Under the pieces are notes generated by a model. The model saw only the letters and a program-made list of their open reading frames with translations, ran no database searches and was not told the origin of the DNA. A stretch of 64,000 nt of DNA from Tubulanus polymorphus (lineage: Eukaryota; Animalia; Nemertea). Positions 1 to 64,000 of this stretch are shown here, piece after piece (within the stretch, counting starts at the first letter, position 1; the number at the start of each line of letters is the position of its first letter). Where the stretch lies: assembly GCF_964204645.1 (NCBI RefSeq), contig NC_134027.1, forward strand, positions 4,930,485 to 4,994,484, read 5' to 3'. The translations under genes and the position numbers were made by a program.

Positions 1-1370
1 TTCCTACTTACTTCGCCGTTATTTCAAAAAACTGACCACTGCGACAAGACTGCGCAAGCGCGTATTTTGCATGGATAAAATTAAAAAATTAAAATGAAAC
101 GCACTTACCAATAGAAATGAATAAAAGTGGTTTAATCCGTATCCAAGTGCAAACAAATTCGTTGAAGTCAACTTTAAAAATATTTTCTGCCTTCCCAGCT
201 GTTCAATGGTAACTTGACAGGATGGTGGTCATGATTGGAAATGGCAATCACAGCGCGTGCACTTGCATTTTACCCGAGACCGGATATTCGGGGCATCACC
301 ATCTTATGACGTCACATGAGTCTGGCTGAATGGCATTCCCATGCATGGTGACCCCGTCATCAGACTAACGGAAGTATTTAGGCTATCACTGCCTTTTGTG
401 TCGGTCTTCATCTTGTGCCCGCGATTATGCGTAGAACTCGTGTTATCAATGGGTGATCATTTCTACACAATAGATCTGGGCGGTTTGGTCGTTGCCGCCC
501 AGGGAACTATTTAACTTAGTAACACCGCATGGAGAACAGGTCCTCTTGTATTCTCGTGTCTTTTACAATAAACACCGGAGGCTACAATAAAATAAAGTCG
601 TTATTTCCCGGACGCGCGCGAATTGCAACGGATCTTCTAAATCGGCGCGATTCAACAGGTCTCCGAGTCCACGGTAACTCGCAACATAAACATTTACGAA
701 AAGGTTTCAACCGAAGTATTTGATCTTTGATCTTATTTTTGAACGTTCGCGAGCCTAACATTATTTTGTTATTATGCCGTAGGTGAGAATTCCTATGCAT
801 AAAGTACAGCACTTGAAAAATTGAACTATTCGCACGAGCTACGGATTTCGTCAGTTCTTGCCACTGAATTTTCACTACTGCAAAAAGCTTAGCAAAACCG
901 GGAGCCGTTGAATGCGAATGGAAATTTACGGTTGTAGTTGATTTATCACCCTCAATAAGTATCCCCCAAGGTAAAAATCTATCATGCTTAAAATCCCCCC
1001 GAAATTCAGTTTTCTATCAAAACCAGAGTATAAAACCAAGATAAAAACTAGATGATACTTTTCACAACAATATTTAGGAATACATATGTACGTAGATATT
1101 GTATTATTACTTTCCAATTGTATCTCTTCATGGAGATTTTCAAAAATACGATAATGACATTTTGATGAATGTAGCTAGCTTGAAGTCACAGATTATCCAA
1201 GATGAATAATGTGACCAATGCAACGGAGAATTTAAAATTTTTTTATTCAATCAGTTTTTAAACGTAAGAACTTTGAAATATCTTCAAGTGAATTCAAATT
1301 TTGGGAAATTTAACCAGGGATAATTTTGACTTACCAAAAAGTACACATTATAGTTACACTACAAAAAAAG

Positions 1371-1598
1371 CAGAGGCGGATCCAGGAATAAAGGGGTTCC
1401 CTAAAAATCCAAGCGTACTTGGTACATGGACGCGAGCGCCTTAGACGCTGAGTTCTGAAGATGGTTTGGGGGCCCAAGAAAATTCAATCCATGAGTGATT
1501 TTAGAACAAAATGACCGGCAATAACTTGCCACTGTGTAACTTTCGTTGTGAAAAAGTTATTTTGGCAAAAAATCGGGAGGATCTTGGAACCGCCCCTG
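1371..1598. mobile_element. MITE-like element with CAG(A/G)GGCGG terminal inverted repeats
   Basis: Left end cagaggcggatccagga vs reverse complement of right end caggggcggttccaaga (14/17 match). No clear target-site duplication, so probably old. Confidence 0.55.
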
Positions 1599-1806
1599 AA
1601 GAGGTTTATGTATTTGCGACTTTCATGAACAGTTCATTTAAGATTTATTATAATCACCGGACATCAGACACCAAACAGGCCTTCGAAAAATGCAGATCTT
1701 CGTGCAAGGTACTTAGAGCCGTGTGTCAAGAATGCTTTATAAGATGCAAAAATAAATTATCTCGTTGGTTTGGACATGGCACGCGCAGGTAGTCACAAAT
1801 TACTTA

Positions 1807-1893
1807 CGCCCGAAAGGTGGAATTGAACCACTCTGACGCTAGTCAGCTACAGGTTTGAAGCCTGCACCCCAGACCACTGAGGATCATCCGGGC
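1807..1893 (-). tRNA. tRNA-Sec: tRNA-Sec (selenocysteine tRNA, anticodon TCA)
   Basis: Reverse complement reads GCCCGGATGATCCTCAGTGGTCTGGGGTGCAGGCTTCAAACCTGTAGCTGACTAGCGTCAGAGTGGTTCAATTCCACCTTTCGGGCG (87 nt). It has a TCA anticodon and long variable arm, and is nearly identical to the vertebrate tRNA-Sec as I recall it, apart from a compensatory pair swap in the variable stem. Confidence 0.97.
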
Positions 1894-1917
1894 ACTCTAC
1901 CACTCGCGTCACCACCG

Positions 1918-1958
1918 TTAAATAGGTGTTGTTTTATGTACTCTTTACAAACACGGTA
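1918..1958 (-). promoter_or_regulatory. Upstream Pol III promoter of tRNA-Sec: TATA and PSE
   Basis: On the minus strand, TATTTAA lies at -31..-25 (1918-1924) and TACCGTGTTTGTAAAG at -65..-50 (1943-1958), resembling the U6 PSE TACCGTAACTTGAAAG. This is the known arrangement for tRNA-Sec genes. Confidence 0.75.
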
Positions 1959-2601
1959 TATACCCGGTAACCCAATTTATTTAGATGACATGACAGCTGT
2001 GAAAGAATGCAACATAGTTTGCAAAATAAACATCACGATATTTTCGTATTTAATATGGATTGTCTTTGAAATGGCGCTCTTCCCAATGTGTTGTTTAAAA
2101 CGGTTATAGCGCCCATCATCTGCCGGTGCAATATTTCTAATACCCGATAACTAGATGGCGCTAAATGCATTGACTGGTTCAGTCGTAGATATCGGTCGTT
2201 GATCGTCTTTTTACTTACTTTTTCCTAATTCATCTGGAAAGAGAAGGAGCCTCAAATTATGTTTTGTATGTCATGTCAAAGCTACTGGTAGCAATAACCT
2301 GGTGATGAGTGTTTGGATATCTGATCGAAACGTCTTGTTTGATAAATAATATTTCTGAATTTACTTACTGCAATGTTTCAAACGTGTTACTAACCGCCCT
2401 AAAAATGTTTAGATGGCGCGCGCTGTCTTTCAAAATGACCCATCAGTCACATGCGATAGCGCAAAACTGGATCGATATAAGCTATCTCACTAAGTTCCGC
2501 GCACTGTTCTGTTGTATGAAATCATAAATTACATATTCAGCGCGTTGCAGAACTGTACTGTGTAGTTGTGCAACAGCGTTAGAGCTGACTTGAGGCCGGT
2601 G

Positions 2602-2650
2602 ATTGGCTAAAGACTAATCCGCCATGATGACGTCACAGGAAGTATATATA
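2602..2650 (+). promoter_or_regulatory. maf core promoter: inverted CCAAT, CRE, ETS site, TATA
   Basis: ATTGG 2602-2606, perfect CRE TGACGTCA 2628-2635, CAGGAAGT 2636-2643 and TATATATA 2643-2650, about 240 bp upstream of the ATG at 2888. Confidence 0.7.
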
Positions 2651-2887
2651 CGCTGGAAATCGCGCTAGTTTGCGTGCCCCTTTTCTTCCCAGGTGGATGG
2701 TGGTATCTCCCTCAGCCACCGTTTTTTCCACCATTGCCTTTCAATTAGTGAACAACATATTGCAAATTTGAACATTTCTACAATTCGGACAATTTTATTG
2801 GTTATAAGAATTTGAAATCGTTGAATTTGGAGGGATATAAATAACGTACTACTGACGGTCAATCAGCAACTTGAAAACGTGGTCGAA

Positions 2888-4424
2888 ATGGAATTTCAGG
2901 ATTTAGTCAATGACTTGCATTTTGATTTCGACCAGTTAACGAACAATGGATTACCGGAAGTGGACACAATAGAAGTGAAGACGGAAGGCGGGTTCGACGA
3001 TGGATGGATTTCGGCTGACTCCCTGTGTAGTCCCGGATCCTACCTGACACCTTCCCCTGCACCGTCTGGAAACGACCCAATCGACTTGACCTCACAATCG
3101 GCATCAATCTATCCTCACACGTCTACTAGCAACGAACTCGACCTGGCTTGGCTTACCCTGCCCATGAATTATCTAACAACTTCTAACAACGTAATTGATC
3201 TGACCATCGATGACCAAGACCCAGCGATGATGACCCCGGAATCGCCGTCAGCTAGCTCCGGTAAGTGTTGAATTTATCCAAGATAACCATTATGCTTTTC
3301 GAGTTCGTTATTTTGAGAGACAATGTTTGGATTCAATTCATTAAAACGAATTCATTCTAATAAAAGCTTATTGTGTTCCATATGTAATTCATTTATTCAT
3401 GGTAATCGTTATAAATGATTTTTTCTCTTGGCAATCGCTTTATGACCGATAATCATATAAATGCAAACGCTTAAGACTGCCGGCTAATGTTACTTTCAGC
3501 ATATAAGCGTGTTTCACAAAAGTGTCCACGTATTTCCATTCAATGGCAATAGCATAGAAATAAAGTTAGGCTATATAAAATGTATTTCATTCATTGTTAT
3601 ATTGATTCATGTATAGACAATCTAGGAATTTTGTCCTACATAGATAAAACTAGCAAACACCTTGAATAGCATAATATATACATATCAAAACTATAAGAAA
3701 TTAACTGACTTTAGATTGGCGTTCTAGTACATAAAAGAAGAAATAGATTTTCATGATGATCGGATGATTTATTATTCAAATCGTGGTCTAAATAACTGTC
3801 AAAATTCATGAATAATAGATGAATATATAGATAAAACAAAAACTGTGAAATATTTCTAAAGAAAAAATGAATAATTCATAATGCCCTGGAATAAAAATGA
3901 ATGAATCCGTAATGTCTACTTTTATTTATGATATATATGCTAATTCCATGTTGAACAGCCCGCATTTTAACGATATCCAATGTTTTTCCTTATGATATTA
4001 ATCAGATATCTTTTTGATTATTCTTACAGTTTTAGACACAACGAATGACAACGACATGGATTCTGACGAGTGTTACGGTATCACCGATGAGGAGTTGGTC
4101 ACGTTATCTGTACGAGAACTAAACGGGAAGTTGCGTGGTTTAAGCAAAGACAAAGTCCGAAGGCTTAAATACAAACGAAGAACATTGAAGAACCGCGGAT
4201 ACGCGCAGAGTTGCCGAACGAAGAAGAACCGCCAAAAATACGACCTCGAAAACAGGAATACCCAACTGGAAAAGGAAAATTTGATCTTGAGGCGTCATTT
4301 GCAAGTAATTATACGCGAACGCGACCAGTTTAAAAAACAAGTAGAAACTCTTCGGACGCGCAATAATTCAGTTTCAATCAGCCAGCCAAGCTCACCGGAA
4401 TCGTGTGACTTTGATAATTTGTAA
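2888..4424 (+). CDS. maf: Large Maf bZIP transcription factor (MafA/B/c-Maf/traffic jam-like), 2 exons: 2888-3260, 4030-4424; 255 aa
   Basis: Exon 2 encodes the Maf extended homology and basic region [46 protein letters not shown], a leucine zipper and C-terminal SSPES. Exon 1 is acidic and Ser/Pro-rich (transactivation-like). Phase-1 intron gtaagt...ttacag keeps the frame. Confidence 0.93.
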
Positions 4425-7400
4425 CAGGAAAAATCAACTTTACTGTGATAAAATCATTCCAGAACGTACAAGTCGACTCACACGAAGAACAAGACGGGCC
4501 CAAGGTGATGTGATATTTTTTTAAATATATTTTTCGTGCGTTGGTTTTAGCCGAGGGCTTTTAACATATTAAGCCCTCGAGAAACGCATATTAATTGACG
4601 GCTAAATGGTGCTATTTTAGGGAGAAAGTTGATGCATAAAAGTTGCCTAAAATTTTTCTTTTGACACTTGCATACTGATGATATGTATATCATAGATTTT
4701 AGATACCCGAAAAACGGAAATGTATTTGTAATGGCGTAGCCCGTGTTGGGGCCTCGTCAATGAGAATTTAATGCGAAGCGTCAAAAGTGTATCATAGACA
4801 TAAACATTTTTTTCTGTATTATAAATCCAAAAGAGTCGGATCACAACTTGATGTATTATTGATCGTTTTGAGTTTAGTGTTCAGAATTACATATGCTTAT
4901 TGAGATTTTCTGTTGCATTATTTGTTCATAGATTTTTAGAGAAATACAGTTTTACGTGTGTACGCACCATTGGCATTGATTGTGAATGTTTTAATTATGT
5001 TGAATACTTATCAAAGTTTATTGGAATCACTAAATATAGGCAGTAACTCCCCCCCCCCCCCATTCAAATCCATTATATATGTCTTTAATAATCTCTGGCA
5101 GATGCATAATATTATAAACGGTTATTCTGTTACAAAACGTTATGAATTTATGTAGAAATTTATTATCTTATTTTTGGCCAAAAACTGTCACCTCGAATTA
5201 TAAATCATTTAGTATGTTCAGTTATACAATGGATGTGCGCAGAGCTCAGGATTTTATGTTGAATATCTTATCTAAAGGGCAGTGTACCTGGTTCAAAGAT
5301 TGGCAATTCGATTCTATTTGAGTGTCAATTTCACATGTTTTAGGTTTTTCCAGTTTTATACATTCGCCATATCGAACAGCATATGTTCATTTACCATTAT
5401 AACATACACGCGAATTTTGAAGCTTTTCCCGATATAAAGATCGATGTTTTTCATTAATTCTGATCCACAGCCGTTGTATTAACGCGCAACAGCTGTGTTC
5501 TTTCAGTTCGCGTATTATGCATACAGAATATTGTATTTTCATTCATACATTTCTGTATGTATAGTGAATGTTTGATTAATTCATAACCATTTCGGACAGA
5601 CCCGAATGAAAAAAGATGATTATCATTTGTTGAAATCAAACATATTCGTACATTTCATATTCTTTTTTTGTTTTGACAATGACAGTGGTTGAACAGTAAT
5701 TGTTGTTAGCGCAATGAGAACCTAGACCCAGTACATCAATTCAAAAAAATATTTCACTTGTTTCATTAAACATAAAACTTAAACCTACCTGGCAGCGCCT
5801 GAGGCAAACCTTACTAGTACATTTCCAATTTTATTCAATACAAATCGCATCTCATTTCTCTTATTCGCACATCGATTATTGCGAATGTTTGCTGTATTCG
5901 ATTTTGTGTTTGATGGTAAGGCCTTTAGGCAAAAATCTATCCGATGTGTATGGATGTTGTTATTTAGTTTCTTTAGGTTTCAAAGGTCGTTATATCTTCG
6001 TTGTTGTTTTGTTATCATAGATATAAGCATTTAAAAAATCATGAAAAAAGTCTTTGTGATTACCCAGTAAATTTGTGCGTATGTTACTTTGTTTGCTTTT
6101 GTTTGTGCAGATGTTATATCGCCCAAGACGGCTGACTTGTTAGTATTTTTTTCACGGCGCACAAATACATAGATGTTATATAGTACAGAATATATATTTG
6201 CGAAGACTTCATTCCCCGGAGGACATACAATTAAATATATCCATGAAGCAATCAATCAATATGTGCGCATTCAAATATTCATTATCTGTAAGTGATCGGA
6301 AAATGGAATATGGTCAAATACTGTACATTTATAAAAACCTTTATCAGCCTGTGCATTATCTCTAATAATGTCTCATAATTTATTCATATCTCGAAAAGTT
6401 CTAATGTCTATCTAGCTAAGGTCGTGTTTCTCTTATTCATTTTTTTTCATACCAAAGGCAACTGATATAGCATCAACTGAGCGTACATAATACGTTATTA
6501 TAGAGTCAATATTCCGTTCGCTAATTGTCGCGTGTTTTATTCTTACGAAATATAACGAACTGGCTAGACTTTACCAGAACTTATAGAACCTATAGAATAT
6601 TGACGTGTGGCTTCCATTCAATTGTCGATATTACTCTCGTTTATGGTTTTGAAAATCACAAACATCGTCTTTCCCCGGTGAAAGGCCAACAGCAGAGTTT
6701 TACTGATATCGTAAGGAAACACGAAATACTTAAGGAATAAAGTACACGCTTGTTAGTGACCATGGAATTTTGACTTCTTTTTAGTAAAGTGTGAGATGTA
6801 CTGAAATCCTGATATTGTAAAATTCGTATTCTTATTAGTATACATTTCCCGCAGCGCAGGAGTCAGACCGATTGATTATACAAGTGTCAGTTAAAAAATG
6901 AAAACAAATCGGTCATAGGTAATATGTCTGTGAGGCACGTTATCCTGAAAGAAATAATACAAAACTGATGTGTGTTGATAGGGACAAATGGGAGATAATA
7001 TTTGAGAGATTTTTGTTCGGAACACAGGACGGACATGATGACCAGTTAAGCTATATAGATATTTGTAGGTTTGTGCCCGCAGAGCTGCGGGAGAGGGATT
7101 TTATGACCCATACTGGGTTTTTATAGGTCCCGCTTATAAAGATGGCTGTCGAAAAAGCTCTCTTCAAAACCACCCGCCTCTACATTCTCAAGCTAATTCC
7201 ATCGCAAGATATGTCTATTGAGTGAGGTGGCCATCTTTATTTGATTGAGGGATTCTATAACATTAACGACGACGGACTGACTAAACGGATTCACCTAACT
7301 TTGTAAAGTAACTCGGATAACGATTTAAGATGAATACAGAAGAAACGTTGAAATCTAAGAGAAAAAGGACACAAAAATATAAAAAAAACTTCCCTTTCCA

Positions 7401-9443
7401 TATGTGGCACTCGCGCGGCATGTTACTCTCGTAAATCATAGACGTTGTTGCCAATGTTGAGACGCCAATTCTTATGGAACGGGAATTTAAAAAAAAATAG
7501 AAAAAAAGAAAAAAATCAAAAATATTCAAGTCGAGGCGTAGGACCAGGGAAAATAAACCGGTCTTGTCGGGCCTCGGCTCTCGAGTTTGTCAATCTAAAA
7601 TGGATTAAAGATTTGACTGATTCCGCCCAGGGAAATTGACAATGCATTGTTAAATGGACCACGAGTTTAAATCACTTATTTTTTGTAGGCTATTTTTCTG
7701 ACTCTTTTAACAGCACAGTCGAGTGTGTAGCCCATAGTAGCATGTGTCACTTTGTGTAATAATGCTGTTAATTACTAGTAAAATCAAACTTACCCGACGG
7801 GTAATCTTTTCAGTGAGTCGTCGATCATTTTGCAAATGATGGCGCTAAAATAGTAATAAAACTATGAAAATCCTGCTTTTTGTTCGTGGATACATTTTAG
7901 ATGTTTCTTGTATTTCCGTTTTAAATGGTTATTTCTCTCGTGATATGTACTATTTTAATTCAGTTTAATTTAAAGTGACACATTTGTTGAAAGGAAAATA
8001 CTCAATGTTTCGACCCGAACCACTAAAATACCACGTGGATACATTTGAACAAATCATATGCGCTTTGATGAAATAGAAAATTCTGTTTCAGCTTTTTTGC
8101 ATACAGCGAATACAATTTGAGCGGTTTCGGGTCGCCATAACCAGTAAAACCATGTGGCTACACAAGGATATGTGCTTTGTTACTGAAGAAAAGAACAATC
8201 ATACTTCTGAAGTAAAGCATAGTGCACCAGCATTTTGGAAAGTTGTTTCTCTAACGGTTGATACTTATAAGGTAGAAAGAAGCGTCTACTGACTTGATTG
8301 GATTCATTTTAGAAATCTAAATACTGCAGTTCATTTCAATGTATGTAATACGTGAAGACAAATGAATCAACTGGTTTTCACATTTGGCGCTAAAAACCGA
8401 ATAACTCTATGAACATTGACGAACTATCGTTATTTTGGTGTTCCAAAAGTGCATCAGAACAGCAGTCGCTGACTGATCGTGTCCGAGGACTCGCAATGAT
8501 CATTCCGAATGCTAGAGAAATTTCATTTCAGGGTTCACAATAAACCGAGAAGGGTATTTGGTAATTTAGAAAAAATGATCAGGTTCTTATTCAATGCCGC
8601 CTGAAAAGCCATCGGAGTACTTTCATTCTCGGCGGACATTGTAACGAATAGTGAAAAAGTGAAGATATTTAAAAGATAAGAGTTTTATCGTTTTGACTTT
8701 GTACTGTCAGTGAGTAAAATGACATGAACCAATGTTTGTACTGGTATTTATTGTGGCAATGATAACGCACGTTTGTTAAAGGTATAAAATGCTGAACTAT
8801 AAAGCTTTACTTTTTGAAATATATTGAAACTTTTCGTAAATAAATAAAGCAAGAACTAAAAACAGAAAATGACTTTTTGCTTTTATTTTTCATTGTACAT
8901 ACATGTATAACGTGTTATGGCGATCGAACAGCTGACTAGAAAAAATCGCACCAAGCACTTGGATCTGAATGTACTAAACTGTGATAATTCTCACAAAACT
9001 TGAGAACGTTTCGATCGATGTATATGTATATGTATATATATTCATAACATCAAAACCGCACATGTTCTATCCGTATAAAGGTATAGTCATTCGTGCACGG
9101 ATATTGCGAGGCTGTGTGTGAACAGCTGGCTGTAAACCCATGCGACATAGTTGCTCTCCCGCTATCAGTTAATTGAAGCGATATGTTACTTATAGTTTGT
9201 TTGCCCATAACCCCTACAAGGTTATTCGATGCCGAGACCTATCATAATTTTTTGCCTCCGAACCCGAAAAAAACATCTACATAGCACAAATAAATTTTGA
9301 ATTGAATTGACTTGACAAATATGAGAAAGGTAGATGATGAAATCACGTGACTCAAAAGTTTTCTTTGTTTGATTTTATGAGATGCAGAAATTACTGATTT
9401 ATATTGCGGTTAAGCATACACACACCACATACAATATATATAT

Positions 9444-9448
<5 letters not shown>

Positions 9449-9511
<63 letters not shown>
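9449..9511. repeat. (TA)n microsatellite
   Basis: About 30 consecutive TA dinucleotides. Confidence 0.95.
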
Positions 9512-9517
<6 letters not shown>

Positions 9518-11331
9518 ATATGTACCGAGGCGATTTGTAAAACTCGAATTCTCCTGAAAATCGGTTGATTTCGCTTTGATATTTAAGATCACGAACAAAA
9601 TAATGGATCTAAACGTTTAATCGCCGTAGGCAGAATTTCATTGATCGATACATCCTTATATCAGCGCAGCGTGCCGACCGTGGAACATATGTGACTGAAT
9701 ATTCAATTACAATAGCCTGAAAATACTATGGCTGTTGTAGACAGGTGCTCTGCGACTGAATCCGCACTGTCTATTGGACGTCATCCTATTTCAATTTCAT
9801 TTAGAAAATTAATCAAGATCATCGTTTTGAAAATAAAATGCATTACGCCGGTATTGCGGTATATAATCCGGTGTTTAACATATCGGATTAGAATTCATTA
9901 CAAACAAGTAATGTTTTTTGCTGAGCTGTCTTTCGGTTTCATATGTTTGACTCCATCTTGGAAACTCTGTGCAGGATACATTTCCAACAAAAATGAAGCT
10001 TTCATATCAAACAATTTGATTGACCAATAACCAACTAAAACTTGTCGCATTTTTCGATATCCACGTTAGCCTGAAACCATCTTTACCAAGATGCCTGTAG
10101 GCACTAGAAGTTTCTTCGTTCTAGGTTTCAGATATCCAATTAACGAGCACCATTTGTGCATATACGTCATGGTATACGCCATATAAAGTAAAATCTAGCT
10201 ACAAATTCTGCCTTCGGGCATTTTCCGTAACTTCTGCATGCAAATTCTTCTTTGTAATGACAGAAATCGATGCACTACGCTTTTCAAAACGCTAGTTATT
10301 TTACAGTAAGTTACTGTTTAATTTGTAGAATATACCCGATGCCCGAGGCAATGTGCAGTCGACGAAACCGAAGAATCAAACATATATATCTTCTTTTGAA
10401 AAAAATTGGTCCATACTTTATATTCGGATTTGAATGAACAAAAGAAATATTCCAAGCTGTGTCACCTTGTTGCAGCGATTCTCGGGATACCGGAATTGAG
10501 CTCGCCCCGATTTGCCAATTTTCATTGGTCCCACAATCTGACTGGTGTTACTGGTATCTCCGAGTACGATTGCCATAATTGGAGCAAAATTATAGCAAAT
10601 CTATATACTATATATCATATAGAGAAATTGGGTAAAATTGGACAGGTGGGCTGGCACAATTATGCATTACATGTGTATATTGATAAATCTATTGGCAAAC
10701 CCGGGTGTGTAAATATAAATGGATAACGGCAAATTTCATATTTTAGACAGCATAACAAAACAAATACGGTTGAAGTAAATTGTACTGTTTAATGACAGCT
10801 GCGTTTCAGCTTTGCTTCGCTCTACAGGTGATTATCAACCACCGATTGGATAAGATTGCACATCCAGCTGGGTAGTCAGTATACAATAATCGATGATTCA
10901 AATAAACTCGTATATAAATATAACTACCCTACAGTTGTCAGAATGTAAAAATGCCTATCAGAAACTTTATAATGGATACGCAAAATTAAGAACAAAGGAA
11001 TTAGAAGTTGAAAATTCATGATTTTTCCAAAGGAGAGCTATGGCCCTCTTGCGGATGGTTTCAATAACATAAATCCGCTATGTTTATTAGTATCAGATTT
11101 AACCACCATTGGCTTGCGGCAGCACTTTACGGTTTACTTGGTGCAAAACTGTTGCCGTGTTTTTCATCAACCGTAGTTACGATTATCACACTGTCCAATG
11201 AAACAGTACACTGGTTACCATAGCATTGCAACCGATCACTCTTCACAGTTTTGAATCTTAATCCGTGGATCGTGTGAAAAATTTATCGCTAATTTCTTTA
11301 AATCAATCAAGAGAAAATTGAAGTTCAAATC

Positions 11332-14300
11332 ATGACGTCTGAATCTGATTCCGACGAGTCTGCGTTTAGTGAGATCTCGGAAGAATATGGACTTAAGGAT
11401 CCTTTTACATCATTATTCTTTGGTCCAGAAACGCCAGGAACAAGTTCAGCATTAAACAGAGTCTTCCAGGTTGCGCCGTCGCAGTATGGTTTTCACAGAG
11501 CATGTAAAACAAAAGTAACAAATTGTCGACAGGTTCAAATAATAGACGTACGGCAGCTGTTTACAAAAATGGTCAAGTCTGGCGCCCAGTACATCCCTGA
11601 AATAATTTTGAATGAAAAAGAAAGAAGTGAATATGAATTCGTTAATATTGACCATTTCGGAGATAAGGTATATTCACCGTCTTAGTTCAATTTCTACTCG
11701 AATCTGAATTTGTAGGACCTAGGGTAAGGTTCTAAATGGCAAGAGACTGTTGGTATTAGCGTTGGCTATAAATAGATATCTTGTATTACATCTAATACAA
11801 CGAATAATTTACTATTGCTAAAATTTGCTTTAAATTTAAGGATAAGATCACCATGTTACACCTCTTCACTGCTCGTGGAGATGCTTTGATGTTGCTCAAA
11901 TTGATAGATTCAGGGGCAAATGTGAACCATCAGCAAACGGTAGGCATCGGCAAACAGTTTCTTCATCCTCTTTTGGTTAACACGTATCTAAATGTGCATA
12001 GCTTATACTTCCATTTCATTGGACTTCTACTACTCTTGTTTCAGAATGGAAATACAGCTCTGATGGAAGCTACTGCTAATGGACAATATGAATGCATGAA
12101 ACGACTGATAGCCGGAGGAGCTAAAGTCAATATACAAAACAAGGTAGAATAGATATCCGAAAAACCATTAATTGGCCTTCTTTTTAGGCCTTCGTATGAT
12201 AGAAAAAAACTAATTATTTTCAAACGTTCTCAACGACTTTGATTGATGATAGATGGAGTTGATTTATTACGCATCTGACTATTATTTCTATTAATAATTT
12301 GAAAATCCTAATATTTTGAATCGCGTAAGTTCTGTATCAGAATTTTTCTGAAGCTGAAACGGTTAAGTTTGAATCGTTATCCTCATTGAAATTTGAGGAC
12401 TCCACGTTTTATTTCTTTAATATCTAGACTGGCCACACGGCCATAATGATCGCTGCTAATAACGGAGACTTCAAGGCTATAAAAATATTAACGGCGCAGA
12501 GGGTTTTGAACATAAACTTACAAACAAAGGCGAGTATGAATTCATATATTGCATTTGATATTTCGAAGTTCGACGTAATGAATGCTTTATCATCAAGGGA
12601 GGAGGTTACATTAAACTGCATCATTTAAATTTCTAGATGGGTAACACCGCTTTGGTTTTTGCTGCTGTTGAACAGCACGAGGACGTTATACGTTTTTTGT
12701 TAATGAAATGTGGAGCCGATATCTTTGCAAGACGAAACGTGAGTTACTGTAATCATGCAGACCACTGAATAATGGTGAAAATTGTAAAAAAGCGTTTTCA
12801 AGCGTTTTGCGCGATTGAATTGTTTTTACTCACACGAACGTTTTTTGTTTTGTATTGGTTAGCTGCCTTTGACAGCCTACTGTATAAGCTCTTTCCAAGA
12901 AGATGACAAGTGTTGTAGAATTCTTGCTGATCGACTCATGAAGCTTAATCTTGTTGGCGCTTTCATAAAGGTAGATTTGACACGTCAGCATCCAGTTGCA
13001 TAATCAAGGCTTAGACTAGTTTAAGACCACCTAGTTCTATGTCCAATCTAACAACTTAAGATCAATCTTAAGATTTAAGACAATTTTTAGCTTAAGTCAT
13101 ATCTGTGCAAATGGACTCTCAAGATCCAAACTACATAAGTTTGATATATTGTTAGTTGTTGTATTTTGGTGATTTTAGAATCGTCTGCGTATCCTTGGAC
13201 GAAACAAAAACGATGGAGTGTTGCTGCTTATGACGACGTTTTCGTTGTGTCCGTTTCTGGTGCTGGTCCAGAAGATACCCGAAAAACTCCGCATGAAATC
13301 TTACGAGCGCCTGATGATGCACCGTTCCCATGATAACCACAGCAAACATTGCCGTACGATGCATCGCCTGTTACCATGGTCACTGATAGTTATGGGTCAT
13401 CCGATTCGACTGATGAAACTAAACAAGACTCAAATAACAACGATATTTCAAGATTTTCACGAAACTGGAGCTAGTGACATTTTTCTTCAGTGCGCCACGA
13501 CCTACGGTAACGATGACGTCACTTTTTACCATTTGCTGGTAATCATCGGCTTTTTCTGCTCTGTTGAAGAAGGCCGGAAGTGGCTTGAAGTGCACGCTCG
13601 TCTGTTTTCGCGGTGTGCAAAGATCCTTGATAAAAAAGGAAAGTTCATTGGTGACCAAAAGAACAGTCTTACAGATCAAGCACCGAGTGATTGTGTGCTT
13701 GCGTTGACATCAGAAGATTATCTTGAAGTCCGTGTACAAAACGCCGATGTTATCTTGAACTTGGTTTTACATCGAGTCGCTGACATGAACATGAGAGAAC
13801 TCATTGCCGCCGAGAGCGCAGAAAAGGAAAGAGCAGAGAAAAGAAGGCAAATGAGAAGGAAGAAGAGACAAGCAGGAAAATGCGAGCAATTGAAGGGCAA
13901 AAATACTGTAGTGGCACCAGCGATAAACGACGCAGATGATGAAAGCAGTGATGAATCGGACCAGGATTTGAGGAGAAATGTACCACTATATTCTGCCACG
14001 AAGATGATGGTATCGACATCACCCATGCCAAATATGGCTTTGACAACCATTAAACGAGAACCAAGAAATAACAAACAGCGTTTGAAATGCGCAATGAAAG
14101 AACATGAAAAAGTGACACCACAATTACAGTACGACACACGGAAGTCCATGAAATATCAAGAGGAACCAAAATTTAGAAATCCACCACAATCAGATCACAA
14201 CGACGCTAAACGACGGCAAACAAACAAGCCTTTAAGACCGAAGTCGAAATCCCAACCATCGACTCCTGTAAAGTCCACGAAGCCTCCATCACCACTTACG

Positions 14301-17300
14301 ACAACGTATGGTACACCGCCAAGGACACAAACCGTTCGGAAGGAGCCGAGAAAAGAGCCGATACCGTTTACTGAATTTATGACAATGGCTTTCAAAAATC
14401 TTAAAATAGAAGATTGCGGTAAGTTAACCGGCGCCTGGAAAGAGAAAGTTACAAAAGGAAAAGATACAACGGCAAAAGATGAACAAGTACAGCGTGGTAG
14501 CTTAGATAAAGAATTGATGAAAAATCGCCCGGAGACACAAGACCCTGCTCGACTCGGTTCTAAATGTCGACGTAAACACTTCAATCCTGCGACTGAAGAT
14601 AAGACAACAAAAGCTGCAGAACCACCAGCTCTACTTACACCAACACCAAAGACTACCATCAAAAAAGAAATTGTTACTCCGAAAGTCGTCCGAAAACCGG
14701 ATATAAAAATAGCTCTAGCACCTTCCAAAAAAGTTCGAATGGAGCCTTACGTGATGCCTGCGCATATAATAAGGAAGGCCGAAAAAAAGGTTGTCGATAG
14801 ATGCGCGCATAAAGAGAAAGTAACGGTTAATGTTATTGAAGAGAATAAACTGGATGAAGAATTTGATACTATGCGTATGACTGCTGCTATCGATAACCTG
14901 TTCGATTTTCCGTCTGACGATGACGACAAAGACGCAAAAGACGATGACATCGATCAGTTTCCCGACCTGGAAGAGTGGGACGAGTTCATTCCTCCTAAAG
15001 AACAATCACGACAAGAGACTAGAGAATCATCGAGACATGAAAATAAGAGTGCCACAGTGCTTAAGAAAACGAGTAGCGCATACTTATCTACTGTAGAATA
15101 TCAGAGCGCTAGCGAGGATGCCGACGGTCGGGGTTCACTTTCGTCTTCACTCTCCAGTGAAAATAACGATTACGTGAGCTGTTCATCATCATCCGATCAA
15201 AACGATACAAAAAGCAATGACGATAACAAAGAAGTAGTTGACACTAATCCCGAACAAGAATCTAGCAGCATCACTGATCCGCATTCACAAGACACAGATG
15301 GGATGTCCAAAGTGGAAATGGACAAGTCCAAAGAAGTTACTGTGGAGGTTATAAGATCAGAAGAGAAAAGAGAACAAGAGGATATAAGTCCAAAATCATC
15401 GAGCGCATCAATTGATGTCAAATGCATATCACCCGCAGTCCACGGTGTTTCTGAAATAACGTCACTCGAAGAAACGACACAAATAAAACAACTCATTCCT
15501 GAGCAAAAACCATCTGCTCCGTGTCAGCCAGTTACAGCGTTCTTTCCCAGTATGCCAAAAGGGAACTTATTCGACGACTTGCAGCACATATTTCACGGGT
15601 CTACAAAAACGTTCGTGGCGAATGAAGACGGTGCCGTCGATGTGACCGATGGGTATCCACGTGATAACGTTGACCATGCTGGCGATCACGAAATCTACCG
15701 GAACCCCTTCCAGGAGTTATGGCATGCACCAGCACCCCCACAACCTGTGCGTATCAACTGGACGTCATGTAGCAATCGATGGAATAAACTTTTTGAGAAA
15801 TTGGTAAAGGCGGATACCGTGTGTCGAACAAAAGTCTACCAGTATTACATGTACTGTGACAATCCGGAGATGGTAATCGCGCAAGGGTAAGTGCTTGGTG
15901 GTAGATGAATAATGAGTTATTCCGCTGCGGTTCTTTGTCACTGATAAAGGATATTACATCGCAGTTATACTGGAAAAGTCTTTTTTTTTAACCTCCAGTG
16001 CATTTGGTAATATCATCAGTGTAGGGCTACACGAAGACGGTCGCGAAGTCAGCGTCAAACGAATGCTCAAACTCAACACCGCCACAATAAGGGACAGAGC
16101 TATCGATTTAAAACTTCGCAATTTAGAGACCCCTTATTTACTCGCATATCTGGTATACCTTTAAAGCGAACTTAAAAATATCCTGCCATGTTCACTCTTT
16201 AATTCCACCTTTAATGCATTTAGGATTACGTGGAAGATCAGCATTTCGGATATTTGATAACGGATTTGACTGAGATGTCGCTCGACGAATACATACCAAA
16301 CGAATTGATTTATCGCCCAACTACGTGGCAAAGAAAAGCTCGAAATCTGTGCCTACAAGTGTTACTAGGACTGAGAGTTCTACACAATGAACATATCCTA
16401 CATGGAAATCTGAAGGTAAGCTCGTTGGAGTGCGTACAGTTGGGAAATGATTCCTGGCGAATATTATGGCACAAATAACACCACAATCTCAAATTACCGA
16501 CACTAATATTCGTTTCTATAGCCAAGCAACGTGCTAATAACGAAAGAAGGAAACTTGAAATTAGCGGATTATGGAATATTCGAAGGAGATAGCGTTACGT
16601 CTGCACAAACTCCGGTCAATAGAACAGGACTGTGCTGGAAGCCTACCGAATGTTTACTGCCCGGAGAAAGTCGAATGCCTTACACCGAAGCGTCCGATAT
16701 ACAAGTATATTTTTTTTTCTTTTCGGCATCGTGCTTTTTCCCATACAGTTCGTTAATGTATAAGTTTGATTAAGCACTGTTTCATTATTTTGAGATAGGT
16801 TTCCGGTATGTTGTTTCATTATATGATTACTGGAGGAAGCCATCCTTTCGGCAATGATCCCGCCATGAGTGAGCTTCTCGTCAGACAATGCCGCCCGAAA
16901 CTTCACCCGAACCTCGACGACATAACCATGCACATCATGGGCTGTATGTTACATCCAGAACCGAATAAGAGGCGATCGGTACAAGTCTGTACTGAGTATG
17001 TATCATTTGAAAAGGTTAAATCCGCACTTCATGTTCACCATTCAAAATCTTTGAAATTTCCATTACAGTCACCCGTTTTTCTGGTCGCAGCAAGATCAAT
17101 TTAACTATATCCTGGCAGTTGGAGCACAGCCGGAAGTGAGATCTGCACTATTTTGCGAGGTGACCCGTCTTATGAACAGCGCAATCTCGTGGACCGGCTA
17201 CATTAACTGGGTCTGTAACAATAATACTTGCTTGTGTGAAATGTCTACGTAACACGCCTAGTTTGCATCGTAATAATCACGTGTTTACTATTTGCAAATG

Positions 17301-17746
17301 TAGACTTGTAGAATCGATCCTGGACTGTTAGAATATGTTTCACGGGGACAAAAACGCATCATCGTGTACCAAGACTACTTCTGCGATATAATCAGCTTCT
17401 TGTATGACTTGGACAAAGAATACAAAGTTATGTAAGTAATGAAGATGTGAATGGAGAATGTCGAGTATATGATCGTCGATAATACGACAATTGCATTGAT
17501 CTGTGCATACCACACTGAGTTAATAGGGTTCGCGGGGAAAGGATGCTTAAATCTGAATTGTCTAAAAACGATTGAAAATTCAGGCCTCAAGACTTGAAGA
17601 GAACGATCCCACAACCGAGCGAATACTACCGAGTTATGTTCCCGCGTATATTCCTACCCACTTTCGACATCATATCAAAGAGCACATGGAGTAAACGAAA
17701 GAACTTGTTAGCATTTTACGAAATGTCGACACCGACGATGATTTAG
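11332..17746 (+). CDS. Ankyrin-repeat / IRE1-RNase L-type pseudokinase / KEN-domain protein, ~1570 aa. Exons 11332-11667, 11841-11939, 12045-12143, 12428-12529, 12637-12738, 12863-12970, 13179-15886, 15999-16152, 16224-16415, 16522-16704, 16799-16995, 17069-17210, 17304-17431, 17584-17746
   Basis: All 13 junctions are phase-consistent (total 4713 nt). Ankyrin exons of 99-108 nt (GNTALMEA, GHTAIMIAA, GNTALVFAA). Kinase motifs IAQGAFG..DGREVSVKRM, LHGNLKPSNVL, LADYG, YMITGGSHPFG. KEN start HPFFWS and KEN tail PSEYYRVMFPRIFL. AATAAA near 18045. Confidence 0.88.
12357..12390 (+). repeat. Dispersed repeat fragment (same family as 52926-53035)
   Basis: aaacggttaagtttgaat(c/t)gtt(a/g)tcctcattgaa also occurs at 52946-52979 (32/34 identical). 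Confidence 0.75.
12991..13115. mobile_element. Intronic MITE-like palindromic element
   Basis: Ends tccagttgcata ... tgtgcaaatgga are imperfect inverted repeats, with repeated ttaaga units inside. Confidence 0.5.
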
Positions 17747-18539
17747 ATTTATTTGACTGGATTTTGCTTCCGACGACCTTTAAATCAATGGGTCTCAATT
17801 GTGAAATGTTACCCTTGAATGCCAATACTCTTAAGATATTAAACCTGGAAGAATAACTTCTCACACAGGGGGCACAAAAATGACTTCGTATAACTTGGGA
17901 CAGAACTAGATAGAAAAATATATGAAATATTCGATTTATACTATATCTTATAATTATATACTGGACAAGTGTTATTTTTCCACCGAGCATGTACATGCAT
18001 GTGATTGTTTTATATACATTTGTTATCGTGTACCTTTTAACGCAGAATAAATTTTGTTAAAATATGTGTTTGTTTAGTGTTTAGTTTCTCGCACCTTTCT
18101 GATCTTACTGATCTTTGAAATTAGGCGCCCTATTGTCATTGGCTTAATCATTTCCCCAGTTAAGTCGTGTTGACGTAATTTTTGATAAAGGCTTTGAACA
18201 AGGCGTTGACTTACTTAGGTAGAACAATGGAGATGATTGGTACGAATTATTATTGATACCTGGTAGGTGACGAATAACCGCGGAATTCTGCGCGACATTT
18301 CCATTCTCGGCTTCCGTACGGAACGGTTAATTGCTTTACTACAATCTCTCGGTGACAATACGTGCTTTATAACCTGCGGGCTTCGCATGTCTGTAGTTGA
18401 ATAATTCAAATTTACGCCCATTCGCGGTGGTTCATACCTGTGCAAAAACCTGTGCCGTGCAGACCGAGTTTGAACTCTATGTCGAATTTCGGCTATATCT
18501 TATGTGATATTCTGTTGCTGAAATTGGAGCTACAGAAAA

Positions 18540-21500
18540 ATGGAAGTAACTCAAGACAACACCGAATCTCAGGTAAACATTAAAGTCCTAAGTTAGAATC
18601 GATTTACATTTATACAGTACAATGTCTAATTTCGTTGTACACTGGGTCTTGTTGAACGAATGATTTTAAGCTTAAAACGGTTAAATTCGAAAAACCAAAA
18701 AATGTGTGCGTTTAACTTGTTTTGATACTGCGCCCTGAACAAAGAATAATGAATTTTTATTAAAACACCATGATCCGGTTCCATAGTTGTGGGTTAGAGT
18801 TAACTCTGAGTTAAGATTAGTTCATTTTCGATGTTTTAACTCGGGGTCAAATCTTAACTCACGACTGTGGAACCGGGCCCATAATATTTTCTACGGGGAA
18901 AATGGTCACTATCATTAGTTTCAAGGTCTGGCTAAAATTAAAAGTTGAAAGTTGACCTGGCCGGCCGATATCTACCGTGTAGATTATTTTCTTTAATATA
19001 ATGATCAAGCTAACCTTAACAGATCCGGCGGCTGATTACAAATTTTATTGTGATTTACAAAATGACCTGGTCGATTAGGAGAAACCAAGGTATCATTTTT
19101 TATGGTATGGTAGGGGGATTGGATTGATAATTGTTCATCTGTGATCTATTCTTATCATTCGGCGAAAATAGAAGGGAAACTCGTCCGATATTGTGTAAAA
19201 GTAAAACGTCTATTCAAAGTACAACATAATCAAAGTGGTCATATGTTGGTTAACTAATCCCTGAGATCAATATGACTGACAAACATTACATACATGAGAA
19301 TCTAATTGACATCTCTTGTCTTTCGATTAACTGGACAAACAATTTGTCAGCACATAATTTATAAGCTCACAAGTAAAGAAGTTCCATAAACAATTTAAAG
19401 ATGATTTGATTTTGCTTTGAAGTAGGATTCCGCTTATCTGTAAATATCCTTTATTTCCATATTTTGAACACATTAGATAACGCCTTATAACGTCATATAT
19501 AGTTTATATATGACTACTGAAATAATGGAATTCCCTTCAGATATATATTGGCTGTCTTTTTAGTCGAAAAGAAAAGGTGGAAATCCCTCTGATAATAACA
19601 GGTTGTTCATACCTATATTTATCATATAGTTATATATTACTGTGTATAAATATATATGATTATTGACCACGACAGGACTCGCTGTATCTCGTAAACAATG
19701 AGATTGACGATGATGTTTATACAATAGGCGCTGTAAGTACGGACAATCTGTTGTAACGTCTGACTATATATGTGAACGCGCAATGAATTCCTGACACAAT
19801 CGAGTCCAAAGAGCTGCAGCAGATGCTGTGTTCGTTTCAATTTGAATAATCGAACCGTGACAGTCTGTAATATTGAATTTGAAATCACCTGTCGCTGTTT
19901 GGACTTCACTGTAAAAAGCAATTGATAGACGCATGAATTCATGGATTGTAGTATTTTTTTGCGGTTATGTTAGATTCATTTCCTAGAGATAGACGTATAG
20001 ATCTTTGGAAATTGTTGGATTATGTATACACGTCACACCAAGCCCACGTTGCTATCGTCTGATAACTCGGCACGCAAATTTGTTGATTTATCTACTCATG
20101 TCACTCCAACAAAAAATCACCAAGATACATTTTATTTCAAACTGGAACAACATATTTTTCCAAAAAGAGAAGCAAAAACAAAATTTATCAATTCTAAAAA
20201 GTTTCTTTACCTTTCGATTCTGTTCGTAGCATCATTTCGCTTTTAGCGTTGTTTCAATCGTTGTTTGAAAGATTTACTACTTATTTTTTCAATTTCTTCT
20301 TTCCTCATAACCTTTTTTCAATTTTGTTTCCTCTTTTTCAAGAAAAAAGATCCTCCGGCACAGAAATCAAAACTAAGAAACGCCCTGAGCAAAGTTCTAA
20401 AGGTTCGACCGAACAATGATAAAAAGGAACAATTTAGCGATCTAGAAGGCAATGACAATTTTGCTTTCGGAAGCAAATCGACAATCACCACGAATCTAGC
20501 CCCGGGTGTTTATTCGTACTCGGTGGATACCCTTAATGTACCTTCCAGCACTGCTACCTCAACTGTAAGTACTCACCGTTCGTGGTTTAGTTTCGCGGTT
20601 TTAACTATATGCGATTTAGATCGATTTAGTAATTCCCGCTGTGAAGACGATAGCGATATTTCAACATAAAATTGTGTAAATTCGACCGACCATTCAATTA
20701 ATTGATATATGTAATGTGCTTCTTCGATTTCCGATCCAAAAATCAAGCCCAAACGAGGGGGGGGCGTTTCGTTCCCGGCGGGTGGCGTAGGTTTGTAAAG
20801 GACACCATAAATCAATGATTAGTAATAAAGTGAAATTGTTCATGTTTCTGAATTTCAGAGAAACCTTTTTGACGATGATAATTCAGGAGATGAGAACGTA
20901 GAAAGAGGGAATTGGAGCGGTAAACTGGATTTTATTCTGTCATGTTTAGGGTTTGCTGTTGGCCTGGGGAACGTATGGCGTTTCCCGTATATGTGCTATC
21001 GTAACGGAGGCGGTGCATTTTTCATACCTTACTTAATAATGATGTCACTAGTCGGTATACCACTGTTTTTTATGGAACTCTCTCTTGGACAGTTTACGAG
21101 TAGTGGGCCGCTAACTTGCTGGGGATTCTGTCCCATTTTCAAAGGTATGGCTCTCTTCAAATATTCTCCATCGCAAACTCCGCATTTCTTTTTGAATTCA
21201 CAATACGTATCATTTCATTTTTAAATAGGCATTGGAATTGCGATGGTAATAGTATCCGGATTAGTGTGTATTTATTACAACATGATCATCGCATACGCTT
21301 TGTTCTATCTATTCGCATCATTTACTGGAGATTTACCTTGGAAACATTGTGACCGATCTTGGAACACTAAAGGTACGATTCCTTATATGCCACATTTTTC
21401 TCATTCGTTACGTTTCACTGGCGCTATAGTTCAATGTCAGAGAACCGATTCACGTGAAGACGCCATAAAAGTTTTTGTCCACAAAGCGCCTGCACTGTGC

Positions 21501-24500
21501 GTGACTCACATACGAAGAAAAAAATTGCCAAATATGTATACATATATATGAACAAATATATATATGTACATACATGTATATGAACAATTTTACAGAAATA
21601 AAATGAACATATTATATTCGATGTTAACGATATTTCTGCCTGGGACGGCTGCATTTCGATTTCTATTCGCGCAATATATGCAAACTATTAGATAAACTGA
21701 AATTGTTATGGACTTGGCAATAAATGAAATGCCTTGAAAGCCTCCACCTCTGCGACCGAGCCCCATGTTGTTTAGGTGCCTTGCACTTGGAAACTTGTTT
21801 TCGATCGGGTCTATGATTATATCGACAGAAGAATGCTATGAACTTTCATTTTCTTTGCCCTAAGAATGAATTACCATATAATGACGGACAACGATATCCT
21901 ATTAAGGAACGGAAATGGCAATATGAGAACTCGAGGCTATGCTCACAGTTAATCTCGTGTGCAAACTGTGAAATACTTTCTGGTCAACTCGCGACGTTCC
22001 CATAGCGATTATTTACCAACTTCAGAAAGAAAGTGCTTGTTATACCGCCTTAACCAATTGTACACAATTCAATATCTGTTTGTGTTATAAAAACGCAAGT
22101 CAGATAAATACAAATGAAGATACATGTTAGATTTCTTTTTTATTTATACTTCTGAGCTAATAAACATTTTATGCGACTTTATTCATCCTGTTTTAGTAAA
22201 TAAAATGTCGTGTTTCAGATTGTTCTCTCAACCTTCCATTGGTTAAGTGCAATGAATCGGCACAGGTAAAATTGTACAACGGCACGTGCTACATCGGTCG
22301 TCAACTTGTTGGTATATACGATGACGAATTATATAAAAACATCACGAAAAAACGCCGAATACCGCCGAGTGAGGAGTACTACAAGTAAGTTTCAATTGGC
22401 CTACTCTACATGCTCTCTTATGAGATGAAAAATGAATTATGTTTCTTTAGTGCTATACTTAGAATCTGATAGTTCCAAGTTTAAAAAAAATACAATTTTT
22501 CACTTTAAATCTTACAATTTTTTAGCCATCGGATGTTGCACATCACCAACAGTATTAACGAAACAACAGAGCCGTATTGGGAGCTTGTTTTGTGTTTACT
22601 TCTCGCCTGGGTAATCGTGTTCTTCTGTTTGATCAAGGGCATCAAGTCGTCAGGAAAGGTAAGTTTGGTCCGCAAATTCGCTGCTGCCTGTCTATTCGCT
22701 TCAATAAGTAATCCTCTTAACAAAAGACAAAGCTGATTAGCATAAATTTTATCCCTACCACATATTTGTAGATATTGATTACTTGAAAGATATCAAGAAA
22801 TGTTTTGCTTTTTCATTTTAGGTTGTGTATTTTACAGCTTTGTTTCCGTATGTCGTGTTGGTGATATTGTTTTTCCGCGGAGTCACTTTGCCGAATGCTA
22901 GCGAAGGGATATTCTTCTACATTGTACCGAAATGGAAAAAACTCCTCGATGCCAGTGTATGTAGATAATCTGTTACGTATTTAAGTTTACCACTCGGCAG
23001 ATTCATTAATGAATATCAGAACACTTTTATAGGTATGGAATGATGCTGCCGTCCAAATATTTTTCTCGTTGTCCAACTGCTGGGGTGGACTCATTACTTT
23101 GGCCAGTTACAACAAATTCAACAATAACGCCCTCAGGTAAGCCTATAAGTTTGTGTTTTAATTTGTATGTATCAGGGTTGTTTTTTTTCATCCAGTATAT
23201 AAATCATTCTAAACTATCTCTTAAACTAAATGGTCTTATGATTTGTATTATTTCAGGGATACGCTCATAGTAACTCTCGGTAATTGTGGAACTAGCATTT
23301 TTGCCGGTTTCGTCATATTTTCGTTCCTCGGGTACATGGCTGGTATCATGAACACTACAGTTGAGAAGGTGGCCAGTAGTGGTAAGTTTCTTACATTTTT
23401 GAAATATACATCCAGATATTCTTTCAAATGTTTTGATTCTAAGTTTACTACCCAATGCAGGAGCGGGCTTAGCTTTTATCGTCTACCCGGCTGCTGTGAC
23501 CTATATGCCTGTGTCACCTCTTTGGGCTATCCTCTTCTTTATAATGCTGTTATTGTTAGGTCTGGACAGTCAGGTGAGTACATCGAATAACTGCTTGAAC
23601 GTTGCAAGACATATAGAAATAGAAAATTTGTAAAATTTATTATTCTAATTAACTTTCAGTTCGCTATGATGGAAACGGTGGTCACCGCGATTATAGACAA
23701 ATACCCAGAGAAGCTCCGAAGCAAGAAACTGCTAACTATCCTTGTCTTCAGTCTTATATTCTTTTTGCTCGGCCTTACTCTTTGCACCGGCGTAAGTCTG
23801 CAAACAATTTCTACTTCATAGTAAAATTCATTTCGAAAAAGAGATCAATGAAATGCTACAAGTGATAATATATGATATATTTTTCAGTCCGGGCCGTATT
23901 GGTTACAACTGATGGACTCATACGCGGGTGGCTGGACGCTCTTGGTGATTGGACTATGCGAATGTATTGGAATTGGATGGATATACGGTCAGTAGACAAT
24001 TTTACATCACGCTTGAGAATAGACTCTATTCTCAAGCGGTAGCGGTTGATACGATGCAGTAAACTAATTCATGTATCGATATCATTTCAGGCTGGGATAG
24101 ATATTTCAGTGATATTGGAATCATGATGGGAAGAAGGCCCACAATATGGTGGAGGATGACCTGGCAATTCATCACCCCTATCCTCATTGTGGTACGTCGA
24201 CTCAGATCTCTGTCCATTCGTTCATTGCATGGCCATGAAACATAAGAATATATGATTTTCGAATCTTTCTGCAGGCTGTTCTCTTATTTGCGTGGATTGA
24301 TTATAGCCCTGCTCGCTACGGAGAACAAGCTTATCCAGTATGGGCTGACACAATCGGTTGGTTTATGACGATATCTGCCGTTATTTGGATCCCGATATTA
24401 ATCATTTATCAGATCGTTGTACAGAAAGGATCATTCGTCGAGGTAGGTGTTGACCCTATGACATCGGTTTATCCATTATACGTGTATTCTGAAAGTAACG

Positions 24501-25111
24501 ACGGATCGTGTTCAATGTTATAGAGGTTGAAAGCAGCAGTACGAGTGTCCGATGACTGGGGGCCAGCTCTTCCAAAACACCGAGTTCTTTGTTTGGGGTA
24601 CGCCCCCGATTTCAAAGTCTACCCGAATGCTGATGTCGAAGATCAAAATATAAAAGAGCCAAAGTTAAACAACGTAAGTAAAAACCATACAGCTGAACAT
24701 CAATCGATAATTCACCCAAAATGTATATATTTCTTGTTTGTACAAATAAATGCATTTTAATTATAGAGTTACCATACGTTTGACTAACGTACGTAATTTG
24801 ATATTGATATTCATGCTATTTTGTATAAGCTACACTGGATTTTATTTGCATTAGTCGGGTCTGCTTAAGGATTTTCTTAAATACTTTAGGTATACCCGGT
24901 ACAGCATTTTTATTTTTAGTAATATATGTATATTCATTATACTGATTATTATATGGAGCAGTGTCACAAAACGAATGTTGAGGTTTTTATATGAATATCC
25001 GTTTTTTCTTCACAGGGAACTAGTATGCAGGCTACACCAGACAGCGGCCGAGGAACTATCAAGACGACTCAGTCCCGTAGTACTGACGGCTCGCAGGAAT
25101 CAGTTCTTTAA
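18540..25111 (+). CDS. slc6a5: SLC6 Na+/Cl--dependent glycine transporter, GlyT2-like, ~735 aa, 16 exons (18540-18572, 20343-20564, 20859-21144, 21229-21372, 22219-22384, 22526-22658, 22822-22956, 23033-23136, 23257-23381, 23461-23573, 23660-23791, 23888-23987, 24091-24191, 24275-24442, 24524-24673, 25016-25111)
   Basis: [65 protein letters not shown]6 [22 protein letters not shown] (GlyT-type Trp and GlyT2-type Ser), LGLDSQF, WGPA, and C-terminal PDZ-type ESVL. The first two and last exons are less certain, and strict SLC6A5 orthology needs a tree. Confidence 0.9.
18775..18880. mobile_element. MITE-like palindrome in SLC6 intron 1
   Basis: ccggttccatagttgtgggttaga ... tcttaactcacgactgtggaaccgg are imperfect terminal inverted repeats. 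Confidence 0.65.
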
Positions 25112-26982
25112 TATTGTCTACTTGAGTACCACAGGACGTAATTCTCCACATTTTCCCGATAAACTTTCAGATTTTGGGTTCTTCCATAGGTATTTACAGA
25201 ATTCGGTTAAAAGCTTCTGTCGGTCAATTGATTTTAGAATCTCCATGACATTTTTATGATGTCCTTTTCTTTGCAATAGTTTGTTTTAATCTTTACATTC
25301 AAACGCCGTCCACCATTTTTATTGAATGTGTAATGAAACCGTCCTTTTAAGAAATTCCGAATTTTTACGTCACTCAATGTTTCAACCTGATTTTCGTTGA
25401 TTATTTTACTACTATGATGAATCTTGTAATAATTGTAATTTGCAAATTAATTTTAGATGTAACGTAAGCTCTATCTGATAATCGTGCGATCGTTTTTATA
25501 TTTGATCGCTTTTTAAATATTTGAATCCAATTTTAAAGAGATAGGGACGAATACAACTATCGAATATGCGTAAGAGCAAACGGTCTGGCGTGTGTAGTCA
25601 TTATTTGTTTATTCATACTTCTCATCGTTTATATACATGTACTGAATGACGTCCGTATTTAGCTGTTCTTAATACTTACCTCTATCGGATTTTTTTTTAG
25701 ATAAGAATATAGCAATGCGTAATAAAAAGAGTGAAATGAGTAATGAATAATGCATGGGTTTCTTTTCTTCATTTTTCTGGATTTGTTAGATTGTGCCTCT
25801 GATCTCTACCGGCGATTCTTCAATGCTAACTCTGTTCGGCCGATATCCAAACGAAAGTAAGGAAGATATACGCAACATTTAACAGTGATAAACATTTATT
25901 ATCAATTTCAGAAGGTTAGATTTAACAGCAATATGTGCCTGGTATGACATAGTTTTCATGGGCCTGGACGGAATTTTTATCGAGTTAAATAAATATTATG
26001 TACAATATATACGGACGATTTCAAAGAAAGTAAAAATATAACGATATGAGGTTCGAAATATCTGGACGAAAGCAGGCGTTCATTACGAATCAATCACAAC
26101 AAGTAACTGGATTTAAGTCACCATTAATGAGCTTTACTCAAGCAATACATAAAGCTGAAGCACAGAGGTATAGAATTAGCTGCTGTATATAAAATTAATA
26201 TGTTATATTCATACGATGAAAAAAGTCAGTTTGAGAGAAACTTCACGTGAAAGATATACAGAAGAAATGTCAACAAATCGTTCATCATGTCGTCAACTTA
26301 ATCACTGTAACAGTAACAGTAACGGCAAACTTAATGTAATTGAATCGCGTTTAACTCAACAGCCACAGCTGATTGACCGATCTAAAAAAACGGTTTTCAA
26401 TCAGACATCATTGTCGTATGCAAAAACATATCACTGCTTTTGATGTAGTAATTTCGATTGAAAATATATTACAATCACAGGCTACTGCATCGACGGCATA
26501 TGTTTTTCGTATCACACACACACACATATTTTAATTTAGAAAGAAAACAGTTATAAACTCTGTAAAACTTAAATTTTCGGTAAAATACGATATCCTGCGA
26601 TGATTTAAATCAAAAACAAATATATAGCTCTAATTTAACAAACACTAAGGCTACTGATGGGCTAGTACATGGGCTACTCAATTGAGTGTAACGAATATGG
26701 TAAGTAAACCTGTCTATAATGTTCTCAAGATGATATAAATTCAGCAGTTACATTTACATATTGCCTGAAACCCTATTGATTCTGCAGTAGATGCCGTACA
26801 AAGTGACGGATGCTGCTTTCATAAATAACACGGCTAATGATGCCGCGGGAACATTAGCTGATTCCGTATTAGATCAAGGATTAATTGTGGAATGAGAACA
26901 AACAAATCTGTTCAGTTTTACAGTTTCGTTTATAAATGATTTCGATATTCTATTTACAGAAATGTCGTTTTAGCTAGTCGTT

Positions 26983-29900
26983 TTAAGTACAGCAGGTATT
27001 CCAGTTAGAAACTTGTATCCAGGTACTGCCACCATCTTTTGTCACGTACATGCCGTTGTAGTTGGCTAGAATAAAACAAGAATAGCGAAAACATATAAAG
27101 AATAGGACAATTAATCAACCCCTTCACCATGGATGATGCTTTAGTGGCATAACTCTGTTTAACAAAATGGAAAGGATCTATCTTAGGTGGATATGGTCAC
27201 CATTAAATGCCAACAATTAGGCCATATCATGAAGTGCGGACGGATTTGTGATGGATTTGCCTTTTGTTATAGGAATAATCAGGTATCGTGTTGTTAATTC
27301 GGGAGATGAAAATTGGTGAAAGGGTTAATCTACGAAAAAGGAAATGAAAGGAAAATATGGAAATAACATCAAGATATTCGATAAAAAAGAAGTCAATAGG
27401 TCGATATGAAGCAAAACTTTATCATAATGTGGACGACTTTCGTAATTCATTCATAAGAGAGAATGCGAAGAAAACTGATCATGCAAGTGCAAAGGAAAAA
27501 GTAGCAACATCATCACCGTCAGTGCGTCTACAATAGTATCATTCGCGCATGAAGTCGATGTAACACAACCGATAGCGTACAAAGTTATGCCACAAAATGC
27601 ACCAACAAACTGCGTCATGAAGATATTTTAAAGAATAACATTTATTTAATAGCATACACGATATACATGTTAGTACTCAAGCTGATCGAGCATCATAAAT
27701 CTAACGAAACGTTCGATACGAGTATTTCAGATCATTAGTACCAGACCAGACCGAATATCATTATAAGTACCATTTCCTGTATGTAGGGTCTCAATTGCAA
27801 CCCAAAGGATTTCAATTTCAAGAATTTATACGCTGGAATGAATGGTTTGTTTGCTCTTAAATCTGGTGATTTTCTAACTACAACTCGTGGATTACCTCCC
27901 CATTTGTTGGCAACTTTCAAGGCAGCTTCTGGTTGGTTACCAGCCGTTAGTTCCTTCCAATCAACGTTCATGGCTCTGGCTAGGCCTACGGTATTTTGAG
28001 ATTCCATCCATTTTGAAGGCGGTATTGAGCGCCAGGTAAGTCCGTTGTCTTTGCTGATCAGGTAGGCCCTTTTATTCACAGCTATTCCGTATATTTCTTT
28101 GGTTACAGGATCGAAGCCGATGACATTTATGACGGAAGGTTCCAATCCTAAGATAATAGTTCAATCTTACGTAGTTCGTAAATTGCTCAATACGGCCCAA
28201 ACATTTTCAAACATAATTCTTAAAAACGGAAAGTTTCGTGTTAACTTTTTGATTTCTTACCATGGAATTTGGATCCATCGGAAGTGGCGAAGCATTGCAT
28301 TCGCAATTTCCTGCAATAGATACATTGGGCACGTTTATTACCATAAAACATATATAAGTGATATGATAACGACAAATGCAAGGGAAAAATCGAAGACCTA
28401 CTTCAGTGGGTTAGCATCGCAGTAAAACATATTTGTGGCAGTTCCAATAAAACCACGCTCGTAATAGTCTAAAACAAAAATCTAGTTGACAGTGTATATT
28501 TTCTTTTAAAAGGGTGTACACGAGGCAAAGAAAAATGCTTACCTGGATTCGAATCCGGAATTGCAGCTTGTTTCGAAGTACACAAATCTACAAATGAATA
28601 GTATCAATTCCACCCATTATTTCAAACAAGACGGAACGGTTGGTTTCTTTTACTATACATAAAGCAAGTAAACCCCCTTATTAAGAGCTTAGATGAATAG
28701 TCGGGTGAGTTTGGGGCTTTCTTACTAGCATCATCGGGGACATCGGTTGACATGACACATCCATACAATTCAATCTGAAATTCATAATCCTTTCCAGGAC
28801 TTTGAGTTGACCACACTTTGATTCGAATATATCTGGATTCTCGAGGTTTCTGCAGATCCACTTGTCCTGTGTTATCATTAACAGTCGGTAAAGTAAGCTA
28901 CAAAAGTATAGCGTGTAGAGTTATAAGTATGGGGAATTCAACCCGGATAACATTTGGCTAAAATAAAAAGATAATTTCCAACAACAAAATTCATTTTTAA
29001 TCATGAACTCACGACTTCTCCGGCTGACCAACCATCTCCATCGTTGCTGTAGTCAAACTTAACAGATGATATTCTATTTAATGGCTTAAGGTTTCTGAGG
29101 CTTATCTGCGAAACGATCGTGCTATTTCCAAAGTAAATCTCTACATAATTATACTCGCGGAAGGCCGAGCTGCGTACAAACCCAGTCCAGCCTGAAATAT
29201 ACAGTTAAATATGAAAACTTTTCTAAATATTTTACATTCCCCGAGTAATATAGTAATATATTCCTCACCTGTATTTCGGCCGGTATCCATTCTCACATCA
29301 GTAGGCAATTTTCCAGCATAAGCTGATTTAGTGGCCTTAATTTGACAGTCATTGATGCCCCCATTCTGAATTCCGAGCGGCTTATCACAGCCTACAACAA
29401 AGGGAAGATCAATCTAGGTCTATCTAAGTAATTCGTTGACCACCAAATCTTAATTCTGAGTCCATGTTTACCTTTTGATTTGAGGTCCATGCCAGTAACT
29501 TGGATACCAATGGATTGCATACCAGATGGGAACCAAACCCCAGATCCTTCGCTGTGAGCGGCGCGGTCGATCATGTAACTTCCACATTCAGTTGGTATAG
29601 TAACGTTAGCAGATAATGCGTTACCGGGAAGAATTTCATCAGACCTCAGTGAAATCTCGAAGGTGAAATTCACAGAATCCGTAAAAAGTAACATATCCCA
29701 CTGGAAGTTTTAAAAGAAACTGAACATGCTTCTTATCTTTATGACGTATTCTATAGTTTGCAAATTCGCGAAGTGTGCAAAACATACCTTGAATGACAGA
29801 AAATATAAACTAGTATTTTGTTGAGAAGGTGATGTAGTGGCTGATACGAGGGCATCGAATTTCATAAATGGTGGAATGAATATCAACACACTGACATTGT

Positions 29901-32900
29901 ATCCTTCGGCCGTCGATTCATTGTTATGATTTAATTGGGCATCTACAACTACTTTACTTCTGCCAAAAAGAATAAAACAATATGCGCATACACAGATTAA
30001 TCATTAAAGAAACATCAATTCGTGATTGACAGTTGAAAGATGAGTTTCCACTCACAACTTGTCATAGACTTTCGACGTATCCGTTGATGTAGTCAGGTCG
30101 TATTTTGGCCTCTCGTTGTTATTGCGCTCCGCCGTTATTTTCTTGTCGGCTACGACAATAAACTGGTCGAGTTTTACACCGACACTGACCCAATGCGTCG
30201 ACCCCTGTGTATTGATCCAGCTGTCCATCATCCATAAACTAATCTCCAACAGGAATTGGTCATCTTCCAGTTTTGCGTCACCAACTCGGTATGTTGTCCC
30301 TAAAATAGATCAGTACATACGTACGTACTCGGCCATCTATTAGGCTTTTCGAAGATGTTGATTTACACAGATTTCTGATCTAATATAGACACTCACCGGT
30401 ATTTGTCACGATGCCCATCTCTAAGAATGCCCTGTCGGTTTGGGTGTTTGATAAGGTAGAGTTGAAGGTAGGATAATACACATCGTTGTACAGACACGCT
30501 AGATTTTCTCCAGAAGACACCACTTCTACTTTTTCAATGTCCATAACTGCCGTTTTGTTAGCGGGAACCTCAATATCTAATAAAACTTTACTGGTCGAAT
30601 TCACAGGAACTTGTACTAGGACAGGGACGATAAATCGCTCACCGATTCCCACTTTTTTAGCAGTTTCAGACATGTTAAAAACAACCGAAGCGTTTCCCTG
30701 AAAGTAGGAATTTATCTTTATTTAATTTATCTGTATATGAAATTCATGCTTAGTCGAATAGGTGTCTTGAGAATCATTGAACTTTACCTGACTGAGATCA
30801 TTGTAATGGAAATGATACTTACAGATGGGGATGCAACGGGTGTGAATGAATCGATGACAGTAAGAGACCACTTTCCAACCCAAACTTGATCTGAGTTTAT
30901 GTTAGCAAGTACGCTCACATCGAACTTGTCACCGGTGTTTAACGCGGAGCTGTTTCTCAGGCGACCAATTACTTCAACTCGAAGCTATGATTACCAATAA
31001 AGATTCGTGGTTGTCATAAAATAGGAGAGAAAATATACTGTAAAATTTACTGAGACCCGGTGTACAGGTGTAACACCGGTGTATGACGTCTCTAGAATTG
31101 TAATTACCTTATCCTCATCAGGTTCTGTATATATCTGCCAGCGACAGATAGGTCCAATATACAAAGATGCAATGTCGTTGGTTGTTGATCCAGGCCTTCA
31201 AAACACATAAGACATGTAGTTACGTACATCTACCAAATTATTTTAATCAAATAATCAATTAAATCAGTGATAAATTGTACTTACCTTGATGTTATCTTGG
31301 CAACTTTATCCTGCTTCCGTAGACACGGAAAATTCTTTCCAACTTTTACCAGATTTAGGGCGGCAATATCAATATCGGGAGTTGGCGTATCGGGACTAAG
31401 AATCGTAATATTCAGACTGTCTTGGCTCGGTTGATTCGCTGTTATCTCCAACCATAAGCGGAAGGCTTGACCTTTATTGACTTCACCATTTGCCGTCATG
31501 TTTCCGTTATCCAATAATGGGGCTGGTGTACACGAGAAGTCAGGTCGAGTTGCATTCTGCATGAATCAAGCGAACACATTAGAATTATTTGAACAGCACA
31601 GATGGTCTTTTCGTGTTAAATCGTCGCAATGTTCTTTTGTACGTGGATAGATAACAGTATAGACATTCATAGAACTTAAGAACTTACAGTCGTCGCGATG
31701 GTTTCAACTTGACCAGCAGTTACAGAATATTGTTTTGTCTCTTTAATGTTGGATTTTCCGTATTCTAGGTCCGCTGAAATAACGTAGTTTGTATTTTGGG
31801 TAGCCTTTAAGTCCACCTGGTAAATAACCTCAACAATCATTGTCGTATTGTCGAAGGTATCATCTGGGTGTACCCGATCACCACCTAAAATAAAATGAAA
31901 TATCCATTTTACCTAACAGGCAAGAATAAGAAATGCCACAAAACAGCATCCACGGAGTTAAGATTAGGTAATTACCAGGATTTGATATGACTAACAAATC
32001 AATTTCAGCCGTCTGATACGTAAACAAACCAGGGTGTTCAGTATAGTTGGCTACGTCTTTTGTAAAATTGTAACATCGTAAATTATTTCCAACTTCAACG
32101 ATTCTGAGGTTACATAAACCAATCATATCAGATGCTGAAGTTACGGTTAGTTTGTAGTTTGTTGTCGTTTCTGGTGGCAATTTCACTATCAGATTTACAC
32201 CACGTCCAACACCGAGGGGAACACCCGATGTGTCATTTTCTAAGGCTTTGTAGAATAATAACGGCTTCTTCGTCGTCTAGGAAATCAAACGAAAACGAGA
32301 TATCTAGAACGTTCTATTCAATAGTGTAAGTAGAGCCGATTTTATACATTGATATCAAGATAATTTTTTGGATAATGGTGTGACTTACTGGTATATCTAG
32401 CAAGGTATCCTTCAAAATGAATAACGCAACTTGTCCAACCCACAAAACCTTATCTGTGTACCTAACACCGGCGCTGATCCAGTGTTTGGTGCCGTTTGCT
32501 GTGACAGAAGGGTGATCCTCAACTTTTACCACCAATCTGATCACTATCTGATCTTCGGTTGTATTTCCAGTTTTTACAGGAATATTACACACAGTGCCCA
32601 ACGCGACTGCAACGCGGTCATAACTAGAATTATCGCCAGTTCTACGATGCAAAAGAGTATCATATATCAATTATCAATAACTTCCAATTAGTAACTGAGA
32701 TAATATCAATTTGAACATGCGGATAGCTGGAAATCGTTTCTTACTTTGTATGGTAAGTAATTGATTCATTCGCTTTTATTCTATTAAAGCACGGTAGATT
32801 CTTGCCTCCGAAAAGTACTTCAGCGGAGCAGATACTAAACACAGGTTTATTGTCAACGACAGGCGTCATCATTTCGATTTGCATCGGTGCGTATCTAGCA

Positions 32901-35900
32901 TTAGGTTTCGTGGTGAACTCGAATCTAACGTCAGCAAGTGATCCTACGGGCATACGATCTGTGCCATGGGCGTAACGCAGTGTTATCGTTGGAGCTATTG
33001 CCGAATCGTTCTACATGGCGAAATCAGATTGACGTAGAAAAAGCCAAATTACACATTTTAGAATTGAAGTGAAATATTATAAATTATAGTACTGATAGAT
33101 GCTTACCATTGACGCTGATGTATTTGCAGCACCAATTGTAGTAGTACTCTGTCCAACCCATAATCTGTCAGCACCAACACTAACGCCAAATGTCGTTAGC
33201 AGCGCGGCACCAACAACGTTCAACGGATCTTCGGGAACGGTGGCAGTTATTTGAACTTTAACAAGGTTGGCTCCACTTTGGTTGTTTGGTAAGAAGGCAA
33301 AGTTTTTTATTCGCCCCAGACGGAGAATACCTCGGTCCATGCGTGAATCATTTAGTTTTGAGGTTAACTGCGGTCTGCTGTGTGACACACAGGGTACATT
33401 CATTCCAGTATAAGACACCTGAAAATGTAACAACCGTACGTTTTCTCTATAAGATGGCAAAGATTAGAATTATATGATCTTCACAATAGTCTTCGAGGAA
33501 ATATGTTTCGTTGAAACACTGATAACTCAGCAACACCTCATCCCGAAAAACTATTCATCATTTTACCTCCATGTTACAGATACTCATACGAGCAGTATCA
33601 TTGAATGGCGCCAATACTTCGATTTCATAATCAGCTTCCGTATTCAATCCTATATCGATGGTTATCTCAAAGAGCACAACGCTGTCAATCTCCGTTGTTT
33701 GTCCAGTTATAGTGATCATCGACACCGTAGGCTGAACAGTCTACGAAAAATAAACAAAAACCATCAATAAACTTCACTAACTTCTCAATTCTTATTATTC
33801 GCCCACTCTCAATTTCTAGGATAAGTTGGAGAATGACACTTTACAAACCGTGGTTATTGCTGGTTTTGCTACAGGTTTTACGGCTATTTGTCCCGCCCAT
33901 ATTTTGTCCGTTCCCAATTGAACAGCGACGCCAATCCAAAAATCTTGACCAATTAATGTTTCGTTGTCAGCCATTGACATGATGACAGCTACACTTAATC
34001 GATGGTTATCCTCTATCAGATTGCGAGAATCATACTTTCCTTTAGAATAAATAGATGAACGAACACCATAAGTAAAACAGTGTCATTTTCGAGGAACACA
34101 ATCAATAGCAAAATGCGTGGTGCCACATATAACTACTTGAACTCTTCAAACTTTTTTCTTAATATCCACTTCACTTAAAAGGCATTCGTTACTGAGTATA
34201 TTTTACCTCTATTTGTTACGGTGTTCATATCCAAGCGTGATCTTGGATTACATACACTACTGCCGAAGAAATTCTTGTATTGATACGCGTTCTTTGGGAT
34301 GTAATTGTAGTTGAGTCCAGAATCCGCCATCGTGATACCACATACGGACATGACGTCTGATGTATTAAGTGGTGCAACAGCGTCGATGATAAGTTTCGTA
34401 GAATCATCCTTCAAGATCATATCTAGTGTATAGACAGCGCTAGTTCCAATCGGTAACGTAGCAGCACCATTCAAATTGAAAGTTGGAATTGTACCTGTAG
34501 TCTGTAATGTACACGATCATTAGAGACGCTATAAATGGCAGGTCAGTGAAAGGACTTCGCGTCCATCCCCGAATGGTACGTCACCATACCTTATTATCGG
34601 TTTTTGCCGTGAAAGACCACTGCCCGATCCAAATCTCATCTTCATTGTTATATTCAGCTCCGGCACTAACCCAGTAAACGTGATCGAGGACCATCTCAGG
34701 ATTTTCCAATGTTACAGCTTCGAATTCAATAACGATAGCATGCTCCAACGCCTCCGCGTTGCCGGTTGCATGGCTTACTGTACCCACATGTATGATCGCA
34801 CGGTCATGCTACAGATAAAGAGATTGTTGTATGTCCATCGCCGTTAAGCACTTCGGACACCATTATGATGTATGTAAGTTATTTTGGGTAAGAAGCCCTT
34901 TTCTATATCAATTAGATCGGACTATGTTTAAATATAGATATATAATTTCAGACGATTTCCGGAAGAGGTTTCTATGCCACTGACTAAATGATAATGTTGT
35001 TTGAAAATGTTTGAAAATGATATAAGCACATACTTACTGGCCAATCTATTCCCGGTCGCGCATCCATTTGAATTTTCGAATTGAGTTCAGTAATATTGCC
35101 GAGGGAACTTGTGAGTTTGGATCCGATTGATTTTATAATCGGGTTGCAAAGATTCATGATTGTTGTCTCGTTGTCCGGTGTGAATAGCTCGATTGACATG
35201 TCAGTGCTTGTAGCTGGGAATGAGATTGTTAATGAGAATCTCACGGATGCCCCAACCCGTATATCCTGCACGTTTGCGAATTCTCCGATCTTTTCCAGAA
35301 CGAAAGTTACGTTACTTGGCGGAGAAATTACAGCCTGGCAAAAATAGTATCATCCGAATAAAATCATTCTTGCGATCCTTACATATTACAAATGTACGTA
35401 CTAGAAATCGAATGAATGAAGTATTTATTACTTACCCGCCTTTTTCTGCTGTGGGGAACATATGAATCGGACATGAACTGGCTGTCTATAATTTCATCAT
35501 CAGAGGCTCTCATGTGAATCGATGCGGTGTCTTTGCCTGGTATAATTAATAAGTAAACTGAATAACCGGAGTTGATGTTATTTTTGAACGCTAATTGAAA
35601 TAATGTAATGGAAAAATCCCAAAGTTGTAAAATCACTATAAAAGTTTTATTAGCGTATAGAAATATGCCGGGTGTTTACAAACGAAGGGTGGTAGGGGAG
35701 TAACCATACGAAATATTTCTATATTTTGATAATCTTTTTATATTCATTCAACAACTTTTGGATTTATACGCTTTATAACTACATCTGAAACTGTGGTTTT
35801 GTGTGATTCACTATTTGAAATGATGTCCCGGGTATGATGACTGTTTACGATACACATCGCTTGCTTACCGTGTTGATTCGATGCCGTTATACTCAGCGGA

Positions 35901-38195
35901 TACACCTTTCCCCGAATGATCTGGTCTGGCTTCAACAGGATTATAGATCCATCTGGGTTCAGCCCGAACAAGCCCTCGTCATTACCTTCACTGAAAGTGT
36001 ACGTGGGGAAATCGCAATTGCAGTCCGAGTCTCCGCAGTTGTAACCAGCATGAACTGATGTTACGATCGAACCTTCGCGCAGTCCATTCAGGGAAAATAC
36101 AAAGCTTTTGTCGCCTTCGACAAATTTTGGCACAACTAGGAAAAGAATGAAAACTCTTGTAAATCATTTACAAACCGCCAAGTTCCCTATGATAAATGGG
36201 TTTATCCTGTGATCCGTTCTTCCTCTGGTATTTTCTGATTCCTCTTATTTGTACTTAAAAAATGAATCTTTTACCTTTAGATTGACATTTCTCTCCAGTG
36301 AAACAATGGCTGCAGATGCAACTTCCAGTGGCTTCATCGCAGTTTCCATTTTTGCAATCACTAGAAAGGATGGAAAATGGAAAATTTGCGAATGTTGTCT
36401 AGAGCGAAGTTCCTCGAGATACGTGTATGCGTGTAAAGGTAAGCTCAGGTCGACTTACACGATCCGATCAGATCGTCGGATCTAAACGAGTTTGCAATTC
36501 TTTAATCGGGAACTGTTCCGACATATGTCTACTTACGACCGTGACGAATTGATCGATCGTAAGTCGAATCGCAAGGATAGAACAAGTTCTTATTTTCAGA
36601 TCAGATCGTCGAAGTTAATCTGCGACGAGTTATGTGTCACATGACTTTCAGACTCGTCGTTGTCGACCCGAGTGCGACAAATGAATCGGCAATGAGTGGT
36701 CACGTGTGTACTAATGCTGTTCTTACGACGATTTTGTCAGGTGGTAAATCAACATGAGCTTAGTCTGACGCGCAGGACGCTAGGACAGTGAAACACAGAA
36801 ACGCCCGGAAATATATTGCTGTCTCCTACTTCCGTGTTTCTCTGCATCGTGTGCGTTGGGCTTTTGAGCAAAAACGTGTTGGGTTATAGGAGAGAAAATC
36901 TTAAGTCTTTTGCGTAATTTGTCTTGAATTGAATATATATTGCATTTGGGGAAGCTAGCGTTCCACGTGAGACACACCATATCGCAATTAAAAGTCTTGA
37001 AAAACAAAATATCAATAGCGTATTTCAAATTGCCTCGTAGAGTCGGCTATCAATGGCGGGTCTTCACTTCGGGCTGTATCGTCATGGTGACGGAGCTGCG
37101 CCTGTGCGGCGCGTTCCAATTGCAATCAATATTACTAGGTTTTTGCTTGAAAGGTTTCTAGACAGACCGACGCTTGTCTTTTTTTTCAAAGTTTATATTT
37201 TACATCTTAATTGTACTAGCACACAGTGTTTGATATCATGTGAAAAATGTATAACATGTATGATACATCTATTTCAATGGAAACAGCGAAAAGGTTTACA
37301 AGATTTGAACGTATCATCAACTTCTGTAAGCAAGATGTAGGTAGGGTTTTAAAAGTTAATAATTAGGGGTTGAAAAGAAAATCAACGACCTCCCTTGAGT
37401 AATAAAACACATTACCTTTTCTCACATCTTGAAAAGCCACCTACAAGAGATGGAAATGAATGATGAAATTGTCATTTCCAAAATATTGGAAAATACATAT
37501 AAAATGATAATGAATTATTAACAATCAAATCTCTTTCTCCATCAAATCTGGATCTAATTGAATATTTCATCGTTAATAATGAGATATTTTTTTTAGAATT
37601 TACTGGGATAGAAAATTAAACTTTTTCATTTCAGCCGTGTCTCGGAGCCATTGATAATTGATGAAGCAGGTCCTGTTTCTATGGATACATGTGACAATTC
37701 TAATTCCAGTCTGCTAATTATTATACTCATATAAAAACGATGACATTTCATTTTATATCGATTCGCCATATAGTCGAAAGCACTGTATCGTATACATAGA
37801 TAGATAGATCTTTCGTCATTCCAAGATAACCAAATAACTTCTTGTATATTTAATCTTGTGAGAAATGAAGTTGGCTACAGCCTAAAACCATCGTAAGTTA
37901 GTTCCAATTTCAGTACCCTTCAAAAAGTCAGTGTCAAAAGTTTGGGTCAAGATTTTCGAAATTCGGAAAGTGCCCCTCCCCCCTTTCACGGTGAAAAACC
38001 GACCTTTTCTTGAAAAAGAACTGCCCCCCCCCAGAAAAAAAGCTCGACACGAGTATGTATTCCTATACCTAACTGTAGTGGGCGTAACATGATCGAGTTT
38101 AACCTTTCGTGTTTCTGATATTACATACCTGCAAGGACTAGCGCCACTAAAACACCGCCAACTAAGAACACTAATCCGATTTGCTCGGGGTTCAT
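26983..38195 (-). CDS. Large secreted glycoprotein paralog A (~30 exons, roughly 1800-1900 aa): signal peptide, EGF, cadherin-like domain, furin site RKRR, 7 tandem ~165-aa repeats, beta-sandwich, F5/8 type C (discoidin), Asp-box C-terminal region
   Basis: Exon 38129-38195 gives MNPEQIGLVFLVGGVLVALVLA. Exons 37416-37440 and 36275-36360 give CEKSDCKNGNCDEATGSCICSHCFTGEKC. Cadherin-like PKF..YTFSEGNDEGLFGLNPDG..YPLSITASN; RKRR at 35436-35447; discoidin CDKPLGIQNGGINDCQI..SRYIRI..IELYGC; SKDNGLTW and TKDGGSTW; ends NWNTCCT-stop. No transmembrane segment seen. Some internal exon edges are approximate. Confidence 0.85.
36440..36762. mobile_element. ~320-bp MITE in an intron of paralog A
   Basis: taagctcaggtcgacttac ... 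gtaaatcaacatgagctta inverted termini with TA at both ends; internal cgatc/acgac-rich subrepeats. Confidence 0.65.
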
Positions 38196-38989
38196 TTTTA
38201 CATTTCTCTAGTGGCAACCTGAAAGAAATCTATTCTACTCTTTGAGCTGCCAAATACACCAATGATATTACAACAGTAGCAGAAGAGAATTTGATTTATC
38301 GTGATTGTCGCATGATGAAAAACGCATGCGCAGTTTTTACTGTCGCTTTAACGCAATAAATCTATCAGAAGTTAGAAAAAAACAATTAAAACATGTTCAG
38401 GAATGATACTAGAAATACGTGGACATTTATACAGTTTGCGAAGTATGCCTCGGTGATGTTAATAAGCCACCTATATTAGGATATCGATTGCATAAAACTC
38501 GATACCCAGTCAGTTATAGCTTAGACACGTTAAGGCAACCACATGATGCTTCAATGCAATTATGATACCCCCAGACCATTTCACCAATCCAATGTCTGAT
38601 TATACCATAATAAACCGCTTTAATGTGAAACCGCGATTTCTTTCGATTTGAATTATCCGTTTTTGATTTGAACTACTCTTCGACGATACACGTCACTAAA
38701 TGTTCGGGAATGCGCGTAAGTAATATGAGTTAATATGAATTATTAATTGGTACAAATGTGATAACATTTGAATCGTACACGCAGACTCAGTGTAAGCTTG
38801 AATAAAATCAAATTATCTGATAAGAAAATGATCGAAAATTTCATGATTTACCTTCTCTATATTTTGTGATCTTCCGCTAGATTTTGATCCTTTAAATTGC
38901 GTTGAAATTCAACTGTGCACAGCGGAACGGGATCCTGCGATGTTTGTTCGTCAAGTCTATTGTCCGACGTAAAGCAGTTTCCTGACGCT

Positions 38990-39003
38990 GTTTCCAAGGT
39001 AAC
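38990..39003. promoter_or_regulatory. RFX X-box upstream of paralog A
   Basis: GTTTCCAAGGTAAC closely matches GTYNCYATRGNAAC. It lies just upstream (minus strand) of a putative non-coding first exon ending at a donor near 38851. Confidence 0.45.
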
Positions 39004-39480
39004 GATACGCGTTCGTCCGCCATTAGCATGCGATTGAGGTTGAAGGGTAATTTACATCATTTAAACACTTCACACGGGACGTTAGGCTATCAGTACTGTC
39101 ACATACGTAGTACACAATCCGTATATTTCAATAGATTTTCGTTGTTTCAAACGAAACATTTGCCATCCAAACCTTGGATCCATTTTACTAACTCTATGGG
39201 AAGGGAAAAATACAAACCAGCACTTAACAGGCTGGAATTTCACACGTAATAACGTCGATTTTGATCGGTGGTAGAATAGCCAAACTCTGGCGTGGAGAAC
39301 AGATAGTAAGATGAAATCCCACTATATACAGATTTAAAAGTTTTAGTATCAAAATGTATTCAATCAACAAATTAAAATGACATGACATTTTTGTTTCCAC
39401 ACCTGACGATGAGCTTTAGTGAGAGTTCGAAACGTCGCGTCATTCTAATGTTTTGATCGAATACATTCTTGAACTCATAA

Positions 39481-39536
39481 GGCCCCGCACACGAGCCGAA
39501 AACTGCGTACGCAAAATTCGCTCGTGTGCGGGGGCC
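39481..39536. mobile_element. 56-bp hairpin, minimal PIF/Harbinger-like MITE
   Basis: ggccccgcacacgagc ... gctcgtgtgcgggggcc is a near-perfect inverted repeat, flanked by TAA on the left and TTTA on the right. Confidence 0.6.
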
Positions 39537-40267
39537 TTTAAATCTTTTATCTTTAATTTGATCGGTGGTCTTTTTCATCAATTAGCAATATGTGTATACC
39601 GCAATATTCACGGATGATTCAAATGCCCGGGAGCTTCGTTGCTTGTTTCTGCATATTAATTAATTCAGTAGTGTTTCGGAAATCAGTCCGTTTTAACCCA
39701 AACCGCTATGTACAACCACGCCATCGGGACAATATTCCCATCACCAGGGAAACATACGTCACGCGCCAAGCAGAAGACATGAGAAAGCGCCCAAGCCACG
39801 ACGACAATCGTTTAAATGAAATCGATGCAGAAATAAAACGATTACGATGAATTAACGTTTACGTAGAGATTTATTCTGATGCAAAGACTAATAATAAGTA
39901 AACCATAGTGCTTCTTGAATAACAAAACAAAATGTGTGGACGGAAATATATTGTCTGATTATTTTACATATATACGCGAAAATACATTTTACATTGAAGT
40001 AATAACTTTGCAGAAAAATGATGTTAAACGCTTATTTAAGAAAAACCCGTGAAATCATCTGTACAGTTTTACATTATATGATGATGGTGTTATTTGCTTG
40101 CTCGGATGCTACGTTAAACATCCACCATATTGTAACCATTTCGAACATTCAATCGAGACATTTTCGTTTGTTTCCTTCTCCCTTTATATGCACAAAATGT
40201 AATAAGGAAATATTCGAAAGACCCATCATAGATTTACATAAATAACTTGATCATAGTTTAACAGCAG

Positions 40268-43200
40268 TTATGTTTCCTCAGTCCATGAACCAACCATAAC
40301 CCATTGGTTATCGGGCTGTTTCCATACATACAACCCTTTTTGTGCCACTGTAAAAAATATCAGTTATCATGATTAGTGAAGATGCAAATTGCTATGGGCA
40401 AAACATCGCATGCAGTTCTCTTTCTTCCACAAAGATGAGCTTGTTATGCCTTTTAGGGAGATGATGAATTTATTGTATATTATGATACAACCTAATATTG
40501 CCTTGGGGGATTAAGCAACTGTTACAATAGAGTATTTCAAAGCACTGATCATCATCATAAAAGCCCCTTATGGTGCATATGAATATAGCGGACGAGCATC
40601 TCAAGTCTCACCTCCTATTTTAAACGAAGAATTTATATCCAGCCTGTAGCTTGCAAGCGAGGCATCGCCTGGTGTTTTCGTACCCCAATCTTCGAAAGGG
40701 ACGACGATGGCGTTTTTTAATTGGGATAAATCAGCAGATATTTGTCTATACTCATCATCTGAAATCGAAAACCAATTATCACCACCGTCATCACTGCGCA
40801 TTCGTGTTCGTCTGTTACGCGCCAATCCGAATAGTTGTGAAGTAACGTTGTCCAGGAAGTTGATGTTGCGTATATTGTCATCGACCGCTGTAAGCAAAAG
40901 AATAACAAGATATTCAATAATACATGATCGACACAATATAAGATAGACAAATTTCGTTCATGGATATATCACGAGAAACTTAACATTGCTTTTAAAAAGG
41001 AGCCTGTGATAGTAAATCAAGTGACTTAAAAATAACTCACCAGTCCAACTGACTCCGAAATCCGAAGTAAATGAGCATGAAACATACGTATTCCTGAAGA
41101 AACGTGAAAACAAGTTTAAAAGAAACCTTGCCACAATCATCAAATTAGAAGCTATATGTAATAGATTTCTCACAAAAATCGAAGAAGCTTACTCCACGTC
41201 GTTCACCATACAGACATAGATAGTACTGTCTCTTGGGTTGAAAAGGTATCCTCGTTCATAAGATGTGATATTCTCTGTTTGTGTATCGCTGCTTGAGCAA
41301 ACATCTAGAAGCATAGGTTTACAAACACTGCATTATCAAAACTAATATTACCTGTGTCATACCTATATGCTATTCACAAAAGTTGATAGGATAAAACTTT
41401 CTCACATACGAACGCTTTTATTTAATGAACGCGCGGATTGATTCTTACCTGATTGGGAAATGTCCGAGGTCAATGAACAGCCGAACAGCTCCATTCTTAG
41501 AGTGAATATTTTGAGGTTATCGCGATTAGACTTGGGTATGAGACGAATATATCTGGCTTCTATAGCTTTACTTTCCAAGAGTACATCGGCATATCTCTCT
41601 GCGTTAGTAGAATTATCGAAAGATACACTGAACACCTAAAAGTCATAGGTAAGTCATAGTCAAGACATTTCAATTACTTCATTCAGGTAAAAGAATCCAA
41701 GAAGTTTTTAACAATACCTTGGGTGTATCCGGTGTTGAGTCGTCAGCCAAAGGCCACCACAATATACCTTCATCGCTGTAGGATAGTGTGAAGGTTTTGA
41801 TGTAATTCGAATAGTCATTCGAATCTGGTTGGATACGTATCTTGGAAATGCGAGTTTTGTTACCGAAATAAATCTAAAATAAAAAGCACTGTCTAATTAA
41901 ACAGATTCATTATTCCGCGGTGCTATGATGTTATCTATTAGAAGGAATACCTGAATAAATTCGTCACCAAAGAAAGGCGGTGGTCTGGGCGCAGATTGCC
42001 AGCCGCCAGTATTCGCACCATATCTACCAAACCATGGTTTAGAGGAGCCTGCATTTGATGATGAGGTTATTTGGCAGTCATTTATTGTAAGGTCTTGCAT
42101 GCCAAGTGGGTCCGAACAGTCTAAATGTCAAAATGCACACTTTTAGATTATACGAAAGAGGTGTTAAGCTGAGATCTCCAGAAACCGCTTACAACACGTA
42201 TGGTGTAAGCAAAATCTAGGGTGTTTTCAAAACGATTAGACTTACCAGGCATAATGACCGTAAATGACACCGTTGAAATCGGAGTTCTATAAAAGGTAGT
42301 TCCTAATTTATATGTTGCTTCTATAGGTATCACACCGGTCAGATTTCCAGATTCCATTGGAATGGTTCTATTTGGATTTATGACTAGTGAAACATTGAAT
42401 GTACAGTTATTCGTGAAAAAGAAGGTACTTGCTGCGTACTGAAAAAAAACGAAAATGAGGGATTGTTAATCTGATTTAATCAAAAGGAGCTTTTTTTAGA
42501 AATGTACGAGTAAAAATGTTCTTACGCTTATTTCGACTCCAGCACGGTCAGGTAGAACTGTCATCTGTCGCTGACAATGATTTGAAGTGTCGTCTGACAG
42601 TACATCAGAGTGATACGGAATTCGTATGAATACCTTGGTTGATTCAGCATGGCGACTTGACAGTGCTGAGTGGTTGACACATCCAGATAGTTCAATTACA
42701 TCACTAAAATGCATTTTGTCATGTATTCATAATGTAAAACAATAAGCGTACTGAACTCGATCAAAAATATGAACATTTCTTGGTTTTATCATCCAGATAT
42801 ACTTCCAGAAATTACTGAGATGGTTATACATTTTGACCCCTCCTCGATAGATGATGCACGAGATCCCCTGATCTCTTATTAGCATCACTGACCTTCGCGG
42901 AGGTAAAGATAAAACACCTACCCGGAGTAATAAAGTTTATCATCATTGTTTATCACCCATAGATACACATCGAGTATGGGTATCTCCGCGCCTGTCCTCG
43001 ATATTATTAGAGACTGGCTACTTGTCGCAACGACATTGCTTCCATCTGTAAGTTTTACATCGAAGGGTACAGTAGCTTTGTCGACGTTCAAAGAATGGTC
43101 CGCAACCTGTACGTCAAAGTTGAACCACCAGATGTTGTTTAGTTCTTTTGGCGTTTCCCATTGGTAGCGATTATATATTCCTTGAAATTTAAGTCATTCC

Positions 43201-46200
43201 GATATATTCATATTATATCATATGTTATATCAATTATCTACCATCAAAGAAAGCATTAGGCATATAATGAAGACCGCCTCACCATATGGAATTGGATGGT
43301 TTTCTTGAACTAAATTCCTCAGCAAATGATTTTTTTCGTGGACGAATCGCACGTAAGAAGATGGTGAAGTTTCGGTTTAATGAGATTCACCTTACCTGTA
43401 TTTGTAATTACACCTGAACTGACAGATACGGCTTTCATCTGTGTCGATAAACCAACTGGTGTGAAATTAGGGGTTATTTCGTCTGTTCTGCGACATCGAT
43501 TGAGATTTTTTCCGTAGTTGATCATCGTCACGTTAGAAACTGTCAATCGAGCCAATTGACTATCCACCGGGAGGGTAACTTCAACACTGACGCTTGAAGT
43601 CATTTCAGGGAAAATTACTCGCACCATCCAGGTCGCCTTCTGGCCAATCCCAACGGGACTACCAGTGCAGATTGGTGTCACAGAAAATGTTGGGGCCATG
43701 TCACTCTGAGAATCAAAAGGAGCAAAATCAAGATCTCTCATTAATCCATAGATACGATCATGTATCCTTATGAATCAAGCATACTATATAAACGTAACAT
43801 ATATAGCGTTTTCTTATGGTATTTCCTTACCTCGTTAGGTAGATTTGGAGATGTTTTGCCGATGAATTCGGCTGTGCCAATAAACAACTCAGTATTTTCC
43901 ACCATAAGGGACATAGAAACCACGAAAGTAATTCCATCCGAGAAAGCAACGTCACTCGGTAATTCAATCACTGATTCAACCCTTATCTGAAACCACGATT
44001 GATTATTAGTCAAGTTACACCTCTTAAATCCACCTATTGAGAAAATGTACAGAAAGCGATGATTAGAAATCTAATCGTTTCTACCCTAAAACACGGAACC
44101 TATAAAAATCTGCCATATCTTCCTGCACTTCTCCGGAGCCTGCAGGGACTTGGGTCCAACGGGGTTCACGCCTTGAGAACTCTTTTTGGAGATGGAGCGT
44201 CCAGTTGAGATAGGGATTCGAGGGAGACAAGTATAGTCAGATGAAAATCTTACCAATCCAGTGACGAAAATTGCACCAGATTTTATACTTGCCTTATTTT
44301 TTGGTTCGTATTCGTCAAAAATGACGCTTTTATCCATGTTTGAAACATCACCAAGATTCAGACGACCCCTATTATATTTAGTACTTGAAGTTGGTTTAAA
44401 GTACGTTTTCGACGTAGTTGGATCGTAAACACACGGTAAATTCCAGCCAGCGGTCACAACGTTAACGCTGCATACATCCAGTTTGCCGCTGTCAGGTGCT
44501 ACGACGTCCACCTTCAGTGTAGCTATAGTTTTTGGAGGGACGAAAATTTCCATTACGATAACAGCACTTCCCCCCTCAGCTATGTATGTACTGGTTGTAT
44601 TCAAGTCTGACAAAGTAAAAAATCTTGTCTTCTGAGTTGTCTAAAATACAAATCGGCGAAAAGCATATCTAAAAATTGGCAACAATTGAAGATTTAATGA
44701 AAGGTGGAAAATCCTGAAGAATTCCTTTACCGAGGTGCCTACTTGACCGGTTTTGGCCGTTATTTCGTGGTTGGTAACAGTAGTCTCATTCCCCAGGCTG
44801 ACGACAGTTGCAAAATAATGTTTAGACATGTCTTGTACGGATTGCCCGGAACGAATCTGTGCTGCCACATCGATATCTATTTGATTATCGGTTGAGCTGT
44901 GACGCACCGCAAATGGATCGAGAACTAAAACAATCACATAATTCTGAAATCTCAAAATTCAATTTTCATACTCCGCTGTTGTACTTGAGTGGTAATCATT
45001 TTTACGTACCAATATTTGTAAGGTTGCCCATATCAAGTTCCCCAATGGCGATATGCGTGTCATTGGTTAAAGATTTGTAGATGGCTAGAGGATCAATGCA
45101 GATAAAGTTTTTACCACGTGTAGAGATGGCAATGCGGCAGATCTGTACGGTAACATTGCCAGTAACACCAGACACTTTAGTTGGTATCACACTACGTTCT
45201 GCAAAATCTAGCCTTGTGCGGTAGGCCACTACACCACCGATATTAGTAACACTATCCACGGTTGTTTTTGTGGACGAGAAATTCGGCTTCTTTTCGTCCT
45301 GCAAACAGAAATTCGACCATCATCTTTTCTTATCAACAAGCTTATTACCATGCCATATCATTAAATAGATTCTTATTTAGTCACGAGCTTTGAATTACCA
45401 CAACATATTACATTCTACAACTTGTTAAATTGGACACTTGCCGGTTTTTGGCCTTGTTGGTTAAGATCTTGCGTCATTCGGCTATGACCAATCCAAAGTC
45501 TGGAAGTCAAATATTTTACCCCAGCGGCCAAATAAAGGGGGCTTGTATTATTCTCTGTTGAGTTATTAGTTGAAACTGCTCTTGGTAAGCTGACTTCGAC
45601 AAGGAATCGTAGAGTGCTTTCTTCCCTTATCGAAAATATGTCCCATAATCCTAAAGCGGAACAAACTTTCCATAATGAAAATATAACAGATAAAACTTAA
45701 ACTGCATAGTCTGAAAAAACCTCTGCTTACCGATATTACTCACGAGTCCAAGTGCAATATTTGCACGATCGTATTCCGCATCGAAATTCGAGGACTTCAT
45801 TACAATATTGACGTCATCCGTCAGGATGTATCTCCCTTGATGGACAATGCTTACATTGCATATTGTCAATAAAGGTTTCAGGTCAACGTAAGGGGTAGCA
45901 AGTTCGATCTTTTCGATATTGTAGATGGTGACGGGAGGTATATAAATATCGAAGAAATAAGCGGCGCTGCCATTCACGGGTAAGGCATCGTCAGCCATTA
46001 GAGTCCTTAAATTGAATTTTGGCGACTGTAGAAAACAATTTAAAAAGTAGATTAGAGAGGTAAATAAGAAGGTTTGAAGAATTCATCTCTTATTTGACGT
46101 AAATCTACATCTCTGTAAGCCTAACCGCGGTTAGTGGCTTATCCACGGTTAGGCTAACCAGCTAAGGGGCCGCACAAAATCGGATTTTCGCCTAACCACG

Positions 46201-49200
46201 GTTAGCGCTAACAGCATTTTCCTGCGCCCGCCCCTGTTTTGAAAAGGAATCTTTTACAAATATATTTTCAACGGACACTTCCAGGAATATGTGGTACCTT
46301 TAAAGTACGTATATGCGTCTGTATAAATCAAACATCTGTCTTGAAAAGCAATTCTTTACGTATTACCTTTATAGTATATGCGTCTCCCTCCTTCGCTGTT
46401 ATTCTATTTTGACCGACCCAGATGTAATAACCACTATTGTAACGGACTCCGAAAGTTACCCAATGTTGACTGTCGCTCGACACCAAAGAATGATTTAAAA
46501 GTTTAGCTACAAATTCAATCTGTATGGTATTATCATCTGGTCCAGATTTGCGGTTGACATTAGAAACGAGTCCTAAATCCCACTTAAGATAATCGACATT
46601 CACACTGCCATCCTAAACACAAAATCAGCGTTCATTATTAGTTAGGAAAGTTATTGAACCAGAGTCTGACTGTTAGTAGACAAACCGAATTTACCTGAGT
46701 CACGTTGATTTTAGTACCGTTGCCCAAGCACGGATAGTTATGGCCTATATGACGATATTTAGCACTTATCAGTGACATAACTGCAGAGCCGTTAAACGGC
46801 ATGGCAACTTCTATCGTATATCTGTGGGTAGAACCAGCTGGCAGAGTTAGATTTAGGAGGAATGCCGTCCTACCTCCGATGGTTACGTTTTCGATCACAG
46901 TTTGGGCATCGATGACAGGCTGATTTGCCTATGAATGAAAATACAAGATCAGTAGATTCTGGTTGCGAAGTCGAAATTTCGAATTACTAACTTCTATTAA
47001 TTTAAACCTAATTTTCCTGCAGGAGATATTTACCAGGTTATCCCAGTTTTTCTCGACAGTCGTGAAAGTCTTGCGTGATGTGAAAATCAATGTGTTGTCA
47101 ATTAGAACCCCAACACCGACTTTGTAGTCACTATTATTGGAAACAGATGAACTATTGTTCAGCGTGTAGGCTGCCTCTATCACTATCGTATTTCCAGCAT
47201 CACTAGTGTCATTTGGATAACCTTATGTTAAATAAATTCGTTTATATCAATTCAGAAATATGAGGTTCGTGGAGTTAAATGATAGATTAAAATGAGTAAT
47301 TACCTGTATTCACAACAGTACCCAGGTTGATTTTAGAAACCATCTGATAACCAACTGAACTGTTGAATTCTTCTTTTGTGGTGTAAACTCCCTCAGAAGC
47401 CATGCAGCCATAATTCTGTCCTGCGAAAAACGACACAAAAATACTTCTGACAATGTAGTGGTTTTCTAAGTATATAGTATTATTGTTTTATTGCTGGATT
47501 TCACAGAACCGATACCGAACACCAAAAGCCACTTTCAAATCAAGTTGGAGATTGTGTTTGCAAATCAATCTAGCCAAACACTAAAGATTTTGAAATAATT
47601 CATTACCTAATGAGTCGACATGAACTTTGCACAATCTGATCACTTCGGTGTTATTTGATGGGGTGTAGAATTCTACGAGAACTGTATTATACAGATCGAA
47701 CAGTGTCAATTCCAATGTCCAAACGCCAGTCTCTCCAATACCCAACGAATCCGGACCGCTGAAGTTGTATTTCTTCGCAGTACTTGAAGGTTCCTGTATT
47801 CACAAAAATGCATTCACATATCTATATTATTCGGTGAGTAGTACAAGTAATTCTGATGGATTGATTGATTAAGGCTTATGTAGACTTACAGGATTATAGT
47901 CGGTGTAATTGAATTGGTACTGGGTGACCCATACTTTCTTCTGTTCATCGAAATTGGTTCCCGCACTCACCCAGTAAGTTGACGAATTTGTGGAAGTTGG
48001 TTTTAAAACCGTAACACTGAATTTCATTTTAATCGAACTGCTTGATATTTGTGCTGAATCCGTCCCAATGTTTTTCACGCTTGCTATGTGCATGATGGCA
48101 TCGTCGTACTAAATTGGTGGAGTAACGCACAGCTATTATCATATGGCAATCAGAGATACATATTTTTCAAAATCCCTTTGATTTCATTAAGATTATCATA
48201 GCAATTATTCGTTTTATTGATGAATTAAGTTAGCCCAAGATATACGTGATTGTATAATCATTATATGTAGATACGAATGTCATACGAGTGATGTAATTCT
48301 TTGACGAATAAAGATCAAACATCAAAATATCATATGTAAATGATCATTGTCTTTATTGGTGGTTCAAGTCAACTGAGACATCGGTGTCTATGAATTCACC
48401 AAAGAACAAGATCCAGTTTCTGGTCAATCAGTCTGTTATCAATCTTTACATACGCGTGTTTATAAATCTTATGAATTGTGCATCCCGCTATAATCACGTA
48501 TACCTAACTCGAGCTTTGAGTGAAGTTATCGAATGATACAACGGCAAAAGAAGTAATTATATAAATAGAACATTAGAATCATAAACCATCTAACCGTACC
48601 ACGGAGTCACCAAAAGAAGACGACATGACGAATCCAATACTGGTCATATTCGGGGATTCGAAATTTGATCCAATTGACGTCACTACCGGCTTGCAGAGAG
48701 AGAATATCCGTTCACTGTTCATTGATGGTGTGAATATGGCGACGGTCATAGCTGTTTCCATCACAGGCATAGCTATCGTCAATTCAAACGTCAACACGTC
48801 ACCGGTCTGTGCTGTAACCTTGTTTAAAGTATTGCCAGTTTTTGTTAACGAGAATTCCGGCGATGTTGGTATAACCTTTGGAATATATAAACATATATTT
48901 GATGTTATGTCAAATTTTATTTTCAATTCATCAGATAGTCAAACAAAATCGTTCATATTTCTACAATAAGAGACCACAAAATAGATACCACACGCAGCTT
49001 TCGGAAAAAGAACCTTGCAAAAACAGATGAATATTTTATGAATGGGAGTTCGACCTGTTTAGCTGAAACCATTGGTTGCGAGAGGAAGATCGCGGCAACG
49101 TCTCCACCTCCCTCAACCCAACTAGCAGTACAAGCACGATAATGTTCTTGACGATGGTGGCTTCGTCTACTAGACAATATTTACCTTAAATTCAAACTCA

Positions 49201-51712
49201 ATAACTTGCGATTGTATGATAAATCGACTGAATATTATTAGAATAAATACGATATCGATGACAACAATGAATTATAGTAATAACCATGAGCATTTCATCA
49301 TTCGTAGCTGCAGTGGATAGTGATATAGAAATTACTTCGGAAGATTGTGCGTGATATTTTCACAAATGACGACAATACTTGATGCTGCAATGGGACTCAT
49401 TTCATATGTCTGCAAATATATATAATATATATAGTGAAGGCTCATAATATTAATGTATCGGTCGTTTGCATAATTCATTCATTGAAGGAGTTTTCTCGAG
49501 CATTCTAATGGAAATTGCTAACTGCAAAACAATTAGTGGCAATCCAGTTGTAATTTGACTACATGTTACATTTACGTATGGTATCTATTTCGATTGTTGT
49601 TTGCTACACATATTTATTCCAGAAACACGGTCCTCCTCCAGGTCAACGATACGCGAAAGTTTGTGCGGTAAAAATTTCCTGTTGGGAATTATTGCCTCAC
49701 TTGATATTTTTCAGATATTCATATTACTCCAATATCCGATATTGTGTGTTGTCAGTCATACATACATCGGTTGTAGCATTGTGTTTCGTATTCTATAGAT
49801 AGAAATGTAAAATAGGTACATATTTGAGATACACATACAACACATATATATATACGTACGTTTATTGACCGTTTTGATCGGTGATGCGGTATGTTTGCGT
49901 CATGTGCCAAATAATCTTGGAGCGAAGATTCATCGATTGATAGAAGTTTTCTTCCCACTGCTCTGTTTGCCATGCCATAACGGGATATTCGATCGAATTC
50001 GCCTTCAAATTTAACGATCACAGTTGCCAAATCAGTATCTTCGGAATCCAGTTTATTTCGGACCCCGATTTCTAAGAAGGCCGACTTGGTGTTGAAATCC
50101 CCCGGCAAATACTTCAAAACGCCAGTCGTTGCATTTATTTCAAAATTGGCGCCTTCGTTTCCTGAACGGATACTGAAATATGGTGCAGCACAGATGCATT
50201 CGTGTTTTTCTGTGTCACAAGTATTGCTATCAGAATCGACGACCATTAATCCGCTATACGTGTAATCATTCTTCTGATCAACAAGTATTGTATGCGTAGA
50301 TTTCTCAAATTTCGGTCGATGTTTATTTTCTATAAAAGCAAAAACGGAATCTCGTGGCACTATTTTATCATGTATTGTAATTGACATATTTTCTTAAAGT
50401 AATTAACCGACTTTTAAACCGCATTAATGATTGTAATTAGCACTTTTCCTAGCGGTTTCAGGACCAAGAAAGCTTACAAACCTGATATATTACAAGCGGT
50501 ACCGGACCAACATTGATCATCACAGACGCATGCCTTACCCTTACAAACTCCATGTTCACAAATCACAGATTCAGTTCTTAAGAAAAATAAATGAATTTCA
50601 TCAACTTTTGCTTATGTTTTATTTTTAGTAAGATGGAAAGTTTTTCAATCTCAGCAACATCAACAAGAAACAAACAAAATGTATTTTTTACATTGTGTAT
50701 ATATATAATATATATATATATACCTTATACACGGTTTCCAGCAAGTATCGCATAATGTGGTTTCATCAGGACATGTACAACCGATATTTGGACATTTTCC
50801 TTCATACTGGATTTCGCACGTCTCTGAACAAAGCACCACTAAAAATGCCACCATATGATACAATTGAAGAAAAACTTAAATACATTACATCATCTACTCC
50901 TATGTTTCATCATTTTCAAAAATTCATTTTCTATTTATCTGTAACATTTGCTATGAATTTTAGAAAACTATCGTCGTGTCACAATTCTATTTACAAAATT
51001 GATTCGTACGTGTCATCTGGATACGTAATGACAACATTCAGGATCCGTTCTAAATAGATACAAATCGCACTACGATCAAAATTAGTTGATCTTGAATTAT
51101 TTTGACCAGTTTGACTTGCAAGTTTAGCAATACTATAATTGGTCCTTTATTTTGAACAGTGAATATTCATTGAAAACAATAATATTGGAAGTGATCTGGG
51201 GTAAGCCTTCGAGTGTCAAACCGTCGCGGGAAGCCATACATGATTTATCATGAGTGTCCAGCCACGTTAACTGTAGCATATATATGAACATATATTGATA
51301 TTGCGCAAATGGAAGGATAAACTAATGAATAATATAGATATTATTTATTTAATCAACATGTCTCCTTCGACTCCCTTCAAAGAATGTTACTGAGACATAA
51401 ACAGCGCATTACGTTGAATAAGTTTCCTCTCTCTAAGGTTGATGATTATCTATAGCCCTCTTTTCCTATACCATTTGCGTGGAATTGACAACCAGAATTA
51501 TGGTTACCGCTGAACATTTAACGTCGTTATCAATCGATTTGATCTCTTCGAGTCTTAAGCTTTTTTCGAAAAATTTCAGTTTTTCTTGTTTCATATTTCT
51601 ATCGCTGGAAGTTTCAGAAATGACAACGAGTATTCAACTTACCGCAGTTGTGCACGAAAAGCAATGCACATAATCCTAGTACTATCGTTTTAAAGGTCTT
51701 TCCAAAATTCAT
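40268..51712 (-). CDS. Large secreted glycoprotein paralog B (same architecture as A plus an extra N-terminal Cys-rich exon): signal peptide, Cys-rich/EGF, cadherin-like domain, furin site RSKR, 7 repeats, beta-sandwich, F5/8C, Asp-box region
   Basis: Exon 51643-51712 gives MNFGKTFKTIVLGLCALLFVHNC. Then CEIQYEGKCPNIGCTC.. and CEHGVCKGKACVCDDQCWSGTAC; cadherin NKHRPKF..FSIRSGNEGANFEINATTGVL; RSKR at 49869-49880; repeats with LC..G.N.PC and W..GQ motifs; discoidin CSDPLGMQDLTINDCQI..ARYIRL..LRMELFGC; TSDFGVSW and SDDGGDNW; ends WTEET-stop. Confidence 0.85.
46117..46236. repeat. Intronic palindromic repeat fragment
   Basis: Repeated self-complementary ctaacc(g/a)cggttag units, ending in gcccctg like the end of the 1371-1598 element. 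Confidence 0.5.
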
Positions 51713-52668
51713 GATTTCGCGATTCGCGTCTTACCCGGACGAATTTCAAACATATACCATTACACTGCGATTAGGCTTACTAGGCATCCTGCGTTCAATT
51801 CCACAATTGACTATTAAGTTTTCATACCTGCACCTTTCAAAACCAATACAACCACAACGTCCGGGGTGGATATGCTCTGCGTATCCATGGAAACTCCCGA
51901 TCTATAGGATGTTGCAGATCCATTTAGGTTTAACGGTTCCTGCGAGAGCTACGTAAGGGTTAGAAATGTATTAGTAATTGACTGATTTCTATTGTCTTTG
52001 ATTGATTTCTAGGGCTACATAATTTAAAACCTAATAGATTTGGTCATGGTATGCTATATGTGTTTTAAACATCCTCGCAACTTGTCCATACCACAATCCT
52101 AGGCGTATCGTGCGAAGCTGGGTGTATAGAAACTCATCATGGAAATTCATCCCCGGTTAGAATTCGCATGTGTCTCATCTGTGAGAATTGAGTAGAAGAG
52201 ATGTGACGTCCTGAAGACATATTCAGTATAAATAGAAGTAGAAAAGTAGTAGAAATCGGCTTATTCAATTATCTTGTATTTTTATCTTTAATAAGCCATT
52301 TCGCAATTAGCCTTTTTTAACCTGAAGATAGAATTTTTAGTTGCGCGGCAAGAAAAAAGAAGCAAGCTCATAGACATTCAAAGATTGACCGGGATGATCC
52401 AAATGTTTTTAAGATATATATATTTAATTAATTCAATATACGGATAGATGATTAATCATGCAAATGACGTAGAAAACGATTTTACATGATTATCTCAGTG
52501 ATAGATAAAGCAGCGTGGCTGAGCGTTCTTCAAATAATTCGATTGTATTAGAAGACAATAAGACGATAAGACGATAACAACCTCGAAATACTCAGAGGCG
52601 AAATAAAAGAAACACGTCAAACCATAGCAGCGAATTTCAGTTATTTATTACTCATAAGTTTCAATTTT

Positions 52669-53472
52669 TCATTTTTCTGGTGTAGGGTTATGAATTGGAA
52701 GGAATTCTTCTATTGGAGTATCAGGACCAAGATTCACACCTTCTGCGTATTCCTTCTCTTTTTGAACAATGTTCGTAATGAACATGCAGCCATACATGCC
52801 CTCTTTACTATGGTAAACACATGCATATTGTGAGGGACATATACAAGTCTGAAAAATAATAGATATATAACTATAAATCAAAAAACATACTAAAGAAGTA
52901 ATATGATAAAAGAGTATCCATGGCCCAGTTTCGCGAAAAAGCCTAAAACGGTTAAGTTTGAATTGTTGTCCTCATTGAAGACATGAAATAACCGATCGCA
53001 ATTACACCAAAAATTAAACTTTTTTGTGAAACTACAGAGCTTTAACAACATCACGTATCAATTTCGCTTTCGAAGGCAAATCATCCTTTAACTAAGACTC
53101 GCCGGACGCGATAGGTTTTCTCGTCGAAGAAACTCGAAAGCCCCAAAATGAGTAAAAACTCAGGAATGGAACTAAAAAGATGTTTAAAAAGCATTTACCC
53201 CAATATTTGGTTTAGCGTAACTTCGGCAAACTTGCGTAAAAAATTGTTGCTCACTTGGACACTAGAAAAAGAAAACCGAAAGATAAGCGGAAGTATTGGA
53301 ATCAATTTGGAGATATTAATGCGACTTTGAACCATTGTTTGTCATTTCTCACAAAATTTTGTTTCTAACATATAGTTATTATAAATCTTACTTGTTTGAG
53401 TTTCACCGGCAATGCCAAGATTGGACTGATGAACAAAACACAAAAAACTAAACCAAGTTCACGTTTCGACAT
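52669..53472 (-). CDS. Small secreted Cys-containing peptide, 86 aa, 2 exons (53392-53472, 52669-52848)
   Basis: Exon 1 MSKRELGLVFCVLFISPILALPVKLKQ (signal-peptide-like) ends at a gtaag donor. A phase-0 join to the ttttcag acceptor gives TCICPSQYACVYHSKEGMYGCMFITNIVQKEKEYAEGVNLGPDTPIEEFLPIHNPTPEK-stop. AATAAA lies about 20 nt past the stop. Confidence 0.7.
52926..53035. mobile_element. MITE-like element in the intron of the peptide gene
   Basis: cagtttcgcgaaaaag ... cttttttgtgaaacta inverted termini; internal segment shared with 12357-12390. Confidence 0.6.
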
Positions 53473-55111
53473 TTTCAAATAGAATTGGCGCAACTTCTCG
53501 ATACTGATAGTTTTAAATCACTAACAGTTGCTAACTCGTCACGCCCCGGTTGGTGAAATTTTCAACAGCTTGCTTCGGGATGATGTAAAAATCAATAGAC
53601 ATTTATCTAATCATTCCAAGCTTTTGCTACGATCGCATATTTTGTGTGATTTTACGGATACGTGCTTGGATCGAATAATTTTTCCATGCAATTCATCATC
53701 AGTTTGCCATTGTTTCCAATTTCCATTTCAACATAGAGGATAATCTAACAAGCGATTCTGCTTCGACTATTTTCTTTTATTCTCAAATTCCTCGTTTGCT
53801 ACTTAACCATGATGAATCGGTACACGTTGCACAAATGGAACAGTTCTTCATTTTATATCTAACGGACCTAGCTAATTTAGACAGCCCCGCTATTCATTAC
53901 TGTGTATACTTTCACTTTCAATAGACTTAACACATTGGGACAAAAACTTCATTTTCAACAACATCGATGATAGGTCATCGAATGGAAATTTCGAGGCCAT
54001 TGCATTAACTATGAATATCACAGCTTCCCGTTCTAACTCATCCTCTGTAAAATGTCCATCATAGTCAGAATTAGTGATTACGAAACGATATTGCACAAAG
54101 CAAGACGTGCGTATGCGTGGATGCAAGTGGATTGTCGTGAGTGTACTCATCGGTGCTGCTCAAACATTAGGTGCTTGGTACTTAATTTACCGTACTAAAT
54201 ATTGCATCACAAACATCACTCAAAAAACGACACCTCATCAAAGCTATTAATATACTATTCGAATATATATTTTCATTCTGTGTATTTAGTAATATACCGA
54301 CTTCCTAATGGCTACTATCGGTGGTACCGCGATTATTTTTCCAATACAATTCCAAATTTCATGTTCTCTAGCTGAAAGTATGTATCTAGATATTTAGGAC
54401 GCAATTCAATATTTCAATATTAGGATCTTAAACGGATACGCTATTGAAACTGATTCTTCTTGGCTAGAATTTGACCATTCCGTTTTGTTCGTATCGATTT
54501 GGTAACATGTTGCGACGAATATTAACGATTTCATTAATGGTTTGAAATATGGAACGATTTTTATTCAACCTGGGACTTGAATAATGGGTTGCATATGTTA
54601 ATCCCGCAGTTAACTAGAGCTGGAATTAGTGTACTGGAATAACACTATGGCAACTGAAAAGTATTTTTTTCATATTTCGTAAAGCTAACGTAGCTTTGAA
54701 TCAATATAGCGACCTTTAAACACGAAGAAACATTCCTCAACCACATCAAATTGAAAACCTAATCTTGAAAAGAAAACAGATGCATTTCTGTTTATCGACG
54801 TGTGCAGTGCGAGTCAACATTGAACTTTCGAAAGTAAAAAGACCATACATACTTCAAAATGTATCATATGCTATTATGTACAATAACTTATTTATTATTT
54901 CTAATAACACAATTGTGGTGTATCCAAGAAAACCATCAACAATGAAAAACATAAAACCCGTATCAATATCTTATAAAAGTCAAATACATGTATAGATGTA
55001 TATCTATCATAATCTAGAACATGTGCTAAATTCGGTAAAACAGCTGTGACACGGTGCACATGGCTCCTGGTGCGACCCATCGGTTAGCGTACCAGGAGTG
55101 AAGTGATAATT

Positions 55112-56893
55112 TTATGAGGCATCGAACCAATATCTCCCTAAACATAATCGAAATTCTACATTATTTGCGATGAAATGTAGCATAAACTCGCACTTCATGT
55201 AGCCAACAGATACTTCAGAAAAGCTACAGTGACATGCAATAGCCGATTTGGAATTATCACCAGGCACCGTATTGTCATATTGCGCAGATTTGTCTGATTT
55301 GCATTCTAAAGCTAAGTCTGTGAAAGGTCTCGCTTCATTAAAAGATAATCGTTCGTCGTCTTCGTTTTGTTTATTTTCCCAATCTATCGCGCCCATGTTT
55401 GTTCGCTCTCCATCATACTGTAAACGGATATTTGAGTCAATCGTTCCCGGTACAGCAAATTTAGGTTTATTGTCTATATAGATTTCTGCAGTCGCTCCAT
55501 CCGGGAATTGGCACTTGACCAAATGCCAAGGTTTTTGTCGTTTATCTGACTGCCTTGTCCAGTTTTGCCACTGGGTATAAACAGCCCGAACAGTATCATT
55601 AACTTGATCTATTTCACCGTCGTTTTCGTGGTCATCGATGAAATGTCGTGTACACTGTTCACCGGGCTGTTCATGCCATCCGAGTGAGAATGAACCACAA
55701 TGATCTTCAACGTCATGTGTAAAACTGTAACTGGGCTCCAGAGGACCACGACCTTTCGTTTCACTTTCAATATCTATCGTTATTTCACGTGTTTTTTTCC
55801 TGCTCTGTAGTGGCTCCGCGTGGCCTTCTATTTGGAAGTTGACTTGACCCACAGGTTGTCCTTCGTGGTTTGAATGGTGGCAATTCATCACCAATTCGTT
55901 TTGAAAATTGGAATATTTAGAATGAAAAGAACGTCTATTTTTAGTTTTCAGATGTAACTTTGGCGTCGTCATTTCTACTCGCACTACCGTTCCGTCCGGG
56001 TAGACGTTTTTCCACCACAGATTTTGTTCCGTTAATTCATTTCTGAAAAATGGTATGTCACGAACAAGCATTGAACATGATGAATGTTTAAGTCCAAAGA
56101 ATCTCGATGTTTGGTGTCTGGCAATTGATTTGATATTTTCAGATATTTTGCATTTGTTAATTTTGTCAAGATATTGGTCTGACTTAAAGTCTTCCTCATT
56201 CGCGATATAGACGTCATCTTCAGTATTTTCTTCTGGGATACTTTGTAAATCTGAATCTGAGATCGGGTCCATAAATTCAACAGGATTGTCCTCGTCGTCA
56301 TCAACTGTATCATCATTTCCATTTCTCGAAGGTGAATCACTTCCTCCAAAATTGGATAAAGGACTAGTACTCCAAACCGCGCTGTCATCCGCGTCAAAAA
56401 CGTCAAAATCTGTGTCACTAAAACTTTTGAAACTAGAATGTCCACTATCATCGAGATTGACAAATGATACTCCCGAATCCAAACCATTCAAACAATCACT
56501 GAGAGTTGGTAAACAATCTCCTCTCGCTTGACTAGTGTCTAATTCGGCTTTTACTTCATCGGCGCTGACATCGGTTTTCAAGTAGCGCTCGATGTAGGAT
56601 TTTGAGTTCGGTTCCGCTGTCGAAATAACGTCGAGATCATTAAGAGCAACAGGAGGCGCCTCGTCGACGACAACCTCTAACGCTGTATCGAGCAAGTCAT
56701 TTTCTGGATGACCTTCCTCCGTAACGATACGAGATTCATATTGCACTTCGATGAAATCATATTCATCCAATTTCTCGTAGTTGAAATTATATTTCGATTC
56801 GTGGCCAACTTTAAAACGCCCTCTTCTCGATTTGATGCCGAACTTAAGGCTCTTGTCTCTCCTCCTGTCTTTCTTTGAACTCAGATTTCCCAT
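55112..56893 (-). CDS. Uncharacterised 593-aa protein, single coding exon, predicted N-myristoylated, acidic/disordered N-half
   Basis: A 1782-nt uninterrupted ORF in AT-rich DNA. MGNLSS followed by a polybasic KKDRRR..KSRRGR tract. In-frame stops lie just upstream of the ATG and a splice acceptor at ~56911 implies 5'UTR exons. No recognised domain. Confidence 0.75.
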   Translation of the reverse strand: MGNLSSKKDRRRDKSLKFGIKSRRGRFKVGHESKYNFNYEKLDEYDFIEVQYESRIVTEEGHPENDLLDTALEVVVDEAPPVALNDLDVISTAEPNSKSYIERYLKTDVSADEVKAELDTSQARGDCLPTLSDCLNGLDSGVSFVNLDDSGHSSFKSFSDTDFDVFDADDSAVWSTSPLSNFGGSDSPSRNGNDDTVDDDEDNPVEFMDPISDSDLQSIPEENTEDDVYIANEEDFKSDQYLDKINKCKISENIKSIARHQTSRFFGLKHSSCSMLVRDIPFFRNELTEQNLWWKNVYPDGTVVRVEMTTPKLHLKTKNRRSFHSKYSNFQNELVMNCHHSNHEGQPVGQVNFQIEGHAEPLQSRKKTREITIDIESETKGRGPLEPSYSFTHDVEDHCGSFSLGWHEQPGEQCTRHFIDDHENDGEIDQVNDTVRAVYTQWQNWTRQSDKRQKPWHLVKCQFPDGATAEIYIDNKPKFAVPGTIDSNIRLQYDGERTNMGAIDWENKQNEDDERLSFNEARPFTDLALECKSDKSAQYDNTVPGDNSKSAIACHCSFSEVSVGYMKCEFMLHFIANNVEFRLCLGRYWFDAS

Positions 56894-58028
56894 TTTTCAT
56901 CAGTTATTTTCTATGGAAGAATAAGATTATATAACGAGTTTCAAATATGTTAGAACATTTATCAGAGATGTCAGAACTCTCAAGGATATGTAAATATACT
57001 GTGGATGTACGTTATTTTACCTGATTAAACTGTCGGCCATTCGATTAAATCCAACCTATACTGTCGGACATTCCATTAAATCCAACCCAGACTAGCGGTC
57101 TACCATTCCATCCTGACGAAGCTAAATTTCATTTTTGAAATAATTACTGCAATATTTCTATATCATATAGGTCGATATGTGCATTATATACGTGCAATAT
57201 ATTATTATTATACACCAGAATGTACGTGATCATAGTTCACTATACTGAGATGCGACACCTGTTTCAAACAAATATTGATAACGCAATTGGCAAGACTAAA
57301 TCCGATACTACTGGTAAATCACAAAGCACAGTCAGTATTCTATACTGGAATATCTGGCTAATGGAGTTCTCAATATGTATTGTCCAATCATAATTCATAT
57401 TTTCTAAAAATGTCTATCTTTATGAATGATGGTTTTGATACTATACTATGATAAAGTGGCATGTCGGTGAATATGTCTTTTGAGAATATATAAAAACGAC
57501 TGTAGAACATCCACTGAACGCGCTCAATATTGCGGCCATTAGTCAATTGGTGGTCTAAATCAACTTCTTTTCTCTTGAATAAAAACTTGAAAGCGCTACC
57601 GTAGAGTATTCAACAGTGCAAAAATTGACTCAGCTCAAAATTTGTTGGTTAAAAAAACGTTATTAGGGAAATTTGGAAATTAATCTTTTGACCGTGTTAT
57701 TATTTTGACCGATCTATTATGTAGTCTCTTTGGCCAACTGTTATTAGTTATGCTTGGTGGAAAGAGCAAATGCAAACTGATCTGCGGCGACGAATTTTTT
57801 CAAAGTTGTTAATAACATTGGCTTCATCGAATTTCCAATCAATCAATCAATGAAACCGTAACGATAAATACCATTGATTTTCCAGCTTTTTCATCATACG
57901 AAATATATCGAAGCTCGTAATCGTATAAAAACCGCATAAAAGTCTGCCACTTTTTTCATTTTCGCTTTTATTTGATAGCAATTGTATACATATTGTCGCC
58001 TCATTACACTCGATTCAAAGCCATCCGC

Positions 58029-58251
58029 GTTTCCATGGCGACAAGATCTCGCGCGAAAAACCAAACGCCTCCGGGTGATGGCCTGTAGTCATCCGCGCTC
58101 GTATGTTCGCGGAACTATCCAGACGTTGGCGCAGTGCTGCAATACACTGTTCAACTGAAAAGACTTGGGAGAAGGCAACGTCCACGAGGCTTAAATTCAA
58201 CTGGTCGAAAAAAAGTATTCAAGAAAACGAAAATATAGAGGCCAGGTGAGT
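58029..58251 (+). promoter_or_regulatory. Possible promoter and first exon (X-box, TCTCGCGCGA motif, strong donor)
   Basis: X-box-like GTTTCCATGGCGAC 58029-58042, adjacent TCTCGCGCGA, a CpG-rich stretch, and a CAG|GTGAGT donor at 58245/58246. No downstream coding exon was identified. Confidence 0.3.
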
Positions 58252-61200
58252 CAACTTTGAATGTATATTCCTATTAGACCACTTTCAACAAATGCCTTTT
58301 TTAAAAACTTAAGAGGTAGAAATTAGAGTGTTTTTTTTTCTCGGTAACAATAATGTTGAATTCAAATTCACAATTCAATTAAACCGTATCACAGCGCATT
58401 AATTTAGGTAAGAGTGAACGGGTGTGACGTATACGGTACTTGACTTCCGGAGAAGCATCCTCGCGACACCATGCGTGTGAACGATCCAACAAATCAATTA
58501 CGGAAATGAGAAACTATCACCGATAAATATTATTACATAAAACATTTAACTATCTAAACGGTACCTTACTCTGTTTCGGAATAGTTTCATAAGTGTAATT
58601 ACGATCTTATATGACATGTTTGATATATGATGAAATAAACACCCATCGCGTCAGTTCGTTTTACTGTACTTGTTATTTTGGATGGGTCAATGTGTCAAGG
58701 TATATCTAGATTGACCTGATTATCGTTGTCATTCATATACGTTATTACATGTCACTGTGATGTCACTGTTACCAGTGAAAAGTGACGCAAATCTCCACCT
58801 ACAGATTTTCTATTGAAACAGGATTAACTCTTTTTAGTCTTGAAAGAATAAATCGTCGTCACTGAGTTATTTTCTGTCATGTTTGTATTTTTCCAATTAC
58901 CTCAGGCCATTCTAACAAGAATGACTTCATCAAGTGACGTCATTTTATTTATAGGTTACTTCATCGTCTGTTTTCATATACGTACATTGTTCGGCCGTAC
59001 ATTGACTAAAAGGCTTCATCCAATCAGGGTTCGTAGCGTATCAAAAATCAATGTCATGCGTGGCGATGCTCTTTCAAAGAAAAACTGAACCCATAGTTTT
59101 TATGGGGACAAGATTCAATAACTACATGTATATGTAATAAGATGTTACGTATATATGCATCGTTCAAACGTGGACTTGTTTTAAGAGTCTGTTGCAAAAT
59201 AGGAATGTCTTAGCCAAACAATACAGCCCTTGTACGCAGAGTAAAGATCTGTTAAGTCGTGCTTCAGGCATCGTTTCTCGTAGCCATGCCCCAGTCGGCG
59301 ACCCGGCGGGCATCCCCGTGGATAAAAGGTTAAATATCGTGTAAGAAAGTCACCTTAATGAGCTGATTAATGAAAGCGATCCAATCAAAATTTGATATCA
59401 CCCGCGGGAACAAGGTGCCTGCAGCAAACCATAATGAAAACATAAGGCCTCACCTCGAGATGTGGTTTCTGCCCCCGGATTTTCTCCTGCGGGTATTTAA
59501 GAGCCGTAAGCATTTTTTTTCTTTTAAGAAGGTTGGTCAGCGTATAACTTACCAGTTGTTGGATCGTTTATTGGTGCCCGTGGCAATTTGGTGCTAAAGG
59601 CAAACAAAAATACTGACTCCCTCTATGAGAGTTATTGAGCCTGCCTACCACATTACGTCTTACTCTGTGAAGACGTGTTTTGGATTGTCAGAATGATTCA
59701 ATATGATAATAGATAATATGATAACTCAACTCATGTATAAATCTATATATGACGTGATACTATACAACGACCTTACTTATACATATAATAATAGTAGTCA
59801 ATGTACGTTACAAATTACGAAGGTATCCATTAGAACTTTGTCATTATGCCCATTTTGGACTTCGATTTCGACGCCCGATATCCCGATGATTTATTTATGC
59901 ACTGTTTGTTCTACGTATTCACGAGTTCTGCATTAAACGAGGTAACAGTTCCACGCGGGCTTCATATCCAGTCCTTGGGCGCTAATTACATACTGGAAAT
60001 AAAAGCCTTCGAGAACAAAATTAGTTCCTTCCCGACTAGAGATTTGGCGTCAAAATGAATAGAGCTGCAAAACAATAATATACGGCTTTTCTTTTCGACA
60101 AAAATTGTTGTCACCGAAAACGTCACATGAGAATTATATTGAATTTATATGCTTTCTCTCGTCTCCAAGTTTGACAGACATATTGGTGCCGAAAAACAAC
60201 GTCTTGCATTTAACGCCTACGGCCTCTTTTCAAAATCGAAGAAATTCCACTGTAAGATTGCAGATGGCCGCCGGTAAGATATGTCATCGACAAACTAAAG
60301 AAGGCGAGTTTGAGAATTAATTATATCGCTAACGGACATTCACAAAACACGACAAGTATTTTGTTGATCAAAGTCCTGAGTCTACCCTACTGAAATGTGC
60401 CTTCAGCGACTTAAGCGTAGATTCTCGGTTATTATTCGGGTGAAATTCGAAGGAAACTGAAATGCTAGGGTATCTGCCGGGCTTGATTGTCACCGGCTAC
60501 TCATGCGCGTTAATTTCACGACATTCGCGACCTGCTTGCGGTAATCCGCCATTTTTATTGTTACACTGCCTGCAATTACTGAGTTAGCTCATGCACGGAT
60601 AATATCTATTCGATACCTGAGGGCTACGGTTACTTTGATGTATGATGGACGGACCTTAAGGCGGATTCTCTACCCATTTACGTCCATTTGTCCAAATACC
60701 TTAGACGCACGATTCCCAGTTCCTCGGGCAGGTTCTAAAATGGTTGAAGGTTTTTGAACAGATTAGTTTTGATTTTCGTACGTACGTACACTTTACAGCC
60801 AGTCTGCCATGGGAGTAAATTTGGAAAAAAACGAGAGACCGTGGACATTGTTTCAATCTCTGAAATGGAGACATCTGTTTAAATGACGTGCTTTCATCCA
60901 ATAGGACATATAATCACAATCACCAATGTAATCCAATGGTGTGAATTACAACTCAAAATATTTAGATTTTTCCAGTTATTTTGAGTAACATTCTCCATAA
61001 TCTCTTTGTTTGCTATAAACTCAAAAGAACTCGGCCATCTGTTCACCCGTCCGTTCCTTATATATCAGATCAGTGAGGCGAATTTTCTCCGCCAAAGGCT
61101 CAGAATTCTCAAACACGGGTTGTCATGCTGATGGAGAACGCCCACGGCTTTCAGATTGCACCTTATGTGGAACTAGGAAGACTGTCGATTTCCTTGTTAT

Positions 61201-64000
61201 TTGTCTGTCAAGTATATTGAAATATATCGTGAATGTACGTATGTTTTCTTCACCATTACTTCTTTTTTCCGCGATTGCTTACTCTGGGCTATTCCGTACG
61301 TTCGCGTCTGTAGAATGTCGTCCAACTTTAGTCGATGTCTCTTCCTTTTTCCCCGAGTCGCACGTCGTGGCAGCTGTCAAACTCGCGCATGTCCATCTGT
61401 GGACAAAAGCTTCTCCATCCAGTTTCAACAGGACATGATTTTGCTGTTTCTTTCAAAGAACCAATGAACGGGGGTTCGCAATAGAGTTAGTGATTCGGGA
61501 TTGATCCAAAATCATACTCATATAACGAGATAAAAGCGACCGATGGCCTCGGGTGTAAAAGAAACTAAAGGAGCATCGAAAATTGTGCACGACAACTCCA
61601 CTTCATTACATAAGCTCCAGCATGGCACCAATCATTACCGGAGAAAATACTGAGTATCGAGGAGATTTAAGTCTCTTCAGAACAACCATCTGCCCCTTAC
61701 CAAGTACCGATCATAGCCTCCCTGGAGGGACACCTACCCCGCTCACAGTTTAGTGCCTCGGGTGCCCCGCCTCAGGGAAATGTGTTAAACGATGCTGAGC
61801 TGTGTTTCATTCTATTCGAACTAAACACAATCCGTTATTGAGACTGGTCGCCGCTATTGTCGTCTCGAGACAAGGATATAATAGACCAGAAGCAAATCGC
61901 ATGTGTTGTCAATAAGATCATAGCTTCACGAATGCTTGGAGATCTACACTCTGGCAATGATATAGTCTAGCCAGCCTCACAATAATACAACTGTGGATGT
62001 ATAATTTGCGATAATACTTAAGACGCTACATTAACAAAGGCGGGAGAAAGATCTAGGCCTGGTCATTCGACTTCAAATGAGCATGAAAAAGGACTTCTAG
62101 ATGTTTGGGGTGGTCAATACTTGCATTTGTCATTTTCTCAAATATTGAATACTGACATTCTGGTATTAGTATGATTTGAATGCATTTTGATAACATTCCG
62201 TCGTTTCGAGATTTCGTTGACTAACACGAAGCGTTCATTGAAGCACTAGCGAAATCATATCCGGGGAAGAACCTGAGGCTGCGAACGGTTTCTTTCGGGT
62301 TTTATTGCGATATCCCCGAAGACGACTGTCGAAGAAACCCGCGTCTCATTAGCAAGTATTCCGCGGGCTCTATATATCTAGATACAAAACAGCTAATAAC
62401 CATCTCCATAGCTTACAGGGATAGCATTAGAATCTTCGGTTACTAGCAATGGTAATTACAGGGTACTCGGGCGTACGAACGGACAACGTACCTAAGGGTA
62501 AAATTCTGCTAAAACCAAGCTGCAAAATTAGTACCGTGGATACCGAAAAGTCTAAGGGCTAAACTCACCCATTTCTTACTGAAATGATTGGAAAAACTGT
62601 TTGCCTTCATTTGTGTATACGTGTTTTATGATACGAAATGTCTTCATATTCATAAGCCTAGATCGAGACCGGTACAGAATCGCGTCAATCCATGAACTAA
62701 ATTCAGATTACATACAATCCTCTTCAGACGACGTAATGTAACTTATCTCGGTATTTTCTGGGTTATTTTAATCAGGATTAGTAATCTAGCGTGCAAAAAA
62801 CACAGGCTTACGTAAAAGTCAAGTAGAACTGCGGTTGGTAAAGTTCCCTGGGGGAGATGAAAACACCGTGTATTTTCCCAGTGTCTTCCAGTCTGTAGCG
62901 TTGTAGCAGTCGCCCCCGGTAAGTTATTTTCCCGCCCCGAAGCTATTCGACTTCGTTTATAAAACAACAGCTCGTATGTCAGTCTAACAGGATCTACCAC
63001 TTTTTTTATACCGTCAAATTCGATAAAACTTAGACGGATGACTCCATCTTGCTGTGAAAATTGGTTACTTAGACAGGTTTTACTTGTAATCGTAATTACT
63101 ATATGATATTTATCATCACGATTCATAGCAGCATAGAAAATATGAGATTTCTTCGTAATGGACCTGAAACGAACCTAAGCATAACTTTCAAACTATACTT
63201 CAGCATTAAAAATCATCGATTGGATTGCTGTGGCTGAATTATATAACATATTCATGTAAACGCGATACTCCTGAAGGTTGTGATGGAACTACACTGATAT
63301 TTATTGATGTCTATCTTCTTCACCTGTTCCAATATAAATCATCTTGGAATTGGAGACAAGCTTAAGGCCTCCCTTTAGGCTGTCGCTTTGACACAATGCC
63401 ACGTGGACCTTGCGTACAGCAATCCTATCAAACCACGCTGAAAATATATCAATATTAAATTAAGTGCCCTGAGCTCTATTCAGTTCATGTGTCATATGAA
63501 CTTGTCTCATTTATAGAAATTGTTATATACACATTGTTTCAATTTGTTACGATACGTTGAGGTTGAATATCCCCTGCTGGGGATATACCTGCTGGGTGTT
63601 ATGTTGAAGTACCTCAAATTATTGGATGACCATGGTAAATGTGCATCACATGCACCTGAAAAAAGTTTCGCTTTTTCAAACACCATCTTGAATAAAGGCT
63701 TTTTTCATTTGCTATATTCGATGATGACATGAGCATTGAATGATACACTAAACATAAAATGCCAAAAAGCCTGGGGTTCAATGATCGATGCCCTGAGCAT
63801 AGGTATTTAGGGCGTTGTCTAGTATGTATATTATTGCTGTATGATTTATTCGTAAAAATCGTTTTAGGCAATTTTTGAGTAGGATGTCGATTTATGAAGT
63901 CACAACACAAACCCCCGCGATATTAAGACTTATCTTTAGCATAGGAGATATTCTATCAAGTGTATCTATAGGCTAATTGGTGGGGTCTTTACTGCGAAAG

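Follow-up and report, generated by a model that had tools for sequence, protein, structure and literature searches.

The Tubulanus polymorphus window (the whole 64,000-nucleotide stretch of DNA that was analysed) holds a predicted gene at 11332 to 17746 on the forward strand, to which all positions below refer. In the reading that we prefer, with a probability of roughly 0.45, its product is a soluble 1570-aa protein of the kinase-KEN (IRE1/RNase L) type that has lost both active sites and would bind nucleotide and regulate active kinase-KEN nucleases. Since both enzyme domains have lost catalytic residues, the protein is likely a non-enzymatic regulator. The ankyrin-kinase-KEN layout is known in outline and is common in anthozoans, and the doubly dead form with a long linker is the new part; no description of a doubly dead protein of this layout was found in the openly accessible literature searched.

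Gene structure and the N-terminal half

Spliced by coordinates, the 14 predicted exons give 4713 nt and 1570 aa. The gene model proposed in the first-pass annotation held up, as the frame is open over 1570 codons with its sole stop at the end and all intron phases are compatible. The introns measure 71 to 284 nt, 12 of them with GT-AG boundaries and one (intron 4, with a GC donor) with GC-AG. The splicing is predicted, and contigs from three public runs (no RNA on record) span the introns and contain no splice joints. Fifteen differences are listed against two related DNA runs. Seven fall in exons (3 silent and 4 missense, with no stops), and the sole listed indel is intronic, as would suit a maintained gene. 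An acceptor inside exon 7, at 13491, was rejected for want of a well-scoring matching donor. A candidate poly(A) signal, the only AATAAA between the stop codon and position 19000, lies at 18046–18051. Exons of Maf bZIP and SLC6 type adjoin the gene in the window, and the GC content is about 37%.

Exon 1 (11332–11667; aa 1–112) encodes an acidic N-terminus with no family match and no signal peptide, as had been claimed; there is no N-terminal hydrophobic stretch, with a maximum KD19 of 0.14 over the first 30 windows. Exons 2–5 (11841–11939, 12045–12143, 12428–12529 and 12637–12738) carry a single ankyrin repeat each, in phase 0. When single exons were scanned with Pfam, Ank was matched in all four of these (E = 0.018, 7e-9, 6e-4 and 3e-7, respectively), two of the four at or above the gathering score, while Pkinase was matched on exons 9–10 and one weak DUF on exon 11; the same scan gave no match for exons 1, 6, 7, 8, 12, 13, and 14 (at E<=1 for exons 12–14). 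A homolog search with exon 11 brought up one candidate and no homolog. Exon 6 (12863–12970; aa 247–282), itself with no Pfam match, possibly encodes a degenerate fifth repeat or a cap, and a family ankyrin alignment extends to aa 266.

Exon 7 (13179–15886; 2708 nt, aa 283–1185) runs from an orphan region to the start of the kinase and contains, in order, the orphan region, a predicted helix with a basic cluster, a long linker, a pre-kinase element, and the kinase start. The search for homologs of aa 283–536 found none among 701 candidates, nor among 1.84 billion representatives. Atlas look-ups all scored below 0.9 and were loosely ARM-repeat-like. Single-sequence folding of aa 283–536 gave a pLDDT of 41.7 with a single confident helix, which is charged (aa 493–522; 13809–13898). 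The helical region described in the first-pass annotation has neither a homolog nor, apart from this one helix, a confident fold. The Lys/Arg cluster within the helix is suggestive of a nuclear localisation signal. The protein's sole strongly hydrophobic segment, a 19-mer at aa 294–312 (13212–13268; KD 1.98), may be a buried helix or a membrane segment; its hydrophobicity would suffice for a membrane helix, which counts against reading the protein as soluble, and it lies about 870 aa upstream of the kinase, unlike the transmembrane helix of IRE1 in its placement. The linker (13893–15722; aa 521–1130) has few hydrophobic residues, with a net charge of +30 in its first half and -40 in its second. 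In all, about 890 aa separate the ankyrins from the kinase, as against at most 703 in relatives (measured in 53 of 120).

Active sites of the kinase and KEN domains

Exons 8–11 (15999–16152, 16224–16415, 16522–16704, and 16799–16995) encode a pseudokinase of IRE1/RNase L type, whose HP-x-FW end follows in exon 12. A profile of 123 kinase-KEN modules matched the window protein over aa 1141–1454 with 168 bits, and a broader profile matched aa 1141–1555 as a single stretch with 180 bits. According to the family alignment, the Gly-loop G-x-F-G, K1205 (16057–16059), H1296, K1300, N1303, D1316, E1343, and D1359 are kept. The alteration of the kinase site claimed before was recovered in the same alignment: HRD has become HGN (16401–16409), with G1297 and N1298 replacing R and D, the alphaC Glu column is occupied by A1219, and DFG has become DYG (16567–16575; Y1317). 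Within the family, the HRD-Asp is present in 121 of 123 modules and the HRD-Arg in all 123, and the window protein has neither. Because Lys, Asn, and the DFG-Asp are kept, we infer that the pseudokinase could still bind ATP-Mg.

Ahead of the kinase lies the pre-kinase element (15735–15827; W1143 and S1147), which is common to the anthozoan family described below. Its support comes from the anchored test, in which in-place shuffles reached the real score in 0/500 and 3/500 cases with the two profiles; with an unanchored pre-kinase profile, the window scored 0.0 bits and 151 of 2000 shuffles scored as high.

The putative KEN domain is divided among the last three exons: exon 12 (17069–17210) encodes the HPFFW end of the kinase and then KEN helix 1 with VGA, exon 13 (17304–17431) the KEN core, with YDLDKE (17403–17420) in place of the family R-N-x3-H, and exon 14 (17584–17746) the final KEN helices and the stop codon. 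The columns of the catalytic R, N, and H are filled by Y1508, D1509, and E1513 in the family alignment, and the same register was obtained by eye against human RNase L and human IRE1. Independently of any alignment, the translation has no His anywhere in aa 1433–1570, i.e., the C-terminal 138 aa, and a C-terminal domain with no His has no HEPN RNase motif. Both observations agree with the KEN site alteration that had been proposed. KEN catalysis requires both R and H of the Rx4-6H motif (PMC3710099), RNase L H672A is inactive (PMC10400998), and Anantharaman et al. 2013 describe KEN domains as fused to kinases plus ankyrins, with the motif kept in 95%.

As to whether exons 12–14 encode a KEN domain at all, as first proposed, the claim stands for helix 1 (aa 1433–1452), where 0/500 in-place shuffles reached the real score with either profile. 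It is weak for the domain body, which had no Pfam match on single exons and does little better than chance: when aa 1453–1570 were shuffled, the real score was reached in 313/500 cases with the anthozoan profile and 36/500 with the broader one, and when exons 13–14 were shuffled, in 45/500 and 2/500, respectively.

Relation to IRE1, RNase L, and an anthozoan family

With IRE1 (ERN1, yeast Ire1p), the window protein shares the kinase-KEN unit, the GSHPFG and HPFFW motifs, and a full-length activation segment. The signal peptide and luminal domain of IRE1 are absent, with an ankyrin N-terminus instead, HPFFW is followed by VG rather than VSD, and both IRE1 active sites (HRD/DFG in the kinase, and KEN) are lost. 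With RNase L (human 4OAU/4OAV, pig 4O1O/4O1P), it shares the ankyrin-pseudokinase-KEN order noticed in the first-pass annotation (here with a predicted ankyrin-kinase join), the lack of a signal peptide, and the HPFFW-x11-VG junction. However, RNase L ankyrins run to R9 whereas the window protein has 4–5 repeats, the window protein is about twice the length of RNase L, much of its length lying between ankyrins and kinase, and the R-N-x3-H (H672) of the RNase L KEN is replaced. The 2-5A contacts of RNase L lie in ankyrin repeats 2, 4, and 9 (W60, K89, F126, E131, R155, and R309; PMC5927464). The ankyrin region of the window protein (aa 113–282) has no Trp, and thus no equivalent of W60. Given the 4–5 repeats, the missing Trp, and the long stretch before the kinase, 2-5A sensing of the RNase L type is unlikely, and the ankyrin anatomy does not support calling the protein a sensor in that sense. 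Judged by its sequence, the protein is not RNase L proper.

Relatives were sought by scanning metagenomes for DNA encoding HP[FY]FW-x11-VGN, a pattern built from exon 12 and from what we take to be the corresponding RNase L motif. The scan gave 22 loci, six with a kinase-KEN protein and 16 without; the VG common to these loci follows from the pattern, which demanded it. Scans of viral sequences gave no match, and none of four loci taken from prokaryote genomes matched the kinase-KEN module. One coral locus, L012, contains a 1284-aa frame free of introns that encodes ankyrins, an intact kinase, and KEN. Of the 7992 candidates (706–2247 aa) in a search with its kinase-KEN part, 845 reached E<=1e-10. 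All 120 matches listed (the best 120 of 845) are annotated with Ank, Pkinase, and PF06479, and the 16 of these that name an organism are all from anthozoans, as uncharacterised proteins of Acropora, Stylophora, Porites, Montipora, Desmophyllum, Exaiptasia, Actinia, Actinostola, and Dendronephthya. The layout is therefore not the rarity that had been implied: a large family in corals and anemones has it, and Chu et al. 2023 mention ankyrin-bearing homologs beyond the RNase L clade. Among the 123 family modules, the kinase triad is complete in 121, the KEN R and H in 120, and both sites in 118 (one of the five exceptions being an extraction artefact), and none is doubly dead.

The window protein has the same three domains in the same order as this family, together with the pre-kinase element and KEN helix 1, at 168–186 bits. 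Identity to the anthozoan modules is 21–27%, the family keeps the two active sites that are lost here, L012 is intronless whereas the window gene is predicted to be spliced, and no match exists between the two in the stretch from ankyrins to kinase. In a quick tree of 51 rows, built without IRE1 or RNase L, without near-identical rows, and without one tandem kinase row that lacks KEN, the window protein fell outside every supported anthozoan clade and within no supported set, and its terminal branch was long, at 3.33 changes/column (median 0.24).

The L012 module, as modelled by AlphaFold2 (70 sequences; pLDDT 92), had IRE1 as its best structural match (Z 35.5, rmsd 3.5, 363 aligned), with RNase L at Z 30.7, rmsd 4.5, and 355 aligned, and the best PDB match by sequence was also IRE1. 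RNase L aligns from model residue 1–6 and IRE1 from 22–31, a later start that may reflect the limits of the crystal constructs; the pre-kinase part of the model aligns with RNase L residues from 333.

The ankyrins of the window protein were most likely acquired separately from those of vertebrate RNase L, since there is one repeat per phase-0 exon here, L012 is intronless, the intervening regions are unmatched, and Chu et al. 2023 (PMC10400998) report several non-RNase L homologs with ankyrin repeats as likely independent gains. The same paper dates the assembly of RNase L to shortly before the jawed vertebrates, and Hu et al. 2018 (PMC6307210) score corals, Nematostella, oyster, Lingula, and acorn worm as without it; for Nematostella, an 'RNase L' induced by cGAMP is listed by Margolis et al. 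2021 (PMC8713801).

Possible function and origin

If the protein is a regulator of active kinase-KEN nucleases, its pseudokinase would retain ATP-Mg binding, the kinase and KEN helix 1 would still form one folded unit able to pair with an active paralog, and the resulting heterodimer would cut RNA less or not at all. Localisation, or some input different from 2-5A, would come from the ankyrins and the charged linker of 600 aa. The roles proposed in the first-pass annotation (scaffold, decoy, or dominant-negative regulator) are likewise putative. A pair with a dead partner would be expected to cut less because KEN RNases work as dimers; PMC8104961 describes RNase L activation as homodimerisation, and among the references of PMC4730318 is one on a dominant-negative RNase L mutant. 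The abundance of active relatives of the same layout in other invertebrates counts for a regulator. Against the regulator reading, the 64-kb window contains no second kinase-KEN family member; the RNase L dimer contact N601-E671 (PMC8104961) corresponds to A1446 and K1512, so that the RNase-RNase interface has changed; and the drift of the KEN body would suit a domain that has ceased to pair with a conserved partner.

Close behind ranks a more tentative possibility, namely that the doubly dead protein has left the RNase pathway as a lineage-specific scaffold, with the pseudokinase-KEN part serving only as a stable binding module and with the ankyrins, basic helix, and charge-segregated linker organising a nuclear or granule complex, e.g., in the germ line. 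The long terminal branch, the eroded KEN body with its altered dimer-contact residues, the wide ankyrin-kinase spacing, and the homolog-free aa 283–536 would all suit a scaffold, but the pre-kinase element and KEN helix 1 have been kept, with 0–3/500 and 0/500 shuffles, respectively, reaching their real scores.

We consider it unlikely that the gene is a true invertebrate sister of RNase L, with the layout inherited from a common ancestor and the RNase activity lost later. Aligned by eye and ungapped with human RNase L, the window protein has 7/23 identities in KRIIVYQDYFCDIISFLYDLDKE, and 5/10 in PSEYYRVMFP and 3/6 in WTCRID by eye as well, all in blocks that were chosen post hoc and are unscored, and both proteins have a Tyr-to-Phe spacing of 10 ahead of the catalytic helix, as compared to 11 in L012, yeast IRE1, and human IRE1. 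Intron 10 (16705–16798; phase 0), two codons past the alphaF Asp (D1359), possibly occupies the same site as the RNASEL intron before Asp523, a match that depends on a presumed alignment of the RNase L alphaF region. That human intron is in phase 0, as the variant c.1567-11_1574del indicates (PMC11277002). The c.1905 variant in PMC8139251 belongs to DPYD and not RNASEL, and PMC10451000 gives no RNASEL splice coordinates in its supplements. Against a sister relationship, YKVMPQDLKRTI, after the catalytic helix, looks by eye like human IRE1 and unlike RNase L; exons 12, 13, and 14 and the pre-kinase piece, each searched singly, matched no RNase L chain in the PDB at E<=10 (single-exon searches gave generic kinases or nothing relevant); RNase L was also missed by a three-row pre-kinase profile; and Chu et al. 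2023 (PMC10400998) limit the RNase L clade to jawed vertebrates. Slightly less likely again is a fuller version, in which a surviving invertebrate sister, marked by a shared one-residue KEN deletion and the intron site, would place the layout before jawed vertebrates and would act as a doubly dead brake on a coral-expanded, RNase L-like antiviral nuclease system.

It is improbable that the C-terminal 120 residues no longer form a KEN fold, or that the gene is a decaying copy. Single exons gave no Pfam Ribonuc_2-5A match, and KEN-only scores are low: 7.4 bits with the anthozoan profile, against a top of 5.0 in 2000 shuffles, and 13.8 bits with a profile of diverse rows (15 chosen from 107 of 127), against 13.5 for the top shuffle of 3000. 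However, hhalign gave a KEN alignment that is collinear over profile positions 2–133 of 141, scoring 33.2 (probability 72%) against 16.9 for the best of 100 shuffles, the domain is right in position and length, and the frame is fully open. We therefore read the C-terminal domain as a probable degenerate KEN, firm in helix 1 and weak in the remainder, on the strength of position, length, and collinear anchors more than of score. More improbable still are two separate genes, an ankyrin gene (exons 1–6) and a pseudokinase-KEN gene beginning inside exon 7: the exon 6-exon 7 join is a prediction from DNA, intron 6 contains a high-copy repeat, and the first 312 nt of exon 7 have modest codon-usage support (0.13 against 0.05 bits/codon in another frame), but the exon 6 donor (9.9) and exon 7 acceptor (11.3) are among the gene's best with matching phases, the gap is 208 nt, no AATAAA occurs from exon 6 to 14844, and no internal acceptor of exon 7 exceeded the threshold used.

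An invertebrate ankyrin-pseudokinase-KEN gene, together with the intact anthozoan family, makes the origin of RNase L testable. If the window protein does restrain active paralogs, as the regulator reading would have it, it would count as a pseudoenzyme that regulates KEN nucleases.

Neighborhood of the ankyrin-kinase-KEN gene

The ankyrin-pseudokinase-KEN gene lies on the forward strand between a Maf-family bZIP gene upstream (window 2825-4424, +; PF03131) and an SLC6 sodium:neurotransmitter symporter gene downstream (20247-25259, +; PF00209 on two ORFs). Further along, many exon-sized ORFs at 27735-50393 (-) contain a beta-rich unit that recurs as well as cadherin-like stretches, and they appear to be parts of one very large gene; none of the five searched against Pfam matched (0/5). 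An acidic open frame of 594 codons (55112-56896, -) also had no Pfam match, and its start, MGNLSS, is myristoylation-like.

Repeats and a second frame at exon 7

Intron 6 contains a high-copy repeat (13045-13080), recognized by a summed contig depth of ~1278 vs 35-42 in its flanks, that is probably the remnant of a small transposon, and a MITE-like inverted repeat (18775-18876; 22-nt arms, 86% complementarity, 58-nt spacer) lies downstream of the gene. A second frame (13145-13474, +) runs across the 5' end of exon 7; in the initial 150 nt of this frame, codon usage looks no less coding-like than in the open frame, but stops close it. A frameshift here in the past of this lineage is possible.

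Kinase-KEN proteins from other loci

Three metagenome loci encode divergent kinase-KEN proteins, probably of non-animal source, which share the VGN junction by construction of the motif scan: L007:90-1187 (+) has a C-terminal SAM domain, L015:1530-2774 (-) has both HRD and the KEN His altered, and in L017:1016-2734 (+) the kinase is intact while a sensor is not evident. A fourth locus (L012:6440-10291, -), together with proteins P0001-P0120, represents a large and mostly unnamed anthozoan ankyrin-kinase-KEN family. In nearly all of the matches listed, kinase and KEN active sites are intact; some members also have DED or TPR domains, or their kinase module occurs in tandem. As a candidate invertebrate antiviral nuclease, this family may be worth separate study.
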